Shown here piece after piece: positions 1-64,000 of a stretch of DNA of 64,000 nucleotides. The notes under the pieces are model-generated. The model ran no database searches. It saw only the letters and a list, made by a program, of their open reading frames with translations, and was not told the origin of the DNA. How positions within the stretch are numbered: the first letter of the stretch is position 1; each line of letters starts with the position of its first letter. The position numbers and the translations under genes are program-made. The DNA lies in NCBI GenBank assembly GCA_963767115.1, contig CAVYCR010000005.1:25582-89581 (forward strand), written 5' to 3'. This DNA is from Candidatus Kaiserbacteria bacterium (GTDB lineage Bacteria > Patescibacteriota > Minisyncoccia > Phycocordibacterales > UBA2100).

Positions 1-15
1 ATATTTCAACAGTAT

Positions 16-45
16 ACAAAAAAGAAACGGCCCGAGGTGGGCCGT
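16..45 (-). terminator. Rho-independent terminator downstream of the 63..497 gene
   Basis: Stem ACGGCCC (27-33) / GGGCCGT (39-45). On the minus strand it is followed by TTCTTTTTTGT. Confidence 0.6.
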
Positions 46-62
46 CAAAATAGTTTGGCATA

Positions 63-497
63 CTAACCGGTCACACAATTTAGACCAGGTATACAACTTG
101 CCCGTACAGGTTCCCAATTAAGAGACAGTACGCCGAACTCCTTCTTTGCGAGCGCGACGGTCAAACGAACGGATTCCAGACTCCCTAGAGAAATTCCTCC
201 CAAAATGGGGCAATGATGAATATAACACCCGAAATGAGTCTCGCAGAAGGATATATACTCGGGAGTATAAAGAATGAATAAGTGCCATCCCTCATCGATC
301 CTCCATGGAGGAGCGATCGGGCCTTCCGCTGTCGCAGCAAGATACAAGAATCTCTTCACGTCAGAAAAAAGTCTCACGGCATCACGTGAGGATATATCCA
401 AATATTCCCCAATATGGAGAATCACTTTGGGTCGTACATCGTCCATAAGACGACTCATATTCACTTCCACGCGGGAAGCGTCTGGTGAATCAGTCAT
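63..497 (-). CDS. hypothetical protein with a WH...Y..C...HH motif (glycine-rich-domain/DUF1399-like?)
   Basis: 144-aa ORF. The motif IDEGWHLFILYTPEYISFCETHFGCYIHHCP resembles the WHxHxL..Y..C core of GRDP-like proteins. The family assignment is from memory only. Confidence 0.5.
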   Translation of the reverse strand: MTDSPDASRVEVNMSRLMDDVRPKVILHIGEYLDISSRDAVRLFSDVKRFLYLAATAEGPIAPPWRIDEGWHLFILYTPEYISFCETHFGCYIHHCPILGGISLGSLESVRLTVALAKKEFGVLSLNWEPVRASCIPGLNCVTG

Positions 498-553
498 GAT
501 TACCTCCGATAAGGAATTTCCTTAATGACTATAGGACACTCAAGAAAGATTGT

Positions 554-931
554 CTATATCCCTTCCTGATCATTCATATATTGCTGCATCTGCGCGCTGT
601 CGGGCATCATGCGGCTGTTGAGCGTGAACATGATCCAGATCGAGCCGGAGACGAGAATAAGGACGACGAGGCATGCACCGGCGAGAATGAAGAGCCGTTC
701 GCCTGAGGAATCTTTGCCGCCGAGATGCAGGAAGCACGCTACCTGCACCGCGAATTGTATGAGCGCGAGAATAATGAGTACGACGAGCGCAGTGTTGTGC
801 GAGAGCTGTCCAGTAACAGTGAGCCAGTATGCAAGCAGCGTGATCGCAAGCGAGAACACGAAGCCGATCACATACGACGCGATCACTTTTCCACCGTGCC
901 ACAAACCGATTTGTTCGAAGTAATTGTTCAT
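554..931 (-). CDS. cyoD: cytochrome o/aa3-type quinol oxidase subunit IV
   Basis: 125 aa with 3 TM helices. Typical CyoD/QoxD sequence (GFVFSLAITLLAYWL..., QFAVQVACFLHL). It is the last gene of the cyo cluster. Confidence 0.85.
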   Translation of the reverse strand: MNNYFEQIGLWHGGKVIASYVIGFVFSLAITLLAYWLTVTGQLSHNTALVVLIILALIQFAVQVACFLHLGGKDSSGERLFILAGACLVVLILVSGSIWIMFTLNSRMMPDSAQMQQYMNDQEGI

Positions 932-935
932 ATCG

Positions 936-1540
936 TTATACGGAGCCCATCAGGTACACGATGGTGAAGATGAAAATCCAGACGATGTCGAGGAAGTGCC
1001 AGAAGAGCGACCAGAGCGCGAGCTTGCGCATGTTGGAGCGCGTAAGACCTTTCATCGAGATTGAGATGATGAGTGCTATGACCCAGAGCAGACCGACGGT
1101 GATATGCAGTCCGTGCGTAGCGACGAGAGTGAAAAACGATGAGAGAAAGCCGTCAGTCTGCGGACCGTTGCCTGCAGCGATGAGGCGCGAGAATTCTGAG
1201 ATTTCCATAGTGAGAAATGCAAAACCCAGAAGCGCCGTCGCGACAAGTGACGCCACGACCATCTTGATGTTGCCAGCGCGCGCAGCGATGAGTGAAAGCC
1301 CTGCGCAAAACTACTAGTGAGCAAGATGATCGTCTCGGTAAGTACAGATGACAAGTCGGACAGACCGGCAGGATTCGATGAGGCTGCCCGCAGCACAAGA
1401 AAGACCGAGAAAAGTCCGGCAAAGAGCACGAAGTCGGTCATCAGATAAATCCAAAATCCAAGGATGATCTTTGAATCCGCCTCGCGGCTTTCGCTTGAGA
1501 GATTCATATCGTAAATTGTGGATTCTGTTGTCATATTCAA
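936..1540 (-). pseudogene. cyoC: quinol oxidase subunit III, split by one frameshift near 1300
   Basis: The N-terminal part (1076..1540 frame: ...ILGFWIYLMTDFVLFAGLF...LLTSSFA) continues in another frame (936..1262: MVVASLVATALLGFAFLTMEISEF...WHFLDIVWIFIF). The junction reads SSFAQG / GLSLIAARAGNIK. Confidence 0.8.
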
Positions 1541-2376
1541 TAAGAGACTGATGTCGTTGCGACTTGAATAGAACTGATCAGTGCATCCAACTCTCCCTGT
1601 GTAAGACCTTTAGAGGTGATCTCGAAAATGTCATTGCCGTTCTTGTCGAAGATATTGACACTACCTATAGCACTACCGCTTCCAAGTTGCGAAATCGAGT
1701 CGATATATTGCGTGTGCGAAACAAGAAGCGGGATGGGACTTACGATGTATGCCTTTGTCTGAAGCAAACCTATGTTCTTAAAGGTTTGAGTTGGCGAACT
1801 AAAAACGGTTCCAGGCGTAATAGAACTGACTGCCAACCAGAGTTGGTATTCACTTTCCGGATTACCTTCGGAATCCATAATGGTACTCGTGCCGTCGTCT
1901 GAGAGCATTATTATCGTAGAAGCAACATCGGTGTTGGGAGGATTATTATAAAATATTCCGAAATCTTTATTTCCGGCGACAAATTTGGTTCCTTCATCCG
2001 AGGGGAGCACCTCACTAATGCTCGTACTTGCAAGCGGAGAATTAAATGTAAGAGTACCAACAGTAAAAATCTCCCCGCTTCCCAGGTCAGGCGTTGGGGC
2101 TAGTGTGTGATCTTGCGGAAGGTTCCAAAGCTCATTCCAAAAATCATCTTGCCAAAGATGATCTTGGTTTGAATCTTTCAAGGAGATTAGCAAGCCAAAA
2201 GCAAAGAGATACGGAGATGCTGCAACCACGATGAGGACAAGAGCAATAATTAAAAACAAGCGTTTTAGCCACTTTCTGGGTCGACTATGATTCTGTGGCG
2301 CTTGATTCATATGATCCATCCCCTCAGGTGTAGATACCGAGGAGACGGGTGTGGTCTGTGTATCTTTTAGTGGCAT
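1537..2376 (-). CDS. hypothetical membrane-anchored protein inserted between cyoB and cyoC
   Basis: The ORF 1537..2508 is trimmed to Met45 (MPLKDTQ...) to avoid overlap with cyoB. It has one TM (LFLIIALVLIVVAASPYLFAFGLLI) followed by about 240 aa of extracytoplasmic domain. There is a 4-nt overlap with the cyoC start. Confidence 0.55.
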   Translation of the reverse strand: MPLKDTQTTPVSSVSTPEGMDHMNQAPQNHSRPRKWLKRLFLIIALVLIVVAASPYLFAFGLLISLKDSNQDHLWQDDFWNELWNLPQDHTLAPTPDLGSGEIFTVGTLTFNSPLASTSISEVLPSDEGTKFVAGNKDFGIFYNNPPNTDVASTIIMLSDDGTSTIMDSEGNPESEYQLWLAVSSITPGTVFSSPTQTFKNIGLLQTKAYIVSPIPLLVSHTQYIDSISQLGSGSAIGSVNIFDKNGNDIFEITSKGLTQGELDALISSIQVATTSVSY

Positions 2377-2405
2377 AAAATGACTTTGATAATTGAGTTG
2401 TCGAA

Positions 2406-4383
2406 TTAGTGTATCTCCGATGTGGGAATTATATACTTGGTATCTTCTTGAAATGCACGCACGAAGATGCAAGTGATAGCACCGACGAGACCGAGAATCG
2501 CGAGCCACCAGATGTGCCAGACGATGCCAAAGCCGGCGGCAAACGCGCAGGCGCCGATCATGACACCGATGCCGGTGTTGCGCGGCATGCGGATTTTGAG
2601 CAAGGTTTCGCCTTGCTCAGGCGCATACTGCCACTGTATTTTCGTCGTGCCATGCTTTTCTTCCCACCACGCATCGCGGTCGCTCACCACGGGCAGCGCG
2701 GCGTAATTGTACTCTGGTGGCGGCGAAGATGTGGACCATTCGAGCGAACGAGCGTCCCACGGATCTCCGCCCACCCTGTTCGTATCGCGGCGCCTGATAC
2801 TACGAACTATTTGTGCGATTTGGAGAATGAATCCGAGTGTAATGATCGCGGCGCCGATGCCCGCAATGATGAAAAAAGGCTGCCAGCCGAGACTTGCACT
2901 GTAGTGATCGATGCGTCGTGTCGCACCCATCATGCCGAGGATGTAGAGCGGGCCGAATGCGAGGATGAAACCAATGAGCCAGCACCAGAAGGCCTTGCGC
3001 CCGAGATACTCATCGAGCTTGAAGCCGAAAAACTTCGGGAACCAAAACGTGATGCCCGCGAAGAATCCGAACAGTACGCCCGAGACGATCATCGTGTGGA
3101 AATGCGCGACCAAGAAGAGGCTGTTGTGCAGCTGATAATCGGCGGCCGGCTCGCGCCATGACCACGCCTGCCACACCGCCGAGCGTGAAGAGCACGACAA
3201 ACCCCATGAACCACAGCATCGGAGACTCGAAGCGGATGCGGCCGCGATACATCGTGAAAAGCCAGTTGAAAATCTTGACGCCGGTGGGCACCGCGATCAC
3301 TGCGGTCATGATGCCGAAAAAGGTGTTCACATCCGCACCCGCTCCCATCGTGAAAAAGTGATGCAGCCAGACGATAAACGATAGGATGACGATCGCCCAC
3401 ACCGATACCACCATCGAGGTGTAGCCCGCGAGCTTCTTGCCGGAGAAGACCGGCACGACTTCCGAGAAAATGCCGAAGGCCGGCAGGATCAGATATGTAG
3501 ACTTCCGGGTGCCCCCACGCCCAGATGAGATTGACGTACATCATCATGTTGCCGCCGGCGCCTGCCGTGAAGAAGTGCGTCATGAGCGTGCGGTCGAGTG
3601 CGAGCAAGTGCGAGTGTGACAGTGAGAATCGGAAAGGCGAAGACTACAAGCGACATCGAGCCCAAAACCGTCCAAGTAAACATCGGAAGCCGCATCCATG
3701 TCCATGCCCTTCGCGCGCATGCTGCACGATCGTCGTGATGAAATTCACTCCAGAGAGCAAGCTGCCCAAGCCCGCGATCTGCAAGCTCCAGATCCAATAA
3801 TCGACACCGGCGGTCGGACTGTACGCGATCTCGGAAAGCGGCGGATACGCAGAGCCAGCCGGCCATCGAGAAATCGCCGATGAGAAGCGAGAGATTGACC
3901 AGAGCTGCACCTGCGGCAAAGAGCCAGAAGCTGACGCGAATTGAGAAACGGAAACGCGACGTCGCGGCTGCCGATCTGCAAGGGCACGACGAGGTTCACG
4001 AGGCCGAAAAGGATTCCCATCGCGACGAAGAAGATCATGATCGTGCCGTGCGCGGAGAAGATCTCTTGGAAATGGCTCGCGCTCACGATGCCGATACGAA
4101 TCACCGACCGAGAGTCGCCTGCTGCGTGCGCATGAGAAGCGCGTCGACGCCGCCGCGCACGAGCATGATGAACGCCACGGCGATGATACATGATGCCGAT
4201 CTTCTTGGGGTCGAGCGAGGTGAGCCATTCATTCCAAAGGAAGTGCCAACGATGGTAGTACGTGATCAGGGCGACGATGATCACTCCGACGCACAGCATA
4301 AAAAGTGCGCCGCCCCACGCGATAGGGTTGGGCGGGAAAACCGACCATGAGAGCGTGCCGAGGATGAGCGTCGTCCAGTCCAT
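2406..4383 (-). pseudogene. cyoB: quinol oxidase subunit I (heme-copper oxidase), at least 8 frameshifts
   Basis: CyoB-like sequence is recoverable only by hopping between six ORF fragments (3745..4383, 3644..4228, 3489..3866, 3089..3607, 3010..3456, 2406..3200) plus a short unlisted frame near 4105-4185. Motifs present: [58 protein letters not shown]. Confidence 0.9.
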
Positions 4384-4389
4384 ATGACA

Positions 4390-5355
4390 TTACATGTGTG
4401 CATTCATGTCCATTTGCATCGGCATATCGTGCATATTCATGGTAGTCGAAGACGACAGTGATGCGCTTTGCGGCGTGACATCGAGCGCCTGCGTACCGAG
4501 AGATGACATGTATTGCATGGTGATGCCGTCGAAGAGATCTCCGTCGACCGGATAATAATACACGACAGGGTTGTATGTGCTGGGAGCTGCAAGCGTACGG
4601 TACGAATCCGGAGAGAGCGGTATCGACGATGACTGAAGCGAGCGCACCCACATATTGAAGTCACCTTGAGAAACAGAATGCACAGTGAAGGCCATGCCGG
4701 CAAAACCTTGCCCACTGATGTTGCCCGAGAGTCCGTTGAAATCTCCCGCGCGCGACGCCTCGAGGCTGAGCTGTGTCGTCATGCCGGGCATCACCATGAT
4801 CTGGCCACCTAAGCTAGGTATCCAAAAAGAATTCATCGGCGCATCGGCAGTCAGCTCGAAGTGCACGGGGACATTCTCAGGGATCTCAAGCATATTGACT
4901 GTCGCGATCCCCTCCTGTGGGTATATGAAAAGCCATTTCCAATCGAGCGCGACCACTTCTACTTGGAGTGCCTCGCCAGGGAGCGGAGCATACGGGTCGA
5001 GCGCGTGCGTCGAATGCCACATGATTACGCTCAAGAAAAAGACGATTACCAAAGGCGGCAGCCACCAGAGGATCTCGGAGAAAGCGCTGTAATGGTCCCA
5101 GCGCGGATGATGCGACTGCCGCGAGGTCTCGCTCCCGGCGCGATACTTCCAGGCAAAAAGAAAAAGCAGGAAAAATACTGGCACTACGATGACAGCACAG
5201 AGCGCGAGCGTCGCAAGAATCACCGAGCGCTCGCCGAGCGCTATGGGACCGGCGGGGTTGAGGACTGCCATTCGCGCGCGATCTGTGTATGCAATTGTGG
5301 CAAGCCCGAGGATCGCGAGGAGGGCGATGCTCGCGGGCGCTATGCTACGTTTCAT
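4390..5355 (-). CDS. cyoA: quinol oxidase subunit II
   Basis: Intact 321-aa ORF with a lipoprotein-like N-terminus and 2 TM. It has a CyoA-type cupredoxin fold sequence (VVALDWKWLFIYPQ, NSFWIPSLGGQI) and a Met/His-rich C-terminal tail MNMHDMPMQMDMNAHM. Confidence 0.9.
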   Translation of the reverse strand: MKRSIAPASIALLAILGLATIAYTDRARMAVLNPAGPIALGERSVILATLALCAVIVVPVFFLLFLFAWKYRAGSETSRQSHHPRWDHYSAFSEILWWLPPLVIVFFLSVIMWHSTHALDPYAPLPGEALQVEVVALDWKWLFIYPQEGIATVNMLEIPENVPVHFELTADAPMNSFWIPSLGGQIMVMPGMTTQLSLEASRAGDFNGLSGNISGQGFAGMAFTVHSVSQGDFNMWVRSLQSSSIPLSPDSYRTLAAPSTYNPVVYYYPVDGDLFDGITMQYMSSLGTQALDVTPQSASLSSSTTMNMHDMPMQMDMNAHM

Positions 5356-5359
5356 CCCG

Positions 5360-6840
5360 TTAGTGTATCACCTGTGTCTGGCCATTCCCCGACAACCGTA
5401 GGCCAAATACTGCAAGCGCCGCTGCACACACGGAGAAGAGTGCGCCTACGAGAAATGCTGCGTCATAGCCGCCCGCAAGCGACTGCGCGAGAGCCATACC
5501 ACCCGAAGAGAGGTGCTGCGTGAAGCCTCCTGCGATACTCGCAAGGATCGCGAGACCGAGCGCTCCGCCCATCATAAACGCGGTGTTGACGATGCCGGAA
5601 GCAAGGCCCGACTCGTCCTGCGGCACGCCGTCGAGCGCCGCGAGAAGCATCGGGTTGAGCGCGATGCCCGAGCCTAAGCCGAGCGCGATCATGCCGGGGA
5701 GCACGTTCCAAAGAAACGTCCCGCCGACGGATGCAAAGGAAAAGAGCGCGAGACTGCATGCTACGAGCCCGAGACCAAACATAAGCGAATACTTGATGCC
5801 GTAGCGTATGACGATGCGCGCCGAGAGACCGAGGGAGAGTATCGCCATGATGATGTTGCCCGGTAGAAACGCGAGACCCACTTGCAGTGGCGAATAATGC
5901 AGGACCTGCTGCAGATAGAGCGCCGAAAGGAAAAACCACGCGAACATCGATGCGGACCAGAGTATGGCGATTCCGTTGGCGATCACGACGTTGGGGATAC
6001 GGAAAAGCGAAAGCGGCATCAAGGGAGAGCTCACGCGCGATTCGATCCAGACGAAAAGGCCGATGCCTGCAAGCGAGACGAGTAGTAGGCCGATCGTTTG
6101 CAGCGAGAGCCATCCCGCATAGGATCCGTTGACGATCGCATAGGTGGCGACGATGAGCGAGACGTGATGACGACCGCGCCCCACACATCGAGATGCATGT
6201 GCTTTGTCTCCCCTTTGCCGCCGTCAAGCAGGTAGAGCGACGCAATGGTGACCGCGATGCCGATCGGGATATTTACCAAGAAGATCCAGTGCCAGTCGAG
6301 CGCGGCGGTCAAGACGCCGCCGAGAAAGACGCCGAGCGATCCGCCGCCTGCGGCGACGAATCCGTACACGCCCATCGCTTTGGCCCGTTCCTCTTCCTCG
6401 CGTAAAGAGATTCATCATCAGTGAGAGCGCGACGGCCTATGCGATCGCGCCGCCCGATCCCTGCACGGCGCGCGCGACGATAAGCAATTCTTGCGATCGT
6501 CGAAATGCCGGAGAAAGCGAGCGAGCGTGAAGAGGCGCGATGCCGAAGAGAAAAAGTCGCGCGTTGTCCGTACAGATCGCCGAGCCTGCCGCCGAGCAAG
6601 CAGGAAGCCGCCGAAGGTCAGCGTGTAGGCGTTGATCACCCACGCGAGGTTGGATCATGAGAAACCGAGGCTATCGCGGATCGACGGCAGCGCGACATTG
6701 ACGATCGTCGTATCGAGCACGATCATCAGCGTTCCCATGCACAAGAGGACGAGCGACCACCACTTCCGGTTTGACGTGTGTATAGTTGTCATAATCGCAG
6801 ACAATACCGTACAAAAGCCGGAAAGAGAAACGCCCGCCAT
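5360..6840 (-). pseudogene. MFS transporter (EmrB/QacA-like), 2 in-frame stops plus about 7 frameshifts
   Basis: The N-terminus ...MIVLDTTIVNVALPSIRDSLGFS is followed by an in-frame TGA (6655-6657), then SNLAWVINAYTLTFGGFLL. There is a second in-frame TAG (6437-6439) inside GGAIA*AVALSLMMNLF. The sequence hops frames about 7 times between about 6190 and 6600. The C-terminal 274 aa (5360..6184) are intact. Confidence 0.85.
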
Positions 6841-6902
6841 ATGAGACGCGGCGGGCGCTTGCCCCCCTTCTTACTCAGTATTACTAAAACTATCAAACTA
6901 GA

Positions 6903-7052
6903 TTAGAGCGGATTACGGCCCTGTATGACGCGGATCAGGATGACGATGACCGCGAGCACGAGAAGCAGGTTGATAAATCCGCCGAGCGTAAACGACGTGA
7001 TGTAGCCGAGTGCCCACAAGATCACGAGAATCACCGCGATGGTCCACAACAT
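6903..7052 (-). CDS. small membrane protein (lmo0937-like family)
   Basis: Hand-translated 49-aa ORF below the ORF-track cutoff: MLWTIAVILVILWALGYITSFTLGGFINLLLVLAVIVILIRVIQGRNPL. It is a typical two-TM small protein of that family. Confidence 0.6.
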   Translation of the reverse strand: MLWTIAVILVILWALGYITSFTLGGFINLLLVLAVIVILIRVIQGRNPL

Positions 7053-7120
7053 ATTATTTTTTTCGATAGTGATAATGGGTAACTATAATTCGGCAAAGAT
7101 GAAGGGATCATTAAACATTA

Positions 7121-7540
7121 TTAAAAGAGAATGAGCGCTACGGCGATAGCGCCGAGCCACGAGCAGGTAGAGACCGCGCCACTTATCATGAGCGGCAGCC
7201 GTTCATTGCGCGTAAGTGTCGCAAATGGCTTCTCGACGGCCGACATGAAGCGTTCTATAAAGAACGAGTTGATGACGAGCGCGCAGACGAAGAGCATCTT
7301 GAGCCAGAAGAGCGGCTGCGACACCAAGTACTCGCGCATCGGCCAGAAGAGGCAGAGGCCGCTCAGGATCAGGCACGAGAGGCCGACGGTGACGATCCAG
7401 TGCGCGATATGGAGCGGGCGCGGATCGAGCGTGGCCTTTTTGCCGCGCACCCAATCGAAGGCGAGATGATCGGCAAACAATACGCCCAAGCCTGCAAAGC
7501 AGAGCGAGCCGATGTGGATGACGAAAAGGAGCTGCTGCAT
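7121..7540 (-). CDS. hypothetical integral membrane protein
   Basis: 139-aa ORF with four predicted hydrophobic helices. I recognise no family. Confidence 0.55.
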   Translation of the reverse strand: MQQLLFVIHIGSLCFAGLGVLFADHLAFDWVRGKKATLDPRPLHIAHWIVTVGLSCLILSGLCLFWPMREYLVSQPLFWLKMLFVCALVINSFFIERFMSAVEKPFATLTRNERLPLMISGAVSTCSWLGAIAVALILF

Positions 7541-7547
7541 GACAGGA

Positions 7548-7997
7548 TTAGGAAGCGAGTGTGCCTATATAGAACTGCTGCAAGATTTGCGCGGGCTGGG
7601 ATTGTCCGCCATGCTGGGCGTTGAATGCAGATGAGCCGTCGGAGCCGCAGATGGAGAGGATATGCTCGGGACCACCAGGGTGTTGGTTGATCCAGCTGGT
7701 AAGGTCGTAGACTTTGCCGTTGATCGCGCTCCAGCAGCTTGTCGCATCCTTATGCTGCGCTACCTGCGCCATCGTGTATGACTGCGCGGCAGTGCTCGTG
7801 CTCGTCGTGGAGGTCGTACTTGTGCCTGTGGTAGTGGTGCCTGTCGAGCTTGCAGTGATCGTGTATTGGCCGCTGGAAGATGGCGATGCCGATTGCGACG
7901 ACTGCGTACCCAAGACCGCAAAGCCGATAACGACGACCGCAATGATAAAGACTGCGCCTAAGATATATCGTGATTTCATATAATGCCGATAATACAC
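7548..7997 (-). CDS. membrane-anchored cytochrome b5-like heme-binding domain protein
   Basis: N-terminal TM, a T/S-rich linker, and a C-terminal b5-type core (HKDATSCWSAINGKVYDLTSWINQHPGGPEHI). Confidence 0.75.
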   Translation of the reverse strand: MYYRHYMKSRYILGAVFIIAVVVIGFAVLGTQSSQSASPSSSGQYTITASSTGTTTTGTSTTSTTSTSTAAQSYTMAQVAQHKDATSCWSAINGKVYDLTSWINQHPGGPEHILSICGSDGSSAFNAQHGGQSQPAQILQQFYIGTLAS

Positions 7998-8027
7998 TAT
8001 TGTGATGAATTTATTTCATGGCAGTTG

Positions 8028-8397
8028 TTAGTCCCCTTTTACAGGATCAAACCACACCGCCTCGATATTATTGCCATCTGCAATCGTGCACGAACGCCGC
8101 ATAATACCCCGGAGAATAATCGCGATACCCGGGCTTGCCGTTATCCTTCCCGCCGGATGCGATCGCCGCCTCGTAAAAGGCATCAACCGCATCCTTGTCC
8201 TTCGCGGCAAAAGCGATGTGCATCCCCTGCGGATTGCTGTCCTCGCCGATCCAGAAGCTCGTGTGCCCGCCTTCCATGTACCCGGCAGCGCCGTCGAACT
8301 GCATGCTCAGCGTGTACCCGAGCGGCGCGAGCGCCTTCGTATAAAATTCCTTTGCAGCCTCAAAATTCTTAACCTTCACGCCTGTGTGTTCGATCAT
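8028..8397 (-). pseudogene. VOC/glyoxalase-family protein with one frameshift near 8080-8086
   Basis: The 8068..8397 ORF ends ...YYAAFVHDCRWQ*. The conserved C-terminus ADGNNIEAVWFDPVKGD continues in the 8028..8210 frame. One extra base in GATTGC accounts for the shift. It could be a sequencing error. Confidence 0.7.
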
Positions 8398-8524
8398 ATA
8401 TAAAATATAAATATACCTATGCTAATACCTTGATACTATCATTGCGATATGAAGAATGCAGCAAGTTTTTCCAAATCGATCTAAAAGCAAATAGGTGAGC
8501 TACTACAATATTCTGTGGAATGAT

Positions 8525-9016
8525 CTATTGGCAAATATCGCTTACATTCGGATGGAAGACTCTCATATAGTCTGCTGACTTCATGCCGATCGAATAACTC
8601 CTATCGCCCGCATTGAAGATTATTCGCTCATTGTCGAAAAGGCCTTTGTCGGCAAAAACATCGATGCCGAAGATGTTGCCAAAGGGCGGCACGCCGCCGG
8701 GCAAGACGCCGCTCGTGATCTCGGAGACTTCTTGCTCGGTCGCAAATCTGATATCACCAAGACCAAGATTGACCTTGATCTTCACCGCATCAAATTTCTT
8801 GTTGCCTGGCATAACAAACATCACGAATCGCTTGCCTTTTCCCGCTTCTTTTACTCTCGCGATGATCGCCTTCGCGCCTTGCTCTAAACGATAGCCGGTT
8901 CTTACCTTTGCAGCTTCTTCGCTGGTGCGCACCGGCTCGTGCTCAAAGGATTCAAACTCGACTGAATTGTCGCGAAGAAGATTCCCTATCTTTTCTACCA
9001 CTGGATGATATTCCAT
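8525..9016 (-). CDS. YbaK/EbsC-type aminoacyl-tRNA editing (deacylase) domain protein
   Basis: 163 aa with a YbaK/ProRS-associated domain pattern (AKAIIARV..., VMPGNKKFD..K...LG, GGVPPFG). Confidence 0.8.
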   Translation of the reverse strand: MEYHPVVEKIGNLLRDNSVEFESFEHEPVRTSEEAAKVRTGYRLEQGAKAIIARVKEAGKGKRFVMFVMPGNKKFDAVKIKVNLGLGDIRFATEQEVSEITSGVLPGGVPPFGNIFGIDVFADKGLFDNERIIFNAGDRSYSIGMKSADYMRVFHPNVSDICQ

Positions 9017-9113
9017 GTTTTGTTATGAGATTGCGTATTTCCAAGGCTTTTCCATGGCGAAACTATATCACCAAACGTTCCTATGCTGACAACTTTTGTG
9101 CTACGATTCGCTC

Positions 9114-9323
9114 ATGACAAAGGTTTCTAATAAACTGCAGCGCACCAATCTCCTCCCCCTCACTACGATGGAGGAAATTCCAGTGCTCACTGCTGACGAG
9201 CGCGCAGAACTCATCGCCTCGCTTGTCGAAGCTGAAAGAGAGATCGCCGAAGGCCGCGGCGCTCCCTATGATACGGAGGAGATGCGGCGGCATTTTCAGC
9301 GCGGTTTAAGCAAGCTTGTATAA
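9114..9323 (+). CDS. small hypothetical protein (antitoxin-like helical protein?)
   Basis: 69 aa counted from MTKVSNKL. The segment ADERAELIASLVEAEREIAEGRG resembles small addiction-module or ribbon-helix components. There is no partner gene adjacent. Confidence 0.35.
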   Translation: MTKVSNKLQRTNLLPLTTMEEIPVLTADERAELIASLVEAEREIAEGRGAPYDTEEMRRHFQRGLSKLV

Positions 9324-9329
9324 CAAATA

Positions 9330-9791
9330 TCATTTCAAAAGCGCGAGAAAGAGCCTCGGTTGACCGTCGCCGTAATAATCTTCGACGCGGGATTCAACCT
9401 TGAAGCCGAGTGATTCGTAGAGGCCAAGTGCAGGATTGTGGGGGTGCGTGACGAGATCAATGCGTTTTGCGCTTGCACTCATAGAGAGTACCTGTGTGAG
9501 CGCTTGCCGTGCGAATCCCCTGCCCTGGAAACCTGGGGCTATCACCAATCCGCTCAAGTAGACGTGACCGTCACCTTTGTGCCCGAAAGACGTATTCCCA
9601 ATAATTTCCTCGCCAACCTTGATCAGATACACCTCGTTATTTTCAAATTCTTCAATCCAATCTTCCACATCAAGCGCTGCCGAATAAGTATGTAAATCCG
9701 CGACACTTTCTTCCAATTTCAAGAGCGTCGGAATATCGGCAATAGATGCTTTTCCAAGACTAACTATTTGTGCATCGTCGATCTGAGTCAT
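9330..9791 (-). CDS. GNAT family N-acetyltransferase
   Basis: 153 aa with the acetyl-CoA binding motif VAPGFQGRGFARQALTQVL. Confidence 0.85.
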   Translation of the reverse strand: MTQIDDAQIVSLGKASIADIPTLLKLEESVADLHTYSAALDVEDWIEEFENNEVYLIKVGEEIIGNTSFGHKGDGHVYLSGLVIAPGFQGRGFARQALTQVLSMSASAKRIDLVTHPHNPALGLYESLGFKVESRVEDYYGDGQPRLFLALLK

Positions 9792-9808
9792 GGGATATTT
9801 TGAAAAGA

Positions 9809-10333
9809 TTATTTTTCCAATACATCTCTAAGCACCGTATCAGCTTGCATTCGAGTATCCATCTCTACCGCATTAAGAATCTTCGCATTCGCATAATCAT
9901 TCTCATCGTGCATTTTGAGAAAATCATTCATCTCTTCATCGGCGATCAAGGGCTTCCCGAGCCGCACACTGCGCTCCGCCGTGCGCTCTCGCAATACTTC
10001 CGTAGGCGCATCGAGCCGATAGGCAAGGAATCGCGCAACGTGTTGCTTCGCGATTTCTTCGAGCTTTTCAACCTCGCTTCTGCTCATCGACTGCTCGATG
10101 ATCACGTTGATGCCGTTCTTGAGATATTCCACTGCCATTGCATTGATGACTGCCCTGCTCACCGTTTGATGCGCCGGGATCTCCCTGAATTGCGAGATGA
10201 AACGCTTGATATGATCGACGCCGATATGTGCGGTATATGCAAGCTCGTCGTGCAGTACATCAGCCAGCGTCGTCTTGCCCACTCCCGGCGGCCCGAAGAT
10301 AACGATCAAGGTTAATTTGTTAGGCTTTTGCAT
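9809..10333 (-). CDS. P-loop kinase / AAA_33-type ATPase
   Basis: 174 aa with Walker A GPPGVGKTT at the N-terminus. Size and layout resemble small nucleotide or antibiotic kinases. Confidence 0.7.
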   Translation of the reverse strand: MQKPNKLTLIVIFGPPGVGKTTLADVLHDELAYTAHIGVDHIKRFISQFREIPAHQTVSRAVINAMAVEYLKNGINVIIEQSMSRSEVEKLEEIAKQHVARFLAYRLDAPTEVLRERTAERSVRLGKPLIADEEMNDFLKMHDENDYANAKILNAVEMDTRMQADTVLRDVLEK

Positions 10334-10369
10334 GTGGTGAGCGAGCAGTCATGAAGCAATGCCTCAACC

Positions 10370-10879
10370 TTACTTCTTCTTCCGACGAGCAGCCTGCGCT
10401 TTCTTGATGTTGGCGGCTTCGGCGCGGCGCATGGCGAGGGTCGGCTTCGCGCTCTCGGGAATGTTCTTGCGCGGATGCGCGCGGAAGATGTCGCCCTTCA
10501 CATGCACGATCCTTCCGCTGATCTGTCTGAGGACGCTCTGCGCTTTTACTTCAGTGATCTTCAAATGGCCGTTGACGACCTTCGCGCCACCTTTACTCAC
10601 AAGCCACGTCACCGTGTCCCAGCTTCCGCTCGAGCGCTTGCCCGCGAGCCGCTCGAGGCCGCCCTTCTCTCCGACATCCTGATTGCGGAAGGTCACAAAC
10701 TCCGACTTGGGACGTATTTCGATGCGGTAGAAATTGCCCTTGCCGGTCGTGCCGGGCTTCGCACGCTTGCGGCCTTCGGGCTGCGCGAGGCTGTGCTGCC
10801 GTTTGCTCATACCCTTCCACACAGCTTGCGCCTTCTTGATATTTTTCTTGGCGGCGAGCGTCTGCTTCTTGTTTGCCAT
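10370..10879 (-). CDS. hypothetical highly basic protein
   Basis: 169 aa with Lys/Arg-rich termini. Both termini contain NIKKAQA (AAKKNIKKAQAVW and AEAANIKKAQAARRKKK), flanking a beta-rich core (KGNFYRIEIRPKSEF...). Confidence 0.55.
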   Translation of the reverse strand: MANKKQTLAAKKNIKKAQAVWKGMSKRQHSLAQPEGRKRAKPGTTGKGNFYRIEIRPKSEFVTFRNQDVGEKGGLERLAGKRSSGSWDTVTWLVSKGGAKVVNGHLKITEVKAQSVLRQISGRIVHVKGDIFRAHPRKNIPESAKPTLAMRRAEAANIKKAQAARRKKK

Positions 10880-10972
10880 AAGTATTGGGCGTTATAAATA
10901 TAATTTAATAATACGAGTAATCATTTCATGTACAATACTCAAGATAAAGTATACGAGGTCAAAAATCAGGCC

Positions 10973-11350
10973 CTATTTGTAGATCTTTTTGAAGCTCTCT
11001 CTTGTTATAAGAAAACCCAAACCAAAGATCTTTAAGAAGTTATCTGTGATGACCGCAATTACAACATTGGGATTTGCAAAATTCCACCAACCAGCTCCAT
11101 AAAATACGACGAGAATTATATCGAATATAACAATCATTCCTATAAAAATAAGAATCCAATTAGACCACCGTTCCCTTCTGTCGAGGATACCCCTATTCTC
11201 TTTTTCTACCATCGACTCCTCCTTCGCACTACCCTCTTTCAATACCTGATACCATTCGGTTGTACTACTAACTACAGAATCGTCTCCCGCATTTTCAGCA
11301 TCCAACTTCGATATGACATCCGCTGGTTTAACGTCAACGGAATCTGCCAT
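10973..11350 (-). CDS. hypothetical 2-TM membrane protein downstream of ImmA-like peptidase
   Basis: 125 aa with an acidic N-terminus and then two TM helices (WILIFIGMIVIFDIILVVFYG, VVIAVITDNFLKIFGLGFLI). It lies 3 nt after the ImmA-like gene in a visibly AT-richer islet. Confidence 0.55.
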   Translation of the reverse strand: MADSVDVKPADVISKLDAENAGDDSVVSSTTEWYQVLKEGSAKEESMVEKENRGILDRRERWSNWILIFIGMIVIFDIILVVFYGAGWWNFANPNVVIAVITDNFLKIFGLGFLITRESFKKIYK

Positions 11351-11353
11351 ATC

Positions 11354-11839
11354 TTATTTTAGATATTCCAATGTATGCTGCATTGAGGACATGGGCACAC
11401 CGAATATTTCAGCCATGACTTTGTAGTCGGATCGAGAAAGGTTGTACTTATTCAGATATTCTTTAACCATGAAATCGGGCATGAGCAAGTGGGCAGCAAA
11501 ACTATTAGCCTGTTGTTCCTCATCACTGTATTCGGCATCGTCTTTAGGGACTCGAAACAGTACACTGTAATTCGGGTGCTCTAGAAAGATGTGCCCTAAT
11601 TCGTGCGCAATGGTGAATAGCTTCCTCCGAGGAGTGTCATCTATGGCCACATAGACGATCTTTTTAGATTGGTCATGAAAGCCGGCTACCCCGTCATATC
11701 CCGAAGGCATTTTAATCTCTTTTATTTCGTAGCCCTCTCCTTCCGCTATTTTTCTTACATCGACCACCGGCTCAGTGATATTGTAGGCCTCAAGGACTCT
11801 TAATGCCTTGTCTGCAATTTTGTTGTGATCAGCAGTCAT
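11354..11839 (-). CDS. ImmA/IrrE family metallo-endopeptidase
   Basis: 161 aa with the HEXXH motif in FTIAHELGHIFLEH and a typical DUF955/ImmA layout. Confidence 0.8.
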   Translation of the reverse strand: MTADHNKIADKALRVLEAYNITEPVVDVRKIAEGEGYEIKEIKMPSGYDGVAGFHDQSKKIVYVAIDDTPRRKLFTIAHELGHIFLEHPNYSVLFRVPKDDAEYSDEEQQANSFAAHLLMPDFMVKEYLNKYNLSRSDYKVMAEIFGVPMSSMQHTLEYLK

Positions 11840-12015
11840 ATATCACAATAATCCTAGATATACCCTTAAGCTACCATGAACGGATTCGGTCTCAAAACCA
11901 TTCTATGGGGAAACCTAATTTTGATATATCCTCTCTATTAGTTTACTACTGTCTCATTACCATTAACTATTCCAACTTTTCTAATATACATACAAAGCTC
12001 AAAGAATGTGCATCG

Positions 12016-12669
12016 CTACGGCGCAAGCGTCGCATAGACGACCAAGCGATGGTCATAGGTGGAACCGTCGGGGGTGAGATCGCCGGCACACGTAATGAGG
12101 TTGAGATAGTGTCCGTCCTTTTTCGCGAAGATCGTCTGCAGCGGCACGTCGGCAAGCGCGTACGTCTCGACATCAGTCACCAAGAAATGCAAATCTCTGC
12201 CGTCGGTACCGACGACATAGATACTATCCCCCACTGAGACCATATGTAGGCTCGCGAAAGCTGCGAAGACATGCGCATCGATCACGGCACTTCCTCGTGC
12301 ACCCGGCACCGTGCCGTACTTGTACCACCCCACATTGTCGCTCGTGCCGCTCGGTACGGCCATCGCACCAATTGCATTGGTACCGACACCTATGATCGAT
12401 GAGTCGAACATGATCGAAGGAATGACCAAATGCACTCTCCCATCGCTCGTGGGCATGATGCTCTTCGGCGCACTTGCGCCTGGTGTCGTGGTGGCCGCAT
12501 TTACTACAGCTACATCAGCGGGTGGAGGTATAGAAAGCGCCGGGCCGAGATAGATCGGTAACGGCGTGATAAGTGTAGCGGCATCAAGTGTGTATGACCC
12601 AATCGAGAGCGATAAGAATGTCAGCGCCGAGCAAAAGACCAACACCAAAGATGTTTTCTCTATGAACAC
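12016..12669 (-). CDS. sortase (class E/F-like transpeptidase)
   Basis: N-terminal TM, catalytic His (SAVIDAHV), the LITCAG Cys motif and a downstream Arg (YDHRLVVYA). Confidence 0.85.
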   Translation of the reverse strand: MFIEKTSLVLVFCSALTFLSLSIGSYTLDAATLITPLPIYLGPALSIPPPADVAVVNAATTTPGASAPKSIMPTSDGRVHLVIPSIMFDSSIIGVGTNAIGAMAVPSGTSDNVGWYKYGTVPGARGSAVIDAHVFAAFASLHMVSVGDSIYVVGTDGRDLHFLVTDVETYALADVPLQTIFAKKDGHYLNLITCAGDLTPDGSTYDHRLVVYATLAP

Positions 12670-12755
12670 TCTCCAAGTATAAGTGACTTCATTTGATTAA
12701 TCAAAATTTCATGATGTGATCATTCATATATTGACATGTCTTCTTGGTATCAGAA

Positions 12756-13319
12756 TTAATATTTGCGCACGACAGCAGTGACGACCGCCTCTACTCTGAA
12801 AGATTCGCGCGGATAGATCGGCTTGTATTTGGGGTTGCCCGGCTCGAGGAAGAAGTCGACGCCGCGCTTGCGCAGGTACTTCATCGTGTAGTCGCCGTCG
12901 ATCATAGCGATCACGATCTGCCCCGGCTTGTAGGTCGCCCTGCGCTCGACCACGACCATGTCGCCCGGCTGTATTCCCGCGTCGATCATCGAATCGCCTT
13001 TGACCTTGAGGATGTAGGTCGACTCTTTGTTGGGCACGAGGTATTCGTCGAAATCCATCACGTCGAGCACCTCCTCTTCTGCTACTGAGGGCAAACCGGC
13101 CTCGACGTAGCCGAGAAGCGGCGTACCTGCTGAGAGTCGTTTGGGTACAAGTCGACCACTCCTGTCCTTATCGACGATTCCCGCTTCGACGAGCTTCTCC
13201 ACGAAATAATGCACCGCGCTCTTGCTCCGGTAGCCGGTGATCTCCATGATCTCGCGGTACGAGGGCATGCGGTGGTGCTTCTTATAAAAAGACAGGATTT
13301 TGCTTTGTCGTAAGTCCAT
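12756..13319 (-). CDS. lexA: LexA repressor (S24 peptidase)
   Basis: 187 aa with an N-terminal wHTH, the cleavage/catalytic region KVKGDSMIDAGI and a Lys in DYTMKYL. Confidence 0.9.
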   Translation of the reverse strand: MDLRQSKILSFYKKHHRMPSYREIMEITGYRSKSAVHYFVEKLVEAGIVDKDRSGRLVPKRLSAGTPLLGYVEAGLPSVAEEEVLDVMDFDEYLVPNKESTYILKVKGDSMIDAGIQPGDMVVVERRATYKPGQIVIAMIDGDYTMKYLRKRGVDFFLEPGNPKYKPIYPRESFRVEAVVTAVVRKY

Positions 13320-13331
13320 GGCAGAATAGTA

Positions 13332-13349
13332 TTAGAACGATCGTTCTAA
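13332..13349. promoter_or_regulatory. SOS (Cheo-type) box upstream of lexA
   Basis: Perfect palindrome TTAGAACGATCGTTCTAA containing GAAC-N4-GTTC, 13 nt upstream of the lexA start codon. Confidence 0.7.
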
Positions 13350-13401
13350 GTCAATTCCGGGCCTGTGGAAAAGCTCTTTTTGAGTTCGCGAAGGCTCTCA
13401 T

Positions 13402-13442
13402 AGGACAGTCCTCATTGAGCGTATCTCAATGAGGACTGTCCT
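13402..13442. other. 18-bp perfect stem-loop between lexA region and upstream gene
   Basis: AGGACAGTCCTCATTGAG (13402-13419) / CTCAATGAGGACTGTCCT (13425-13442) with a 5-nt loop. It is probably a terminator for 13462..13977, although no clear U-tract is present. Confidence 0.4.
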
Positions 13443-13461
13443 TTATACTATTGAATATGAA

Positions 13462-13977
13462 TCACATCCTCCTACTATCGTATGCCCACTGCAGGAGCGC
13501 TTGGCGCTGGCGGGTGTGGCAGGAGAAGTCGCCCGCTTCGCAGCTGTGCTTGATCTGCGCGATGTGGCGCACCATGGCTCTCCAGCGCTTGATCTGTCGT
13601 GTGTCCTCAGCGGGAATCCTTCGTCCCATATAGTAGCGGCAATACCATTGGAACCATCCACGCGGATCATCATGGTAGATCCAGCCTTTTTCCCGCCACA
13701 CGGAGAGCGGCTGGCTTGCGCTCACTTTGAAGAAGTTGAGCGATTTGTCATGGCCTTGCGGAGAGAGCTTCGCATGCGCAAACCAGCCTCTTGGAAACTC
13801 ATCTGCACAGTCCGTCATATATTTGCCGCCAAAGACGCCTAGATGCAGCATTTCTTGCGGCGTGAGGTCGGGCTTGAATGCAGGGTCAAACTGCTTCCCT
13901 ATCGGTGCCACGCATGCATAGCTGTAGCCGCGCTGCATTTTGTCCTTCACCGTAACGACGCGGGCCCTCATTTGCAA
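13462..13977 (-). CDS. conserved hypothetical protein
   Basis: 171-aa ORF with strongly conserved-looking blocks (LGVFGGKYMTDC, DPRGWFQWYCRYYMGRR, RQIKRWRA). I cannot name the family. Confidence 0.65.
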   Translation of the reverse strand: MQMRARVVTVKDKMQRGYSYACVAPIGKQFDPAFKPDLTPQEMLHLGVFGGKYMTDCADEFPRGWFAHAKLSPQGHDKSLNFFKVSASQPLSVWREKGWIYHDDPRGWFQWYCRYYMGRRIPAEDTRQIKRWRAMVRHIAQIKHSCEAGDFSCHTRQRQALLQWAYDSRRM

Positions 13978-13985
13978 AATATAGC

Positions 13986-14315
13986 ATGCATGATTTACTG
14001 GCTACAGAAAGCAGACACTCGGAGAGGCGTATGCTCATGTTGACCTACGGAGTGCCCATATTAATATTCTTGATATGGTGCGGGAGAGAGTCGCAAGAGC
14101 GGCTTATCATCAGCGAGGCAATTGCGATAGTGAAGATGTACTTCTTGTTTCAGCAATTCAATTGGACGATAAACGTCCCGTTTGCAATTACTTTTGCAAG
14201 TTCCGGATTTGTTTGCGTGCTAGCAATTGTTGCAGGACAAGCCTTTTATAATATTTCAGAGTTTTTTGCCTCATCACGCCAGACAACAGAGAAAAAACTC
14301 TGCCCTCGGAAATGA
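13986..14315 (+). CDS. hypothetical membrane protein
   Basis: 109-aa ORF with 2-3 hydrophobic segments, followed immediately by a good terminator. Confidence 0.4.
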   Translation: MHDLLATESRHSERRMLMLTYGVPILIFLIWCGRESQERLIISEAIAIVKMYFLFQQFNWTINVPFAITFASSGFVCVLAIVAGQAFYNISEFFASSRQTTEKKLCPRK

Positions 14316-14340
14316 AGCCCGGTATCAACCGGGCTTTTCT
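14315..14340 (+). terminator. Rho-independent terminator
   Basis: AAGCCCGG-TATCAA-CCGGGCTT followed by TTCT. Confidence 0.6.
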
Positions 14341-14350
14341 ATTAATTATC

Positions 14351-14380
14351 AGAAAGAGGCCGCGTGAGCGGCCTCTTTCT
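14351..14380 (-). terminator. 13-bp stem terminator-like hairpin after the DUF5666-like gene
   Basis: AGAAAGAGGCCGC-GTGA-GCGGCCTCTTTCT. Confidence 0.5.
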
Positions 14381-14406
14381 CGTTCGTAATACTTCCCAGA
14401 AAAGAA

Positions 14407-15163
14407 TTAGAAGAACCCGAACATCTTGTGGAAGAATCCACCGATCGCGCCGAAGACACCCGGTGCTTGGTGCGGCATACTCGTCCCTGCAGCAGGAGTG
14501 CTCGAAGCACCCTGATCAATGACTGAAGAGGCTGTCACGGTAGTGCCGTTGACAGTACCTTGCACGATCACTTTGTCGCCTGTCGCAAGCGATGAGATTG
14601 AAGAGGTCGCGTTGTCTTTGAAGACGGTCGCAGCAGAAGCGTCGACTGAGTACGTCACATTGCTCGCGTTGGTAAGAGTGATGGTCGAGCCGCTGAGCGC
14701 GGAGATCGTGCCGCCAACGACCGGTTCACCGTTGCCTTGTATGGCCTGCGGCGATTGCATCGGCGCACCACCTCCCTTACCCATGTGATTCATCATCATG
14801 CCGTCGTTGATCTTGGTAGCGGTGACGGAAGTGCCGTTCACCGTACCCTGCACCATCACCATATCGCCGACTGCGATCGCCGAGAGCGTCGAGGTCGCAT
14901 GATCTTTCATCACGGTCGCGTTGGTCGCATCGACCGTATAGATGGTCGATGTCGCGCTCTTCTTGAAGCTTTTGCTGCGTAACGTCGATAGACGTGCCGC
15001 TGATCGCGGAGACCGTACCGAAAACTCCCGGTTGCATATGCGCGCCCCTACCCCACATATCGGTCTGCGCCGCCGAAGCGACACTGCCGACAAGAAGTAC
15101 CGCCGCCACAGCGGAGCCTCCCATGACCCTCGTAAATATTGATGAATTCATATCTTTCTTCAT
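14407..15163 (-). pseudogene. secreted protein with two DUF5666-like repeats, one frameshift near 14970
   Basis: The signal peptide and first repeat start lie in frame 14777..15163 (...GVFGTVSAISGTSIDVTQQ). The remainder is in frame 14407..15093 (KSFKKSATSTIYTVDATNATVMKD...VQGTVNGTSVTA, repeated). The shift falls in an A4/T4 run, so it could be a sequencing error. Confidence 0.7.
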
Positions 15164-15295
15164 GATTAATCCACTAACCAGTAATTCCCCTATCTCTTTT
15201 ACAAGACGTGGGGATGTAGTATTTCAAATGAATTTAACGCACTTGTCGCTACAAGATTATTTCGGCCGCATGGAATGACGTTAGAACTTTTTTCA

Positions 15296-15445
15296 TACAA
15301 AAACCCTCGCTGCGATAGCGAGGGCTGGTGAAATGTCGTCACACTAGGGCCACCAACCCAAGTGCACAGCAAGCGTCTGTTGCGATTACTAAGCTTGCCA
15401 CGAGCTTTCTTGATCGCCTGACCTGATATGTTGAATCAGGTGCTC
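15296..15445 (-). ncRNA. candidate structured small RNA or leader (about 150 nt), family unknown
   Basis: No ORF. It is bounded by a promoter-like site (15452-15480) and a canonical terminator CCCTCGCT-N5-AGCGAGGG+TTTTTGT (15295-15323). Internal hairpins include ACCTGAT/ATCAGGT, GCAAGC/GCTTGC and GGGTTGGTG/CACCAGCCC. Confidence 0.4.
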
Positions 15446-15451
15446 CATGGA

Positions 15452-15480
15452 GTTTTTATCATGCTAATAACCACTCGTCA
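15452..15480 (-). promoter_or_regulatory. sigma70-like promoter for the sRNA candidate
   Basis: Minus strand TTGACG (15480-15475), a 17-nt spacer, then TG-A-TAAAAA (extended -10, 15457-15452). Confidence 0.4.
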
Positions 15481-15516
15481 AGTTTGCTGGCAGCATGGGA
15501 CGATGTTGGAAGCTTT

Positions 15517-15927
15517 CTAATATCTGGCTGGAGTCAATATGTTTAGCTGATCTTTAGTCAATTCGACTTGTTGAGGCGTATAGATTTGGTAAAAACCAAC
15601 ACCTATAGCTACTAAAATAGCGATAACTGCAACAAAGATAGCTATGATGCTGGCAAATCTTGCCTCTTGGAGAGCCTGATGCTGCAATAGTTTAAATCTA
15701 GCTTCAAAGGACAGGATTAATATTTCGTTACCCGAATCGCCATTTCCTGGAATACGATATGTTCCTGTCTGCGTAACAATATCTGCACCTCGTATCTCCC
15801 TGTAAAGGAATCTCTCTTGCAGCTCTGTTAATTTTAAGTCCTTCTTCAATTCGTTAAATGTAAAGCCGTCATCCCTATTTGCTGCACCATATTTTAATAT
15901 TTTTATGTGTAGGTCTTCGCGTTTCAT
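15517..15927 (-). CDS. hypothetical protein with C-terminal TM helix
   Basis: 136-aa ORF in AT-rich DNA with a TM segment (SIIAIFVAVIAILVAIGVGFY). Confidence 0.5.
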   Translation of the reverse strand: MKREDLHIKILKYGAANRDDGFTFNELKKDLKLTELQERFLYREIRGADIVTQTGTYRIPGNGDSGNEILILSFEARFKLLQHQALQEARFASIIAIFVAVIAILVAIGVGFYQIYTPQQVELTKDQLNILTPARY

Positions 15928-15960
15928 AAATTAGCTGGGGGTTCTGGATAATGTTGGAAA

Positions 15961-16251
15961 CTATTTAGATATTTGGGGTTGTACTTTACTCGTCCAAAGA
16001 TGTTCGAATTCCTCTTCGGGTATTTCATAAAGTACAAATTCAGATTGTTTCTGGATTTCAGAATTGGGTGGAACTGGTTCCGTACCCAACATCGTAGAAC
16101 CACTTGATTCAGTCTTTGAGGCAAAGTCACAGTGTCCGTCTTTATACTGCTCTATCTTGCGCGTTTCCCAACGCTCCTCATCTAATTCGCTATAGAGCAA
16201 GATAGGTTCGCCTGGATGATTGTGATGCCATTCTATTTTTATATAGGTCAT
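15961..16251 (-). CDS. hypothetical small protein (immunity-protein-like, DUF6881-like?)
   Basis: 96 aa (MTYIKIEWHHNHPGEPILLYSELDEERWETRKIEQYKDG...). Its start overlaps the upstream ORF stop (ATGA). The family recall is uncertain. Confidence 0.55.
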   Translation of the reverse strand: MTYIKIEWHHNHPGEPILLYSELDEERWETRKIEQYKDGHCDFASKTESSGSTMLGTEPVPPNSEIQKQSEFVLYEIPEEEFEHLWTSKVQPQISK

Positions 16252-16448
16252 GCTTTATTCGTTTGCTGGCCTCTTAGGTCTGGTGCCCCAGCGGTGAGAC
16301 CCCACAAGGGTTTGCGATCGTTGTCGAGCCAGTTGTAGTTCCAGTTCCACGAGCCGTCGTCGTTCCGATTGAGGTACAGGAAGTACCGGTTGCCGTCCGA
16401 GTTGCGCAGAAACGTACATCGCGCCGTCCGTATCATTATCACCGCCAT
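16248..16448 (-). CDS. short paralog of the C-terminal domain of the 16716..17378 protein
   Basis: FLRNSDGNRYFLYLNRNDDGSWNWNYNWLDNDR compares with VLRNSDGRRVFLYLYRFGDGSWSWDCDWLDSDR. About 100 nt align at the DNA level. It is translationally coupled to the next gene, and may be either a fragment or a domain-only protein. Confidence 0.45.
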   Translation of the reverse strand: MAVIMIRTARCTFLRNSDGNRYFLYLNRNDDGSWNWNYNWLDNDRKPLWGLTAGAPDLRGQQTNKA

Positions 16449-16644
16449 TGAATACTCTCCGGCTGAATCGAATTCGCGATCTGTAATCGCCTAGCACGAT
16501 GTACCAAGCATCTTAATTTTTTTGATCTTCACGGCTCACGCTGTTGCAAATCGTAATCGGCAACATTCTGGATCCGTGCCAAACCGGCCTCGGCAGCGGG
16601 AAACCGTGATCGCCCGCATATTCGCCTAGCGCCATACGTATCAT

Positions 16645-16682
16645 ATCAAAAGCAATCGGCCTCCGTGCAAGCACGGAGGCCG
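16645..16682 (-). terminator. Rho-independent terminator after 16716..17378
   Basis: CGGCCTCCGTG-CAAG-CACGGAGGCCG. On the minus strand it is followed by ATTGCTTTTGAT. Confidence 0.55.
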
Positions 16683-16715
16683 AAGAGCAAAGCGCACAGT
16701 GCGCAAGGGCAAGCG

Positions 16716-17378
16716 CTATGCGGCCGAGGCCACAGGGCTGCTTGCGAGGAGCGGCGAGACGTCGTCGCGGACGCGGCGGCGATCGCTGTCGAGCCAGTCG
16801 CAGTCCCAGCTCCACGAGCCGTCGCCGAACCGATAGAGGTACAGGAAGACCCGGCGGCCGTCCGAGTTGCGCAGAACGGTTCCGCCGAGCTCGAACCACG
16901 AAACATTGAAATGGTCGTGGATGAAGCGGAGCGTCGCCTGTCCGGGCTCTTCGAAGAGCGCCTGGCCGATCTTGGCGTCGAGACGGATCTCGGGCATCGC
17001 CTTCAGCCGTTCGAGTTTCACCTCGCCGGTAATGGTGTCTTCGCCTTCCTGGTGGCCGCTTTCGAAGCGGACACCGGAGAAGTCGATGTCGGTCAGCGCG
17101 AGCGAACGCTCGTCCTGCTCGACGATCTCCCAACCGCGCCCGATGAACTTCACCGGGTCGAAGGGCTTCGAGCGATCGACGACGAGTGCGCTCGGGCCTT
17201 TGATGATGAAGCGGCAGCCGTTATTCACGAACGCCGTGAATCGGCGACCGAGTTCATCACGCGGAAGGCTTATGACCTCCGTTTGGAGTTTATCGCCGTC
17301 GACGGAATCCCAATTCGTATCGACGCCGAACCGGCCAGCCAGTTCAAGTGCTTGGCCGCGAGTCACGATCTTAGCCAT
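16716..17378 (-). CDS. hypothetical protein, unknown family
   Basis: The start is set at MAKIVTRGQ, which has a GGAGG 5 nt upstream. 220 aa. The overlapping 16513..17133 ORF is a GC-rich alternative frame. Confidence 0.65.
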   Translation of the reverse strand: MAKIVTRGQALELAGRFGVDTNWDSVDGDKLQTEVISLPRDELGRRFTAFVNNGCRFIIKGPSALVVDRSKPFDPVKFIGRGWEIVEQDERSLALTDIDFSGVRFESGHQEGEDTITGEVKLERLKAMPEIRLDAKIGQALFEEPGQATLRFIHDHFNVSWFELGGTVLRNSDGRRVFLYLYRFGDGSWSWDCDWLDSDRRRVRDDVSPLLASSPVASAA

Positions 17379-17548
17379 ACTGTCCTCCATGCGCTGCACC
17401 GCTTTGAGCGGCTGGACGCGAGTCAATGAGCTGTCTCCGAAGCGACATTCGTCGTCGTTTCGTCAGCTAAGCGGGATTATACTATTCTAATACTACTATG
17501 TCAATCGCGTCCGAAAACGCTCAAATGAAGTGAGAGAAACTGTTTCTC

Positions 17549-17791
17549 TCATATCAAGCGCAGCTTCTGCTGCCGGGTCAACCGCTTGATCTCGGCTTCG
17601 CGCCTGAGCGCCGATGATTTGTCTTGAAATTCTTGCGTGTACACGATCCGCATGACAGCTCTCGAGCGCGTATAATGTCCGCCCTTGCCGTCTTGGTGCT
17701 CTTTGAAGCGCCGCTTCACATCGGTCGTATATCCTGTATAGAGAGAACCGTCAGCGCACTCGAGTATGTAGACGTAGTGCACTTGGTTCAA
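17549..17791 (-). CDS. GIY-YIG nuclease family protein (UPF0213-like)
   Basis: 80 aa: YVYILECADGSLYTGYTTDVKRRFKEH...REAEIKRL. Confidence 0.85.
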   Translation of the reverse strand: MNQVHYVYILECADGSLYTGYTTDVKRRFKEHQDGKGGHYTRSRAVMRIVYTQEFQDKSSALRREAEIKRLTRQQKLRLI

Positions 17792-20746
17792 CTAATTTGA
17801 AACCCCGAGGTAACGCAGAACCTGCTGGAGAATATTCGCCATTTGATCAAGTGTTTGTCCTGCTTCTGCCGCACTCGCGGTCTGTGAAGAGGTCGAAGCA
17901 ACAGTAGCAGAAGATGTAGAGGCAGTGTTGGAATAGGCACGGATATATGCGATCTGCATGTCGTTGATGGGCGGTGTCGCATTGGTCGGCCAACCGGAGC
18001 CGATGCCGAGGTCAGCCAGCATGTAGTACGGCTGATGCATGACGGAAGGCGTCGGTGTCTGGAACGTGAGCACCCCGTCGTAGTAGAAGCTCATCGTCTG
18101 CGGCGTCCACAACATGCCATAGGTGTGGTAATTACCGTCCGACGGGACAGGCTCGACAGAGACGCTGCCGCGTGCTGCCGTAGTGCCGGCAGTCCAGTCA
18201 TGCAAGGTCGTGCTGAAATGGTTGATGAATGAAGGGTTCGCAATGTACTCCATGATGTCGATCTCCCCATGAGAAGTCTTAACACCAGTCTTGCTCGCCT
18301 CGTCGAGCATCCAGAAGGCGGGCCACGTGTCGATACCGGAAGGCAGTTTCGCTTTCATTTCAAAATATCCATACTCCTGCGAGAATCCTTTGCCGGTATT
18401 GTCGACTGAGGTCATTACTCCTGAGGTCCATCGTTTGTTCACCTCTTGCAGGCGGATATCGAGACCGCCGCCCGGAATGAGCGAATAAGGATCCTGCGGG
18501 TCGCTCAAGCCGACCATCGCGGTTGCCGCGCCGTCGGTCGTCGACATGCAGCACGCTTCGTTGTGCGTGTACCAATTGGATCCGTCGTACACGCGAGAGT
18601 CAGAGATGCTGAGCTTTTGGAACTCATCGTCGAAGGTAAGGTGGTAGCCGGCGAGGCTTGGCCCGGTAGAAGTAGCAAAACCGAGCGATGCAGACGGCGT
18701 GCCGGAGGCACTCACGTCGAGTACGCCCACATAGTATCGATACGCTTGGTCATGAACGACGCCAGGACCGGCAGTAAGCGCCAGTATTCCCTTCGAGCCA
18801 GTCAGTGTCGCCATCACATAGTAGGTCCCGTCGGCAAGTGCAGGCACAGTCATCAGGTTTTGGACAGAAATCGGCCCAGACCACTGCGTCGAGGGCAGGA
18901 CAACAGCGCCGTTATTGAAACTATTCGCCACATGAGCGACAGTGGCGCCGCTTGCGTTCACGAGATAGAGGTCGAGACGACTGGTCTCGGTCAGCGATTG
19001 CGTAGCAGAGAAATTGGTCTGGAAGTTGACTATAGAACCAGGAGCTGCCGTCTGCACTTGCTGCGAAAGAGGGTTGATCGTTACGATACTGCTGTCATCT
19101 GCCCCCGGAGTGACCGACGCGATCGTCCACTGCGGAAGCGCGGGCATCGTAGAGGGCGTGCTTGAACTAACAACAACCGGAGGAGTAGGAAGTGGTTGGG
19201 TCGTCGTACTCACACTATTGGAAGCGGCAGAAATATTGCCAGCAGCATCAAACGCCTTCACGGTATATGAGTAGCTCGTCGAAGGCGCAAGACCCGTATC
19301 GCTGTATGACGTAGTGCTTGCAACGCCGATTTGAGTGCCACCGCGATATATAGCGTATCCGCTCACCCCGACATTGTCTGTGGAGTTCGCCCATGAAAGG
19401 TTTATCTGTGAGATTGATACGACGTTCGCCGAAAGATTTGCCGGAACTGATGGTGGAGTCGTATCAGGCGGTATGGTAGTCGTGACTGAGACTGAAGAGC
19501 TCGCCGATCCGCCGAGACCACTGCACATGAGCGAATAGATACTTGAAGACAACACTCCCGTCATCAACTGCGACCCCGCAAGTGCTTTCGAGCCCGCCCA
19601 GCCACCTGAGGCGGCGCACACAGAAGTATTGATCGAAGACCAGATAAGACTGAAGGAGCCACCTGAGAATATTGTCGAGGTGCTTGCGACGAGCGATACG
19701 GCAGGCACAGGTGCCGGAGCAGCAGCGATAGAAACGGATTGCGTCGATGACCCCCCTGCACCACTACACGTGAGCGTATAAGTGGAAGATGTAGTGATGT
19801 TAGAGATCAATTGCGATCCACTAATAGGTTCCGTTCCATTCCAACCGAGAGATGCAGAACATGAGGTAGCACCGGTCGAAGACCATGTGAGCGTAGTCGA
19901 GCCACCGTACGGTACGGTAGAAGAGCTTGCTGAGAAAGAAATTGTCGGAGCTACCGGCGTAGGTGGCTGAGTTGGTGAGGACGAAGAAGCCGAGGACCCC
20001 GAAGATGTTGATGATGAGGATGTCGAAGAAGAAGTTGATCCTGCGAGCGGAAGGACAGCGAGGTTGAGTGATTTTGAAACTGTTCCGGTAGGTCCCGTGC
20101 AGGTCAGCATGTAAACCTTGTCGGTAGTCTCTCGAGGGATGAAGTCCGATCCCGCAAGAGGGACAGCACCACTCCAGCCGTCATCAGCCTTGCAATATGT
20201 CGCATATTTGGAGCCCCAAGTGAGCGTCGTCGAACCACCGAACGAGACCGGCGAAGGACTGGCGATGATGGTCACGAGCGGCGTAGGCAAGGACGACGGC
20301 AAGATAGTCACAGGCAGGGTCTTGACCGTAGTGCCGCCCGGCCCCGTGCAGGTCAGCACATAATCCTTGTTGGTCGTCTCTCGAGGGATGAAGTCCGATC
20401 CCGAAAGCGCTAGTGTGCCGCTCCACCCGTCACCGCCAGCGCACGAGCTGGCGTTTTGAGAGCTCCAAGTGAGCGTGGTCGAGCTACCGAAAGATACAAC
20501 CGCGGGACTGGCTGAGATCGACACGATCGGCGCCGTACTACTAGAGATGGCGCCTGTGGCTGCGGCAGCAGAAGCTGTGAGCACTGTGATCTGGGCTTCG
20601 ATAGAAGAAAGTTGCGCTTCGAGGTCGGCAAGCGTATCGGCCCCCGCAACTATAGGGGCTGCCACAGCCATTGGAACAAGAATGAGGACTGCCACCCCGA
20701 AAACACTAACCAGTCTTCGATTCATCACGGCCTCATAATAGCTCAC
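17792..20746 (-). CDS. secreted multidomain glycoside hydrolase family 16 protein
   Basis: 984 aa with a signal/TM region and four Ig-like repeats of about 95 aa (...STTLTW.S...SC.A..GW.G....SGS......T..YTLTC.G.GG). These are followed by an FN3 domain (PANLSANVVSISQINLSW...YTVKAFDAAGN) and a C-terminal GH16 core with the catalytic motif HGEIDIMEY. Confidence 0.85.
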   Translation of the reverse strand: MSYYEAVMNRRLVSVFGVAVLILVPMAVAAPIVAGADTLADLEAQLSSIEAQITVLTASAAAATGAISSSTAPIVSISASPAVVSFGSSTTLTWSSQNASSCAGGDGWSGTLALSGSDFIPRETTNKDYVLTCTGPGGTTVKTLPVTILPSSLPTPLVTIIASPSPVSFGGSTTLTWGSKYATYCKADDGWSGAVPLAGSDFIPRETTDKVYMLTCTGPTGTVSKSLNLAVLPLAGSTSSSTSSSSTSSGSSASSSSPTQPPTPVAPTISFSASSSTVPYGGSTTLTWSSTGATSCSASLGWNGTEPISGSQLISNITTSSTYTLTCSGAGGSSTQSVSIAAAPAPVPAVSLVASTSTIFSGGSFSLIWSSINTSVCAASGGWAGSKALAGSQLMTGVLSSSIYSLMCSGLGGSASSSVSVTTTIPPDTTPPSVPANLSANVVSISQINLSWANSTDNVGVSGYAIYRGGTQIGVASTTSYSDTGLAPSTSYSYTVKAFDAAGNISAASNSVSTTTQPLPTPPVVVSSSTPSTMPALPQWTIASVTPGADDSSIVTINPLSQQVQTAAPGSIVNFQTNFSATQSLTETSRLDLYLVNASGATVAHVANSFNNGAVVLPSTQWSGPISVQNLMTVPALADGTYYVMATLTGSKGILALTAGPGVVHDQAYRYYVGVLDVSASGTPSASLGFATSTGPSLAGYHLTFDDEFQKLSISDSRVYDGSNWYTHNEACCMSTTDGAATAMVGLSDPQDPYSLIPGGGLDIRLQEVNKRWTSGVMTSVDNTGKGFSQEYGYFEMKAKLPSGIDTWPAFWMLDEASKTGVKTSHGEIDIMEYIANPSFINHFSTTLHDWTAGTTAARGSVSVEPVPSDGNYHTYGMLWTPQTMSFYYDGVLTFQTPTPSVMHQPYYMLADLGIGSGWPTNATPPINDMQIAYIRAYSNTASTSSATVASTSSQTASAAEAGQTLDQMANILQQVLRYLGVSN

Positions 20747-20882
20747 GAGAGACTCGGTAGAGCGGCATATTCATGAGGTAAGTGTGGATAACTATCGATA
20801 CGGAGCCTCTTTTTTGCAGGGCAAGGAATTTCACCGAAACTTCATCTGGTATTCATGACTTGAGGGGTATACTGATGGGATT

Positions 20883-21908
20883 GTGAATAAACCTCGTATT
20901 GAGGGTCTTAGCTCAGAACTTACAGATGCAATTGTGGGTACTTTGCGAGAGCCGATAGTGATACTCGATCGTAATTTGCAGGTGGTCGTGGGCAATCGCG
21001 CCTTCTATGACAAATTCGAGGTCGATTATGCCAAGATCCGCGGGAAGAAGTTCTCACAACTGGGTAATGGCGAATGGAATATCCCAGCCCTCACGACACT
21101 CTTGGCACAGGTCATTCCCGAGAAGACAAAGGTCGAAGGGTACGAGGTCATACACACCTTCGAGCGCCTCGGCCTGCGCGTCATGATCCTCAATGCGCGC
21201 TCACTGAAGCTCAACGATACGCATCACGACATCTTCGTCTCGATCACTGACATCACAGAGGAGCGCAAGATCCTGCGCGACAAGGAAAACCTGATGCTTC
21301 AGAAGGACACCCTCCTCAAGGAGATGCGTCACCGGATCGCAAACAGCCTGCAGCTCATCGCGAGCATCATCCTTCTCAAGGCCGGCAGCGTAAAATCCGC
21401 TGAGAGCAAAGCCCACCTCGAAGACGCGCACGACCGCATACTCTCGATCGCGACAGTACAGCGCAACCTCGACCCGACGAGCGAGGGCTCCCAGGTACCC
21501 GTGCTTGAATACCTCCGCACGCTCTGTGAGAGCATTGCCAAATCGATGATCGGCGGGCGCAAGCCTATCACGCTCAAGGTGACGGGCGGCAGCGGCACCG
21601 TCACGCCGGACGAAGCGATCGGCCTCGGACTCATCACGACAGAGCTCGTGATCAATTCCCTCAAGCATGCCTTCCCTAAAGGCGAGGGCCAGATCACGGT
21701 CACCCATGAGTCGAAGAAAGCGGGTTGGAGGCTGCGGGTCGGTGACGATGGTGTCGGCCTCTCAGCAACTCACATGGAAAGCCGCGAGGGGCTCGGCACC
21801 AGCATCGTTGAGTCATTGGCTGGTCAGTTGAATGCAAGTGTTGAGAGAGAAAGTACCTCGCGAGGCACCGTGGTCTCGATCTCGCATCCGCGCAATGCCG
21901 CGAAGTAG
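20883..21908 (+). CDS. PAS-domain sensor histidine kinase (HisKA_2/HWE type), orphan
   Basis: GTG start. It has a PAS-like N-terminus, the H-box EMRHRIANSLQLI and an HATPase_c region (ELVINSLKHAF...DDGVGL). Confidence 0.85.
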   Translation: MNKPRIEGLSSELTDAIVGTLREPIVILDRNLQVVVGNRAFYDKFEVDYAKIRGKKFSQLGNGEWNIPALTTLLAQVIPEKTKVEGYEVIHTFERLGLRVMILNARSLKLNDTHHDIFVSITDITEERKILRDKENLMLQKDTLLKEMRHRIANSLQLIASIILLKAGSVKSAESKAHLEDAHDRILSIATVQRNLDPTSEGSQVPVLEYLRTLCESIAKSMIGGRKPITLKVTGGSGTVTPDEAIGLGLITTELVINSLKHAFPKGEGQITVTHESKKAGWRLRVGDDGVGLSATHMESREGLGTSIVESLAGQLNASVERESTSRGTVVSISHPRNAAK

Positions 21909-21990
21909 TGCGCGGTGCACGCCTATAAGCACACTAGGTCTTGCCTAGTGTGTAGGGCGCCGATTCGGGGCTTTGTGCTAGCATGGCCCT

Positions 21991-22953
<963 letters not shown>

Positions 22954-22989
22954 AAGATTGGGAGGATGTAGGACTTTTATAAATAATGC

Positions 22990-23021
22990 GGCCGCGTGAC
23001 GATTGTCACGCGGCCTTTTTT
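22990..23021 (+). terminator. Rho-independent terminator after obg
   Basis: GGCCGCGTGAC-GATT-GTCACGCGGCC followed by TTTTTT. Confidence 0.75.
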
Positions 23022-23294
23022 CTAATCGCGCTCTTCGCGCACATGTCGACGCCAAGCACGGGAGTCCCGACAGTGGCCCTCGTCGCGGTGCTCCCGCTCA
23101 AGAGGATTTGTGTGCCTCAAGGGGGTGGGCCTTCGACTATCCGTCGGGCGGCCTTCTCCAAGACTGCCTGCTCGCGTGGATATCGCTAGCCAACTGCGCT
23201 CTCATCGCTTACTCCCTTCTGTTTGACTTGCATCAAAATATAACACGATCGACGTATTGTCGAGCTGCATGAGATGAAGAGGTTCGGAGATATT

Positions 23295-23915
23295 TTATTG
23301 CGCGCTGACCTTTCGATACGCGGGGCGTGCAGTGATGAGCGCGCGGTACTTAGTCATGTTGGGGAACGTCGAGAAATCGATCTTGAGGAAATCCGCAATG
23401 ACGAAGAAATAGATGAGCATGATGTCGGCTGCCGAGAATTCTTGACCGCCGATATACGGGCGGCTGCCGAGCTCACTCTCGATGTACGCAAGCAGCTTAT
23501 CGCGGCTGCCGAGCGCAGCTTTCATCGCAGGCGAATCATCACCGACGCCGGCACTCTTGAGCGTAGTCGGCAACATCAGCGCGGGCATCAGGTCGCCTTC
23601 GGTCGCGTACATCCATTCGAGATAGCGCGGATAATCTTGCGAACTCACTGCAGGGACAAGCTTATCTTTACCGTATTTCTCGAGCAGGTACTGCATGATC
23701 GCACCGGATTCGAAGAGTTTGATGTCGCCGTCTTCGACGACCGGAGCTTTGCCGAGTATGTGCACTTCTTGCTTGTAATCGTCTTTGGACGAGAAGTTCG
23801 CATTGCGATCGTATTCTTTGGTCTCGTAAGGAACGCCCATTTCTTCCAAGAGCCATTCGATGCGTATAGCGCGCGAGAAAGGAAGCTTGTAGATTTTGAT
23901 CATAGTCGGTATCAC
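23295..23915 (-). CDS. glutathione S-transferase family protein
   Basis: 206 aa with an N-terminal thioredoxin-like fold (KAPVVEDGDIKLFESGAIMQYL) and a helical C-terminal domain. The true start is possibly MIKIYKL. Confidence 0.8.
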   Translation of the reverse strand: MIPTMIKIYKLPFSRAIRIEWLLEEMGVPYETKEYDRNANFSSKDDYKQEVHILGKAPVVEDGDIKLFESGAIMQYLLEKYGKDKLVPAVSSQDYPRYLEWMYATEGDLMPALMLPTTLKSAGVGDDSPAMKAALGSRDKLLAYIESELGSRPYIGGQEFSAADIMLIYFFVIADFLKIDFSTFPNMTKYRALITARPAYRKVSAQ

Positions 23916-24034
23916 GATGAAGTATGCGGGTTACTGCAGAAGTATCGCATAACAAAATGTTTTTTGCATGAGCACTGGCCGACGAAGTCAGTGCGTACAC
24001 GGCCAAAACCTCCAAAAAATGCTAGGCTGCACAT

Positions 24035-25153
24035 ATGCGTAGTCCCACGCGGATCATATTCATGCTTGCCATCGTCCTCGCCATTGCGGGCATTACGAAT
24101 GCCGTAGTGTACGAGGCGCTCGCGCTCACACTTCATCTCTACGCGCCGAGCGCGCTTATGGCACTTGGTGCCGTACTCGCCGCGCTTTCAATCGGTTTTA
24201 TCGGCGCGACAATTCTGGGGTCATACTTCTATACCCTCGCGACGCGGGTGATCTACACCGTCTTGGCCTGCTGGGTAGGCAGTCTCGCGTACTTGTTTTT
24301 TGCTTCAACGGCACTCGGCGTTGTCACTGGTATCGCGTCGCTGGGTCAGTTGCAAGTACCTACCCGACCTTTGGGAGCGATATTTTTTGCGGTCGCGATC
24401 CTCATAAGCATCTACGGCATCATCAACGCGCGACACATCGTGGTGACGCGCTACACTGTAGCGCTGCCCCAGCTACCCGCGGTGTGGCGAGGCAAGAAGG
24501 CAGTCTGGATCAGCGACCTGCACCTGGGGCAGCTCCACGGGCCGGCTTTTGCCGCTCGCGTGGCAAGAGTCGTACAAGCCCTTGCGCCGGAGATCATCTT
24601 TGTCGGCGGGGATCTCTACGACGGTACGCACGCGCCCGACCCGAGCTATCTGGGCCGGCCGCTCGCCTCGCTCCAGGCGCCGTGGGGTGTGTTTTATATT
24701 ACTGGCAACCACGAAGAGTTCGGCGAGAGCGATGCCTTTCTCTCTGCAGTACGCTCCTTCGGCATGCGCATACTCGCCGATGAGGTGGTCGATATCGAAG
24801 GGCTGCAGCTCGTCGGCGTCGATTATCACAACGCTAACACTGTAGAGGGATTTACAGGTATTTTGAATACTCTCAAGCTCGACCCCGAGCGTCCCTCGAT
24901 ACTCCTCAAGCACGAGCCCAACAATGTGCATGTGGCTGAAGAAGCGGGAATCTCGCTCCAGATATCGGGCCACACGCACGCAGGGCAGCAGTGGCCCTTC
25001 GGGTACCTTGCCTCTCTGAGTTACAAAGGTTTTGTCTATGGTCTCAAAGGCCGCGGCGCGCTCAGGGTACTCGTCTCAAGCGGTGTCGGCTCGTGGGGTC
25101 CGCCGCTTCGCGTGGGCACCCGATCAGAAGTAGTAGAAATCACGTTTGTGTAA
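24035..25153 (+). CDS. membrane-anchored metallophosphoesterase
   Basis: About four N-terminal TM helices. Motifs ISDLHLG, GGDLYDG, GNHE and GHTHAGQ are present. Confidence 0.85.
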   Translation: MRSPTRIIFMLAIVLAIAGITNAVVYEALALTLHLYAPSALMALGAVLAALSIGFIGATILGSYFYTLATRVIYTVLACWVGSLAYLFFASTALGVVTGIASLGQLQVPTRPLGAIFFAVAILISIYGIINARHIVVTRYTVALPQLPAVWRGKKAVWISDLHLGQLHGPAFAARVARVVQALAPEIIFVGGDLYDGTHAPDPSYLGRPLASLQAPWGVFYITGNHEEFGESDAFLSAVRSFGMRILADEVVDIEGLQLVGVDYHNANTVEGFTGILNTLKLDPERPSILLKHEPNNVHVAEEAGISLQISGHTHAGQQWPFGYLASLSYKGFVYGLKGRGALRVLVSSGVGSWGPPLRVGTRSEVVEITFV

Positions 25154-25180
25154 TTGAGAACGTTCTCGCCTTCCTTTTTT

Positions 25181-25276
25181 TTACGAAGAGGGCTTCGAAG
25201 GGTCGCGGAAAACGGCCTCGACGTTGTTGCCGTCGAGGTCGACGATGAAGGCGGCGTAATAGTCCGGCGAAGCGGA
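25181..25276 (-). pseudogene. C-terminal remnant of a second VOC/glyoxalase gene
   Basis: Hand translation gives SASPDYYAAFIVDLDGNNVEAVFRDPSKPSS*, preceded by a stop. It matches the C-terminus of the 8028..8397 protein family, and the rest of the gene is absent. Confidence 0.55.
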
Positions 25277-25296
25277 TCATCCGGTATACTGTCACT

Positions 25297-25860
25297 ATGA
25301 ACACGACCCGACTCGAGGCCTTTAGCGATGGCGTCCTTGCCATCATCATCACTATCACGGTCCTCGGCATCCGCATCCCGGCGGGCCCTGCCTTGACGGG
25401 ACTTCTCCAGGCACTCCCAACGCTCGTGATTTATGCGTGGAGCTTCCAGACGGTCGGCATCTATTGGAACAACCACCACCAGCTCCTCTTGCATACCGAC
25501 ACGGTAAGTTCCTCGATGATGTGGGCCAATCTCAACCTGCTCTTTTGGCTCTCGCTGATCCCCTTCACGACCGAATGGCTCGGTGAGAACCTCGGCGCTA
25601 CGTGGCCGACGGTCGCCTATGCGACGATACTCTTTCTCGCAGCGGTGGCATATACCATTCTCGAATACGTAGTCGCCGCACACCAAAAGCGCGCTTCGAA
25701 GTTTTCGCGCGAGCTCTCCCAGAGCTACAAGGAGTGGATTTCACTCGGCGTCAACGGGACGGCCGTCGCGTGCGGATTTTTCAATCCGTGGCTCTCATAC
25801 TTTTTCATCGTCGCCGTATCCCTCATCTGGCTGCTGCCCGACCGCCGCGGCTTGCGATAA
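25297..25860 (+). CDS. TMEM175/DUF1211 family membrane protein (K+ channel family)
   Basis: The signature RLEAFSDGVLAIIITI lies at the N-terminus. 6 TM, 187 aa. Confidence 0.85.
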   Translation: MNTTRLEAFSDGVLAIIITITVLGIRIPAGPALTGLLQALPTLVIYAWSFQTVGIYWNNHHQLLLHTDTVSSSMMWANLNLLFWLSLIPFTTEWLGENLGATWPTVAYATILFLAAVAYTILEYVVAAHQKRASKFSRELSQSYKEWISLGVNGTAVACGFFNPWLSYFFIVAVSLIWLLPDRRGLR

Positions 25861-26070
25861 GCTTTGTGAAAGAGAGCGCATGTCATCGGGCATCTTTGCC
25901 TGCCATTCTCCCTTCGTGCCATCAGGCAAAGGTACTGAGATCGCCGCTGCGTGAAGCGCTGAGTGCGCGATGAGGGAAGAAGCACGGCCATACAAAGCAT
26001 CGCCAAGCAGCGGATGACCGATCGACGTGAAGTGCACGCGTATCTGATGCGTGCGGCCCGTTGTGCAAGT
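25795..26070 (-). pseudogene. C-terminal fragment of an RluA-family pseudouridine synthase
   Basis: The reading frame gives TGRTHQIRVHFTSIGHPLLGDALYG...HSALHAAAISVPLPDG. The catalytic N-terminal two-thirds are missing. The fragment begins exactly at the repeat element at 26072. Confidence 0.65.
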
Positions 26071-26071
26071 A

Positions 26072-26108
26072 AGAGGTAAGGGTAAGGGGGACAGTCACAC
26101 TTATCTCA
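26072..26108 (+). repeat. repeat family copy 1 (AGAGGTAAGG[GTAAG]GGGGACAGTCACACTTATCTCA)
   Basis: Near-identical direct copy at 26735-26766. Its core AAGGGGGACAGTCACACTTA (26084-26103) is also present inverted at 26161-26180. Confidence 0.8.
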
Positions 26109-26155
26109 TTTATCTTATTGCGAGGAGGAATGCCTACTACCGAATATCCCTTACT

Positions 26156-26332
26156 TTATTTAAGTGTGACTGTCCCCCTTATCATGTCCCCCTTATCATA
26201 GGTAACGGTCTTTTTGCCCGATGCTTTCTTGTACATACGCACCCAAACGCCACTCGAGCCTACATGATTCTTGGTGAGCCACGATCGCCACGCTGCCGCT
26301 GAAGCAAACGCTTGTACCGGATATGAGTTCAT
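26156..26332 (-). pseudogene. N-terminal fragment of a YdeI/OmpD-associated-family protein fused into the repeat
   Basis: The hand-translated 58-aa ORF begins MNSYPVQAFASAAAWRSWLTKNHVGSSGVWVRMYKKASGKKTVTY, which resembles a YdeI N-terminus. It then reads into the repeat (DKGDMIRGTVTLK*). Confidence 0.5.
26161..26180 (-). repeat. repeat family copy 2 (inverted core)
   Basis: TAAGTGTGACTGTCCCCCTT is the exact reverse complement of 26084-26103, with a 57-nt spacer. Confidence 0.8.
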
Positions 26333-26457
26333 ATCTCTTTGAAATCATGACACCCTGTTGAGTCATTCAATGCCAAATTAAGCTGCTGGGAGCTTGGTCT
26401 GACGTTTGAAGAGTTACGTAATCATGCTAGGGTCTTTGTAGACAAGGGGAGGATATC

Positions 26458-26649
26458 ATGAGTACGGATGGTTCATCTACGAAGTCGCAGCGTCAACCGA
26501 TGATAGGTAACATGCTACGTATTGCCGTATATCTTGCGCCGGCCGTATTGGTGTTTGCTTGCATGCAGTCCTATAACGGACCGCAGTGGATCTCGGATGC
26601 GGTCGCGGGAATAGTAATTTCTATTCTCCTGTATATTCCTGATCATTGA
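26458..26649 (+). CDS. small 2-TM membrane protein
   Basis: 63 aa with a good SD (GGGGAGGATATC ATG), two hydrophobic helices and its own terminator. Confidence 0.55.
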   Translation: MSTDGSSTKSQRQPMIGNMLRIAVYLAPAVLVFACMQSYNGPQWISDAVAGIVISILLYIPDH

Positions 26650-26654
26650 ACCAA

Positions 26655-26683
26655 AAGGGTACCGACGTCCTCGGTACCTTTTT
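26655..26683 (+). terminator. Rho-independent terminator
   Basis: GGTACCGA-CGTCC-TCGGTACC followed by TTTTT. Confidence 0.65.
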
Positions 26684-26734
26684 GCTGACTGACCCTTATT
26701 AAACTAGGGGGTGAGGGAGGGGTAAGGGGATAGG

Positions 26735-26766
26735 AGAGGTAAGGGGGGACAGTCACACTTATCTCA
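26735..26766 (+). repeat. repeat family copy 3
   Basis: AGAGGTAAGGGGGGACAGTCACACTTATCTCA, preceded by a G-run-rich tract (26707-26729). Confidence 0.8.
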
Positions 26767-26810
26767 ATGACTGGGAGTCTGAGACGACGTTGGGACCTTT
26801 CTTCAACACA

Positions 26811-27155
26811 TTAAATTTTATTAAGATCATGCCTAATGACATCAGAGGTTGTCATTATACCGATCGCGTTTGATAGCTTCTTGCGACCGAGATCCAGGTC
26901 GTTAAACTCTTCCTCGCTTAAATAACCGTCTTTGTTCCAGCCCCAGGGTTTGTATTCGCCCGTCCTGTCCCATTTATTCATCTTTTCTAGCGTTTTATAG
27001 AGTTGCGTTAAGATAACCTTTGCCTTTTCCCTACCTTCTGTCTCAAGAGTCACGTGCGCATCCTCGAAAGACTTCCTAAGTGCCGCAATGTGTTCCTGGG
27101 TCGGTGCTTCAGAAGCCTCAATAGTCACCCGTGGTTTCTCGAAACTTTCTTTCAT
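26811..27155 (-). CDS. hypothetical protein
   Basis: The start is set at MKESFEKPRV (114 aa). The longer ORF to 27254 runs through a G9 homopolymer (27223-27231). Confidence 0.5.
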   Translation of the reverse strand: MKESFEKPRVTIEASEAPTQEHIAALRKSFEDAHVTLETEGREKAKVILTQLYKTLEKMNKWDRTGEYKPWGWNKDGYLSEEEFNDLDLGRKKLSNAIGIMTTSDVIRHDLNKI

Positions 27156-27502
27156 ATACAAACTATACCAGCATTTTAGCTGACCACGTGAAGAAAATAG
27201 TTTTGACGTACTCAACCCCAAACCCCCCCCCGTGATTTCTGAGATAGGTTGCACTTATCCCGATACCGCAGTAGCCTCCGAACGGGAGCTCTTCCCAGCA
27301 AGAAAGGATAGATGATGCGCTCATGCTTCCATATACTCTATATACCGCTCTCGATACTGACCCTGATGGATCCGGCAAAAGCCGACCATCCAGCAATGGA
27401 GGTCGTGGGCACCGTTACGGTGCACAACACTGCCACCGGTGATGTGTTGGACAAGAGGCCAATACAAGGGTCTAGAACAATACCCTCGATCCAGAGGGCA
27501 CT

Positions 27503-28168
27503 TTAACCTTTTTCCAAGAGACGTGTGATGGGAAGACCATGACTTCGAAGTGCCTTATTGAGGCTGTAAGTTCCATCCATTTCGAGTGTCAATATTCTGT
27601 ATTCGCAATTACCGAGGTTACCGAGTGACTCGAAATACTCTTCTTCCCAGCCTAGGATTATCATGAGAAGCACTCTGAACTCAAAGCCATGCGAGAAGAC
27701 GACGATATTGCAGCCATCCTCCTTCTGTATCGCGAAGATCTTTTCCTTGAATGCTCTCAATCTTTCAATCATAGAGGCAGCACTCTCGCCCGTCGGGAAT
27801 GTATAGCGCAACACACCAGTCTTGTAACGCTCTGCTTCGATTCCTGGTCTGTTCTCTGCAGTGATATGACCCCAATCCTGCTTCACAATGAGAGGTTCGA
27901 CCTCTACGTTTACATTCAAGTTGTCAGAAAGCTGAGGAAGCACGATCTTGAGCGTTTGCACATTCCGAACACCGGGAGAAGTGTAAAAGCGCACGTTTTC
28001 ATTGCCACGCAAAAGCTGTGACAACATGGCGCCGAAGTTTTGTGCTTGGCCCCTACCCTTGTCAGTCAGAGGAATTTCGAGATCACTGAGGACATCGTAG
28101 ATGCTATTGTCGACATCTTCGATTGATTCCGCATGCCGACATATTATGATCCGTGGTCTGTTTTCCAT
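27503..28168 (-). CDS. histidine phosphatase (phosphoglycerate-mutase-like) family protein
   Basis: RHxE catalytic start (IIICRHAESIED) and a downstream SHG (VVFSHGFEFR). Confidence 0.8.
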   Translation of the reverse strand: MENRPRIIICRHAESIEDVDNSIYDVLSDLEIPLTDKGRGQAQNFGAMLSQLLRGNENVRFYTSPGVRNVQTLKIVLPQLSDNLNVNVEVEPLIVKQDWGHITAENRPGIEAERYKTGVLRYTFPTGESAASMIERLRAFKEKIFAIQKEDGCNIVVFSHGFEFRVLLMIILGWEEEYFESLGNLGNCEYRILTLEMDGTYSLNKALRSHGLPITRLLEKG

Positions 28169-28221
28169 GACATAACCTTTCCATATAGTTTTTCAGATGG
28201 TTTCAGAGTACACTCAACCTC

Positions 28222-28782
28222 ATGAGCTCAAGGTCCAACGGGAAAAGTGAGGTTTTCTTGATGACACTACGCGACAAAGATATCTTTCCAGATAGGCCGG
28301 GTCTTACCGACGTAGTATGGAAAGAACGTCCGACCGGCAAAGTCGTCCTGTTCAATGAGAAGGGCGAGATTGCCTTAGTGAGCAACAAGGTCACTAATCT
28401 CTTCCTGCTCCCCGGCGGAGGTATCGAAGACGGCGAAGATGTTATCGAGGGTACGCGGCGCGAATGTAGAGAAGAAACCGGCTATGAGATCGAAATCTTT
28501 GACGAGCTTGGCGTTACGGAAGATTACCGATCCCGAGACAGTCGACACTGCGTAAGCTACGGGTACGCAGCTAAGGCCCTTTCAAAAGGACCTGTCGCTC
28601 TCACTGAAAGCGAGAGCGACATAGGTTTCTATGTTCAATGGTTTCCTCTGACAGATGCAGCGCAGCTATTCCAATCTCAAGAAGCGAAGGTCAAGCGAGG
28701 CGAAGTCGAGTTCTATAATACCTGCTTCAACATCCTGAGAGATTCGTTTTTTGTTCAGCGAGCACAGGTACCGCTGAACTAA
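28222..28782 (+). CDS. NUDIX hydrolase
   Basis: Nudix box GGGIEDGEDVIEGTRRECREETGY. Confidence 0.85.
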   Translation: MSSRSNGKSEVFLMTLRDKDIFPDRPGLTDVVWKERPTGKVVLFNEKGEIALVSNKVTNLFLLPGGGIEDGEDVIEGTRRECREETGYEIEIFDELGVTEDYRSRDSRHCVSYGYAAKALSKGPVALTESESDIGFYVQWFPLTDAAQLFQSQEAKVKRGEVEFYNTCFNILRDSFFVQRAQVPLN

Positions 28783-28786
28783 GTCA

Positions 28787-29275
28787 TTACTTGCCTCTGA
28801 TTTTCTTGATTATTGAGCCCGTTGAAACTCTTTCCTCATTGTAACGAGGCAGTATTCTTATTTTCGTCGTGGGTGAGCTTTCTTTTACCTGAGCGATCCT
28901 CTGATTGAGGCGAGTTTGGTTTGCTGCATCCTCACCAAAGACGATACTGTTCGGCTTCAACAGCGAGATAACTTCCTTGCTGTTGGGGCTTACATCTGCC
29001 AAGTAGGCATAATCGACAAACCTGATACTTGCCACCATTGCAGCTCTCTGCCTCTGGATAATTATCGGCCGACTCGAATCTTTGTAACTTCGCACATATC
29101 TGTCGGTAAGGACGGCAACAACCAACAGATCTTCAAGCGATGCGGCATATTCCAGCAGATGCAGGTGGCCAACATGGATGAGATCGAAGACGCCACCGAC
29201 CAGACAGAAGGTCTTGTCGGCTGGCAAAATCATCTTGAGGGCTTCGGCGCTTTCTGGGACGTTTTTCATCATCAC
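28787..29275 (-). CDS. cytidylyl/adenylyltransferase-fold protein (RfaE-II/TagD-like)
   Basis: HxGH motif in GGVFDLIHVGHLHLLEYA. 162 aa. Confidence 0.75.
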   Translation of the reverse strand: MMMKNVPESAEALKMILPADKTFCLVGGVFDLIHVGHLHLLEYAASLEDLLVVAVLTDRYVRSYKDSSRPIIIQRQRAAMVASIRFVDYAYLADVSPNSKEVISLLKPNSIVFGEDAANQTRLNQRIAQVKESSPTTKIRILPRYNEERVSTGSIIKKIRGK

Positions 29276-29361
29276 ACCTCTTTGTTTTGTGAATGTACTT
29301 TAGCAAAAATTGCTATACATACTAATTAATTATGCGTCAATGGCGGCTAAAAATGTTTTGT

Positions 29362-29712
29362 TTAAGATTTCCCGACGATGAGATGCAGATGAAAATGACC
29401 CGGTATCGATTTATTCTTGTATGTCGGTTCGATTATCCAATCGTACTCACTATTAACAAATGTCTTTTTAATCATACTTAGCTCTTCCAATTCCTCCCCT
29501 GTTAACTCTTCTTCGGACACATGCCGAGCGGACACCAGCATATGATGTATCATTGCGATTTGATCATAAGGGAAGCTATTCTCTACAAGTTTCCAAAACG
29601 GGAAGTCTTTTAAAGACTCTTTATCACAAAGTGGGCAAATATTTTCAGACGTTTCGTTTTGTAAATACTCTTGGTATTTTTTTGAACCTTCCGAAGTTCG
29701 TAGTGATGCCAT
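29362..29712 (-). CDS. HIT-superfamily protein
   Basis: Histidine triad PGHFHLHLIV at the C-terminus and a CPLC pair near the N-terminus. Confidence 0.7.
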   Translation of the reverse strand: MASLRTSEGSKKYQEYLQNETSENICPLCDKESLKDFPFWKLVENSFPYDQIAMIHHMLVSARHVSEEELTGEELEELSMIKKTFVNSEYDWIIEPTYKNKSIPGHFHLHLIVGKS

Positions 29713-29845
29713 ATAAATTAATATATCTTAGCATTTGTGCTTTGTAGAGACTGGACTTAAACACGCGTCTCAGTCGCCCTAGTTCAGTAGGTATCTCGGT
29801 CGCACAAATGCCATAGGCACCCTTGACACATGACTTGTAATGTGT

Positions 29846-29919
29846 TGGCTGCGGGACTTGGATTCGAACCAAGATACACTGCTCCAGAGGCAGTAGTCCT
29901 ACCATTAGACGATCCCGCA
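29846..29919 (-). tRNA. tRNA-Gln (anticodon CUG), CCA encoded
   Basis: Hand-folded cloverleaf: TGCGGGA acceptor, anticodon arm ACTGC-CTCTGGA-GCAGT, T arm CTTGG-TTCGAAT-CCAAG, then G-CCA. Confidence 0.85.
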
Positions 29920-29997
29920 AATCTTATAGGATTTCCCTATAAAAATGCCGCTATGCGGCAGTTATGGGAGTGTAACAAAAAACCTCGGATTTTGCAC

Positions 29998-30504
29998 TTA
30001 CCCCGCACTGAGATCCTGGTAGCTCGAGATCAGCCAGGCACCGTCATGCTTCACGAGATCGATGATGAGCGGGTCGGTACCGAAGACGCCATTGCTCGTC
30101 ATGAGGACAAGCGAAGCTTTTACTTGGTATCCATTCGAGGTCTTGATGAGACTATCCACGACGATATGATCGGGCCATGGGCTCGAGACCACGCGGCCGG
30201 GGGCAGACTCAGTGTCGCTTTGCCATTGTGAGAGGAGCGACGCGACGACGTAACGCCCGTAATTCTTCTTGACCTGTGCAGAAGCATCCGGCGCATTGAG
30301 CTCGGTAAGCTGCTCTTCTCGCCCGAAGGCTACGACGGTAGAGCTTGCTGCAAGCGCGTCTACCGAGAGCGTCGAAGCAGTGCTGGTCGCAGTAAGCATC
30401 GAAGTCGACCTGCCCGGCACGACGACCACAAGCACGAGGAACAGAACGATGACCAGGAAGAAAAAGGAGATCAGGAAGACGAGTGCGCGGGCTGCAGCGT
30501 TCAT
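29998..30504 (-). CDS. hypothetical membrane-anchored protein
   Basis: 168 aa with an N-terminal TM (LVFLISFFFLVIVLFLVLVVVV) followed by a soluble domain. Confidence 0.55.
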   Translation of the reverse strand: MNAAARALVFLISFFFLVIVLFLVLVVVVPGRSTSMLTATSTASTLSVDALAASSTVVAFGREEQLTELNAPDASAQVKKNYGRYVVASLLSQWQSDTESAPGRVVSSPWPDHIVVDSLIKTSNGYQVKASLVLMTSNGVFGTDPLIIDLVKHDGAWLISSYQDLSAG

Positions 30505-30543
30505 CTGACCATTGTACTCCTACGGAAAACTTTGGGCAGGATC

Positions 30544-31278
30544 TTAGTGAGTACGCTCGATCGTAGCGGTGAGCGCGAGATGGTCGGAGATACCGGCAGT
30601 AAAAGCGACATCGACGACGTCATACTTCCCTGTCGAGAAGATCCCGTCAACCATTCTGTGGTCGCGCTCCTCAGGCGGCGCCGTATGGTAGTGAGGATCG
30701 AGGCTGGTCTGGTAGTGCAGCGGAACGTTGTCGCGGAAACGGTCTGCAAAGAGCGAGAATATCTCGCCGCCGCGTGGCGCGTTGAAGTCGCCCATGAAAA
30801 CGAACTCACCCTTGCCGCGCAAGATCTCGAGGAGGTTGCCGGCGTTGAGGCGCTGGAGCTCGCTCGGCTGCCCTTTGGGCGTCCAGGTGAAATGCAGCGT
30901 GCTGATGCGCACGGGTATGCCGTCTTTCTGTACGTCGATCCCCACGAGCGGCATGTTCATAAAAACTTTCCTCACCTCGTTGCGTGCATCGTGCTCATTG
31001 CCCGCGTAATAATCGACGGACGATCCTACTAGAGGGGTCGCAGTAAATATCCCTATTCCGATCGTGACGATCTCGGTCCCCGGTGCGTCGTCGGGGATGC
31101 GGCTCATCGGCGCGAAGATGCATTGCATGCCAAGCGCTGATTCGAAATGCGGCACGTCACGCTCCAAGAGTTCCTGCAGGCACACGACCTCGCTCTTACG
31201 CTCTTGGAGGAAACGTGTCACACGCTCTAGGTGGAGCGAATGCTGGATATTGATGGATGCTACGGAGAGTCGTGCCAT
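30544..31278 (-). CDS. endonuclease/exonuclease/phosphatase (EEP) family protein
   Basis: 244 aa with EEP-type blocks (VVCLQE, GDFNAPRGG, SDHLAL). Confidence 0.8.
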   Translation of the reverse strand: MARLSVASINIQHSLHLERVTRFLQERKSEVVCLQELLERDVPHFESALGMQCIFAPMSRIPDDAPGTEIVTIGIGIFTATPLVGSSVDYYAGNEHDARNEVRKVFMNMPLVGIDVQKDGIPVRISTLHFTWTPKGQPSELQRLNAGNLLEILRGKGEFVFMGDFNAPRGGEIFSLFADRFRDNVPLHYQTSLDPHYHTAPPEERDHRMVDGIFSTGKYDVVDVAFTAGISDHLALTATIERTH

Positions 31279-31289
31279 AGTATTTGTTG

Positions 31290-32951
31290 TTATTTCTTGG
31301 CTCGGTCGCGAGCAGCTTTGAGGAAGGCGTTGAAGAGTGGGTGCGGCGAGAGCGGACGCGCTTTGAGCTCGGGATGGAATTGCGATCCGAGCATGAAGGG
31401 GTGCACCGACTTCGGGAGCTCCGCGATCTCCATGAGTACGCCGTCGGGCGAGCGACCTGAGAAAACGAGGCCGGCCTTCTCGAGCTGCCCGATGTAGTCG
31501 GGGTTGACCTCGAAGCGATGACGATGACGCTCAGAGATCCGGTTCTTCCCGTATGCATCATGCGCGATCGTACCTTTCTCGAGCTCACACGGATACGCTC
31601 CGAGGCGCATCGAGCCGCCATAGTCCTTGCGCGCGAGTTTTTCACTCTGCTCAGGCAGGATCATGATCACGGGGTCGGGGGTCTTCGGTTTGATCTCGGT
31701 CGTGTTGGCATCTTTGAGGCCCAAGACATGGCGCGCGTATTCGATCGTCATGAGCTGCATGCCGTAGCACAGTCCGAAATACGGGATTCTTTTCTCGCGG
31801 GCGAAGCGGATTGCGTTGATCTTGCCCTCGATCCCCGTCTCGCCGAAGCCACCGGGCACGATGATGCCGTCGTACTTCGCGAGCTCTTTCACGCGCTTGG
31901 GATCTTTCTGGTAGTCCTTGGCGTTGAGCCAGCTGATCTCGGGCTTCACGCCTTGCGCAAAGGCCGAGAACTTGATCGCCTCGATCACGGAGAGGTACGC
32001 GTCGGAGAGTACGAAGTCTCCGGTGTCGAAATACTTGCCGACGATGCCGATCTTGACGCTTTTGTTGCCGTTGTGCGCGTGCGCCGCGAATTCTTTCCAC
32101 TCCTTCATGTCGGAAGCTTTCGCACCACGCCTACGGAGCGCCTTGAGCAAGATGTCTGAGAGATGATCGCGCTCGAAATTCAACGGCACATCGTAGATGG
32201 ACGAGACGTCGGGGGCGGAGATGATGTGGTCGGCACTGACGTTGCACCACACTGCAAGCTTCTCCTTCCGCTTCAGATCAAGCGGGTGCGTGGAGCGTGC
32301 AACGATGAAATCAGGCTGCACGCCATATGAGTTGAGTGCGGAGACGGCGTGCTGAGTGGGCTTGGTCTTCATCTCACCGATCGTGCTGGGCACCGGAAGA
32401 TACGAGACGACTATGAAAATGACATCATCGGGATTCTTGAGGTGGATGACTCGCGCCGCATCGATGAAGAGCGCGTTTTGGAAATCCCCGATCGTGCCGC
32501 CGATCTCCACCACCGATACATCTGAATTTGCAAAATCCGCCGCGCGCTCAAGTCGCGAAATGATCTCGTCTCGTACGTGCGGTATAGCCTCGACGAATTT
32601 GCCTCCGTAACCGAGCGCACGCTCGCGTTCGATCACCGTTTTATACACCATGCCGGATGTCATGTAGTCTTCCGGCCCGAGGTCGCGGTCGAGGAAACGC
32701 TCATAGTTGCCCATGTCTTGGTCGGTCTCGAGCCCACTGTCGAGCACGAAGACTTCGCCGTGCTCGGTCGGGTTCATGGTACCGGCATCGACGTTGAGGT
32801 ACGGATCGATCTTGACGAGGTTGACCGAGAGCCCGCGAGCAGCGAGGATCTTGCCGATAGAGGCCGTCGCAATGCCCTTGCCCACCCCGGACATGACACC
32901 GCCAACGACGAAAATATATTTGTGTTTTGCGTGCGCACGCTTCACCGCCAT
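31290..32951 (-). CDS. pyrG: CTP synthase
   Basis: 553 aa with a synthetase domain (GGVMSGVGKG) and a glutamine amidotransferase domain (GLCYGMQ, HRHRFEVN). Confidence 0.95.
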   Translation of the reverse strand: MAVKRAHAKHKYIFVVGGVMSGVGKGIATASIGKILAARGLSVNLVKIDPYLNVDAGTMNPTEHGEVFVLDSGLETDQDMGNYERFLDRDLGPEDYMTSGMVYKTVIERERALGYGGKFVEAIPHVRDEIISRLERAADFANSDVSVVEIGGTIGDFQNALFIDAARVIHLKNPDDVIFIVVSYLPVPSTIGEMKTKPTQHAVSALNSYGVQPDFIVARSTHPLDLKRKEKLAVWCNVSADHIISAPDVSSIYDVPLNFERDHLSDILLKALRRRGAKASDMKEWKEFAAHAHNGNKSVKIGIVGKYFDTGDFVLSDAYLSVIEAIKFSAFAQGVKPEISWLNAKDYQKDPKRVKELAKYDGIIVPGGFGETGIEGKINAIRFAREKRIPYFGLCYGMQLMTIEYARHVLGLKDANTTEIKPKTPDPVIMILPEQSEKLARKDYGGSMRLGAYPCELEKGTIAHDAYGKNRISERHRHRFEVNPDYIGQLEKAGLVFSGRSPDGVLMEIAELPKSVHPFMLGSQFHPELKARPLSPHPLFNAFLKAARDRAKK

Positions 32952-33031
32952 ATGTTTAAAAATGATTACGACTCGTTCAGCCTACCACGCGGCAAATCTG
33001 TGATTTGACGCGGTGTGGGGATAGTGGCGGT

Positions 33032-33153
33032 GAGGCACTTATCTGGCAGCAAGGTTTTTGCCGTCGCTATCTGGGCCTGCTGGCCCAGCGCTCGGACTCG
33101 GCGCCGTCGCGCCTGCGTAGCCGGCAAAAACCTTGCTGCCAGATAAGTGCCTC
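33032..33153. repeat. 122-bp palindromic element A (32-bp perfect arms, 58-nt GC-rich spacer)
   Basis: GAGGCACTTATCTGGCAGCAAGGTTTTTGCCG (33032-33063) is the exact reverse complement of 33122-33153. The spacer itself contains CTGGGCC/GGCCCAG. Confidence 0.85.
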
Positions 33154-33163
33154 TGGTTTGCGT

Positions 33164-33288
33164 TGGACCGTATTCCGGAGCAAGTAATTTTTACGGCCGA
33201 GGACCGAACCCGCAGACCCGCTTGCGGGGCGTGAGGGCGCTATGCGTCCCGCAGGACGTAAAAATTACTTGCTCCGGAATACGGTCCA
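33164..33288. repeat. 125-bp palindromic element B (32-bp perfect arms, 61-nt GC-rich spacer)
   Basis: TGGACCGTATTCCGGAGCAAGTAATTTTTACG (33164-33195) is the exact reverse complement of 33257-33288. The arms share GG(C)AGCAAG...TTTTT.C.G with element A. Confidence 0.85.
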
Positions 33289-33303
33289 GAGATTACAGGC
33301 CCG

Positions 33304-34233
33304 TTATATACGAAGATACCGTCGCACGGCGAGATAGCTCGAGAGTGCGCCAAGGGCGACACCGGAGGCCATGACTAGCCCAAAGAGCATCCAGAAATTC
33401 GCAAGGTAATAGGTGTATACGTCGAAGGTGGTCAGGAATTCTTCTGACGGCGGGCCGAGCCAGATCGAGAGCGGGAAAAGAAGCGCGAGCACGATGACGC
33501 CCGAGATCACGCCGTAGAGAATGCCGGAGACCACGAACGGACCGCGCACGTACCAGCGGCCGGCGCCGACGAGGTTCATCACGCCGATCTCATCGCGCGC
33601 CGTATAGATCGCGAGCCGGATCGTGTTGAAGGCGATCAAGAGTGACGCGACCGCGAGCACTGCAGCAACGGCGATGCCGAGCTCGTGCGAAGTCCGTATG
33701 ATATTGGAAAGGCGGTCGATCGCTGTCTGGTTCTGTGCGAAGTTGACATTGTCGATGACCGAGCCTGCATCGGTACCGGCCGACTGCTGGGCAGTGAGGT
33801 ACTGTGCGATTGATTGATATTGCGAAGTGTCCTTCGCTTGCACCTGAAGCGAAGCCTCGAGTGGATTGTTGGGTAGCTCTTGCAAGGCCTGCATAGTGAG
33901 AGCGTCGTTCTGGTGACGCTCTTCGAAAGCAGCAAGCGCCTGGTCGCTCGATACATAGGTCACCGCCTGCACTTCAGGCAGAGCCTGTATCGAGGTCTCG
34001 AGCTCCTGCACCTGCTCTTGTGTCGCAGTGGTCGTGAGGTAAACGGTGATATCGACCTTGCCGGTGAGATCCTTCAAGACCGAATCGAGTGCTGCGCCGG
34101 AGATCACGAGTACTGCCATCACAAAAAGCGTGATCGTCATCACCAAGACTGCAGAGAGCGAGACGAAACCATTGCGCAAGAAGCCGATGAAGCCGTAGCG
34201 CGCTATTCTTTTAGTAGTAACCCAGATACTCAT
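33304..34233 (-). CDS. ftsX: cell division permease-like protein FtsX
   Basis: 309 aa with an FtsX topology (TM1, large extracytoplasmic loop, 3 C-terminal TM). It is adjacent to ftsE. Confidence 0.88.
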   Translation of the reverse strand: MSIWVTTKRIARYGFIGFLRNGFVSLSAVLVMTITLFVMAVLVISGAALDSVLKDLTGKVDITVYLTTTATQEQVQELETSIQALPEVQAVTYVSSDQALAAFEERHQNDALTMQALQELPNNPLEASLQVQAKDTSQYQSIAQYLTAQQSAGTDAGSVIDNVNFAQNQTAIDRLSNIIRTSHELGIAVAAVLAVASLLIAFNTIRLAIYTARDEIGVMNLVGAGRWYVRGPFVVSGILYGVISGVIVLALLFPLSIWLGPPSEEFLTTFDVYTYYLANFWMLFGLVMASGVALGALSSYLAVRRYLRI

Positions 34234-34240
34234 AGAATGA

Positions 34241-34333
34241 AGCTTGTAGCTTGTAGCTTGTAGGGACCCTGAAAACTGGGAGTATTTGTATTCATATTGT
34301 TTTTGTATTGCTACAAGCTATAAGCTACCAGCT
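34241..34333. repeat. imperfect inverted repeat built from AGCTTGT heptamers, between ftsE and ftsX
   Basis: (AGCTTGT)x3+AG (34241-34263) pairs with CTACAAGCTATAAGCTACCAGCT (34311-34333) at 21 of 23 positions. The spacer is 47 nt and AT-rich. Confidence 0.75.
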
Positions 34334-34343
34334 ATCAAGATAA

Positions 34344-35027
34344 TTATAATACGTATTTCCCTTCTTTGTCGTCGCGAACGATGCGACCCTGGTCCATCGT
34401 GACGACGCGCTTGCCTACGGAGTCGACGACGGTCTTGTTGTGCGTAGTCAAGAGCACGGTCGTGCCCAGCGCATTGATCTTCTTGAGGATCTCTACCACA
34501 TCGTGCGCATTGATCGGGTCGAGGTTGCCGGTCGGCTCATCTGCGATCAGTACATCGGGCTGGTTCACTATCGCGCGCGCGATAGCTACACGCTGCTGCT
34601 CGCCGCCCGAGAGCTCATGGGGAAAACTCCAGATCTTGTCGGCAAGGCCGACGAGGTCGAGTACATGCGGCACATCGGCCTGGATGTCTTCATCGCTTGC
34701 ACCCGCGACCTCCATCGCGAAAGCGATGTTCTCATAGACGTTCTTGGTGGGAAGCAGACGGAAGTCTTGGAAGATCGTGCCGATGTTGCGGCGCAGCTCG
34801 AGCAATTCTTTTGCCCGGAGCGTTGCGATCTCGCGGCTACCGAAGTAGACGGAGCCTTCAGTGGGGAAAACTTCAGCGAAGAGCATCTTCAAGAGCGTCG
34901 TCTTCCCCGCGCCCGAGTGCCCGACAAGCGAGACGAACTCGCCCGGCTCGATGGAGAGCGTAATGTCTTCGACCGCAGGCGGCGCGCCGTCGAGATATAT
35001 CTTGGTGACTTTGTCGAAATAGATCAT
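34344..35027 (-). CDS. ftsE: cell division ATP-binding protein FtsE
   Basis: The start is set at MIYFDKVTKIY. Walker A GHSGAGKTT, ABC signature LSGGEQQR and Walker B VLIADEP are present. Confidence 0.92.
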   Translation of the reverse strand: MIYFDKVTKIYLDGAPPAVEDITLSIEPGEFVSLVGHSGAGKTTLLKMLFAEVFPTEGSVYFGSREIATLRAKELLELRRNIGTIFQDFRLLPTKNVYENIAFAMEVAGASDEDIQADVPHVLDLVGLADKIWSFPHELSGGEQQRVAIARAIVNQPDVLIADEPTGNLDPINAHDVVEILKKINALGTTVLLTTHNKTVVDSVGKRVVTMDQGRIVRDDKEGKYVL

Positions 35028-35129
35028 GGAATTTCCGGAAATGAAAAGTACGCGTCTCATTATACCGCACCCTCCGCATTGTCCAACCCTGCAATGCAAA
35101 GGAGCAAGGTCTCACCTTGCTCTTTAAGT

Positions 35130-35162
35130 AGAAAAAGAACCCCGGCGTTTGCTCACCGGGGT
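35130..35162 (-). terminator. Rho-independent terminator after 35184..35453
   Basis: ACCCCGG-N10-CCGGGGT. On the minus strand it is followed by TCTTTTTC. Confidence 0.6.
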
Positions 35163-35183
35163 CCACACGAGGTCGCGTTGCTG

Positions 35184-35453
35184 CTAATGAGGTTTCTGCT
35201 TCGGATCAATGGGGCGGTCAGACAGAGCTTTGTGGGTTTGAGTTTGTTCTACGGTGGACACATGGTCAGGGTAGTAAATCTCGGTTCGACACGTTACACC
35301 GTTGCTGAAGCTTCCCCCCACCGGCATACATGTCATGACCATTTTCGTGACACTTTTGTCTAGGTCCCCGGGTGGCGCGGGCATATCCTGAGCAAAAGCT
35401 GTTGACCCGATCGTCAAACCTATGATAAATACACTTCCACGAATCAGCATCAT
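35184..35453 (-). CDS. small secreted hypothetical protein
   Basis: 89 aa with a signal peptide (MMLIRGSVFIIGLTIGSTAFAQD). Confidence 0.5.
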   Translation of the reverse strand: MMLIRGSVFIIGLTIGSTAFAQDMPAPPGDLDKSVTKMVMTCMPVGGSFSNGVTCRTEIYYPDHVSTVEQTQTHKALSDRPIDPKQKPH

Positions 35454-35550
35454 ATTTGCCTCCTTTTTTGCTTTCGAGCAGCACCCGGCACATCGCCGAT
35501 ACTCATTTTGGTTCAGAGATTAAAATTCGTCAATCAAGACAATTATTGTC

Positions 35551-36432
35551 TTACTCCAAACCTTTTTCCGCATCAACGAAAGCCTGCAAGTCCCCTTCGA
35601 GCACCTTCTCCACATTACGCTCCTCATGCTCGGTGCGATGATCTTTCACCAGCTGGTACGGGTGCAAGACGTACGAACGGATCTGGCTTCCCCATTCGAT
35701 CTTGGTGGAGGCGCCGGTCGAGAGACCTCTCTCTGCGCTCTTTGCCTCGGCCTCTTTCATTGCGTAGAGCTTGCCGCGGATCATTTCGAGCGCCTTCTCA
35801 CGATTTTGCGCTTGTGAACGTTCGGATGTGACATGTACCGAAAGCCCTGTCGGCGTGTGCGTCATGCGCACTGCGGTGTCGCGCTTGTTTACATTTTGCC
35901 CGCCCGGGCCGCCGGAGCGCGCGACAGATATATCGAGTTCGCTCTCCGGGATCTTGATCTCGCCGCTCTCGGGGATCTTAGGCAGCACCTCGACGAGCGA
36001 GAAGCTTGTCTGCCTTTTGCCCGCAGTATTGAAGGGCGACATGCGCACGAGACGATGCACACCCGCTTCATTTTTGAGTGAGCCATATGCATTGTTTCCG
36101 AGCACCTCGAATGAAACGCTCCTGAAACCTCCCATACTGTTCTCGTTGGAATCGATGAGCGGCGTGCGCCAACCCTTCGACGCCGCGTATTTCTGATACA
36201 TCTGATAGAGTATGCGTGAAAAATCCTCGGCATCGTCCCCGCCCGCACCCGAGATGATCGATACTATAGCGTCGCCCTTGTCGTATCCGCTGCCGCCTTC
36301 GAGCCGCGCCTTGAGGTCCTGGTATTCCTTGAGAGTTGCTTGCGCTTTGTCCTTGTCTGCCCAAAAATCAGGGGCTGCCATCCGCGCCTCGATATCGGCG
36401 ATCTGCTGCGCTATCTCTTCGTGTGCCATCAA
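35551..36432 (-). CDS. prfB: peptide chain release factor 2 (short form, no programmed frameshift)
   Basis: SPF tripeptide (RMSPFN) and GGQ (SGGPGGQNVNK). 293 aa, shorter at the N-terminus than E. coli RF2. I saw no internal UGA or shift site. Confidence 0.9.
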   Translation of the reverse strand: MMAHEEIAQQIADIEARMAAPDFWADKDKAQATLKEYQDLKARLEGGSGYDKGDAIVSIISGAGGDDAEDFSRILYQMYQKYAASKGWRTPLIDSNENSMGGFRSVSFEVLGNNAYGSLKNEAGVHRLVRMSPFNTAGKRQTSFSLVEVLPKIPESGEIKIPESELDISVARSGGPGGQNVNKRDTAVRMTHTPTGLSVHVTSERSQAQNREKALEMIRGKLYAMKEAEAKSAERGLSTGASTKIEWGSQIRSYVLHPYQLVKDHRTEHEERNVEKVLEGDLQAFVDAEKGLE

Positions 36433-36482
36433 GAGAGTATAGCAAAAGAGAATTAGTGATGTCGGACATCACTATATTGTTG

Positions 36483-36555
36483 AGCCGACTCCCGGATTTG
36501 AACCGGGGACCTACCGCTTACGAAGCGGTTGCTCTACCAGCTGAGCTAAGTCGGC
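36483..36555 (-). tRNA. tRNA-Thr (anticodon CGU)
   Basis: Hand-folded: GCCGACT acceptor, anticodon arm ACCGC-TTCGTAA-GCGGT, T arm CCCGG-TTCAAAT-CCGGG. Confidence 0.85.
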
Positions 36556-36603
36556 GTGCTCAATATCCTACGTCATTATCGACCTATTTTCAATTCGATC
36601 GTG

Positions 36604-36676
36604 AGCCGATGCCCGGATTTGAACCGGGGACCTACTCCTTACCATGGAGTTGCTCTACCAGCTGAGCTACATCGGC
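36604..36676 (-). tRNA. tRNA-Thr (anticodon GGU)
   Basis: Hand-folded: GCCGATG acceptor, anticodon arm ACTCC-ATGGTAA-GGAGT, with the same T arm as the neighbouring tRNA-Thr. Confidence 0.85.
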
Positions 36677-36895
36677 TTGTGCTGGCGATGATAGCATGCC
36701 TATCCGTTCGTACAAAGAAACACGGGGGGAATTGCTGCAGAGGTCTGACCTCTGCAATTCTAGCTACTAGAAGTACCCGAGGATATGCGCGATGATCGCT
36801 ACAAATGCTGAGAGAGCCAGCACGGCAATGATGACACTCAACCACTTGGGCGCGTAATAACGAGACTTCGGTGGAAGTACCATACGATTATTCTA

Positions 36896-38176
36896 TCAAA
36901 CTGAAATGAACATCCCGACCGCCGCGGCACCCATGAGGACGAATGTCCCCCATACGAAGACCTTCGACCACACTCCACTTTTATATTCGCCCATGATCTT
37001 TTCGTTGGATGAAATTCGCGCGATCAGGAATATGAGCGGCACTGCAGCAACACCGTTGAAGACCGCCGTGAAGACGAGCGCCTTGATAGGATTGATGCCG
37101 ATGAAGTTGATCATGAGCCCGATAATCGTCGCGATGGTGATGACTCCGTAGAAGCCGTGCGCACGCTTGAGCTTGAGGTTGAGGCCGCTCTCCCAATTGA
37201 GCGCTTCGGAGAGCGCGTACGCGGCCGAGGCGGAGAGTACCGGCACTGCGAGAAGCCCGAGGCCGATCACACCGATCGCGAAGATGAGCTGCGCCACAAA
37301 CCCGGCATCGGGGAAGGTGCTCACGAGCGGCTCGAGCGCGCGCGCCGCGTCAGAGGCTGTCGCCACGTTGGTGATACCGTTTGCGTTCAGCACCGTGCCT
37401 GCGACGACGACGATGCTCCAGCTCGCGACCTGCGAAGAGAGCATGCCGACGAAATTGTCGATGCGCATGGTGCGTAGGTATGCGGGCGTGATCTTGGGCT
37501 TGCTCTCCTGTAAGAGGTTCTCTTCTTTTTCTTCCTCGACTTCTTCGGATGCTTCCCAGAAGAACATGTACGGCGAGATCGTCGTCCCGAAGACGCCCGT
37601 GATGATGAAGAGGAATGCAAAGCTGAGCTCGATGTGCGGCACGAGTGTGGCGCGCAGCAAGGTGCCCCACGGCTCATGCACGAGGAAGAGCGTGAGCGGG
37701 TACGAGATCAGCGCGAGCGCGAGCCATTTGAGGATGCGCGCGTATACCTTGTAGCTCGTGAAGATTTCCAAGACGAGAATAAAGGCGGTGAAGACGAGCG
37801 TGAGCAGGGTGAAGTTGAGTGGGATGACGAGCTGCGCGGCAGCACCCATGGCGCCGAGGTCAGCGCCGATGTTGATCGTGTTGGCGGCAAGCACGAGCGC
37901 AATGGTCAAGTAGAGAATCCACGCGCCGTAATACTCCTTGATGACCGCTGCGATGCCCTTGCCTGTGACGGCGCCGATACGTGCGCACGCTTCCTGTGTC
38001 GCTGTCATGAAAGGCAGAAGCAACAGCACTGTCCAAAGTTGTCCGTAACCAAACTGCGCGCCCGTCTGGCTGTAGGTGGCGATGCCGGAAGGGTCGTCAT
38101 CGGCGGCACCGGTAATAAGGCCCGGCCCAAATACTCGCCAGAAGCTTCGAGACCCGTCCCCTTCGTCCCTATCCAT
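36896..38176 (-). CDS. NRAMP-family divalent metal cation transporter
   Basis: 426 aa with about 11 TM. N-terminal signature GPGLITGAADDDPSGIATYSQTGAQFGYGQLW. Confidence 0.85.
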   Translation of the reverse strand: MDRDEGDGSRSFWRVFGPGLITGAADDDPSGIATYSQTGAQFGYGQLWTVLLLLPFMTATQEACARIGAVTGKGIAAVIKEYYGAWILYLTIALVLAANTINIGADLGAMGAAAQLVIPLNFTLLTLVFTAFILVLEIFTSYKVYARILKWLALALISYPLTLFLVHEPWGTLLRATLVPHIELSFAFLFIITGVFGTTISPYMFFWEASEEVEEEKEENLLQESKPKITPAYLRTMRIDNFVGMLSSQVASWSIVVVAGTVLNANGITNVATASDAARALEPLVSTFPDAGFVAQLIFAIGVIGLGLLAVPVLSASAAYALSEALNWESGLNLKLKRAHGFYGVITIATIIGLMINFIGINPIKALVFTAVFNGVAAVPLIFLIARISSNEKIMGEYKSGVWSKVFVWGTFVLMGAAAVGMFISV

Positions 38177-38216
38177 CTGAGGATTGTAGCATTACCGAAA
38201 GCACCTACGGTTCAGT

Positions 38217-38366
38217 TCAGAAGGGAGAGAGTGCGGACTGTACGCCTTGAACCGTAAAATCATACGCCGCCTGTATATTGAAATTGAAGACAGCCAAATA
38301 GACGAAGACGACCACAATGGCAAAAAAGAGTAATTTTGATCCGGATTTGTCATTGTGATATCGCAT
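38217..38366 (-). CDS. possible 49-aa membrane peptide upstream of the NRAMP gene
   Basis: MRYHNDKSGSKLLFFAIVVVFVYLAVFNFNIQ... It is a short ORF with weak support. Confidence 0.3.
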   Translation of the reverse strand: MRYHNDKSGSKLLFFAIVVVFVYLAVFNFNIQAAYDFTVQGVQSALSPF

Positions 38367-38389
38367 CACTACCAGTATACCCCGCCGCC

Positions 38390-38432
38390 ACAAAAGAATC
38401 GGACCCGCCGCGAACATTTTCGCGGCGGGTCC
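38390..38432 (-). terminator. Rho-independent terminator after 38454..39347
   Basis: GGACCCGCCGCGA-N6-TCGCGGCGGGTCC (13-bp stem). On the minus strand it is followed by GATTCTTTTG. Confidence 0.7.
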
Positions 38433-38453
38433 TGTGTGTGTTGCGAGCTTACT

Positions 38454-39347
38454 TCAGCCCTCCTGTCCGGTGAGCGCCGGCGGCGAGCCGTACGAGACCG
38501 AACGCGTCAGGTCGATCTCCCGATGAACCGTCGTCTCTTGTGAGAACCCAGGGCCGCTTGACCACGTTGTGGCGTCGCTCGACCAATCCTGAGTGTAGTT
38601 TGCCGTCGATCCTGTAGAACCGATGAGAAGCGACGACGCCTGGAAGACGTCGGTCGCCGTATTGCCGCCGATGGCGTCGGGGCCTTGCAGGAGAGACCAA
38701 GAGCTAGTTGTGTCGTGCCCGGAGTCCGATTCCAAGTCGATTATTCCGTTCTGGCCTAAGTCGGAAGAACGGCCGCCAAACACGATGTCTGACGAGGCAG
38801 TCGTCTGCGAGAAACCTGGCGCCGTATACTGATAGTTCGCCGTGGCCAAGTTGCTCCCTCCGCTTGCATTGAAGATATCGCCGGGCGTCACCGACGAATC
38901 GTCATAGCGATTCAAGGACGTATCGAGTTCGCTTCTTTCCGAACCGAACGGGTTGGTATACCCGCCGATATCCTGCGTCTGTCGCGAGCTAGAGTCGAAG
39001 TGATCCGAGATACCCGCCGCCCGGTCAACGAAATCATCTTCCGTAGATGTAGAAGTCGTTTGGTCGTACCCGGAGGTCGTACCAAAGGGGTTGGTGATCA
39101 GCTCCGAGCTGCCCGCGACAGCGGTAGTCATGTCGTCGTAGGCGAGGGTCGTCGGCGTCACCACCGTACTCCCTTTGTTGGACAAGGAGATCCAGGAATC
39201 GTATTGGTCCTTGCCATTGAGGAAGTCGTCAGCGGAGTTAGCGACGTAACTGTCGTTCCAAGCCGTAGTCTCAACTGCTGTAGGCATTTTTAGTCTCCTC
39301 AAAAGGCCACTTTTAGCCGCTCGCAATAATATACTGTATTTTGACAA
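38454..39347 (-). CDS. hypothetical acidic S/T/D/G-rich protein
   Basis: 297-aa low-complexity ORF directly downstream of the 622-aa membrane protein gene. Confidence 0.5.
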   Translation of the reverse strand: MSKYSILLRAAKSGLLRRLKMPTAVETTAWNDSYVANSADDFLNGKDQYDSWISLSNKGSTVVTPTTLAYDDMTTAVAGSSELITNPFGTTSGYDQTTSTSTEDDFVDRAAGISDHFDSSSRQTQDIGGYTNPFGSERSELDTSLNRYDDSSVTPGDIFNASGGSNLATANYQYTAPGFSQTTASSDIVFGGRSSDLGQNGIIDLESDSGHDTTSSWSLLQGPDAIGGNTATDVFQASSLLIGSTGSTANYTQDWSSDATTWSSGPGFSQETTVHREIDLTRSVSYGSPPALTGQEG

Positions 39348-39380
39348 AAGTCAATATCAGTGTCTATAAGAGGTTAGTCT

Positions 39381-41249
39381 CTATTGTGCAAAGAGGAAGT
39401 CATTACTTCGCGCTGGCAATGGCTTCACTTGATAGCAAAAACGTCCGTTGCTCTCCCCCGCACAACTCGTCTTGAGGAATTTCCCGCCGTCGAATTGGGC
39501 GTACGGAGTACTGGTGCTCTCGAGATCGGCGCCGAGCGTATAGACAGCACCGGAGAGGGTGTACGGGTAGCTGGTGTTGTCGAGCGGATCGAGCGGCACC
39601 GTCTTGAGGTAGGTCGGCTCAAGCGTTGCGAGCGTGGATGGATAGCCGCCTTCGGCGCCATGATATGACTGCAGCGCGAATTGAATTTGCGAAAGGTCGA
39701 GAAGACGCGTGTTATCACGACTCTCCTGGACCGCTTCTTCGAGACTCTGACCGGTCACATCTTGATATGCGTCGCTGATGGAAATGGTCGAGGTCGGCGC
39801 ATCGATAGTGATGGGCTGATTGATATCGCTCAGGGTGAGATCGGCCGTCACGCGCACCTGCTTGCCCTTAAGGCTCTCCATCGCGTCGGTCGGGACGAGC
39901 CGCAGCGAGCTTTCAAACTTGTGCGGTATGCCGCTTGTCTCCGCCCAGATCGTGACAGTGAGATTGGAGGCAAGATACTTCGCAAGCTGCTCCCCTTCCG
40001 AGCTCTGGAGATATGCGAGCGTCGCCGGGTCGAAGTGCACGGTACTTGATGCTTCGCCGGCGAAGGCCTGCATCGCATCGTTATAAAAGACCGGCAACGC
40101 GGCGGCATTCAGCGTGAGGTCGTACTCATACAACGCCTGGCCGTCTTCTTGCACCAGGACCGGATCAGACGACGACAGAAGGTTGTCTTTTTCCTCGAGC
40201 GTGAGGATCGTCTGCAAGTCTTTTTGGCTTTGCGCTTGCGTCGTGTTTAGTGTTTGTGGAACATCACTGTCAAATGGAAGCATGCTCGCGTACTGCTTCT
40301 GGTCCTGTGGTGTTATTTCTACCCATTGGTTTTTGATGGCAGAAATATTTCCAACAAATCCGGGTATTTTGGTCACGATGCCGTAGTAATTGTCTCCGAC
40401 TTTCTCAAACTGCGCGGCGAGGCTCGCGGTGAGGTCCTCGGAGGAAAGGTCAAACGATATCGATGCCTCGCCATCGGCGCTCGTAGCGGTCTTTTGCGCC
40501 GCGCCGCTCACGTCGAGCGTCGCATCAAAATCAGATGGCACGAGCGCTGTCAAAAACTCCATAGCTTCGAGCTGGGTGCTTGTACTGTCTTGGGGTATCA
40601 CAAGGGCGGTCGCGTCTGGGTCGCGTGCCTGCGTATACACATGCGCTTTGACATCCCACGCACTCGTCTGTACTTGTGAGAGTCCGAGGGCAACACCACT
40701 CAAGACCGCGCCGGTCGTGTAGGGCGGATGCGAGAGAAACGGCAGATAGTGATACGCGTACTCTTCGATGAGCGGTAGTTGATCGGTCTCGTATGCATAC
40801 GCCGCGCCGCCGATAAGCGCGATGAGAAGCAGTGCAATGATGGTCAATAGTATGTTGCGGCCCGTATGCCTCGTGTGCTGCACAGGTATCGAGGTCGCAG
40901 GAGTCGGACGAGTCGATGATGAGACTGCAGAAGTATTGATTGGAACTAGAGGCTGCGCTGCGCTATGCGGGAGTCCTACATCGAGACTTGTGTCTTGTGG
41001 TTGTGGTTGTACCGGTGCCGGTGAAACTACTGGCTTCTCGGAGGGCACCAGTGGCGCCACAGGAGCTTCGGGTGAAGAGCTCATCGCAAGTGCCTGCGCG
41101 ATCATCTCAGGCTGCCAGCCATTCACCGCAAGCGCGGTAGCGATCTGCGCGTCGCTCTCTCCGGCCGCGCGACATGCACGGACATATGCTACCCCGTCTT
41201 GTATCGTTGCCATCTTATGTATAAGTGTGACATCTACATGAAGCGGCAC
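39381..41249 (-). CDS. membrane protein with C-terminal type IV pilin/pseudopilin-like globular module
   Basis: 622 aa (start possibly MATIQDG at 41213) with one TM (ILLTIIALLLIALIGGAAYAY). The C-terminus SRDNTRLLDLSQIQFALQSYHGAEGGYPSTLATLEPTYLKTVPLDPLDNTSYPY matches the pilin-type D..R..DL..I..AL..Y....G.YP pattern. Confidence 0.65.
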   Translation of the reverse strand: MPLHVDVTLIHKMATIQDGVAYVRACRAAGESDAQIATALAVNGWQPEMIAQALAMSSSPEAPVAPLVPSEKPVVSPAPVQPQPQDTSLDVGLPHSAAQPLVPINTSAVSSSTRPTPATSIPVQHTRHTGRNILLTIIALLLIALIGGAAYAYETDQLPLIEEYAYHYLPFLSHPPYTTGAVLSGVALGLSQVQTSAWDVKAHVYTQARDPDATALVIPQDSTSTQLEAMEFLTALVPSDFDATLDVSGAAQKTATSADGEASISFDLSSEDLTASLAAQFEKVGDNYYGIVTKIPGFVGNISAIKNQWVEITPQDQKQYASMLPFDSDVPQTLNTTQAQSQKDLQTILTLEEKDNLLSSSDPVLVQEDGQALYEYDLTLNAAALPVFYNDAMQAFAGEASSTVHFDPATLAYLQSSEGEQLAKYLASNLTVTIWAETSGIPHKFESSLRLVPTDAMESLKGKQVRVTADLTLSDINQPITIDAPTSTISISDAYQDVTGQSLEEAVQESRDNTRLLDLSQIQFALQSYHGAEGGYPSTLATLEPTYLKTVPLDPLDNTSYPYTLSGAVYTLGADLESTSTPYAQFDGGKFLKTSCAGESNGRFCYQVKPLPARSNDFLFAQ

Positions 41250-41350
41250 AAGGCTGCGGCTGTGGATTGCTGTACAATATCTCTGTGAACGTCTTGCATC
41301 ATCAGCATACGCGCAAGCGCGCAGAGCCCTACCCTTCGCGCGATTGGCGC

Positions 41351-41626
41351 ATGCGCCTCTTGGACCAAATCGTATATGTGGCAGGTGTCGTCGGGCCGCT
41401 CTCGACCATCCCGCAGATACTCAAGATATACATAGGCCACGATGCCGCAGGCGTCTCCATCGCCACGTGGCTCATGTACGCGATCTTCGACACGCCGTGG
41501 ATCGTGTATGCATACGTGCACAAAGAAAGGCCGCTTCTCGTCTGCTATGTATTGTGGTTTGTCTTCAACACCGCCGTCGCAGTCGGCGCGATCATGTACG
41601 GCGGCAACTATCTGGCAGGGCTTTAG
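41351..41626 (+). CDS. SemiSWEET / PQ-loop family transporter
   Basis: The start is trimmed to MRLLDQIVYV (91 aa, 3 TM). PQ motif in LSTIPQILKIY. Confidence 0.65.
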   Translation: MRLLDQIVYVAGVVGPLSTIPQILKIYIGHDAAGVSIATWLMYAIFDTPWIVYAYVHKERPLLVCYVLWFVFNTAVAVGAIMYGGNYLAGL

Positions 41627-41703
41627 GCGCGAAGAATCGCACTGGATAATCCGCAGTGCCTGGGGTATGGTTAGCCGAGCTGAAACACGTATGAGGGATA
41701 GCC

Positions 41704-42291
41704 ATGATGAGCTCGATAGTATCTCTCCCCGCCGCCTATAAGGAGCAACTGCGGATCCGCGAAGCGTTGACAGTAGGATTTAGCCGGCAGGTTGAGGGGA
41801 TCGGATACACCACCTTCTTCGACAACCAGCCACGATCGTACTCAGGCCGTATCAATCCCGATATGGTTATCATCGCGGCGGGATCCGGATACCTCGTTGT
41901 GCTTCGGGGTCCCGATACGCTTCTCTTTGAAATACGAGGCATGGTCCCCCAGTATCCTGCCGAGGCCGGCATGATCAAGGGCTTCCAAATACTTGCGTTT
42001 CTCGTTGCCGTGCCCGCGCTAAGCCTCTTTCTCTCGTTGATACTGGGACTGGGCTGGTGGAGCCTTGCCATGGTAGTGCTCGGCTTCATCGGCACCCTCA
42101 TCTACTTCTTCTTGGTGGAGCCGCCTCTGCAGGCCGTACGTGCGGCATCGTACGGAGCGGTCTATGTTTGGAAACAGTCGCATGGTCAAAGAGAAGCACG
42201 CGCGCAGTATCGCGAGATCGTGCGGCTGCTAAGCGCCTGCAATATGCGCGACCTCAAGGAAGTCCACCAGATATTGATCAAATGGATTTAA
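41704..42291 (+). CDS. hypothetical membrane protein
   Basis: 195-aa ORF with two or three central TM helices and a terminator at 42301-42333. Confidence 0.55.
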   Translation: MMSSIVSLPAAYKEQLRIREALTVGFSRQVEGIGYTTFFDNQPRSYSGRINPDMVIIAAGSGYLVVLRGPDTLLFEIRGMVPQYPAEAGMIKGFQILAFLVAVPALSLFLSLILGLGWWSLAMVVLGFIGTLIYFFLVEPPLQAVRAASYGAVYVWKQSHGQREARAQYREIVRLLSACNMRDLKEVHQILIKWI

Positions 42292-42300
42292 GACCACCTC

Positions 42301-42333
42301 AGGCACCCGGCAAACCCGGGTGCCTTTGTTTTT
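42301..42333 (+). terminator. Rho-independent terminator
   Basis: AGGCACCCGG-CAAA-CCCGGGTGCCT followed by TTGTTTTT. Confidence 0.75.
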
Positions 42334-42462
42334 ACATGTGAAGTCTCCGCCTCTCCAATTCCTCTAATGCGCGACCTCGTAGACGCTGTTGGAACCAGAA
42401 TACGAGGCCACGACGCCTATATCTTTATACCAGATTTGCGCTTAAAAGCCGAACAAGCGCCT

Positions 42463-43290
42463 TTATAAGCCCCTAAACAGCCGTGCAAAGAAGCTCATAG
42501 CAGCTTGCCACCAACACGCGCCAAACCACGTACAGGCTTTAGGAGCGACTACAGGAGCAATGGGCGGAGTAGCTACAGTGCCACCCCTTGAGTCTGTTTG
42601 TATGGTACTGGTAGGAAATGTCTGGGAGGTCGGCGGTTGCTGCGAGGTATATGCACTACTTTTGGAAGATGAGGGCGGTTTGGATGTTGGCTGCTGTGAT
42701 TTAGCAGGTTTGGATGTCGGTATGAGAGTTGGCGGCACAGCTACAGTTGAGACGGTAGTAGTACTTGTCGCCGTAGTGGTGCTGTTTTGATATCCAACTG
42801 CAGATGGTCCACTTATGACGCCTCCTCCACCACCTCCGCTCGATGAGCTGGAGTAAGATGAACTGCCACCCGCTCGCCAAGTCGTCACCACTTCACAATT
42901 GTCGCAATCGAAGGTCATGGTGCCGAAAACATTTTGAGCTACCGTGTGGCCGTGGAAAACGCCGTTGTTGTCTATCGTTACACCCGAGAAGCTAATCCAT
43001 CCCGTGCTGGCACCCCACGCATAGCCGCCAAGAGTGCCGTTACTATTAGTTACTCCACCATTATCAGGCGCAAGGTTTATCCAGCCGAAATTGGCAGACC
43101 AGATATAACCAGTGAGCGCAGTATCGGTTACTGACACATTGCCGCCATTGGCATCCCAATTGACCCACCCACCGTTGTCATTCCATGCATAGTGATTAGT
43201 GGCATCAATCGTGCCGGTCGCGGCGAACACTATAGCAGTGCTCGATAGAAACAGGAAAGCAGCAATAAGGATTAGTAAGTATTTTTTCAT
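42463..43290 (-). CDS. secreted protein with GW(I/V)N repeats and S/T-rich tail
   Basis: Signal peptide, then the repeated GGWVNWDANGG / FGWINLAPDNGG / TGWISFSG motif, followed by a poly-S/G/T/P linker and a hydrophobic C-terminus. Confidence 0.7.
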   Translation of the reverse strand: MKKYLLILIAAFLFLSSTAIVFAATGTIDATNHYAWNDNGGWVNWDANGGNVSVTDTALTGYIWSANFGWINLAPDNGGVTNSNGTLGGYAWGASTGWISFSGVTIDNNGVFHGHTVAQNVFGTMTFDCDNCEVVTTWRAGGSSSYSSSSSGGGGGGVISGPSAVGYQNSTTTATSTTTVSTVAVPPTLIPTSKPAKSQQPTSKPPSSSKSSAYTSQQPPTSQTFPTSTIQTDSRGGTVATPPIAPVVAPKACTWFGACWWQAAMSFFARLFRGL

Positions 43291-43787
43291 TGCTTTGTTG
43301 AAGTACTCTGCACGTTCACGGGGCCTGCGTTGACCACTTGGTGCGTACTCGGGCGAAAGAGCACCGCCTTGCCTGCAGTGGGAAAGAGGAAGAGCACATC
43401 GCCGTTTTGAACATTCACGTAGAAGGGCTGCTGAACTCTAAGCACGGAAGCGTTGGTGACGGTCGCTATTTGTGGCTGTTCTTGTGGCACGATCATGACT
43501 TGCTGTAGTTCTGCGAGAAGCTCAGAGCTTGAGGGTTGTGAGACAGCGTGATGCCAAATAAGCAGACTGATGATCAACAAAATACACACCCCGAGCGTCG
43601 TATATTGGCGACGACGCGTGCCTATAAGCAAACGCAAAATTCGGATATACCACTTGCGAAGCCGAACTCGGAATACAGCCCTGCGCGAAGTGATATGGCT
43701 ATCTGCAACTGCAGAAAGAACAGGTTCTTCGGAAGCAACGGACAGTGTCTTTGCTCTTCGAATTGTCTTTTTCGGGAGATCATCCAT
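43287..43787 (-). CDS. hypothetical single-TM protein
   Basis: 166 aa. Its stop overlaps the downstream gene start by 4 nt, and it lies 6 nt after the giant gene. Confidence 0.55.
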   Translation of the reverse strand: MDDLPKKTIRRAKTLSVASEEPVLSAVADSHITSRRAVFRVRLRKWYIRILRLLIGTRRRQYTTLGVCILLIISLLIWHHAVSQPSSSELLAELQQVMIVPQEQPQIATVTNASVLRVQQPFYVNVQNGDVLFLFPTAGKAVLFRPSTHQVVNAGPVNVQSTSTKQ

Positions 43788-43793
43788 ACAATC

Positions 43794-46700
43794 CTAGTTG
43801 TTCTGTGTTGGGGTAGTCGAAGCGGTATCATCTGCCGATGAAGTGGCGGCGTCTGAGTTGCTATTATCTTCTGAAGTTACAGCCTGGACTATCACCGTGC
43901 GGGTAGAGGTAGATGTGAGGCCGTTAGCATCGGTTACTACATAGTAGATGTGATAAGTGGCCGGGGCACTAGTATCTATCACCGCTTGGCTCATGGGTGT
44001 TGTCCCAACAAAGGTTTGGACGCCGAGGTTGAGGTCAGCCTTAGGGCCAGTAATAGTTGCGCCGAGGTCTGAATAGGTATCGCCGAGGTTAATAGTTGCC
44101 GGATTATCGCCGTTTACTTGAATGATGGGCGGGGTGGTAGAAGCCGAGGTATCGCTGCTTTGTGGGTCTGTATCATCAGAACCGCTCGACTGCTGGCCAC
44201 TTCCTGCAAGCACAGTAGCAAGTTGGTCGCCGGTGACGCATACGCTCGTACCGTCGGATTTTTGGACACAGAGCTTTTGGAAATTGCCGGTGTTTGCGGT
44301 AAGAATGTTCGTTGTAAATGATTGAGCAAAACTGGCAACCGTCTGCTCTAGCGAAGCAATTTCAGTTCCAAGCGCTTGTATAGCTTTCACCATAGGTGCG
44401 ATAAGACCGACATAGTTAAGCGTGAGTGTGCCATTAGGCGTCAGCGCAGTTGCAGAGGTTGTGGAAACAAGCTCGGGGAATATTTGCTGCACCTGCTGCG
44501 CGATAAAGCCGAGGTTTGTGCCATCTTCTTGGTCGAGGCGTGTGTACGAAACAGGATTAAGACCTTCAATATCAGCAAGTGAGGACGAGGCGTCGAGCGA
44601 GAGTATGTCCGTTTTGAGTCGCTGGTCGGATGATTGATAGATAGAGCCAGAGTATGTGGCATTGCCATTATCAAATACAGCAAACACTGTAGTTGAGGCA
44701 CTATTCACGACTGCAAACGGAGAAGTAGACGCAGTGTCGGTGCCCCAGACTGTAAGGCGGCTGTAAGGAGTGGTAGTCCCGATGCCGACGTTGCCGGTTG
44801 AGATGGCGCTCGTCGATGCGAGGCCGGTCGCGAATATTAGGTTGCCTATGTCTAAACTGGCATATGCACTATTAGATAGTGCGCTCAATTGATTACCGAT
44901 GATAATACTATCCTTATCTGTAGTGGGCTGATTGGCATCAGTAGAATTACCAAGTCCTATAATAATATTATTGCTACTGCCGGTTCCCAACTTATAGCCC
45001 GCTCCGCCACCAATTGCGATGTTATTACTCGCTTGGGTATTTTGAAAACACGAATTTGCCCCAAGACACGTATTACCAAAAGCTGTAGTTCCTGCCTGGC
45101 CAGCATTATATCCAACATATACATTTGCATTACCGGATACTTGAACTTGTCCAGCAAATGCACCTACAAAAGTGCCCTGATTCCCAGAAGTATTATTTTT
45201 ACCTGCAAAATAGCCGAGGGAAGTGTTGTAGAAACCCGAAGTAATTGCCGTCAGACCTTGATAACCTACCGCAGTATTAAATCCTGGATTCGATATTGTC
45301 GCACTACTTTTAAGCGCTTGATATCCGAGCGCAGTGTTATATGAAGAGGAGGTTGCATTCTGTAATGCTTGGAACCCAATAGCGATATTTCCCGCAGCAC
45401 TAGTAGAAGCAAGGAGATTTGCTCCCGCACTTTGACCAACAAGAAGAGACGAGTTTGTGGTTGAAGCTTGGAGGATAAGATTGCCGTCGATTTGATAGCC
45501 GCCAGTAGTCCCCAGAGTATTGAGGCCGTTATTGAACGTCTGCAAAACAGTCCATGTGTTGACGGTATTCGTTTGCGCACCACTACCACTAACAAGACAC
45601 GAGCCATTGATCGCAAAACATCCGCCTGTAATGTTGACGCCGTTGGCGATGGTAGTTGAACCAGTATTGTCGATTGAAAATAGGGTTGTTGTCGCTCCGG
45701 GAGTCGAGCTAGCAATTACGAAAAGGGTGGTATTGGTGTCACCGCTATTAGCTGCGATAGAGAATCGTGCGTAAGGCGAACTTGTGCCTATTCCGAATTG
45801 TCCGCTTGAAACTACCGTGGTAGATGCAAGTCCAGAGGCAAATAAAAGATTTCCGATATCAAGGCGCGCATAGGCATTATTTGGAAGAACATTTAATTGA
45901 TCTCCTATTTCAATACTATCTTTTGCCGTTGTGGGATACACATTGGAATTATTACCCCCAAATCCAATGAGTACGTTATAACCGCTGCCTGTCAACAAAT
46001 TATATCCCGCATTGGTGCCTATTACAGTGTTATCACTGCCTTGAGCGTTAGAGTAGCAAGCACCGCTGCCAATACAAACGTTTCCGAACCCAGTCGTATT
46101 TGAGAATCCGGCCTTGGAACCTATAAAAGTGCCACTGGAAGGATTAGTGACGGACGCGCCGGCAAGATAACCAATTGCGGTTATGTTAGCCCCCGTTGTG
46201 TTGATACTAAGAGCCCCATACCCGAAAGCGGCATTGTTGCTTCCAGTGGTGTTTGCCGAAAGTGCTGTGCTACCAAACGAGGTGTTATAGGAAGAAAGTG
46301 ATGCAATCGGTTGGCCGCTAGGGGTTTTTACAGAGCCGACAGAGGATGAATCAATACTGGCGTACAAAGAACTCTCGGCACCATTATCAGACACTGTTAT
46401 CCCCGATCCTACAAGCGGTGATGCGGCCACATAGAGTTGATAATCGTTCGTGCCGATACCTTGAAAATTGAATGACATGCTTCGTCCAGCTTCGATGCGC
46501 AAACCTTGGCCGTATGGACTTCCCGAAGTCTCAGCATTATTAACATTGATGTAATACGGCTGATCGGTGGAACTATCCGCCGTAACATCCAGTGCGGCAT
46601 AACCGAGATACGGGCTGATTAACTGGAGCTGATTGAATGATATTGTGTCGACGAGACCTACAAGCGAAGAATCCCCGATCTGTACAAGATTACCAGGCTC

Positions 46701-48911
46701 TATGCCGGTCTGTTGTCCTTCAACACGAAGATTATTTACATTTATCAACCGGAGAGCGCTTGCACCATTGCTGTGCAGTACAAATCCAGGGCCATTGGGC
46801 GCAAATATATTGACATCCTGAAAGGTAACCTCATTAGTGGCATCGCCGCTAGTTGTATTTGTTGACAGCAAATCAACGCCTGGATGAGTAGCATTACCAC
46901 TATTAAAACAATGCAAGTTTTCAATATATGATTCGCGAATATAGGCTTGCGTGGGAACATTTTTTGTAACCCCCGTTCGGAAGCAGCTCCCGTTCATATG
47001 ATCAACAAAGACGGAATCGATGCTGACGTAATCATCTCTATCAAAAAGCGTGATGGCGTTTTGCGTGTTTGTCGCACTTTGATCACCGACTATATGGAGA
47101 TCCGCGAGTATCGGACCCGCGCCTTGCGAAGAAACAAGCAGGGTTGGGGATCCGTATGGTGCCGGATTATTCGCGCCGCCCCAGGCTTCCGACCAAGAAA
47201 ATACATCGCCGGAAAGCGACGGCGCAGCATAGATAAATGTCTGTTCCGTACCCGCCCCCTTGATGCAACCAGCCACCTTGCTAAATGTGGGTAATGCCGA
47301 TGTTATAAGATAAATACCTCCAGGTGCGTACAGGCAGGTGGGTGCCCCCGCTTTATCCAATGTCGCAACATAATTTATAGCGTTTGACCAAGCATTTGTA
47401 TCATCTGTTCCGTAGGTAAATTGACCACCGGTCACAAAACTCCCGGAGAATGTAGCGCCAGTTCCCGAACCACTTGTTGAGGACTGAGTGAGCGTAGATG
47501 CCGTAGCACTGTAAGTGCCCGGCGTTGTAACGACTGGCAAAAGGACACCCATAACAAGTGAGACTGTTGCGCCTGAGAGTGAACCGCAGCCGGTGACAGG
47601 TTCTGCAGAAAGAGAAGTTGGATTTGCCGAATACTGACCATAATTGGTAAAAGTCCCGATAGAAGTAATAACACCAGAGGTGAGAGTAACATTCATACTG
47701 AATTTACGCTCACCGGAACCAGTTGTTCCAGTCGCTACACAAGAACCACTGCTTGAACCGGTGCTTGTGGTGCCCCCAGTGCCTCCAGATACAAGCGTGG
47801 CGCTCATTACTTTTGTTCTATCAACCGTAACTATTGCAGGGACCGATGCTGTACCTCCCAAGAGAGTAATAGTATCGCCGGGCACATAACTACCCGAGCC
47901 GCTTTGGGCAGTGCTTACAAAAACACTGTAAAGAAAACTGTACGGCACACTTGTGGCTGCATTAGCTCCGAGCGTGACATGGTGAGAGTCAGTAAATCCC
48001 GTTATTGTAGTTTGTAACGACGAGGTACCGCTGCCTGCATAATCAATCCAAATTGTTTTGCCTACATCGGCTGATGTAAAGGTTGCCGAATTGCTCGAAA
48101 AAGCACTCGACCCTTGAGTGATTGTCCCGTCGGAATAGCTGAGAGCATTACCCGCCGCACCAAAGTCTTTGACGCTGATAGTGTCAGAGAGTTTGCTTTG
48201 AACACTTCTGGTGATGGAGGTCGAGGTTGATTGCAAAAATTGCAAGCCCGAGACAACCCCAGATGCGGAGGTTGTGCCGGTGCCGCCATTGGCGATTGAG
48301 AGCGCAGTGCCGAGCGTAAGGCCGCCGGAAAAATATCCATTGCCACCGACCGAGAGAGTTTGTGACGGCGAGCTAGTGCCGATGCCGACATTGCCAGTGG
48401 TATAAAAAATATTTGAAATATTGGTTGTCCACTGTGACCCTACAATGCCGAGTGAGGAGGTGGCGGTAAGCGAGTAGCCACCACTATTATTTCCTACTAA
48501 CACTTGACCGTAAGTCGGCGAAGCTGCGAGGCCCGTACCACCGTTGGCAATACCAAGCACGCCGGTTACGTCGCTTGAAAGATTAACAAGCGCAGTCGTA
48601 ATGACACCTGCTACAGCCTTGAGTATTCCCGTAACATTGCCGATAGCAAGATTACCGGATACCGATACATTTCCTGCGAAGGTCGAGGTGGCGGTAGTCG
48701 AAGTTGCCACAAATGTGCCTGCGGTGTTAGCGACAACAACACAAGTCGGATCAGTCGGGGTGCAGGAAGGGTTAAGTGTTTGTCCGGGCAGATATGAAGC
48801 GAGAGCTGCTGTTGGCAAAAGTAGTAATGCAGCGAGCGTCAAAACGGCCGCCGCGCGTGGAGCTGTAATTTTTATTGAAATAGAGCGGAGCGAAAATATA
48901 TATTCATGCAT
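43794..48911 (-). CDS. giant tail-fibre/tailspike-like surface protein (pectate-lyase-like beta-helix, hep_Hag-like repeats, S74 chaperone-type domain, Ig-like DUF5011-type domain)
   Basis: The start is set at MHEYIFSL... (signal-like AAVLTLAALLLLPTAALA); the ORF extends to 49085. Recognisable segments include IANGGTGLA repeats, SVKDFGAAGN (Pectate_lyase_3-like) and two repeat blocks of about 335 aa (DIGNLLFASGLAST / DIGNLIFATGLAST). It also has SSDQRLKTDI...GFIAQQVQQIFPELV (Peptidase_S74-type) and a C-terminal PPIIQVNGDNPATINLGDTYSDLGAT. Confidence 0.85.
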   Translation of the reverse strand: MHEYIFSLRSISIKITAPRAAAVLTLAALLLLPTAALASYLPGQTLNPSCTPTDPTCVVVANTAGTFVATSTTATSTFAGNVSVSGNLAIGNVTGILKAVAGVITTALVNLSSDVTGVLGIANGGTGLAASPTYGQVLVGNNSGGYSLTATSSLGIVGSQWTTNISNIFYTTGNVGIGTSSPSQTLSVGGNGYFSGGLTLGTALSIANGGTGTTSASGVVSGLQFLQSTSTSITRSVQSKLSDTISVKDFGAAGNALSYSDGTITQGSSAFSSNSATFTSADVGKTIWIDYAGSGTSSLQTTITGFTDSHHVTLGANAATSVPYSFLYSVFVSTAQSGSGSYVPGDTITLLGGTASVPAIVTVDRTKVMSATLVSGGTGGTTSTGSSSGSCVATGTTGSGERKFSMNVTLTSGVITSIGTFTNYGQYSANPTSLSAEPVTGCGSLSGATVSLVMGVLLPVVTTPGTYSATASTLTQSSTSGSGTGATFSGSFVTGGQFTYGTDDTNAWSNAINYVATLDKAGAPTCLYAPGGIYLITSALPTFSKVAGCIKGAGTEQTFIYAAPSLSGDVFSWSEAWGGANNPAPYGSPTLLVSSQGAGPILADLHIVGDQSATNTQNAITLFDRDDYVSIDSVFVDHMNGSCFRTGVTKNVPTQAYIRESYIENLHCFNSGNATHPGVDLLSTNTTSGDATNEVTFQDVNIFAPNGPGFVLHSNGASALRLINVNNLRVEGQQTGIEPGNLVQIGDSSLVGLVDTISFNQLQLISPYLGYAALDVTADSSTDQPYYINVNNAETSGSPYGQGLRIEAGRSMSFNFQGIGTNDYQLYVAASPLVGSGITVSDNGAESSLYASIDSSSVGSVKTPSGQPIASLSSYNTSFGSTALSANTTGSNNAAFGYGALSINTTGANITAIGYLAGASVTNPSSGTFIGSKAGFSNTTGFGNVCIGSGACYSNAQGSDNTVIGTNAGYNLLTGSGYNVLIGFGGNNSNVYPTTAKDSIEIGDQLNVLPNNAYARLDIGNLLFASGLASTTVVSSGQFGIGTSSPYARFSIAANSGDTNTTLFVIASSTPGATTTLFSIDNTGSTTIANGVNITGGCFAINGSCLVSGSGAQTNTVNTWTVLQTFNNGLNTLGTTGGYQIDGNLILQASTTNSSLLVGQSAGANLLASTSAAGNIAIGFQALQNATSSSYNTALGYQALKSSATISNPGFNTAVGYQGLTAITSGFYNTSLGYFAGKNNTSGNQGTFVGAFAGQVQVSGNANVYVGYNAGQAGTTAFGNTCLGANSCFQNTQASNNIAIGGGAGYKLGTGSSNNIIIGLGNSTDANQPTTDKDSIIIGNQLSALSNSAYASLDIGNLIFATGLASTSAISTGNVGIGTTTPYSRLTVWGTDTASTSPFAVVNSASTTVFAVFDNGNATYSGSIYQSSDQRLKTDILSLDASSSLADIEGLNPVSYTRLDQEDGTNLGFIAQQVQQIFPELVSTTSATALTPNGTLTLNYVGLIAPMVKAIQALGTEIASLEQTVASFAQSFTTNILTANTGNFQKLCVQKSDGTSVCVTGDQLATVLAGSGQQSSGSDDTDPQSSDTSASTTPPIIQVNGDNPATINLGDTYSDLGATITGPKADLNLGVQTFVGTTPMSQAVIDTSAPATYHIYYVVTDANGLTSTSTRTVIVQAVTSEDNSNSDAATSSADDTASTTPTQNN

Positions 48912-49204
48912 AGAAACTAAAGAAAAGGAGTGGCTCCGTATAACGGCTCCTACTATCAAATTGTACCTTACCCTGCAGCGCTGTGGGGGGGGTGTTAACA
49001 AGCACGGGGACAAGTATTTTGATGTATTGAAAAAGCCCCTAAGAAGGAGCTCAATAGCCGCCTCAATCGGTGGTGTAGAGAACATGATAGCCCCGAAATG
49101 GGCTACCGTCCAAGACCCTAGCAGAACCCAGTGTTTTGCGAAGGGACCAAACTACCAGACAACTATTCGTTGGCCTTGCGAAGAGCAGAGAAAAAATTTG
49201 GTTG

Positions 49205-49382
49205 CGACGAATTCTCCGGCGGCACGATAGTAAAGTATTATAAATATATTCTGTATTTATACATTATCAATATATCTAGTTAATATATACATATATTTAA
49301 AGCCGATATTGTTATATAGATAATGCAATAATAATATTTATATAGATAATTTTATACCGTGGAGCCGCCGGGGAATTGGTCG
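49205..49382. repeat. 19-bp imperfect inverted repeat flanking an extremely AT-rich core of about 130 bp
   Basis: CGACGAATTCTCCGGCGGC (49205-49223) pairs with GCCGCCGGGGAATTGGTCG (49364-49382) at 17 of 19 positions. The core is full of TATATA/ATATAT runs. Confidence 0.7.
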
Positions 49383-49473
49383 GAAAAGATCCTGCCGTTC
49401 GGTCGCGCAAGCGCATTTACCTTTACAAATGAGGAGATAATGTGTCAGAATGCGAAAAATGACCCCGCGAGGC

Positions 49474-49501
49474 TTGACCACCGTTAGCGGGAGCGTAAAC
49501 T
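49474..49501 (+). promoter_or_regulatory. sigma70-like promoter upstream of the 3-gene cassette
   Basis: TTGACC (49474-49479), a 16-nt spacer, then TAAACT (49496-49501), about 50 nt upstream of the ATG at 49555. Confidence 0.4.
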
Positions 49502-49554
49502 GCTATCAATTATGTACGCATGGCATAATTATAAGCTAATCAATATCCAAACGT

Positions 49555-49956
49555 ATGGCAAAAGATGCAATTCTCACGCGCGTTGAAGAATTGGAAAAGC
49601 GCGTTGAACAGCTCGAAAGGAGCTTGAGTGGACCGATCCCTCGATCGGCGATAACGAAGAAATTATCAGCGAAGGAGTTCCTCATGACAAAGACTGCCAA
49701 GGCAGACACGCAAAAGGTCCTCGCCTTAGGATACTTCCTCGAGCATATGGGTGGTACCCCTTCTTTCAATGTACCTGACCTTGTAGGGGCATTCCGTGCG
49801 GCGAGGGAGAAGCTACCGGCCAACATGAATGACGCCGTCAACAAAAATATTGCGCGCGGCTTTTTCATGGCCGCGGATGCACCAAAAGATGCAAAAAAGG
49901 CTTGGTACCTGACGGCCACCGGTGAGCGATACGTAGAGAATGACATGAATCAATAA
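49555..49956 (+). CDS. cassette gene 1: hypothetical protein (coiled-coil N-terminus, wHTH-like C-terminus)
   Basis: 133 aa: MAKDAILTRVEELEKRVEQLERSL..., ending KKAWYLTATGERYVEN. I recognise no family. Confidence 0.7.
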   Translation: MAKDAILTRVEELEKRVEQLERSLSGPIPRSAITKKLSAKEFLMTKTAKADTQKVLALGYFLEHMGGTPSFNVPDLVGAFRAAREKLPANMNDAVNKNIARGFFMAADAPKDAKKAWYLTATGERYVENDMNQ

Positions 49957-49966
49957 ATTCAAGAAT

Positions 49967-50518
49967 ATGGCAAAAAATATTCAAATGGATGCAATGTCGA
50001 AGATCATCGCGATCTTGACTCCTTTACCCTCTGAGGAGCGAAGTCGCGTTATGAACGCAGCGATGATGCTGCTCGGCGAAGCGTCGCCTAAGTTGGGTGC
50101 CGTGAGTACGGATGATGAAGTGGGGGCCGTATCCAACCTGTCCCCTCGTGCAAAAGCGTGGATGAAGCAAAACTCGGTGACGAACGAGGAGCTGGAGCAG
50201 GTATTCCATATGTCCGAAACCGGTACGGAAGTGATTGCTTCTCACATACCGGGGAAAAACAAGAAGGAACAGACTTACAACGCCTACATCCTCACTGGCA
50301 TCGCACAGTTACTGGCAACAGGTAATCCTTCGTTTCAGGACAAGACCGCTCGCACGCTTTGCGAATCATCAGGTTGTTACGACAGCGCAAATCACTCTGC
50401 GCATCTGAAGGATCGGGGCAACGAATTCACCGGCACGAAGGACAAGGGATGGACCCTTACGGCCCCAGGGCTCAAACGCGGCGCGGAAGTCATAAAAGAG
50501 CTGAATAAATCCGAATGA
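49967..50518 (+). CDS. cassette gene 2: hypothetical protein
   Basis: 183 aa, 10 nt after gene 1, ending KGWTLTAPGLKRGAEVIKEL. Its stop overlaps the gene 3 start (ATGA). Confidence 0.7.
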   Translation: MAKNIQMDAMSKIIAILTPLPSEERSRVMNAAMMLLGEASPKLGAVSTDDEVGAVSNLSPRAKAWMKQNSVTNEELEQVFHMSETGTEVIASHIPGKNKKEQTYNAYILTGIAQLLATGNPSFQDKTARTLCESSGCYDSANHSAHLKDRGNEFTGTKDKGWTLTAPGLKRGAEVIKELNKSE

Positions 50519-51291
50519 TCGACAATACCAAAATACTTGCTGGACTGCCTTCCGGTCTTCGCGATCCCCTCCTTGAGAGCTATAAGGAAATCGGCAGGAA
50601 TTTCCTTGAGCATCGCTGGGAACCTGCCGAGCTTAATGGAGGCAAGTTTTGCGAAGTCGTTTATTCTATCATCGCTGGCAATTTGTCGGGCAAATATCCG
50701 GCACGTCCCTCGAAACCGAAGGATATGCTGAAAGACTGTCGTGCCCTTGAGATGACTCCACCTGACCCGAAGCGTGTCGGTGACCGAAGCCTCCGAATAC
50801 TTATTCCACGCGTTTTACCGGCCCTCTACGAAATACGCAATAACCGAGGCGTCGGTCATGTTGGCGGTGAAGTGGATCCAAACTATATGGATGCGACTGC
50901 TGTGTATACGATGGCCAGCTGGGTGCTGGCAGAACTCGTTCGAGTATTTCACTCTGTCTCGACGAAGGATGCTCAAGACGCGGTGGATAGTCTCGTAGAA
51001 AGAAAGCACCCATTGATCTGGGAGATCGAAGATGTAAAGCGCGTTCTAGACCCTGAAATGCCGAAGTCAGATCAAGCGTTACTCCTGCTCTACTCAGAAC
51101 CCACATGGGTATCCGAGAAAGATCTCTTCGCTTGGGTGGAATATAGCAGTTCAGGAATGTTCAAAAGACGAGTATTGGAAGTCCTGCATACCGCACGTCT
51201 AATTGAATACGACTCAGCAAATGCACGGGTACGCATTTCCCCAAAGGGGGTGATAGATGTGGAGCAGAGATTACTCAAAACAAGGATCTAA
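50515..51291 (+). CDS. cassette gene 3: Abi_C/HEPN-like protein with C-terminal wHTH-like tail
   Basis: 258 aa. The segment LYEIRNNRGVGHVGGEVDPNYMDATAVYTMASWVLAELVRVF (R108..H115, nt 50836-50859) fits the R-x(4-6)-H HEPN / Abi_C RN..G.(A/G)HG pattern. The tail is RRVLEVLHTARLIEYDSANARVRISPKGV. Confidence 0.7.
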   Translation: MIDNTKILAGLPSGLRDPLLESYKEIGRNFLEHRWEPAELNGGKFCEVVYSIIAGNLSGKYPARPSKPKDMLKDCRALEMTPPDPKRVGDRSLRILIPRVLPALYEIRNNRGVGHVGGEVDPNYMDATAVYTMASWVLAELVRVFHSVSTKDAQDAVDSLVERKHPLIWEIEDVKRVLDPEMPKSDQALLLLYSEPTWVSEKDLFAWVEYSSSGMFKRRVLEVLHTARLIEYDSANARVRISPKGVIDVEQRLLKTRI

Positions 51292-51355
51292 AGTTACCAA
51301 CACTGTCCTATCAGTGCCTTGACTACCCCAGCCGTTGCGTCATCCCTTAAGGGGT

Positions 51356-53050
51356 ATGAACAGAGCAGTATTTTACGCCCGAGTAAGCTCGGATTTGCAG
51401 CACAAAGAACGTTCGATCGAGAGCCAGATCGCAGAGCTGAAGAGGCAGATCGAGAAGTCCGGCAGCAAACTGGTCAAAGAGTACGTCGATAACGGGTACA
51501 GCGGAGCATTGCTCGACAGGCCAGCGATGGACCAACTGCGAAAGGATCTGCGGACGAATGTCTTCGACACGATCTACATCTTGAATACTGACCGCATCGC
51601 GCGCGACGTGACGCATCAGAACATCATCGTCGGCGAGATGCTGCGATACAAGAAACAGATCATCATTAACGGCAAAGATTACATTCATAATCCTGAGAAT
51701 AAATTCACGCTTACAGTACTCGGTGCGGTGTCAGAGCTGGAGCGAGCAAAACTGATCGAGCGTACGACGCGTGGCAGACAGCATCGCTTACGACAAGGAA
51801 TATTGCTCGGCAATGGACATCAGCTGTACGGGTACACATACAGCAAGAAGACTCCTACTTCATGGCCTTCGTATGCGATCAATGAGAAAGAGGCCAAGGT
51901 CGTACGATACATTTTCAATACATATGCCGAGGGCGGCGTCGGTATACATACCATCGCAACACAACTTGATCGTATGGGCGTGGAGAAAAGGCGCGGGAGA
52001 AACTGTCTCGAATATTCAGGGGTCGAAGGTATTTTAAATAACGAGACATATACGGGCTTCCGGTACTTCAATACCATGAAGCAAACGCGGGTGCCTTCAG
52101 ATCCAATGTCCAAGGCGAAGCAGGGCAAAATGGAACGTACGCCACGGTCAGAATGGATTGGTATTCCCGTACCCGCGATCATTTCCAAGAAGATATTTGA
52201 AAAGGTCAGAAAACGCCTTGAACACAACCACGCGTGCTGGCGCAATTCAAGACAGCCACAATTACTTTCCAACTTAGTCTGGTGCGGCATGTGCGAGACA
52301 CGCTGCTACGCACTACGACGCTCGTATCAGATAGAGCGAAGCAACGGGACATATAGGTATCGGCGGATCGTATACGTATGCAGATCGAAAAGCGCATCCG
52401 GTCACATTCCTGAGATCGCTGGTCATGCACTAGAAACACTGACCTTCGACATGATACGAGAGACGATGCTGGTGCCGGAAAGACTACATGAGTGCATTGA
52501 CCTATTGCATAAGCGAGCTAATGCGGGAAAACTGGAACAGCAATTACTGCATTTGGAAGAAAGAATACGAGTAATCGCCCAGCAGAAAAAGCGCATTATC
52601 GATCTGTATGCTTCTGGTGATCTCGAACACGAGGAATATATAAAGCGTATCCGCATCTACGATACCGAAACGACGGCCTTGAAGGAAAAACGCGATGGCC
52701 CTGCCAAATATGCTCCCCTGCTACAAAAGCCGGAGCTGATCGAAGCTGGGATCTCAAAGTACTGCCAGATTGTGCAGACGCGATTCAAGCAATGCGCCGA
52801 TTTTGAGACGAAGCGGAAGTTCTTGCAGGAGTATGTGAGCAAGGTTACGTATCATCGAAAGAACAAGGCTACAACAAAGGTGAAGGTATGTGGATCGATT
52901 CCGATACAGATAGGACCGGAAACGGTCGGCGTGGAGTTCACCATCGAACACAACATGGACTGGCACGAAATGATGGCGAGGTCGCCGAAGCAGTCAGAAC
53001 CATCAGTCGGGTATGACTACGTGCATCCATTCTCAAAAATAACGGTATGA
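51356..53050 (+). CDS. large serine recombinase 1
   Basis: Resolvase catalytic N-terminus (AVFYARVSSDLQ...SIESQ), a recombinase domain, a Cys-rich zinc ribbon (CGMCETRCY...YVCRSK) and a coiled coil. An AAGGGG SD precedes the ATG at 51356. Confidence 0.9.
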   Translation: MNRAVFYARVSSDLQHKERSIESQIAELKRQIEKSGSKLVKEYVDNGYSGALLDRPAMDQLRKDLRTNVFDTIYILNTDRIARDVTHQNIIVGEMLRYKKQIIINGKDYIHNPENKFTLTVLGAVSELERAKLIERTTRGRQHRLRQGILLGNGHQLYGYTYSKKTPTSWPSYAINEKEAKVVRYIFNTYAEGGVGIHTIATQLDRMGVEKRRGRNCLEYSGVEGILNNETYTGFRYFNTMKQTRVPSDPMSKAKQGKMERTPRSEWIGIPVPAIISKKIFEKVRKRLEHNHACWRNSRQPQLLSNLVWCGMCETRCYALRRSYQIERSNGTYRYRRIVYVCRSKSASGHIPEIAGHALETLTFDMIRETMLVPERLHECIDLLHKRANAGKLEQQLLHLEERIRVIAQQKKRIIDLYASGDLEHEEYIKRIRIYDTETTALKEKRDGPAKYAPLLQKPELIEAGISKYCQIVQTRFKQCADFETKRKFLQEYVSKVTYHRKNKATTKVKVCGSIPIQIGPETVGVEFTIEHNMDWHEMMARSPKQSEPSVGYDYVHPFSKITV

Positions 53051-54718
53051 AGAAGGCAGTTATCTACGCGAGAGTCAGTACCGATATCCAGCAGAAGGAA
53101 GGCACGATTGAAAGCCAAGTAATTGAACTCAAGCGGCAAGTAGTTGCCGCTGGTGATGTCCTTGTAAAGGAATATATAGACAACGGGTATAGCGGGGCGA
53201 AGTTGGATCGTCCCGCACTCGACCAGATGCGGAAGGATCTTGGCTCGGGGCTTTTCGATACGATCTACTTCCTTAACACAGATCGTATCGCGCGAGATGT
53301 GACCTTTCAAAATATCATCGTCACGGAAATCCTGAGGCACAAGAAACAGATCATCATTAACGGGAAAGATTATATTCATAACCCTGAGAATAAGTTCGAG
53401 CTGACCGTACTGGGTGCAGTTGCAGAACTGGAACGCGCGAAGATGATCGAGCGCAGTTTGCGGGGAAAACAGCATCGGCTCAAACAAGGATTCCTTCTAG
53501 GTCATGGCTACAACATTTACGGATATGACTATTCAAAGCGCGCTTCCGACATCCCTGCGAAGCTGACCGTCAACGAGAAGGAGGCAAAGATCGTACGGTA
53601 CATTTTTGAGAACTTCGCTAAGGGCGAAGCCAGCGTATGGCAGATGACGCGACACCTTGAGAAAAGCGGTATACCTACCAAAACTGGCAAAAAGCTTTGG
53701 AATATCGATGGACTCAAGCGTATGCTCAGAAATCCTACGTATGCGGGTACGAGGTATTTCAATACGAGACGGCTCACGAAGGAGCATGCCAGCCCATTAC
53801 GCGGACTCGAGTACGGCAAGAAGGTATGGAGGCCGCGTTCAGAATGGGTCGGTGTAAAAGTGCCTGCCATCATATCTCAAAAACTCTTCAATCAGGTGCA
53901 AGCAAAAACTGAATACAACAAGATCCACTACTACCATCCCAAAACCAAGCAGCTCCTTTGTAATCTCGTTGAGTGCGGCGAATGCAATTCAAGCTACTAC
54001 GCCTATCAGCGGTACTACCGAGAGAAACGACGCGGTCCGATGCGAGTGCGCCACAAGATCGCGTACTCTTGCAACAAACGGGCCGTAGACAAAATGCATC
54101 ACAAGGATCTGGTAAAGCCATGCCGGAACCCTGAGATCAAAGCTGAGATGTTGGAAACGTGCGTTTTCCGCATGATCGAAAATGTCATGCTCAATCCCGA
54201 AACTCTACGAGCGCACATGGATTTCTTCAATAAGAAACAACGTGCCGATCAATTGAGGCTTGAGGGTCAGCTGAAGAAAATTGATGAGAAGATCCACGCA
54301 ATCGGTGAACAGAAAAAGCGCATGGTCGATGAGTATGCGTCGGGTGATATTTCCCAAGAGGACTATATCGAGAGGAACATCACACATGATCGGACGATAA
54401 ACAAGCTTGGGACGAAAAAGAAAAGATTTAGTCAGTCGCATTCCCCTACTGCATAAAGCAGAGATCGTTGATCTGAACCTACGCCGATATTGCGAAGCAA
54501 TTAAAGCTCGATACGAGCAGTGCGTGGATTTTGATACTAAGCGCAAGTTCCTACTGGACTACATCGGCCAGGTTATATTCGTAAGAGATGCCGTTACTGT
54601 ATACGGATCCGTGCCTATAAGACTAAAGGCGTATGAAGACCCAGAGCAGACGAGTGAAGCGGGTAAATTACAATTCCGAATCGAGGGAAAGATTGATAGG
54701 AGCAAGAAATTAATCTAG
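53047..54718 (+). CDS. large serine recombinase 2 (paralog), one frameshift in an A-run at 54415-54424
   Basis: Its start overlaps the recombinase 1 stop (ATGA). It has AVIYARVSTDIQ and CGECNSSYY...YSCNKR. The C-terminus continues in ORF 54407..54718 (KDLVSRIPLLHKAEIVD...DFDTKRKFL), parallel to the recombinase 1 C-terminus. Confidence 0.85.
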
Positions 54719-54760
54719 TTCGCACATTGTTTGCGTCTTTGTAGTGGGTGTCTAGGTGGC

Positions 54761-55057
54761 TTATAGAGCTTCCTTGTTTTTGCTCATTTTTCTCCTCCTA
54801 TACAAAAGAAAAAGAAGTAGGAGGCCCGCAACAGCGATAAATAGAGTCCCATACCGTATGACCTCATCAGATACTAACCTGATTTGTAGAGGGAAATTAT
54901 ATTGATGAACAAAAAAATCAAAGATGTTTATTAAAAAACCTCCGAGAAAAAGAATCCACCCCCATAAGAAAACACGGATATGCTCACGCCTCCAAATATA
55001 AAATAGGAATATCGCGCAGAGAAGAAATATAATGCTAAAAAATAAATCGGGTATCAT
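54761..55057 (-). CDS. small 3-TM membrane protein (candidate immunity protein for the RHS tip)
   Basis: 98 aa, starting 27 nt downstream of the RHS-CT stop, in AT-rich DNA. Confidence 0.55.
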   Translation of the reverse strand: MIPDLFFSIIFLLCAIFLFYIWRREHIRVFLWGWILFLGGFLINIFDFFVHQYNFPLQIRLVSDEVIRYGTLFIAVAGLLLLFLLYRRRKMSKNKEAL

Positions 55058-55084
55058 AAAGATTTTGATTTTATAATAAATCTA

Positions 55085-55993
55085 TCACGGCCCTTCACTT
55101 GGCGATTGATCATCATAGGGGCCTATCTGCCCAAAGAAAGATCTGTATAGATTTTCAATAACGGCTGCAGCTACACCTGTACCTATAACAGCACTGCCTG
55201 CAGTCGTCAAACGCGACCACGGTATACTATCCAATCCGCCAGATGAAGATTCTGCGGTTTCTGCAGCCTCTCTCAATGCTTGAGATTCTGCCAGTGTAGT
55301 GTCTTCTCCGATTCCTTCGGTTAACGATCCATACTGCCCAATTGTTGTGATAGCCCTTGCAGCACCTTTTGTGGCAATTTGCGCAAGGTAATTTGCGACA
55401 TCACAATCTATTGCACAGTCTAAAGCGACTGACCCAAGAGCAGCATCCCCGACCATTCCGATGCCTGTGCCTGCCCCCAGTATTCCGATAGTGGCCGCCG
55501 CACCCGCCGGAGTATTTCCTCCTCCCTGCGTTACAATACCGTTATTCCTGCTCTGGTTGTAATTATAGGACGTCCATGACGTATTAAAAAGATTCGAAGG
55601 ACTTGGATGGGAGCCGCTATTGGACTGAGCGGCCGATGGGTTCTGCAGGTACTGGTATGTGCTAAAGGTGCTACAGCAGACGCTTTCATTGGTGCCGTTG
55701 TAATCGTATACAAGTCCTTGGCCTGGAATAATCGCACTTGTAAGACCGGTCGGATCTTCTTTAATTATTGGATTGTCTTGTGAGTAGGAGTAGGCGTTAA
55801 GACTTTGTGGATCTGTTAGAATTTGTAGCTTTGGAATGCCTAGAAATAGAGGATCTTCAGATAAGAACTGGCCTTGGGAACTATTGTAATAACGCTTCTG
55901 AAGGTAGTTTAAAGAGCTTCCGGCATCATAGTACTGACCGATAAAAGTCATTGCCGAGAAACACGATGAAGAAGTCGTCGAGCGGACAACCAT
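55085..55993 (-). pseudogene. orphan RHS repeat-associated core plus C-terminal toxin tip (5'-truncated)
   Basis: FIGQYYDAGSSLNYLQKRYYNSSQGQFLSEDP...NAYSYSQDNPIIKEDPTGL is an RHS core ending in DPxGL. All upstream YD repeats are absent. The CT of about 215 aa has Gly-zipper-like stretches (GAAATIGILGAGTGIGMVG; GSAVIGTGVAAAVI). Confidence 0.7.
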
Positions 55994-56489
55994 TTACGAT
56001 TCCCAACAGAAGGCCCTGAGTGACACGCAGAAACAGCTCGATAATCTTACTCAGATGCGCCTACGCGAAATGATCGACGATGATGAGTATTTGCGCGAGA
56101 AGACTCGGCTCAAGAATGAAATGGCCGTAATGAAGACAAAGGTGCAAGGTACAGAGCAACGGGCCGAGAATTGGCTCAAGCTTACCGAACAGACTTTCGA
56201 CTTTGCCTGCTACGCGCACAAAGCGTTCCTTTTTGGCGACGCGCAAACGAAGCGAGAGATACTTTCAACCATCGTTGGTTTGAACTGCACAATGCGCGAT
56301 CACGTTCTTAACATTCAAGCCGTGGAATGGCTTGTACCGATCAAAGATAAGTATCCTGCCCTCGAAGCTAGGATAAAGGCGTTTGAACCAGAGAATTATG
56401 GCTCTCCGGAATGGGAAAAGGCGGCTTTCGCCGCCTTCAGTCCCGATGTGCGCGGCCGACCGGACTTGAACCGGCAACCTCTCGCGTGA
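55945..56489 (+). pseudogene. 3' remnant of a third large serine recombinase, running into tRNA-Asp
   Basis: The frame reads ...EEVVERTTIYDSQQKALSDTQKQLDNLTQMRLREMIDDDEYLREKTRLKNEM...FLFGDAQTKREILSTIVGLNCTMRDHVL, which is the coiled-coil and C-terminal region only. No catalytic domain is present. Confidence 0.6.
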
Positions 56490-56524
56490 CAGGCGAGTGC
56501 TCTAACCAGTTGAGCTACGGCCGC
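56451..56524 (-). tRNA. tRNA-Asp (anticodon GUC)
   Basis: Hand-folded: GCGGCCG acceptor, anticodon arm CTCGC-CTGTCAC-GCGAG, T arm GCCGG-TTCAAGT-CCGGT, discriminator G, no encoded CCA. Confidence 0.85.
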
Positions 56525-56606
56525 ATATATGGCTGCGCGAATACTATACCATTAGCGCGAAGATTTTACACCCCCATCTCGTATCGCGCTATTTCGCGCT
56601 CTCAGC

Positions 56607-57476
56607 TCACGAATGCGTAGCACGGCTGGAGAGGAGCTGTGCAAGTACGATGGTGAGCGCCTTGATCTGCGACTCAAGCTGCGCTATCTCGGCTGACTGG
56701 TCGCTGGTAAGCGCAGTTGAGGTTGCCATGGTCGAAGAAGCGGCGCCCGTATACGAAAGTAGCGCTGCGCGCGTCGGCGCATCAAGGAGGCCGTAGCCGG
56801 TCGTGTATTCGTCTCCCGAGCAGGTGATGCCCTCTCTGCATTGGAACTGGCGAAGCGCAGCTTGTGTGAGAAGCCCGAAGACGTCTGTCTCCTGCCCGAG
56901 CGAACCGGGGCCGGAAGTAGCGACGGTGAAACCGTCGGCGTTCAGCATCTCCTGAAGCGTTACGACCTGCGGATCGACGTTGCCGAGTATGAGGTTGATC
57001 GAAAGCGCGGGAGAAGATGTCGCTGCTGCACCCATGGAACTAGTGGCAGACGAAGTTGCCATAACAGTCGCCGAGGACGTACCAACAACGAGCGGATGCC
57101 AACACGAGTATGACGAGAACCACGGCGTCGTCCCTTCGAAGCCGTAGAGGAACCGCGCGTACTCGAGATTACCGGTCGTCGTGTCGATATCGATACCTAA
57201 GCTTTGCGCCGCACCCGCATGAGAGCCTTCGTCGAGCTGAAATACCCCGACCACGTCGCCGTCGCCGCCGATAAGCGGAGCGCCGTTTGCCGCATATTGT
57301 CGGAAGCTCGATTCGCACTGCGCGATCGCGATCATGACGGGGATGTCTGAGAAGTAGGATCGTACCTGCGCTTCGACGCCGGCGTTGGGGTCGGTTGTTG
57401 TCTGTGCGGATGCAAATGCTGGGGCAAATACAAACAGCACCGACAAGAACCCTAGATATGCTTTCTTCATCTTCAT
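56607..57476 (-). CDS. secreted peptidoglycan-binding / lytic-transglycosylase-like protein
   Basis: Signal peptide (start probably MKMKKAYLG), a muramidase-like AIAQCESSFRQY block and a PG_binding_1-like repeat (VVTLQEMLNADGF...FGLLTQAALRQFQ). Confidence 0.7.
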   Translation of the reverse strand: MKMKKAYLGFLSVLFVFAPAFASAQTTTDPNAGVEAQVRSYFSDIPVMIAIAQCESSFRQYAANGAPLIGGDGDVVGVFQLDEGSHAGAAQSLGIDIDTTTGNLEYARFLYGFEGTTPWFSSYSCWHPLVVGTSSATVMATSSATSSMGAAATSSPALSINLILGNVDPQVVTLQEMLNADGFTVATSGPGSLGQETDVFGLLTQAALRQFQCREGITCSGDEYTTGYGLLDAPTRAALLSYTGAASSTMATSTALTSDQSAEIAQLESQIKALTIVLAQLLSSRATHS

Positions 57477-57521
57477 AGAAAGTAAGTATAGCAAAAACGA
57501 GTAATTTTGGTGGTCACAAAT

Positions 57522-57585
57522 AATTCCTTTGCCGTCGCAAAGGAATTTTCGCGACCCCGGCGCGCCGTCGCTTCTACTGAAGCGA
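57522..57585. repeat. 64-nt two-hairpin module, copy 1 (3' of tRNA-Val)
   Basis: AATTCCTTTGC-CGTC-GCAAAGGAATT, then TTCGCGACCCCGGCGCGCCG, then TCGCTTC-TACT-GAAGCGA. Confidence 0.8.
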
Positions 57586-57612
57586 CATGACTTGCGCCTC
57601 GCACATGCACAT

Positions 57613-57638
57613 GAAAAAGCAAAGCAGTTTGCTTTTTC
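57613..57638 (-). terminator. 11-bp hairpin just 3' of tRNA-Val
   Basis: GAAAAAGCAAA-GCAG-TTTGCTTTTTC, 8 nt after the tRNA 3' end. Confidence 0.5.
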
Positions 57639-57646
57639 AAGTTATG

Positions 57647-57719
57647 TGCGCGATGCAGGACTCGAACCTGCGACCTTCCCGGTGTAAACGGGTTGCTCTA
57701 CCAACTGAGCTAATCGCGC
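57647..57719 (-). tRNA. tRNA-Val (anticodon UAC)
   Basis: Hand-folded: GCGCGAT acceptor, anticodon loop TTTACAC, T arm GCAGG-TTCGAGT-CCTGC. Confidence 0.85.
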
Positions 57720-57756
57720 ATTATAGAAACGGTGCCGGCGGGGCTTGGTCACCGAT

Positions 57757-57820
57757 ATTTTCATTGCCGCCGCAATGAAAATTCGTCGACCCCGGCTCGC
57801 CGCCCGTTCTGCTGAACGGG
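57757..57820. repeat. 64-nt two-hairpin module, copy 2 (3' of tRNA-Met)
   Basis: ATTTTCATTGC-CGCC-GCAATGAAAAT, then TCGTCGACCCCGGCTCGCCG, then CCCGTTC-TGCT-GAACGGG. The geometry is the same as copy 1, with 6 compensated stem differences. Confidence 0.8.
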
Positions 57821-57836
57821 ACCCCAGCTCCGCCCT

Positions 57837-57868
57837 GCAAGTCCTTCCGGCGGCAAGAAATACAAGTC
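57837..57868 (+). repeat. inverted copy of the tRNA-Met 3' end plus trailer
   Basis: GCAAGTCCTTCCGGCGGCA-AGAAATACA on the plus strand matches minus-strand GCAAGTCCTTCCGCCGGCAcTAGAAATACA (57890-57922). Confidence 0.75.
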
Positions 57869-57903
57869 GTATAATGCGATGCATCATACTCCTGTATTTC
57901 TAG

Positions 57904-57977
57904 TGCCGGCGGAAGGACTTGCACCTTCGACCTTGGGTTTATGAGTCCCATGCTCTAACTACCTGAGCTACGCCGGC
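57904..57977 (-). tRNA. atypical tRNA with anticodon CAU (elongator Met or Ile2)
   Basis: The cloverleaf folds, with G1-C72 paired. However, the T-loop reads TGCAAGT (G at position 55 instead of U) and 31:39 is A.A. Confidence 0.65.
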
Positions 57978-58003
57978 AAAGTATATTCTTACGCTTCTCA
58001 AAC

Positions 58004-58264
58004 ATGCAACAGCCTGATAATAGCCTATTTTATGGCTTTTTCGATACTGGACATGAGAAATATATATTATATAATACATATATGAAAGTAGTTTTGCTCA
58101 TCAACAGCATCCTCTGGTGCTTTCTCTTCACCTATTTTTTCTATTGCTTCGGCGTTGCCGTCTTGGCGCTGAGCGTCGCTGGCCTCGGCAAGCTTCTGGC
58201 CGCCGCCCTTTTGCTCGCCATCGCTACGATGAGCCAGATGGTCTTCGGGATAGCCGCGCACTAA
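58004..58264 (+). CDS. possible small membrane protein
   Basis: 86-aa ORF (a shorter start MKVVLLINS is possible) with two hydrophobic helices. Support is weak. Confidence 0.3.
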   Translation: MQQPDNSLFYGFFDTGHEKYILYNTYMKVVLLINSILWCFLFTYFFYCFGVAVLALSVAGLGKLLAAALLLAIATMSQMVFGIAAH

Positions 58265-58662
58265 GCAAGTGACGCGCGCACCGCATCAAAAAATGCGCGG
58301 TCTTTCTCGTCGGTGAGCGTGCCTGTCACCTGCTCGAGTGCTACCCATTGCGCCGCAGGATTAATAGGATCGATCGGTGCGAGCTTCTCTTCTACGCTCG
58401 TGAAGAGATACATATGGATCAGCTTATACTCTTGCATATGCGCTCCGCCGCGCCGCTCATAAGAGCCGAGATCACGTATGAAGGTGATTTCATATAAGCC
58501 GGTCTCTTCGGCGATCTCGCGCCGTGCCGCTTCAAGCAGTGTCTCGTCACCTTCGACATGGCCTTTGGGGAAACCCCAGAAGCCCGCGAAGTGACTCTGG
58601 ACGAGCGCCACCTCGCCGCGCGCATTCATGACGATACCGCCGGCGATGATCGATGGTTGCAT
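58261..58662 (-). CDS. NUDIX hydrolase
   Basis: The start is trimmed to MQPSIIAGG so it does not overlap the tRNA. Nudix box GHVEGDETLLEAARREIAEETG. Confidence 0.8.
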   Translation of the reverse strand: MQPSIIAGGIVMNARGEVALVQSHFAGFWGFPKGHVEGDETLLEAARREIAEETGLYEITFIRDLGSYERRGGAHMQEYKLIHMYLFTSVEEKLAPIDPINPAAQWVALEQVTGTLTDEKDRAFFDAVRASLA

Positions 58663-58724
58663 TGGAGGATTGTAGCATCGGCACGATTCATTGCCGGGCC
58701 ATCCTTTGTATAGTAGAATCGCCA

Positions 58725-58796
58725 AGCGGGGTGGAGCAATGGTAGCTCGTCAGGCTCATAACCTGGAGGTTGTCGGTTCAAGTCCGACCCCCGCAA
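58725..58796 (+). tRNA. initiator-type tRNA-Met (anticodon CAU)
   Basis: Strong similarity to bacterial tRNA-fMet (GCGGGGTGGAGCA...GCTCGTCAGGCTCATAACCTGG...TTCAAGTCCGACCCCCGCAA). Position 1:72 is unpaired (A.A). Only two of the three canonical G-C pairs are present in the anticodon stem. Confidence 0.8.
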
Positions 58797-58869
58797 CAAA
58801 TTTGACCGGTCAGAAGTCGGTATCGTTACGATCCCACCGCACTGAAGTCAGTCGGTGTATACTTACGCG

Positions 58870-59871
58870 ATGTCTGAGCTTGAATATCAAGAGCAGTTGA
58901 AGAAGTACCTGGAATCACTCGACTCGGGTATTTTTGGGGTCGATCGTGTGTCAGTGATCAGTATCAAGCGTCTCGGCGGAGGTCTTCATAATGTTAATTA
59001 TCTTGTCGAACTCGATGGTTTGCCGCCGCGGAAGTTAGTCGTCCGCTTTCATCCGAAGAATAATCCGGGTGAAGATAAAACGGCGATTGAGGCATCAAAC
59101 ATGCGCTTGCTAGACGGCCTTCGTGTACCGAGAATTATCTTTGTAGGTGTTCCAGAGTTTCTCGGCTCGACCGTTATGTGCATGGAGTTTATCGAGGGAA
59201 CGAGCGCGGATTTTCGCACATTGTCTGATGAGAAGATTCGAATGCTCGCACGCGCGACCGCAGAGGTCCACAGTATCAAACGCGATATGTTTAGCCGGGC
59301 TCCCTCAGCACCAGCGAGCGAACATGGTACATACGCGGATTATCTGAGTACCATGATCAAAAGTACCATCACCGACCGCCTGACCAAAGTGCGCGTTGAG
59401 ATCTACCAAGACTCTCAAGCCTTGATCGCCCGGGGCCTTGAGAAATGTAACGACTACCTTGCACGCGAAGAATTCACCGGCTCCAGGTTCAGCCTGCTTC
59501 ACACCGACCTGGGCGAGGGAAACGTCATATGGTCGAGCGGTGAGCCGACCATTATCGACTGGGAGGAAATAACATTCGGCGATCCTGCCGATGAGGTCGC
59601 CTATATTTTTGCCATCAACAATCTAGACACCCAATGGCAGTCGACCTTCCTCGACGAATATCTCAGAGCCATGCATGATGAATCTCTCACGAGACGCATA
59701 CCGGCATATATCCTAAAAAACCGTCTCTTCGATCTGCGGTGGTCGATCAGCAAGATGGCTGAGTTGCAGTCCGGTGAAAGTCCAGAGATGTTGCACGGCT
59801 CTATCGAAGAGTACCGAGGATTCTATAACGTACGGCGAGATGCGCTCGAAGCGCTTCTTCGGAGTATGTAG
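58870..59871 (+). CDS. phosphotransferase (APH/choline-kinase) family protein
   Basis: Brenner/APH motifs LLHTDLGEGNVIW and IIDWEEITFGDPADE. The start is possibly MSELEYQ. Confidence 0.8.
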   Translation: MSELEYQEQLKKYLESLDSGIFGVDRVSVISIKRLGGGLHNVNYLVELDGLPPRKLVVRFHPKNNPGEDKTAIEASNMRLLDGLRVPRIIFVGVPEFLGSTVMCMEFIEGTSADFRTLSDEKIRMLARATAEVHSIKRDMFSRAPSAPASEHGTYADYLSTMIKSTITDRLTKVRVEIYQDSQALIARGLEKCNDYLAREEFTGSRFSLLHTDLGEGNVIWSSGEPTIIDWEEITFGDPADEVAYIFAINNLDTQWQSTFLDEYLRAMHDESLTRRIPAYILKNRLFDLRWSISKMAELQSGESPEMLHGSIEEYRGFYNVRRDALEALLRSM

Positions 59872-59898
59872 TAAGCAGCCTGCATCGCGCGGAATACG

Positions 59899-60660
59899 TT
59901 ATTCTATAAAACGGAATTCGCGGAAGACGCGTTCGTAGAGACTTACGATGTGCTGCGCTTCGCGCTGCGAGAGCGGTGTCGCCGAGCCTTCGTGCGCGAT
60001 CTTGTTGCGCGCGCGGTGCGCTTCCCATGCGTAATCGATCGTATTGAAACTCGTGCGCGGGACCATTTTCATCTTGTCGGCCATCGTCTCGCCCTTGTAG
60101 CCGAGCGTGTCGAGGAGCTCATTGAGGAGGATGTCGGCCTCAAGGATCGCGAGTCGCCATCCTTGCTCGCTCTCGGCAGTGATCTGTTCGAAGATCCTGT
60201 TCCAGCGCAGCTGCGCGCGCGAGACGTCGCGCGAGGCTACAGGGTGCGCGGTCGCCTTGAATCGAAGCTCCTCGAAGCGACGGACCTGCCCGATGCGCAC
60301 CGCACAATAGACGATGAGCGCGATCAAGAGAAGCGAGACGAAGATAGAGACGGCGGCAAATATTCCCCAATCGTCGAGGAACTGCTGATAATTGCTCGGC
60401 ACCGAGACGCTCTGGAGATAATCGTTGAGCTGACCGAAGGTCATCGGCGCGTTCAAGGGCGTCGAGGTGCCGGAGAGCGTGGAGTTGCCGCCGGCATAGA
60501 GCGAGATCACGAGGGCCGGCACCCATTGGAAGGTAAACACGCTCAGTATCGAGAGCCCGCTGATGAGCGAGGAGTGGAGTTCCGTGCCTTGCATAACACA
60601 ATTATACCCCGTAAAGAGAACCTGATGAGTGAGGTTCTCCACGGGGCAAGCCCCTATCAA
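59899..60660 (-). CDS. membrane protein with C-terminal DUF4145/HEPN-like helical domain
   Basis: 253-aa ORF with 2 TM in the first half. The C-terminus ILEADILLNELLDTLGY...AWEAHRARNKIAHEG contains an R-N-x-x-A-H motif. Confidence 0.6.
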   Translation of the reverse strand: MIGACPVENLTHQVLFTGYNCVMQGTELHSSLISGLSILSVFTFQWVPALVISLYAGGNSTLSGTSTPLNAPMTFGQLNDYLQSVSVPSNYQQFLDDWGIFAAVSIFVSLLLIALIVYCAVRIGQVRRFEELRFKATAHPVASRDVSRAQLRWNRIFEQITAESEQGWRLAILEADILLNELLDTLGYKGETMADKMKMVPRTSFNTIDYAWEAHRARNKIAHEGSATPLSQREAQHIVSLYERVFREFRFIE

Positions 60661-60671
60661 CGCGAGAAAGA

Positions 60672-62084
60672 TTATGCGAGATGCGAACCGACCTCGAAGA
60701 GGATGTCTTCGCAGCCGTGTCCGGCACTCAATTGAAAACCTGTGGGGAGATGCGAACCGGAGCGCTCTACCGTGCCCATGGGAAGCGACATCGCGGGAAT
60801 GCCGGCGAGGTTCGCCGGGACACTGAAGATGTCGCCCGCGTACATGGCGACCGGGTCGCTCATCTCTCCAAACTTGAAGGCCGGGGTCGGAGCGGTCGGT
60901 GTCGCGATCGCATCGACTGACTCGAAGGCTTTGACGAAGTCCTGGCGAATGAGCGCGCGCACCGCGCGAGCCTTGCGGTAGTAGGCATCGTAATACCCTG
61001 AGGAGAGCACGAAGGTGCCAACGAGCGTGCGACGACGTGCCTCCGGCCCGAGCCCTTCGCCGCGCGTCTTCGCGTAGACCTCGCCGATGGTGTCCGCCTT
61101 TTTCGAGAGGCCGTAGCGGATACCGTCGAAGCGGTCGAGGTTGGTCGAGACTTCGGCGGGGTTGATGATGTAATACACCGCGAGCGAATGCTTGAGGTGC
61201 GGCAGCTCGACATCGCGGATCTCGTATCCCGCGGCTTCGAGCTTCTTGAGCGCCTCTTCGAAGCGCGCCATCACATCAGGCTCGGTCCCCTCCTTGAGAA
61301 AGGCGCGCGGCACGCCAACTACTTTTTTGAGCAAGGTTTCGCCTTGCTCACTATCGGCATCCAGTAGCGAGGTGCTGTCATGCGGGTCGTGACCCTTGAT
61401 CGCGTCATAGATGATACGCGCATCTTCGACGGTATTAGCGATCGGCCCGATCTGATCGAGCGAGGACGCTGCCGCCATGAGGCCGAAGCGCGAGACTTTG
61501 CCGTAGGTCGGCTTCATCCCGACGACGCCACAGAGTGCGGCAGGTTGGCGGATCGATCCGCCCGTGTCGCTTCCCAAGGCACCGAGGCACAGGTGCGCGG
61601 CAAGAGCTGCGGCGGAGCCGCCCGAAGTACCGCCCGGCACACGTGAAGTGTCATGCGGATTCTTCGTCGGGCCGTATGCGGAATTCTCGGTGCTGCTTCC
61701 GAGGGCAAACTCGTCCATATTTGTCCTCCCCAAAAAGACGACTCCCTGCTCCTTGAGCTTGGTGATGACCGTAGCATCATAGCTCGCACGATAGTGCTCG
61801 AGGATCTTCGAAGCAGAGCTTGCGATGCGTCCATGAATCAAAATATTATCTTTGATTGCGATCGGGATACCGGTCAAGGGCTGCGACTTTCGCTCAGCAA
61901 TCATTTCATCAGCCGCTTTAGCTTCAGCGCGTGCGCTCTCGGTCCACACTTCGAGATATGCGTGCAGTTCGGGGTCGCGCTTCTCGATCTCTGCGAGATA
62001 CGCTTCAGCGAGGTCAAGCGCCGAATACTTCTTCTCGTCGAGATCTTTGCGCGCTTGCGCGATGGTGAGTGCAGATAAATCCAT
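60672..62084 (-). CDS. gatA: Glu/Asp-tRNA amidotransferase subunit A
   Basis: 470 aa with the amidase signature GGSSGGSAAALAA-like block (GGTSGGSAAALAA). Confidence 0.95.
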   Translation of the reverse strand: MDLSALTIAQARKDLDEKKYSALDLAEAYLAEIEKRDPELHAYLEVWTESARAEAKAADEMIAERKSQPLTGIPIAIKDNILIHGRIASSASKILEHYRASYDATVITKLKEQGVVFLGRTNMDEFALGSSTENSAYGPTKNPHDTSRVPGGTSGGSAAALAAHLCLGALGSDTGGSIRQPAALCGVVGMKPTYGKVSRFGLMAAASSLDQIGPIANTVEDARIIYDAIKGHDPHDSTSLLDADSEQGETLLKKVVGVPRAFLKEGTEPDVMARFEEALKKLEAAGYEIRDVELPHLKHSLAVYYIINPAEVSTNLDRFDGIRYGLSKKADTIGEVYAKTRGEGLGPEARRRTLVGTFVLSSGYYDAYYRKARAVRALIRQDFVKAFESVDAIATPTAPTPAFKFGEMSDPVAMYAGDIFSVPANLAGIPAMSLPMGTVERSGSHLPTGFQLSAGHGCEDILFEVGSHLA

Positions 62085-62085
62085 A

Positions 62086-64000
<1,915 letters not shown>

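Follow-up and report, generated by a model that had tools for sequence, protein, structure and literature searches.

Organization of the quinol oxidase locus

The window, that is, the whole stretch of 64,000 nucleotides analysed here from a contig of 157,086 nt, carries on its minus strand the genes of a quinol oxidase and, upstream of them, a gene for a transporter of the MFS superfamily. The genes and the positions of interest are as follows.

554..931, minus strand: cyoD, subunit IV, intact
936..1540, minus strand: cyoC, subunit III, with a single -1 shift at ~1302-1305
1537..2376, minus strand: ORF of 279 aa between cyoB and cyoC, no Pfam family
2406..4383, minus strand: cyoB, cytochrome bo3-type quinol oxidase subunit I, 655 codons after removal of 10 extra bases
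3153..4192, minus strand: Patch A within cyoB, containing all 10 cyoB extra bases
4390..5355, minus strand: cyoA, quinol oxidase subunit II, intact ORF of 321 aa
5360..6840, minus strand: MFS transporter gene, DHA2 (EmrB/QacA-type), with 6-7 frame changes and two stops in the window
6151..6657, minus strand: Patch B, in the 5' part of the MFS gene, containing every MFS frame change and both stops
6437..6439, minus strand: in-frame TAG in the MFS gene
6655..6657, minus strand: in-frame TGA in the MFS gene, in LGFS*SNLAWV

The gene order is cyoA-cyoB-(ORF)-cyoC-cyoD, and subunits II (with COX_ARM), III and IV were identified in one operon. The cyoA product matched the Pfam family COX_ARM and, weakly, COX2, and from Met29 onwards it is present in NCBI, ENA and Logan. 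The ORF of 279 aa, to which no Pfam family could be assigned, is real, as an identical sequence is contained in the Logan contig L084 (window 1427-2478); it is lacking in relatives, where cyoC comes straight after cyoB. The gene for heme O synthase, cyoE, lies directly 3' of cyoD in relatives and was not found within the 64-kb window. The MFS gene is missing at the equivalent position in L081, the closest syntenic relative. Near the end of the window, ligA is broken at ~63650 by a contraction of GGG to GG. The ligA split, the cyoC shift and the ORF of 279 aa were all absent from the original prediction.

Truncated products, including one of 108 aa from cyoC, have been recorded for the public contig, so the window reproduces the deposited sequence faithfully; such records exist only for the NCBI/ENA contig and never for Logan. 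A codon-usage frame plot, by which further frameshifts in the window were sought, was too noisy for use. The release-factor gene at 35551..36432, seemingly N-terminally truncated in Pfam, was considered as a further frameshift and rejected, its start being MAHEE..., just after two tRNA-Thr genes.

Disruptions of the reading frames

In the deposited sequence, cyoB is spread over overlapping ORFs in three frames. Frameshift-aware protein-to-DNA alignment located exactly 10 single extra bases, at approximately 4184/5, 4113-15, 4093-95, 3936, 3850/1, 3718-20, 3702/3, 3607/8, 3493/4 and 3153, and DNA alignment to two relatives agreed with this. The original prediction had counted at least eight frame changes in cyoB; its positions match ours, two close pairs having each been counted once. 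All of the events are insertions, with no deletions (+1 in 10/10, p = 0.002); they are confined to 52% of the gene, are clustered within it (p = 0.015) and, save for one GG, lie outside homopolymer runs. Cross-mapping onto the most conserved core of the protein would predict an association of the insertion sites with protein conservation; the observed trend fell short of significance (p = 0.12). In cyoC, the -1 shift appears as TTT G-C GCA in the window versus GTC or CTC in relatives.

The MFS gene contains 6-7 frame changes, in line with the roughly seven predicted; the exact count turns on the interpretation of one repeat stretch. Four +1 shifts were placed at 6597-6600, 6560/1, 6496/7 and 6399/6400 and a -1 shift at 6161-63, while the repeat GCTCGCTCGCT at 6516-6535 represents either a net -1 or, if the allele is one codon shorter, two +1 shifts. 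These events are likewise clustered within the gene (p = 1.7e-4). Both nonsense codons were confirmed to be in frame. Homologues have S, G, D or E in the column of the TGA and Ser in that of the TAG. A genetic code in which TGA is read as sense was also considered and rejected, given that uninterrupted ORFs under code 11 reach 1763 aa and that the other stop is a TAG.

As had been claimed, cyoA, cyoD and the two large surface-protein ORFs elsewhere in the window (1763 aa at 43794..49085 and 984 aa at 17792..20746) are undisrupted, and the damage is strongly non-uniform: at the event density of its neighbours, the chance of zero events in cyoA is P = 0.0065. The two damage patches (3153-4192 and 6151-6657) are independent of gene boundaries.

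Conservation of the corrected proteins

Stitched across its junctions, CyoB is 80% identical to its best Paceibacterota homologues, the closest of which carry the Pfam domain COX1 (PF00115), and it aligns over its full length with subunit I of the E. coli bo3 oxidase (1FFT, 8F68) at E = 3e-241. The corrected gene has no stop in 655 codons, the motifs with H106, H284, E286, Y288, H333, H334, H419 and H421 are kept, and the 2 deviations found at 305 conserved columns equal the median of the homologues (2).

The stitched MFS protein has ~478 aa and shares 63-69% identity with DHA2 transporters over 92-100% of its length; these matches all carry PF07690 (MFS_1), and some come from Pacebacteria and Kaiserbacteria. 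It shows 14 deviations at 198 conserved columns versus a homologue median of 0. These deviations are conservative and are found also in the part that Logan confirms as identical.

An independent assembly and a second allele

The Logan contig L087, an independent assembly of the run ERR11630394, spans window positions 4035-6628 and covers 3 of the 10 cyoB sites (the seven at 3936-3153 lie outside it) and the TAG, with the TGA and the cyoC shift beyond its ends. Over 4193-6150 (1958 nt), including the whole of cyoA, L087 and the window are identical. In both patches L087 represents a divergent allele. Within the 158 nt of Patch A that it covers (4035-4192) there are 8 variant sites (~5%), with SNPs versus the window at 4192, 4182, 4097, 4087 and 4084; in Patch B, 92 of 478 positions (6151-6628) differ, or ~19%. 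Outside the patches, 16.8 kb of the window are common to five Logan contigs, with 0 indels and 2 mismatches.

None of the seven covered extra bases (4184, 4115, 4093, 6597, 6561, 6496 and 6399) occurs in L087, and both of the covered bases that are absent from the window (6516 and 6163) are present in it. Intact frames have therefore already been seen for 9 of the 16 indel sites of cyoB and the MFS gene (7 extra and 2 missing bases), as well as for the TAG, where L087 reads GAG (Glu), with G versus T of the window at 6439. The MFS frame is open in L087 for 421 codons to its natural stop and the cyoB frame for 115 codons. The original prediction had argued from the nonsense codons that the MFS gene is a true pseudogene, a claim that finds no support in view of the GAG at 6437-39 and the 421 open codons. 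The observation that it had named as speaking against its reading was the restoration of open frames, with sense at 6437 among the codons listed; such frames are provided by L087 for MFS positions 6628..5360 and for cyoB codons 1-115. The comparison of orthologous loci that it had recommended showed that L086 and L081 lack the cyoB extra bases.

At all seven covered insertions, the window string can be decomposed into the Logan allele and another allele that also makes sense, the pairs being CTT/ATC, CTC/ACT, TAT/TAC, CTT/CTG, CGG/CGC, ACG/TCG and CAG/GAG. Five of the ten cyoB insertions consist of exactly the two bases that the relatives L086 and L081 have at one column (null 0.128 per event, p = 0.0045), and nine of the ten sites permit at least two homologue-compatible corrections (p = 0.044). 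The seven covered extra bases thus exist only in the deposited consensus, have no counterpart when the same run is assembled independently, and coincide with allelic differences. The TAG fits a chimeric codon that takes its T from a TCG (Ser) allele and its AG from the GAG allele. The TGA lies within the 72 nt that separate the Logan contigs L085 (ending at 6701) and L087 (beginning at 6628), and it may be a mixture of TCA (Ser) with GGA (Gly).

Since the sequence of L087 in the patches is that of the other allele, what it demonstrates is the existence of an intact allele and the coincidence of the extra bases with allelic sites; it does not read the window allele directly, and it may itself have arisen as a k-mer chimera from two organisms. 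L088 (ENA contig_59001) was considered as a second copy of the locus and rejected, since it is only 75-80% identical to the window and belongs to another organism. A database search with a stretch of 91 aa across three junctions returned 3 distant matches and no Logan fragment, and look-ups of the exact products of cyoD, the ORF of 470 aa beside ligA and the C-terminal ORF of ligA gave no further independent contigs.

Origin of the disruptions

We consider it very probable that the frameshifts and at least the TAG are consensus artefacts of two collapsed alleles and that the locus consists of an ordinary cyoABCD operon and a DHA2 gene; judged from sequence, the quinol oxidase and the upstream DHA2 efflux transporter of this Paceibacterota (CPR) genome are most likely functional. 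In this reading the sample holds two alleles that are the same over ~2 kb (4193-6150) and differ in two places, a tract of ~1 kb in cyoB and the 5' half of the MFS gene, and an assembler or polisher would have merged both into a single sequence. At some variant sites the merged product would be a common supersequence with one base added, so that CT[T/G] is written as CTTG and [C/A]TG as CATG; at a few sites neither allele would be written and one base would be lost; and where two adjacent positions differ, a mixed chimeric codon could result, such as TAG out of TCG and GAG. The software step may be a maximum-likelihood or partial-order consensus in which read deletions are cheap in the error model, such that writing both bases is preferred. 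We infer the sequencing platform behind the errors as well, and the seven cyoB sites outside L087, the TGA at 6655 and the cyoC shift presumably have the same cause.

Between decay of the terminal oxidase locus and localised errors, the two possibilities that the original prediction had held open, the intact frames of L087 speak for errors and against decay. Decay in the whole population, by which a respiratory remnant and the adjoining transporter would be degenerating in a reduced CPR genome, is consistent with the frameshifts and two stops of the deposited contig, with the shift in cyoC, with the foreign ORF between cyoB and cyoC, and with cyoE not being found in the window. We nevertheless regard it as highly improbable: the same run assembles into an intact allele, the damage is patchy within genes and spares cyoA, corrected CyoB has neither nonsense codons nor surplus substitutions over 655 codons, and the extra bases are the bases of the other allele. 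Bacterial pseudogenes are moreover biased towards deletions, whereas the events in cyoB are insertions only. Somewhat less improbable, and still unlikely, is decay restricted to one strain, in which the window allele would be truly frameshifted in cyoB and the MFS gene and would coexist with an intact strain carrying the Logan allele; this agrees with the presence of two alleles, just one of which is reported by L087, the state of the other not being read directly. Real insertions, however, would hardly match the other allele at 7/7 covered sites and the variants of relatives at 5/10, all 10 cyoB events are +1, and cyoB of the window allele is otherwise free of signs of relaxed selection. If this reading were true, one of two otherwise near-identical strains of a CPR lineage would have lost oxygen respiration very recently. 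It is more likely than such a loss that both strains are intact and differ by recombination tracts (~5% and ~19% divergent) inside identical flanks, which, if confirmed, would be a sign that CPR populations actively exchange respiratory and efflux genes by homologous recombination.

Simple noise from sequencing or polishing, unrelated to alleles (homopolymer, GC-rich, methylation-motif or a low-coverage patch), might be suspected from the GGG to GG contraction in ligA, which looks like it, and from the contexts CGCG, TATC and CTTGCTCG that are common to several sites; where CTTGCTCG recurs, both sites contain one and the same polymorphism, Leu CT[T/G] CTC, which accounts for the common context. 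Noise of this kind is very unlikely, because the +1 sites are not homopolymer extensions, one GG excepted, and match differences from a second allele, and because regions of equal GC (57-60%) hold long intact ORFs; the cause is not the GC-rich context that the original prediction had raised as a possibility, the errors lying where two alleles of the same run differ. Hardly any credence can be given to programmed recoding, in which the ribosome or the RNA polymerase would skip one base per site and the gene would be expressed as written. The cyoB shifts are indeed all +1 and the protein is perfectly conserved over each junction, yet the 10 sites share no shift-prone motif and have no zero-frame stop or rare codon and no poly-A or poly-T tract, the extra bases are missing in the other allele and in all relatives, and the MFS gene has -1 events and stop codons as well.

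Significance and comparison with known systems

The collapse of two alleles, as favoured here, would bring no new biology in the frameshifts themselves and calls for caution in reading such records. Taken at face value, the record suggests a CPR bacterium losing its terminal oxidase, and the evidence points instead to an intact cyoABCD operon. Automatic annotation will label cyoB, cyoC, the MFS gene and ligA of this MAG as pseudogenes or fragments, and metabolic reconstructions built on such calls will wrongly conclude that the organism has no quinol oxidase. Similar MAGs might be flagged by the signature seen here, namely single-base insertions only, outside homopolymers, at codon boundaries, with both SNP alleles written, clustered in strain-variable tracts.

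Small-indel frameshifts in long-read genomes and metagenomes are a recognised problem, as is evident from a preprint on a frameshift-correction tool (bioRxiv 10.1101/2021.08.23.457338) and from the use of the IDEEL truncation test in PMC9262707. The present case resembles the MAG frameshift errors that arise from collapsed strain microdiversity in that the breaks occur only in the deposited consensus, at polymorphic sites, in a protein that is otherwise perfectly conserved. It differs from the usual consensus or polishing artefact of MAGs, a homopolymer deletion, by one-base insertions that write both SNP alleles in tandem and by a chimeric stop; no publication that we found describes precisely this combination. 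With genuine pseudogenes of reduced genomes it shares multiple frameshifts and premature stops in possibly dispensable genes, but the lesions here are not reproduced independently, track allelic sites, and come with neither substitutional decay nor a deletion bias.

The corrected MFS protein resembles the DHA2 (EmrB-QacA) drug:H+ antiporters in full-length similarity. The oxidase locus differs from that of E. coli cytochrome bo3 CyoABCD (1FFT, 8F68) in its CPR host, in the ORF of 279 aa between cyoB and cyoC and in having no cyoE in the window, whereas corrected CyoB has the same ligand motifs for heme b, heme o3 and CuB (e.g. AHFH), together with the E286/Y288 motif.

Gene order and disruptions at the cyo locus

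The genes around the oxidase locus are arranged in the following order.

7997..7548, minus strand, cytochrome-b5-domain gene (first of nine genes)
between the cytochrome-b5-domain gene and the DUF5670 gene, minus strand, 139-aa ORF
7052..6903, minus strand, DUF5670 gene
6840..5360, minus strand, MFS transporter gene
5355..4390, minus strand, cyoA
4383..2406, minus strand, cyoB
2376..1537, minus strand, 279-aa ORF
1540..936, minus strand, cyoC
931..554, minus strand, cyoD

The nearest relatives of CyoA and CyoB were found in Paceibacterota and Saccharimonadia (CPR) MAGs, in all of which cyoABCDE is intact; cyoE, which bears on whether the oxidase could mature, was not found within the 64-kb window. 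In all relatives examined cyoC directly follows cyoB, unlike in the window, where the two are separated by the 279-aa ORF, which has a hydrophobic segment at its N-terminus and no Pfam match. The sequence of this ORF is real, because an identical copy is present in L084, a contig of the independent Logan assembly. The closest syntenic relative, L081 (locus 8850-9992), keeps the upstream order of cytochrome b5, an ORF of about 140 aa and DUF5670 and then passes directly to cyoA, which suggests that the MFS gene may be a lineage-specific insertion of a transporter gene. At 4155-5523 of L088 (ENA ERZ25039493 contig_59001), from a related organism with 75-80% nucleotide identity, CyoB is present only as a 121-aa C-terminal piece beside cyoC and cyoD, which are both intact, and the genes upstream of it are unrelated; this represents either a real cyoB truncation or a misjoined contig.

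The cyoB gene was spread across overlapping ORFs in three frames. Frameshift-aware protein-to-DNA alignment and DNA alignment to the corresponding loci of two relatives, L086 (78% nucleotide identity) and L081 (74%), agreed on exactly ten single extra bases, at about 4184, 4113-15, 4093-95, 3936, 3850, 3720, 3703, 3607, 3494 and 3153; neither alignment revealed missing bases, and the remaining gaps were all multiples of three. Events in the MFS gene, placed using closer homologues and the Logan allele, followed the frame path 0>2>1>0>2>1>0>1 and comprised four +1 events (6597, 6561, 6496 and 6399), a net -1 within the repeat GCTCGCTCGCT (6516-6535), a -1 at 6163, and in-frame stops at 6655-57 (TGA) and 6437-39 (TAG). 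A single -1 shift was also located in cyoC at about 1302-1305 (TTT G-C GCA), where the codon of relatives is GTC or CTC. The original prediction of at least 8 frame changes in cyoB, and of about 7 together with both stops in the MFS gene, was therefore borne out, as was the undisrupted state of cyoA, cyoD and two large ORFs; it had overlooked the cyoC shift, the ORF between cyoB and cyoC and a split ligA. By exact look-ups, the truncated products all matched the public 157,086-nt NCBI/ENA contig: 212 aa from the N-terminus and 228 aa from the C-terminus of CyoB, the last 274 aa of the MFS protein and the last 108 aa of CyoC. The lesions are therefore present in the deposited record.

Insertion signature in comparison with relatives

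At five of the ten cyoB sites, the two-base string of the window in the DNA alignment consisted of the two differing bases of L086 and L081 at that one column.

cyoB sites at which the window carries the bases of both relatives (position, bases, residues)
4184, C/A, Leu/Ile
3936, G/C, Ser (synonymous)
3850, T/G, Ser/Ala
3720, C/A, Leu/Met
3607, T/G, Leu (synonymous)

Simulated random insertions gave a null of 0.128 per event for this coincidence (p = 0.0045). Two different one-base corrections were both compatible with homologues at 9 of the 10 sites, against a null of 0.60 (p = 0.044). Such a pattern would be expected if the consensus had put both alleles of a polymorphic site side by side.

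Comparison with the Logan assembly

Several proteins of the window also occur in Logan, which assembles public sequencing runs independently, and every contig retrieved came from run ERR11630394. Four of these contigs, none with an indel relative to the window, were compared as follows.

L082, window 36647-44621, 0 differences
L083, window 8561-13052, 1 mismatch
L084, window 1427-2478, 0 differences
L085, window 6701-7982, 1 mismatch

CyoA from Met29 was also present in Logan, on contig L087 (2,589 nt; window 6628..4035), whose identity to the window was complete over 4193-6150 (1,958 nt). Over 4035-4192, L087 had five SNPs and lacked the extra bases of the window at 4184, 4115 and 4093; over 6151-6628 it had 92 differing positions (about 19%), lacked the MFS extra bases at 6597, 6561, 6496 and 6399, contained the bases missing from the window at 6516 and 6163, and read GAG in place of the TAG. 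Its translation yielded an unbroken 421-aa MFS frame to the natural stop and the first 115 CyoB residues in one frame. The TGA falls within the 72-nt gap between L085 and L087, and the seven cyoB sites from 3936 to 3153 and the cyoC and ligA shifts lie outside the Logan contigs retrieved, to which further look-ups added none.

At every covered insertion, the string of the window combined the Logan allele with another sensible one: CTT and ATC gave CATC, CTC and ACT gave ACTC, TAT and TAC gave TATC, CTT and CTG gave CTTG, CGG and CGC gave CGCG, ACG and TCG gave ATCG, and CAG and GAG gave CGAG. Homologues carry these alternative residues (Ile, Thr, Ser and Glu). The alleles are identical across about 2 kb and about 5% divergent in the cyoB part of L087, beside the far more divergent MFS part. 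This arrangement resembles tracts left by recombination between coexisting strains, or may reflect a k-mer chimera in L087. Even if L087 were such a chimera, as it could be, the extra bases in the consensus clearly stem from its allele.

Consensus error or gene decay

Strain-specific, real decay of the cyoB and MFS genes is improbable. L087 reports the other allele, and we therefore infer the condition of the allele in the window rather than reading it directly. All ten cyoB events are +1 (p = 0.002 for 10/10 in one direction); bacterial pseudogenes are biased towards deletions. A two-base run occurs at only one cyoB site, the remaining sites being non-homopolymer. After removal of the extra bases, CyoB is stop-free over 655 codons and shares 80% identity with its best homologues. 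Of the 305 columns with at least 95% conservation across 120 homologues, it deviates in 2 (equal to the homologue median), and its alignment to E. coli bo3 subunit I covers the full length, with intact metal-ligand motifs. The events fall in two patches, 3153-4192 and about 6151-6657, irrespective of gene boundaries, and are clustered within cyoB (p = 0.015) and the MFS gene (p = 1.7e-4), and the absence of events from cyoA has a probability of 0.0065 at the density of the neighbouring genes; the damage is indeed non-uniform, as had been proposed. Of the two readings originally offered, decay of a terminal oxidase locus or localised assembly errors, the first does not describe a real feature.

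The best explanation is that the sample holds two coexisting alleles, identical over kilobases and differing in two places, a tract of about 1 kb within cyoB and the 5' half of the MFS gene; the deposited consensus would have merged these alleles. At differing sites the consensus would then hold a common supersequence (+1), neither base (-1) or a mixed codon (stop); the TAG may be a chimeric codon, with T from the Ser codon TCG of homologues and AG from the GAG of the Logan allele. A consensus method with a read-error model making deletions cheap would favour both bases over one base and many substitutions; we infer both the consensus step responsible and the sequencing platform. The genes are most likely intact: the operon would encode a quinol oxidase of the bo3 type, and the MFS gene a DHA2 efflux transporter.

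Other observations in the window

When about 60 other ORFs of the window were surveyed with Pfam, full-length domain matches were obtained nearly throughout, with one clear exception, ligA (NAD-dependent DNA ligase), which is split by a -1 shift with its junction at about 63650.

63611-63994, minus strand, ligA part
62382-63866, minus strand, ligA part

The junction AGC TTG GCT TCA AG fits AGC TTG GGC TTC AAG (SLGFK) with a contraction of GGG to GG. The split is probably another consensus error, which is more plausible than loss because ligA is normally an essential gene.

Three further regions were recorded. The region 43794-54456 may be a prophage or integrated element: it contains a 1763-aa protein with Peptidase_S74 (endosialidase-chaperone, tail-fibre-like) and Ig-like domains, after which come small ORFs and a neighbouring pair of large serine recombinase genes (51335..53050 and 53047..54456). 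A 168-aa ORF (29998-30504, minus) has a weak match to the ABC_membrane profile, confined to positions 145-221 of its 274, and may belong to an ABC transporter gene that is truncated or fragmented. A short peptide-chain release factor gene (35551-36432, minus) is immediately preceded by two tRNA-Thr genes (anticodons CGT and GGT; 36482-36676, minus). The release factor gene lacks the first ~96 PCRF profile positions, has a clean start (MAHEE...) and bears no trace of a programmed frameshift site such as prfB typically has.

Significance

Many relatives already show the underlying biology, cyoABCD in CPR bacteria and a DHA2 transporter. The finding is of value only as a warning to those annotating this MAG and for the recognisable signature of the error. 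The problem is of the same known kind as the indel and frameshift errors in other MAG consensus sequences, with a signature, tandem alleles at SNPs, that is somewhat unusual among them and diagnostic.

Follow-up and report, generated by a model that had tools for sequence, protein, structure and literature searches.

Two long hairpins separate ftsX from pyrG

The window analysed here is a 64-kb stretch of DNA from a Candidatus Kaiserbacteria bacterium. Its genes ftsE, ftsX, pyrG, prfB and an Exo_endo_phos gene (Pfam) surround two long inverted repeats, elements A and B, both of which lie in the 352-nt spacer between ftsX and pyrG. The homologues of the window FtsX carry names of the form Ca. 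Kaiserbacteria/Paceibacterota FtsX. The siting of the elements between pyrG and ftsX agrees with the original prediction, but the gene order given there had to be amended: both genes lie on the minus strand, and the transcribed order therefore runs from ftsX through B and A to pyrG (ftsX stop, 15 nt, B, 10 nt, A, 80 nt, pyrG ATG). The features are listed below, H1 and H2 being two small helices of what we term the type-1 core of A.

33304..34233, minus strand: ftsX, the upstream gene, 309 aa (Pfam FtsX_ECD + FtsX), stop codon at 33304-33306
33289..33303, minus strand: 15-nt linker between the ftsX stop and element B, read from the sequence
33164..33288, minus strand: element B, a 125-bp hairpin with perfect arms (33164-33195 / 33257-33288) and a 61-nt loop (33196-33256)
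33154..33163, minus strand: 10-nt linker between B and A, read from the sequence
33032..33153, minus strand (the canonical strand): element A, a 122-bp type-1 hairpin with perfect arms (33032-33063 / 33122-33153) and a 58-nt spacer
33100..33113, minus strand: H1 of the type-1 core of A, GGCGC-GACG-GCGCC (from regex and helix 2 of the alignment)
33071..33088, minus strand: H2 of the type-1 core of A, CUGGGCC-AGCA-GGCCCAG (from fold, regex and helix 3 of the alignment)
32952..33031, minus strand: 80-nt tail between A and the pyrG start codon, within the lineage-specific insertion; relatives have no tail
31290..32951, minus strand: pyrG, the downstream gene, CTP synthase, 553 aa (Pfam CTP_synth_N + GATase)

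As predicted, the 32-nt arms of A, around their 58-nt spacer, and those of B are 100% complementary; the arms of B lengthen to 35 nt if one mismatch is allowed (33164-33198 / 33254-33288). RNA folding of the 281-nt region gave -173.8 kcal/mol for the minus strand and -177.4 for the plus strand (z = -13.7 and -12.7 compared with dinucleotide shuffles), and in DNA folding A reached z = -13.4 and B z = -10.4. A search for perfect inverted repeats (arms of 20 nt or more, loops of 40-90 nt) found none in 1.23 Mb of unrelated control loci and three in the 64-kb window, namely A, B and an unrelated one at 26083-26181. The arms are not derived from the flanking genes, and no other copies of them occur within the window. 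Open reading frames running through the arms had been judged non-coding, and indeed they have no Pfam match and no homologue among 5.8 billion proteins. BLAST searches with the 352-nt insert found nothing in phages and otherwise returned only 33-45-nt GC-rich chance matches (Streptomyces, Variovorax plasmids).

An independent Logan assembly (L001) carries an identical ftsX and ends 31 nt into the outer arm of B. Since a break at a perfect palindrome is the usual behaviour of a k-mer assembler, we take the ftsX–B junction to have been seen independently. The window PyrG was looked up for a similar view of the A-side junction, and this protein was not on record.

The insertion is specific to one lineage

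In four related lineages (L002, L003/4/5, L006/7/8 and L123), with FtsX proteins 73-75% identical to that of the window, ftsX and pyrG are 1-3 nt apart. The 352-nt spacer is therefore a lineage-specific insertion. Comparison of relatives for insertion polymorphism had been proposed beforehand, and such polymorphism, as expected of miniature inverted-repeat elements (MITEs), was found both at ftsX|pyrG, with its four empty sites, and at the 3′ end of lepA. At the latter, genomes with LepA identities of 86, 87, 91, 94 and 100% have, in that order, no element, no element, a nested type-1 element, and a type-2 element in each of the last two (see below for the types). L265 has a simple 11-bp hairpin at this site, where other genomes bear long elements.

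Element A belongs to a dispersed family with a conserved folded core

A search for further copies, also proposed at the outset, succeeded for A by three routes. End to end, A is homologous to L019:2878-2973, from a Saccharibacteria MAG: the A loop (minus strand) aligned to the L019 loop with a score of 15, compared with 7.06 +/- 1.38 for shuffles, none of 5000 of which reached 15. A structural regex applied to 2.14 Mb found H1 and H2 together at four sites only, and all four lie inside long perfect inverted repeats in contigs of the CPR (= Patescibacteria). A covariance model built on these four sites, R1, found three further copies (L266:4335-4433, 63.7 bits; L037:124-222, 47.4 bits; L006:3075-3166, 44.1 bits) and had no match in ~1.0 Mb of viral control loci. 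A itself scores 97.9 bits with R1 as one of its training members, its homology to L019 being shown independently. The resulting type-1 family has at least seven copies in six Patescibacteria genomes or metagenome bins, comprising Kaiserbacteria/Paceibacterota, Saccharibacteria and one further bin. Homologues of A were recovered on six other contigs, which come from separate studies and different assemblers (JGI, ENA, Logan, NCBI MAGs), and up to four assemblies agree exactly on the copies L064a and L064b.

The conserved part of a type-1 element is its loop (the 58-nt spacer in A), which folds into a T-shaped three-way junction. H1 is a GC stem with the loop GACG (or GACUG), H2 is a 7-10 bp stem with an invariant C-AGCA-G loop, and the long stem has a T4-5/A4-5 run at its top. 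The H1 12-mer GCGCGACGGCGC (33101-33112) is identical in A, L019 and L064b. The H2 stem of A is fully compensated relative to the AU-rich H2 stems of other members, and this helix (helix 3 of the seven-member alignment) exhibits double-sided change in 7 of its 9 pairs.

Several candidates were set aside in the course of these searches. Queries of IMG/VR with the arm-hairpin pattern, H1+CGAG, H1..CAGCAG and the H2 sequence yielded no true members, the matches either being without inverted-repeat arms or failing R1. Arm-based scans of genomes and metagenomes recovered mostly unrelated palindromes, namely a Sediminibacterium family, a long-palindrome family in several metagenome contigs (L066, L068, L090, L113, L120), the whole-contig palindrome L060 and AAGGA-rich repeats of Mucilaginibacter; since the shared motif was imposed by the query, these are not counted as relatives. 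A, L019 and L064b appeared to share a conserved 3′ tail, N7-CTAY-CACAC, but this did not hold for the three members found later, nor in shuffle tests, and was dropped.

The arms change in sequence and keep their pairing

The arms differ in every type-1 copy, yet stay Watson–Crick paired. A and B have perfect arms of 32 nt and five other members have arms of 20-31 nt (one with 2 mismatches); the L006 copy retains only short interrupted arms. Over the seven-member alignment 94.2% of cells are paired, with double-sided changes in 22 of 32 pairs, and the covariation score of 0.689 compares with 0.19 for shuffles (0/500 reach it) and 0.06-0.13 for slid controls. Wobble pairs occupy 4 of 223 cells, as against 50 cells with double-sided change, and the stability of the A and B hairpins is about the same whichever strand is folded. 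Across the seven type-1 copies the outer 10-15 nt of the arms are different each time, and the arms have in common just the inner T-run and a few bases next to it. Between the orthologous elements L064a and L268a, the LepA proteins of which are 94% identical, the arms have diverged and are still pairing.

This pattern suggests that the long arms may need only to pair, so that their sequence would drift quickly with Watson–Crick pairing kept perfect. Such homogenisation would operate at the level of DNA, likely by template switching within the element during replication (quasi-palindrome correction), and not by selection on RNA.

Element B probably carries a second type of core

The original prediction assigned A and B to one family on account of a pattern common to their arms. 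The pattern, AGCAAG N1-3 TTTTT, is indeed confined, within the window, to these four arms (chance expectation, 0.07 matches), but alignment of arm against arm was marginal and not significant (p ~0.056), and arm similarity was dropped as a stand-alone argument. Moreover, arms evolve fast, the family of A is defined by its spacer core, and B had no match to the type-1 model R1 at E<=10. What the two have in common is a general architecture, the T-run and the weak arm motif. A and B are distinct elements and not copies of a single one. The ends of the B loop, CTGCGGGACGCAT...TCCTCGGC, resemble those of L268a and L064a (minus strand; p ~0.03 for the loop alone, at matching positions), and B probably carries a different core, 'type-2', akin to the lepA-3′ elements of another Kaiserbacteria lineage, although the statistics are modest.

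No terminator, promoter or Rfam signal was found at A and B

On neither strand does a U-tract follow A or B, downstream of which the sequence reads ACGCAAACC and ACCGCCACT, and a terminator scan made no call at either element. On the minus strand, no promoter-like site was reported in the elements and the 80-nt tail, and the tail contains no Shine-Dalgarno-like sequence. Given the lack of a U-tract and of a promoter-like site in the tail, A and B are most likely transcribed within the ftsX–pyrG mRNA. Long RNA duplexes of this 32-bp kind are textbook substrates of RNase III. In the ftsX–pyrG mRNA the two elements would form such 32-bp duplexes, uncoupling translation of pyrG from that of ftsX, and these would be likely targets of RNase III, as for the Correia MITEs discussed below.

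With Rfam 15 at the gathering threshold, only tRNAs were found in the window. At E<=10 the A/B region matched only two animal miRNA hairpin models, both below threshold, with no match to PyrR or any other leader, and in 10 other loci nothing overlapped the homologous elements. A and B therefore have neither the make-up of an intrinsic terminator nor a place in an Rfam 15 family, which bears out the initial statement that no motif of this layout was described. A pyrG attenuator or PyrR site was rejected, there being no Rfam PyrR match and no leader in the relatives. The suggestion that the elements are 3′-UTR RNAs of ftsX is weakened by the presence of members in either orientation to the flanking genes and by the avoidance of G-U pairs in their helices.

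Elements are scattered like mobile DNA

Copies were found at unrelated intergenic sites (ftsX|pyrG, gyrA|methyltransferase, prfB|ftsE, 3′ of lepA and others), and type-1 copies point either way with respect to the genes beside them, and are also found upstream of divergent genes. Two paralogous copies are 2.2 kb apart in one genome, and one copy is nested within another 32-bp perfect inverted repeat (L264). The 64-kb window contains one type-1 copy, and ~25 kb of the L064/L266 genome contains two.

Target-site duplications, which we had been advised to look for, were not found: the arms of A, B and the other copies have no direct repeat immediately next to them, and none is consistent across the seven type-1 copies. 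The 7-mer CAATGAA recurs near L266c, but 6 nt from the end of the element. No cognate transposase or other mobilising enzyme was identified, and none of the 10 window ORFs tested has a Y1_Tnp domain. One element-bearing genome does encode a Y1/RAYT-like transposase (L122:2158-2775); a link to it was rejected, as the gene is flanked by a different 15-nt palindrome, CAAGGGTGCCCCTTG, unrelated to type-1 or type-2. Inversion of the loop (flip/flop) was likewise rejected, the orientation being the same in four assemblies of the L064 genome. The proposal of MITE-like elements therefore holds in part. The elements are non-coding, inserted and palindromic, with terminal inverted repeats and copies elsewhere; strict membership fails because there are no target-site duplications and the outer termini are not conserved.

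Comparison with known repeats and folded sites

In several respects the elements are like the Correia/NEMIS MITEs of Neisseria and the ERIC elements of enterobacteria. These too are non-coding, ~100-150 bp long and bounded by inverted-repeat arms, are inserted between genes in or next to operons, vary in presence among relatives and form a long duplex as RNA. The co-transcribed Correia hairpin is cleaved by RNase III, and ERIC alters mRNA levels or stability (PMC10969869). Unlike Correia and ERIC, the present elements have no target-site duplication and conserve the core and inner T-run instead of the outer arm ends; no cognate IS was found for them, their copy number appears to be low and their arms are perfect in nearly every copy. 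The unconserved outer termini also distinguish them from terminal inverted repeats bound by a transposase.

REPs and REPINs are hairpin-forming intergenic DNAs without target-site duplications, often located right after genes, which form dimers, clusters and 'super-hairpins' and are believed to move as folded single-stranded DNA by means of RAYT (PMC3116915, PMC3333891, PMC3733652). A REP is a 20-40-nt imperfect palindrome with an unpaired GTAG/CGTC tag, and a REPIN consists of two inverted REPs (PMC3733652). The presence of a RAYT-like gene in one element-bearing genome is a point of likeness. However, whereas REPs are 20-40 nt long and present in tens to hundreds of copies, the unit here is a 96-126-bp hairpin with a three-way-junction core. 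Furthermore, the individual arms do not form palindromes, the foot of the stem carries no consistent tag, and no cognate RAYT flanked by the same repeats was found.

The elements also resemble integron attC sites in size, in lying right after a stop codon, in conserving structure more than sequence and in the possibility of a branched terminal structure. Vibrio VCRs are 123-126 bp long, and attC sites act as folded single strands. Unlike attC, the elements have no R/L boxes, extrahelical bases or unpaired central spacer, and no integrase or cassette array accompanies them; the stem feet read GAGGCAC.../TGGACCG..., and the stems are perfect and free of bulges. Conservation is found at the apex and variation in the stem, the reverse of attC. 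A purely structural analogy can be drawn with the AAV ITR, a T-shaped terminal hairpin at the ends of a linear single-stranded DNA genome that is replicated by hairpin priming. Both are ~125 nt long, with a long perfect stem and two short hairpins at a three-way junction, all Watson–Crick paired; the present elements, however, are internal to a bacterial chromosome, with no Rep gene and no flip/flop in four assemblies. Finally, although an intrinsic terminator is also a hairpin directly 3′ of a gene, the present elements have stems too long by a factor of 3-4 and a large, branched loop, lack the 3′ U-tract and carry their T-run inside the 5′ arm.

Discussion

We put at about an even chance the reading that A and B represent distinct members of one superfamily of small (~95-125 bp), non-autonomous, selfish hairpin elements of Patescibacteria, MITE/REPIN-like but atypical, and co-transcribed with ftsX–pyrG. 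On this reading they would have landed, or come together as one 352-nt block, at a junction where ftsX and pyrG are normally fused stop-to-start. Each would be a long stem closed by a 50-70-nt structured core, type-1 in A and probably type-2 in B. We propose that this core, which is the only part conserved in sequence between distant genomes, is the recognition target of a trans-acting structure-specific enzyme working on folded single-stranded DNA, for which an HUH/Y1-type transposase or a recombinase would be a candidate.

The strong covariation, the very stable predicted folds and the location of elements directly after stop codons could also be expected of structured RNAs with a function for the host, be they intercistronic processing or stability modules or small RNA genes, with the core bound by protein or RNA and the stem serving as an RNase III processing stem. 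The GACG and C-AGCA-G loops are invariant across two Patescibacteria classes, and among the six copies for which the context is known, four have the same orientation as a neighbouring gene. However, the L019 and L006 copies are antisense to their operons, and so few wobble pairs (4/223 cells) together with a strand-symmetric fold are atypical of helices selected as RNA. Presence at one site also differs among close relatives, elements are found nested and in tandem, and the scans returned neither an Rfam match nor a promoter-like site; we therefore consider such RNAs unlikely. Helices that are Watson–Crick only and form equally on both strands would suit sites that function as DNA, such as single-strand or cruciform recombination sites (attC- or dif-like), priming signals or architectural protein-binding sites. 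The size of 96-126 bp is within the attC/VCR range, and the T-shaped junction resembles folded substrates of recombination and replication, with integron attC variable terminal structures and parvoviral ITRs having a similar shape. This is less probable still, as the stem feet have no R''/R' boxes (RYYYAAC / GTTRRRY), the stems no extrahelical bases and the surroundings no adjacent integrase or cassette array. The elements occupy single scattered sites between housekeeping genes, and extrusion of a cruciform is kinetically difficult with 58-61 nt unpaired at its centre.

The position of A and B, immediately 3′ of ftsX and 5′ of pyrG, raises the question of whether they terminate ftsX transcription or regulate pyrG as attenuators. 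pyrG is attenuator-controlled in some Firmicutes, and the simple 11-bp hairpin of L265 at the lepA 3′ site points in the same direction. We regard this as highly improbable: 32-bp stems surround a branched 58-61-nt loop with neither a U-tract nor a terminator call, ftsX and pyrG of the relatives are fused with no leader, members occur in both orientations, including upstream of divergent genes, and Rfam offers no PyrR or other leader match at E<=10. Perfect arms would also be expected from a recent inverted duplication or a chimera, and the Logan contig does break inside B. Nevertheless, neutral template-switch palindromes, or an assembly or amplification chimera, without family or function are essentially refuted. 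This was the scenario, unique to the locus, named in the original prediction as its refutation. Against it stand arms not derived from the flanking genes, homologues of A in six other contigs of independent origin, the exact agreement of up to four assemblies on L064a and L064b, covariation far above controls and the independently confirmed ftsX–B junction.

Returning to the selfish hairpin elements, a bolder version can be offered only tentatively. The elements might constitute an unrecognised, Patescibacteria-specific class of modular hairpin mobile elements, in which a folded core, type-1 or an alternative such as type-2, is moved as single-stranded DNA by a structure-specific enzyme and a sequence-free, self-correcting stem travels along; or else the type-1 core might be a new, widespread structured RNA of the CPR. 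The strong conservation of the H1 and H2 loop sequences between Saccharibacteria and Kaiserbacteria would fit an RNA or protein-binding function as well as it fits selfish elements.

No dispersed repeat or structured-RNA family of this kind in Patescibacteria is described in Rfam or in the full-text literature searched, and the type-1 family of T-shaped hairpins is apparently undescribed so far. The genomes of Patescibacteria (CPR) are tiny and streamlined, which makes a family of 100-125-bp elements in them noteworthy. Elements of the type-1 kind invade tight operon junctions, and here have split the translationally coupled ftsX–pyrG pair. They give a handle on how selfish DNA moves in Patescibacteria and are a natural example of concerted evolution within a palindrome. 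Short-read assembly of CPR MAGs is interrupted at their perfect 32-bp palindromes, as the Logan contig shows, and spurious ORFs are called in them. Transcription of the elements, if it occurs, would bring long double-stranded RNA and probable RNase III sites into essential operons.

Two perfect hairpins occupy a lineage-specific ftsX–pyrG spacer

Two adjacent inverted repeats with exact 32-nt arms, A and B, lie between ftsX and pyrG, and their predicted coordinates and spacer lengths were reproduced on re-analysis:

31290-32951, minus strand: pyrG (CTP_synth_N and GATase domains)
33032-33063 / 33122-33153: arms of element A, 32 nt, 100% complementary, spacer 58 nt
33164-33195 / 33257-33288: arms of element B, 32 nt, perfect, spacer 61 nt (35-nt arms if one mismatch is allowed)
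33304-34233, minus strand: ftsX (FtsX_ECD and FtsX domains)

Read in the direction of transcription, ftsX ends 15 nt before B, A follows B after 10 nt, and a further 80 nt lead to the pyrG ATG; ftsE and prfB are upstream neighbours. Homologs of this FtsX (the closest 75% identical) are named Candidatus Kaiserbacteria or Paceibacterota, which places the source genome in the CPR (Candidate Phyla Radiation, i.e. Patescibacteria). In four related lineages with FtsX 73-75% identical (L002, L003/4/5, L006/7/8 and L123), just 1-3 nt separate the ftsX stop from the pyrG start (e.g. TGAtctATG, TGAtATG), whereas the spacer in the window is 352 nt (32952-33303), 247 nt of it hairpin. The insertion polymorphism that the original prediction proposed as a check is therefore present, and the whole spacer is a lineage-specific gain that splits a normally coupled gene pair.

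Folding energies of the 281-nt A+B region are -173.8 kcal/mol for the minus strand (z = -13.7) and -177.4 kcal/mol for the plus strand (z = -12.7), with dinucleotide shuffles as the reference; as DNA the hairpins reach z = -13.4 (A) and -10.4 (B). A scan for perfect arms of at least 20 nt around loops of 40-90 nt found three inverted repeats in the 64-kb window, namely A, B and an unrelated one; it found none in either the unrelated viral control loci (1.23 Mb) or 30 kb from ftsX relatives. The ORFs running through the arms, already suspected to be non-coding, lack Pfam domains, and a search of 5.8 billion proteins gave no homolog for them. An independent Logan assembly (L001, 3260 bp) encodes an identical FtsX, and its 3' end lies 31 nt inside the outer arm of B. 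This confirms the ftsX–B junction and exemplifies how such perfect palindromes break k-mer assemblies.

Two other inverted repeats were noted in the window. The third hit of the scan (26083-26181; 21-nt arms TAAGGGGGACAGTCACACTTA, 57-nt loop) lies within a stretch of about 800 nt (25973-26811) where no ORF matches Pfam, with short direct repeats on either side (GGTAAGG...; CCCCCTTATCAT twice); its sequence is unrelated to A and B. At 57821-57855 / 57904-57938, 35-nt arms are 77% complementary; the second arm falls within tRNA-Met(cat) (57903-57977, minus strand). An inverted partial copy of this tRNA, which could be a remnant attachment site, thus sits 48 nt away.

A conserved core defines the type-1 family

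A genome collection, which does not include the genome of the window, and a metagenome collection were scanned with a hairpin pattern derived from the arms, and most matches were unrelated palindromes merely holding the imposed motif. One 96-nt hairpin in a Saccharibacteria MAG (L019:2878-2973) aligns end to end with A; loop against loop, the score is 15, and shuffles give 7.06 +/- 1.38 (0/5000 as high). Both contain the 12-mer GCGCGACGGCGC, a CGAG..CGAG junction and an AGCA-looped hairpin, in whose stem the GC-rich pairs of A are replaced by AU-rich ones in L019 with full compensation. An inverted-repeat finder gave two further copies, L064:8267-8378 (= L266:6643-6754; hereafter L064b) and L264:4883-5008, whose arms lack the search motif. 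In a structural search of 2.14 Mb, the two short core hairpins, H1 and H2, occurred together at exactly these four sites. A covariance model built from the four, R1, added three members:

L266:4335-4433 (L266c), 63.7 bits: same genome as L064b, 2.2 kb away
L037:124-222, 47.4 bits
L006:3075-3166, 44.1 bits: between prfB and ftsE of an ftsX relative; a second assembly, L007, has this copy too

R1 matched neither the viral control loci (about 1.0 Mb) nor the repeat at 26083-26181. Reverse strands of true members scored only 21-34 bits, indicating that the signal is carried by the oriented core and not by the palindrome alone. The family now stands at seven, two of which, L019 and L037, came to light by way of an arm motif of A. 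By the names of their LepA homologs, L064, L264, L266 and L268 are also Kaiserbacteria/Paceibacterota. A gene caller's 153-aa ORF (L266:6319-6780) runs straight through the L064b hairpin and is an artefact.

The arm-motif scans also retrieved other palindromes. A separate family, with conserved arms of about 40 nt (TGAATAATGAATATTGAGCAAGGAATTTTGAATGTTGAAGT) and loops of 51-70 nt that differ in each copy, occurs on three contigs of a Sediminibacterium MAG and in another Bacteroidota MAG (L024:2272-2368, L036:1015-1115, L048:5690-5789, L032:7155-7247). Contig L060 is a palindrome from end to end, with arms of about 2 kb, and has the look of an assembly chimera; metagenome contigs L066, L068, L090, L113 and L120 share a long-palindrome family with arm core GTGTGAGAGGAAGCAAGGTATTTTATACCCC. 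These last six contigs were retrieved only because they contain the search motif.

Pairing is conserved while arm sequence varies

The long stem, P1, spans 20-32 bp and is perfect in five of the seven copies; L266c has two mismatches, and in L006 it is reduced to helices of 10 and 6 bp around an internal loop. At 3-8 nt below the junction come a T4-5 run (5' strand) and an A-run (3' strand). H1 has a GC stem of 4-9 bp with a GACG or GACUG loop, and H2 a stem of 7-10 bp with a C-AGCA-G loop, invariant except for AACA in L006.

Base pairing in the 7-member alignment, which was fitted to the model and is thus biased towards pairing
Standard-pair cells: observed 94.2%; shuffle 69.8%; slid 37-52%
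Pairs with double-sided change: observed 22/32; shuffle 10.7; slid 5-9
Covariation score: observed 0.689; shuffle 0.19 (0/500 reach it); slid 0.06-0.13

In this alignment, double-sided change affects 50 cells, and wobble pairs occupy 4 of 223. Together with the equal folding of both strands, the scarcity of wobble suggests that the stems are constrained or homogenised as DNA, and not under selection of the classical kind on an RNA.

The outermost 10-15 nt of each arm vary from one type-1 copy to the next, and two paralogs from one genome share just a CCCGGC block and the inner TTTTGCCGTC. Likewise, orthologous elements 3' of lepA in L064 and L268 have homologous loops and arms that have diverged by substitutions and indels with pairing kept. 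The shared arm pattern, originally taken as the family signature, is present but weak alone (p about 0.056); the arms are the variable part.

B itself was not detected by R1 even at E<=10. On the minus strand its loop starts CTGCGGGACGCAT and finishes TCCTCGGC; the lepA-3' elements of L268 and L064 have, in matching positions, CTGCGGGGCGCAT or CTCCGGGGCGCAT at the start and TCCTCGCC or TCCTCGCT at the finish. A local alignment restricted to the loops gives p about 0.03. With moderate confidence, we therefore assign B to a probable second core type, type-2. The arms of the L064 lepA-3' element (GCAGCAAGGTTTTTGCC) nearly equal the inner arm of A, so arms and cores look modular within one superfamily.

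Copies are dispersed and vary among relatives

Copies occupy unrelated intergenic sites, mostly 0-15 nt from a stop codon: ftsX|pyrG, gyrA|methyltransferase, small ORF|DUF1761, response regulator|ABC transporter, prfB|ftsE, the lepA 3' side and upstream of a tRNA cluster. Four are sense to the flanking genes and two antisense.

The lepA 3' site, by LepA identity to L064
L064, 100%: type-2 element
L268, 94%: type-2 element
L264, 91%: type-1 element nested in another 32-bp perfect inverted repeat
L269, 87%: genes overlap, element absent
L265, 86%: 48-nt spacer with an 11-bp hairpin

In L264 the outer repeat (4841-5056; 32-nt arms, GGCGCCCCTGCCTGTGCCTCATTTTCGCGAAT) encloses a complete type-1 element with its own 28-nt perfect arms. 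Mobile DNA typically shows what is seen here: tandem (A–B), nested and paralogous copies, and sites that are filled in some relatives and empty in others. No loop inversion was seen in four assemblies of one genome.

Relation to known elements and proposed mechanism

The nearest known kinds are hairpin-forming MITEs and REPINs, and the copies lack defining features of both. Insertion at this locus and homologous copies elsewhere bear out the MITE-like idea of the original prediction, but no target-site duplication was found at the copies and the termini are not conserved, unlike a classical MITE. REP/REPIN identity was rejected (no tag, arms not palindromic), as was a RAYT link, the RAYT-like gene at L122:2158-2775 being flanked by its own 15-nt palindrome, CAAGGGTGCCCCTTG. 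Nor are the elements attC sites (no R boxes, bulges or integrase), and they were not found in the phage and plasmid collections searched. No family in Rfam 15 matched, and full-text literature searches turned up no account of comparable Patescibacteria elements. There is a real, though less than even, chance that they make up an element class of their own or a structured RNA new to science.

The L122 gene (minus strand) encodes a 205-aa RAYT-like Y1 (IS200-like) transposase with HFH and YIHQNP motifs, in the same Kaiserbacteria genome as L064b, L266c and the L064 lepA-3' element. Three copies of its palindrome lie before the start, inside the gene (reverse complement) and at the stop; the arrangement would amount to a system of the REP/RAYT type, here in a CPR genome.

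The main rival, a structured RNA serving the host, is best supported by how deeply the H1 and H2 loops are conserved; we think it unlikely, with the stems pointing to constraint on DNA. Two specific roles were rejected: neither A nor B has a U-tract and a terminator scan called nothing there, and a pyrG leader is absent in relatives and has no PyrR match in Rfam.

We instead favour selfish hairpin elements, a combined reading to which we give an even chance. The conserved core would be the recognition module for a putative trans-acting, structure-specific enzyme acting on folded single-stranded DNA. Template switching between arms (quasi-palindrome correction) may keep the stems perfect, and would also explain their fast concerted divergence. 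With no terminator and no promoter-like site reported, A and B are probably transcribed through from ftsX. Correia MITEs are documented RNase III substrates (PMC10969869), and the duplexes of A and B in mRNA would likewise be canonical substrates of that enzyme. By adding two 32-bp duplexes to the message, the elements would break the translational coupling of ftsX and pyrG.

Follow-up and report, generated by a model that had tools for sequence, protein, structure and literature searches.

Genes and features of the locus

The DNA analyzed (i.e., the window) is a stretch of 64,000 nucleotides from a Candidatus Kaiserbacteria bacterium. The region considered here contains two large serine recombinase (LSR) genes (Rec1 and Rec2), two separated parts of a third recombinase gene (Rec3), the 3' end of an RHS toxin gene and a tRNA-Asp gene:

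42367-42468, + strand: detached C-terminal tail of Rec3 (33 codons) at the left end of the island; MRDLVDAVGTRIRGHDAYIFIPDL matches the C-termini of Rec3-type proteins
42368-42373: TGCGCG, the left-hand member of a 6-nt direct repeat and att core of the former tRNA-Asp element
42463-49085, - strand: three leftward genes, whose products are a secreted protein of 275 aa, a protein of 166 aa and a surface protein of 1763 aa (Pfam)
49555-51291, + strand: three co-directional ORFs of 133, 183 and 258 aa upstream of Rec1
51356-53050, + strand: Rec1, an intact LSR of 564 aa, ORF open from TTG at 51335
53047-54718, + strand: Rec2, an LSR paralogous to Rec1, disrupted by a single surplus A (run at 54415-54424)
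54761-55057, - strand: candidate immunity protein (98 aa) with three predicted membrane helices, from its position as in relatives and hydropathy
55085-55945, - strand: RHS core-end and C-terminal toxin tip, from TIGR03696 and alignment to RHS tips of relatives
55943-55947: RHS-tip homology (-) meets Rec3 homology (+) with zero spacer; homology to loci L004 and L005 begins at 55947
55947-56489, + strand: Rec3 body remnant (coiled-coil and C-terminal region), the last 11 codons being antisense tRNA
56449-56454: right copy of TGCGCG, at the 3' end of tRNA-Asp
56450-56524, - strand: tRNA-Asp (GTC), target of the old Rec3 element (ARAGORN; Rfam tRNA model, 71.7 bits)

As described in the first-pass annotation, Rec1 and Rec2 are paralogous LSRs that lie head to tail, the stop of Rec1 overlapping the start of Rec2 in ATGA (53047-53050), and the N-terminal motifs YARVS(S/T)D.Q and IESQ..ELKRQ are found in the same order in both. 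The two proteins are 51% identical over 459 aa. Pfam searches identified Resolvase and Recombinase domains in each, and Zn_ribbon_recom scored 22-23 bits, slightly under the cutoff of 25.3 bits. The nearest solved structures are those of the TP901-1 N-terminal domain, SprA/YokA and A118. The single frameshift proposed for Rec2 in the A5-G-A4 run (54415-54424) was borne out: the downstream frame (54407-54718) aligns with residues 452-542 of Rec1, and deletion of one A restores a protein of 556 aa that is collinear with homologues of 555-563 aa. The deposited protein set also carries the frameshift (P0088, 469 aa). In Logan, an independently assembled copy of this DNA (L112, 99.97% identical) ends exactly at 54419, within the run.

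The RHS tip, open to an ATG at 55993, scored 53.1 bits against TIGR03696 (Rhs_assc_core; cutoff, 32.5) and contains the motifs FIGQYYD (55945-55925), RYYNSSQGQFLSEDP (55894-55850) and DPTGL (55756-55742). The 98-aa protein, which would confer immunity to the toxin, is encoded between Rec2 and the tip, as are its counterparts in relatives (e.g., Barstar in L001). For the three ORFs upstream of Rec1, no credible Pfam match was found, the 133-aa ORF giving only a sub-threshold match to HSBP1; PADLOC and NCBIfam returned nothing, and no homologue was found among the cargo of related loci.

The tRNA-Asp island and Rec3

The tRNA-Asp-linked island that had been proposed is real, and Rec3 founded it. 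The 3' recombinase remnant that had been noticed at this end indeed runs into the tRNA gene, with a frame open from 55938, homology to relatives from 55947 and a stop at 56489, 40 nt into tRNA-Asp. Sequence comparison shows that Rec3 derives from an LSR; P0121, a relative of greater length (309 aa), has a zinc ribbon and matches positions 263-426 of XisF. The first-pass annotation could not find flanking direct repeats and left the limits of the element unknown, suggesting 49.2-56.45 kb for comparison with relatives. Both points are now superseded, as the two copies of TGCGCG and the detached Rec3 tail place the island at 42.37-56.45 kb (42368-56454, 14.08 kb).

The tail (MRDLVDAVGTRIRGHDAYIFIPDL) aligns to the natural C-termini of the Rec3-type proteins P0132, P0135 and P0140, and its reading frame continues that of the Rec3 body through the TGCGCG core. 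It is conserved in two relatives (L004, 191-261; L005, 7651-7712), in which the Rec3 body and tail are split in the same way. The repeat is TGCGCG on both sides in the window and in L004, and the left copy in L005 is GGCGCG (a 5/6 match). Given that the same split and repeat recur in two relatives, the attachment site of the Rec3 element was within its own gene. A Rec3-type LSR element probably integrated at the 3' end of tRNA-Asp through a site in its recombinase gene, ~27 codons ahead of the stop, and thus left the body at the tRNA end and the tail at the far end, each beside TGCGCG. An att site within an ORF is also known for the partitioned integrases of the SSV1 type and for cluster G mycobacteriophages (integration-dependent immunity). 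Specific to Rec3 is that the ORF is its own recombinase gene, from whose body the last ~33 codons are parted. In contrast to Rec3, integrases of the SSV type belong to the tyrosine recombinases and are divided near their middle, and the gene truncated in cluster G is a repressor. The LSR Rec3 is shortened only by its tail, in place of which it acquires 11 tRNA-antisense codons. It should be noted that the dN/dS of the Rec3 remnant is ~0.05, which fits poorly with a simple old fossil.

The comparison with relatives at tRNA-Asp showed that island contents do vary, the islands of L004 (2.2 kb) and L005 (2.7 kb) enclosing other genes; Rec1 and Rec2 are in neither.

The Rec1/Rec2 family and its association with RHS toxin genes

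The 4-nt overlap is found in all called tandem pairs (L001, L002, L030, L031 and L032). The Rec1 and Rec2 clades are separate with parallel topologies, and catalytic motifs are retained across both. Rec1 and Rec2 are thus a genuine two-gene module that is anciently conserved and co-diverging, and its family occurs mainly in candidate phyla radiation (CPR) bacteria. With its conserved overlap, the layout is Ccr-like, and to this extent the earlier comparison with Ccr-type recombinases stands. It does not extend to family membership, which was rejected: CcrB is the top NCBIfam match for both proteins at 110-131 bits vs. a cutoff of 900. CcrA/CcrB of SCCmec likewise form an adjacent, co-transcribed pair of paralogous LSRs on an integrative element that is neither phage nor conjugative, and, by analogy with them, the two co-diverging paralogues with intact catalytic motifs probably act together. 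The Ccr target is, however, the 3' end of rlmH/orfX, while Rec1/Rec2 are found at the RHS core-end, overlap by 4 nt and carry a toxin tip and an immunity gene. Rec1 and Rec2 have the same domain order as A118, TP901-1, SPbeta SprA and XisF, some of which integrate inside protein-coding genes. They differ in being paired and lacking a phage context, and their proposed target is a hypervariable toxin gene, which insertion would neither restore nor inactivate but provide with a functionally different 3' end.

Downstream sequence of 1.7 kb or more was available for 13 paired loci. In 11 of these, an RHS core-end lies on the opposite strand, 1.16-2.09 kb past the Rec2 stop, with a small immunity-type gene, also on the opposite strand, between the recombinases and the RHS tip. 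The core-end is usually fused to an SpvB/FG-GAP/YD-shell ORF of 2000-2600 aa. The same layout is found in single-recombinase loci (n = 10) and is broken in L019 and L022. A second tip, apparently an older one displaced to the other side of the cargo, is present in L001, L010, L014 and L025, at 7.6-9.1 kb upstream of Rec1. From the cargo across both recombinase genes, the immunity gene and the tip, L002 and L003 match at 100% identity, and their divergence begins inside the motif, one leading into an RHS body and the other into a signal-peptide stub; stub-plus-tip ORFs also occur in L011. In most loci, the GC content of the immunity gene and tip is closer to that of the recombinases than to that of the RHS body. 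In the window, the tip and immunity gene have stayed attached to the pair despite the lack of an RHS gene. The tip thus appears to belong to the mobile unit.

The constant neighbor of Rec1/Rec2 is an RHS toxin tip and not a tRNA; no tRNA was found within 10 kb in 20 related loci. This bears on the earlier suggestion of repeated integration and decay at one tRNA-proximal site, in which the Rec1/Rec2 element would itself target tRNA-Asp. The position of the pair inside the tRNA-Asp island, adjoining a recombinase remnant, would suit such targeting. In addition to the count of 0/20, however, Rec3 belongs to a different family that shows no significant similarity to Rec1 and is not matched by a Rec1 profile, the islands of relatives lack Rec1/Rec2, and tRNA-derived repeats occur in the window as one pair only, with no additional fragment of tRNA-Asp. 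Repeated integration at the tRNA is thus not the explanation, and we regard targeting of tRNA-Asp by the pair as very improbable.

Tip junctions and the possible exchange of RHS toxin tips

The non-body junctions of the tips lie at two positions only, 10, including that of the window, right after an F/Y codon (type A) and six, all in the single-recombinase clade, just before (L/M)xARY. They are preceded by a stub arm of ~24 nt (GGWGMRGGTGWMGGBCAKCGSATT; peptide GAGV.Q..F) that is conserved in unrelated contexts and phyla, with unrelated coding sequence upstream of it. The tips of all paired loci, main and displaced, share one orientation, so that recombination between them would excise DNA and not invert it.

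On balance, we think that the region probably comprises two nested mobile-element relics, the tRNA-Asp island and, stranded in it, a module of Rec1, Rec2, immunity gene and RHS tip that is a decayed tip-replacing element. Elements of this family carry variable cargo and one or two LSRs, along with an immunity gene and the C-terminal toxin tip of an RHS protein, and their attachment site would lie in coding sequence, at the F/Y codon directly before (T/I)G(H/Q)xYD of the RHS core-end. The partner site would be this motif in a giant RHS gene of the chromosome. Recombination would join the RHS shell to the incoming tip and push the old one, with its immunity gene, to the far end behind the short stub arm. 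Rec1/Rec2 may catalyze this exchange, and both may be needed for it.

In the Rhs/CDI C-terminal displacement of Enterobacteria (Jackson 2009; Poole 2011; Koskiniemi 2014), too, a main RHS gene is followed by displaced tip-immunity cassettes that keep short core homology, and tips arrive horizontally (PMC3150448). The exchange there is attributed to homologous recombination, with no dedicated recombinase on the cassette, whereas an incoming tip of the present family is physically coupled to its own LSR or LSR pair and junctions are at fixed codons. The tips could likewise be swapped here by ordinary homologous recombination at the core-end (i.e., classical C-terminal displacement with orphan cassettes), with the recombinases moving or stabilizing an RHS-lodged element or acting elsewhere. 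The stub arm is similar to the last RHS body repeat and ~110 nt of the core-end are conserved between tips, so homologous recombination at this conserved end could give like junctions. L001 and L009, whose recombinases are 78% identical, have unrelated toxin and immunity genes, their homology ending 37 nt past Rec2, and tip replacement by the LSRs would need an additional cassette exchange to account for them. Also favorable to homologous recombination, no empty RHS site was found among related loci and no excised circle was proven, an apparent circle in L003 being equally an integrated element whose 30-nt flanking repeat was collapsed in a k = 31 assembly; the literature explains tip diversity by recombination with standalone cassettes, and the only recombinases mentioned there are XerC/D, beside polyimmunity loci. 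However, homologous recombination would not readily account for junctions that are confined to two codon positions tracking recombinase clades rather than scattered, for a stub arm kept across phyla next to unrelated coding sequence, or for the fixed spacing and orientation of recombinases and tip in 11/13 paired loci. Moreover, the gap that separates Rec2 from the immunity gene, only 12-43 nt, leaves no room for an att arm and contains no trace of one, and the window junction is exactly at the type A position though its partner is non-homologous. We therefore consider homologous recombination alone an unlikely, though serious, contender.

The serine invertases Gin, Cin and Pin exchange the C-terminal ends of tail-fibre genes. 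With Mu Gin, P1 Cin, e14 Pin and the R64 shufflon, the proposed tip replacement shares site-specific recombination within coding sequence, at a constant/variable boundary, that gives a surface or attack protein a different C-terminal domain. Those systems, however, rely on small invertases (or on a tyrosine recombinase) to flip segments that are already resident, while here an LSR would act on a transferable element with direct repeats and integration/excision geometry. That the pair flips tip cassettes in place is countered by the shared orientation of main and displaced tips in all paired loci and by the full-length LSRs with recombinase and zinc-ribbon regions, unlike invertases of ~190 aa. 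A prophage origin of the region could be suggested by the 1763-aa protein, which has an Ig-like domain and a Peptidase_S74 chaperone domain, the latter common in phage tail spikes. However, phage structural or replication genes are absent, no Rec1/Rec2 family member was found in 2.9 million viral contigs (best matches, at most 31% identical), and the giant gene recurs, together with the 275-aa gene, in a chromosomal context in L159. We regard both invertases and a prophage as very improbable.

The proposed tip-replacing module of the window appears to be stranded within the older island, whose unrelated, tRNA-targeting Rec3 element it truncated. The F codon of the tip motif (55945-55943) abuts Rec3 homology. 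In L004 and L005, the Rec3 ORF reaches upstream for another 55 to 111 or more codons; the tip/Rec3 junction would have arisen by this truncation. Neither an RHS body nor a far-end (stub) arm was found in the window. Given these absences, the Rec2 frameshift and the tip abutting truncated Rec3, the copy is probably dead. A search of the window did not find the left end of the pair module, and the 275-aa ORF, tried as a stub at that junction, was refuted as a complete member of a very large family. The GC content is 0.437 for the immunity gene and tip, 0.484 for the recombinases and 0.489 for the leftward genes (42463-49085), compared to ~0.56 for the host.

The tandem recombinase pair and its family

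The first-pass annotation had read two head-to-tail large serine recombinases (LSRs), here Rec1 and Rec2, from the sequence. The ORF listing, tRNA scan and Pfam searches bore this out, including the overlap between the stop of Rec1 and the start of Rec2 (ATGA at 53047-53050). The features in this part of the window are:

51356-53050, Rec1, first LSR of the pair
53047-54718, Rec2, second LSR, frameshifted
54761-55057, candidate immunity ORF
55085-55993, minus strand, RHS-tip ORF (the C-terminal toxin end of a giant RHS gene)
55947-56489, body remnant of Rec3, a third LSR
56450-56524, minus strand, tRNA-Asp(GTC)

Rec1 and Rec2 are 51% identical over 459 aligned residues. Each has an N-terminal resolvase catalytic domain with the serine nucleophile (PF00239, 96 and 89 bits) and a Recombinase domain (PF07508, 64 bits), while the zinc ribbon PF13408, which many homologues carry, scores 22-23 bits, just below its 25.3-bit cutoff. 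The two proteins are LSRs, and among solved structures the TP901-1 N-terminal domain, SprA/YokA and A118 come closest to them.

The single Rec2 frameshift reported in an A5-G-A4 run (54415-54424) was also found: the Rec2 frame stops at 54456, and its downstream part, in the +1 frame at 54407-54718, aligns with Rec1 residues 452-542. Removal of one A gives a Rec2 of 556 aa that is collinear with homologues of 555-563 aa. The deposited protein (P0088) carries the frameshift as well. An independent Logan assembly (L112, ERR11630394), which is 99.97% identical over 44689-54419, stops exactly at 54419, the last A of the A5 run. The length of the run is therefore ambiguous at the read level, and the place where the assembly stops hints that reads disagree on it. 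Given that Rec2 is frameshifted, the Rec1/Rec2 copy in the window is most likely immobile. Other genomes often have damaged recombinase genes of this family as well, with a split Rec2, an in-frame stop and a truncation (L031 3540-5267, L017 1563-3239 and L025 11644-12975), and decay after integration seems to be common.

A homologue search with Rec1 returned many contigs with two homologues, and all called pairs (L001, L002/L003, L030, L031 and L032) have the tandem arrangement with the same 4-nt overlap. Genome and metagenome scans added about 100 loci to the family, and a profile search detected pairs from Doudnabacteria, Anderseniibacteriota, Saccharibacteria, Falkowbacteria and other Patescibacteria; no member was found in IMG/VR viral contigs. 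In a neighbour-joining tree, the first genes separate from the second genes in two clades of parallel topology, both of which keep the motifs YARVS[ST] and DRIAR, and single-recombinase loci form a third clade. Judged from the overlap and the tree, Rec1 and Rec2 are a conserved two-gene module. Most related elements also carry, as cargo, a ParB_N and N6_N4 methyltransferase fusion (e.g., L001 7227-8591), and L003 in addition has a CBASS pair (CD-NTase and Cap15) with a LexA/S24-type regulator at 449-2668; the window copy has neither.

The arrangement had been likened to paired Ccr-type recombinases. The likeness holds for the layout, in that two adjacent paralogous LSR genes are inherited as a unit, as the overlap and the parallel clades indicate, but not for the family. 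The best NCBIfam match of Rec1 and Rec2 is CcrB, at 110 and 131 bits, with CcrC at 99 and 85 bits, far under the cutoff of 900 for the CcrA/CcrB/CcrC equivalogs. Moreover, Ccr integrates at the 3' end of rlmH (orfX), whereas the constant neighbour of Rec1/Rec2 is an RHS tip, and no rlmH is among the Pfam labels of the loci with gene calls.

RHS toxin tips as the constant partner

While the earlier observation as a whole was confirmed, its interpretation was supported only in part: the tRNA-Asp island described below stands, but the proposed link of Rec1/Rec2 to a tRNA site does not, as a survey of 20 related loci gave no tRNA within 10 kb. What the pair does have beside it is an RHS core-end: in 11 of the 13 paired loci with enough downstream sequence, it lies 1.16-2.09 kb after the stop of Rec2, on the other strand. 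Ten single-recombinase loci have the same layout. One to three small ORFs, with Barstar among them in L001, lie between Rec2 and the core-end, which in paired loci usually forms the C-terminal end of a protein of 2000-2600 aa bearing SpvB, FG-GAP and YD-shell domains; the tip is fused to the YD-repeat shell in L001, L002, L010, L012, L014, L016, L025, L026 and L090. In most loci the GC content of the immunity gene and tip is closer to that of the recombinases than to that of the RHS body. We regard the family-level association of Rec1/Rec2 with RHS tips as robust with high confidence.

Four loci (L001, L010, L014 and L025) have a second tip 7.6-9.1 kb away on the far side of the cargo. Beyond this displaced tip, L010 contains a C-terminal fragment of a further Rec2-like gene (125-637), which indicates serial insertions into one RHS gene. 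Gin/Cin/Pin and shufflons are established cases in which site-specific recombination within a gene switches a C-terminal domain, and a DNA invertase or shufflon acting on the tips would be an alternative explanation. Such systems need inverted sites around the switched segment, whereas in all paired loci the displaced tip has the same orientation as the main one.

L002 and L003, which are from two samples, share an identical stretch reaching from the cargo over Rec1, Rec2 and the immunity gene to the tip, and diverge within the sequence encoding TGHEYDASTG; past it, L002 continues into an RHS body and L003 into a 121-aa signal-peptide stub beside the CBASS genes. L011 has two stub-plus-tip ORFs. 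Over all loci, junctions between a tip and something other than an RHS body occur at two positions only. Ten, including that in the window, fall right after the F/Y codon preceding (T/I)G(H/Q)xYD (type A junctions), and the other six, in the single-recombinase clade, fall just before (L/M)xARY. These junctions are preceded by a stub arm, a short conserved sequence (peptide GAGV.Q..F, DNA GGWGMRGGTGWMGGBCAKCGSATT), upstream of which the sequences are unrelated. An attachment site between Rec2 and the immunity gene was ruled out, as this gap is 12-43 nt and has no arm sequence.

Displacement of Rhs C-terminal tips and orphan cassettes are well known, and the main rival explanation has tips exchanged through homologous recombination in the conserved core-end and gives the recombinases another role. 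It draws on the resemblance of the stub arm to the last RHS-body repeat and on L001 and L009, whose recombinases are 78% identical yet whose toxin and immunity genes are unrelated; furthermore, no empty RHS site was found and no circle proven. It does not readily account for discrete junction positions that track the recombinase clades, for the conservation of the stub arm, or for the tip junction in the window, which has a non-homologous partner. L003 is no proof of an excised circle, as its 13-nt terminal overlap and a shared 30-mer would be expected just as much from a repeat in the assembly graph, and a homologue search with the L003 stub peptide gave no candidates for attP- or attL-form proteins.

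We lean, if only somewhat, toward a widespread family of mobile elements, mainly in candidate phyla radiation (CPR) bacteria, in which one LSR or a co-evolving pair would integrate inside giant RHS toxin genes at a fixed core-end codon, each time bringing a new tip with its immunity gene and displacing the old one. This would be a dedicated, site-specific and transferable form of tip replacement rather than homologous recombination with orphan cassettes. The attachment site of the element would lie in coding sequence, at the stub/tip boundary, and would recombine with the point where the RHS body meets the resident tip, so that the RHS shell becomes fused to the incoming tip and the old tip is displaced. 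By analogy with CcrAB, the Rec1 and Rec2 paralogues may, speculatively, bind two unlike half-sites. We consider this tip-exchange mechanism plausible, with moderate confidence.

New Rhs-type tips have so far been explained by homologous recombination with orphan cassettes, which leaves the arrival of the cassettes unexplained. A comprehensive survey of polymorphic toxins mentions only XerC/D recombinases, adjoining polyimmunity loci, and we found no report in the literature that ties serine recombinases to Rhs tip exchange. If true, a recombinase-borne tip that plugs into the core-end would be a concrete and testable delivery mechanism, of interest to the fields of polymorphic toxins, serine integrases and CPR bacteria. 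It would also mean that serine integrases lend themselves to in-place editing of a gene's 3' end, and it would add natural att sites within coding sequence and, next to CcrAB, a second natural system with two recombinases. For CPR bacteria, with their small genomes and epibiotic lifestyle, it would suggest that toxin warfare is active and that genes flow between phyla.

The tip module in the window

The 302-aa RHS-tip ORF of the window matches TIGR03696 (Rhs_assc_core) at 53.1 bits (cutoff 32.5) and contains the DPxGL self-cleavage motif as DPTGL (55756-55742), followed by a 218-aa tail. The candidate immunity ORF beside it encodes 98 aa with three predicted membrane helices, in the place where L001 has Barstar. 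No RHS body was found within the 64-kb window, nor any stub arm by the DNA pattern or by six-frame peptide patterns. For the tip tail, the immunity candidate and the three ORFs of the cargo, PADLOC, Pfam and NCBIfam showed nothing beyond the RHS core.

The right-hand junction of the module lies against Rec3. Homology to the Rec3 genes of two relatives, L004 and L005, starts at 55947, next to the F codon of the tip motif on the other strand (55945-55943), and the Rec3 ORFs of these relatives reach 55 to 111 or more codons further upstream than the window remnant. The tip module has thus truncated Rec3 exactly at the type A junction of the family. Pseudo-site recombination, or a recombinase-mediated deletion of an RHS body, could have given rise to the junction.

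For the left-hand junction, a 275-aa ORF (42463-43290) was tried as the element stub (...ARLF joined to IGQYYD), but it is a complete member of a very large protein family (3011 matches) and aligns end to end with 274-287-aa homologues. This leaves the left edge of the Rec1/Rec2 module somewhere between 42.47 and 51.3 kb. The gene for this ~275-aa secreted protein forms a cassette with the gene that precedes it, which encodes a giant surface protein with a Peptidase_S74 chaperone and an Ig-like domain (43794-49085), and the cassette recurs among housekeeping genes in another Patescibacteria genome (L159 6117-10825). A candidate for the left limit is 49209-49377, where an inverted repeat (GAATTCTCCGGCGGC / GCCGCCGGGGAATT) surrounds a 140-bp, very AT-rich stretch between divergent gene sets; it may hold promoters or mark the edge of an old element.

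The Rec3 remnant and the tRNA-Asp island

That a remnant of a third recombinase reads into the 3' end of tRNA-Asp was upheld. The Rec3 remnant (55947-56489), at the tRNA end of the island and on the strand opposite to the tRNA gene, is open from 55938 and stops at 56489, 40 nt inside the tRNA gene, so that it ends in ...SPDVR followed by GRPDLNRQPLA, which is antisense tRNA. Its homologues are all short (99-309 aa), and none of the 22 in the databases has a catalytic domain. In two relatives, L005/L006 and L004, a Rec3 fragment again runs into tRNA-Asp.

The missing end of Rec3 was found on the other side of the island. A 67-nt segment (42368-42434), conserved in L004 and L005 at 1.3-2.3 kb upstream of their Rec3 fragments, translates as MRDLVDAVGTRIRGHDAYIFIPDL, which matches the natural C-terminal tails of P0132 (...RPDVRALRDDVGTAIRESDIAIRIPTLSLV), P0135 and P0140, Rec3-type proteins whose ends are not tRNA-antisense. 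Before it was identified as the Rec3 tail, the segment had been considered as an RNA (no Rfam match even at E=1, no tRNA call) and as a group II intron domain V or LAGLIDADG start, and these readings were dropped.

The first-pass annotation had found no flanking repeats and left the element limits unknown. For the tRNA-Asp island, they are now given by TGCGCG at 42368-42373 and 56449-56454. These direct repeats, which include the tRNA 3' end, are present at both island ends and are short, but they are backed by the split Rec3 ORF: joined across the shared hexamer, remnant and tail keep the reading frame. The pair also flanks the island in L004, and the left copy in L005 is a 5-of-6 match. There is no second tRNA-Asp 3' half in the window, and general repeat finding there gave chance-level pairs only. 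The island so delimited (42368-56454) is 14.08 kb in the window, 2.2 kb in L004 and 2.7 kb in L005. The L004 island contains a phosphoribosyltransferase-like gene, and that of L005 a 335-aa RVT_1 reverse transcriptase together with an ORF of 234 aa (7718-9426); neither island has Rec1/Rec2.

From the split tail, the in-frame joining and the TGCGCG pair, we conclude that a Rec3-type element entered the tRNA-Asp 3' end via an attachment site within its own recombinase gene, ~27 codons ahead of its stop. SSV-type integrases and cluster G mycobacteriophages are known examples of intragenic attachment sites. With such a site in Rec3, integration swaps the C-terminal tail, which suggests that a difference between the free and the integrated enzyme is built in. 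No empty tRNA-Asp site was found among the relatives, which are two independent ones only (L004 and L005/L006), all scarred. An exact look-up of the left-flank protein (41704-42291) for other strains returned no record. Just outside the island, a 622-aa ORF (39381-41249, minus strand) has a weak RepB_primase_C match (E=6e-4, below cutoff) and may be another mobile-element gene.

Both elements in the window are decayed and, in themselves, ordinary, and their biology is modest. The Rec3 fragment (55947-56449), compared with L004 1884-2386 and L005 9878-10380, nevertheless gives pN of 0.11-0.21 and pS of 0.72-0.81 (0.11 and 0.72 against L004), with a dN/dS of ~0.05 for the remnant. By these ratios the truncated fragment is under strong purifying selection, unlike a fossil that evolves neutrally. 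Perhaps it persists as a small protein in its own right, or the integrations may be recent and independent. The tRNA-Asp of the window has no intron; that of L004 carries, in its anticodon loop, a ~210-nt group I intron (2434-2645, minus strand), which Rfam RF00028 matches at 48.8 bits (gathering score 50, E=2e-11).
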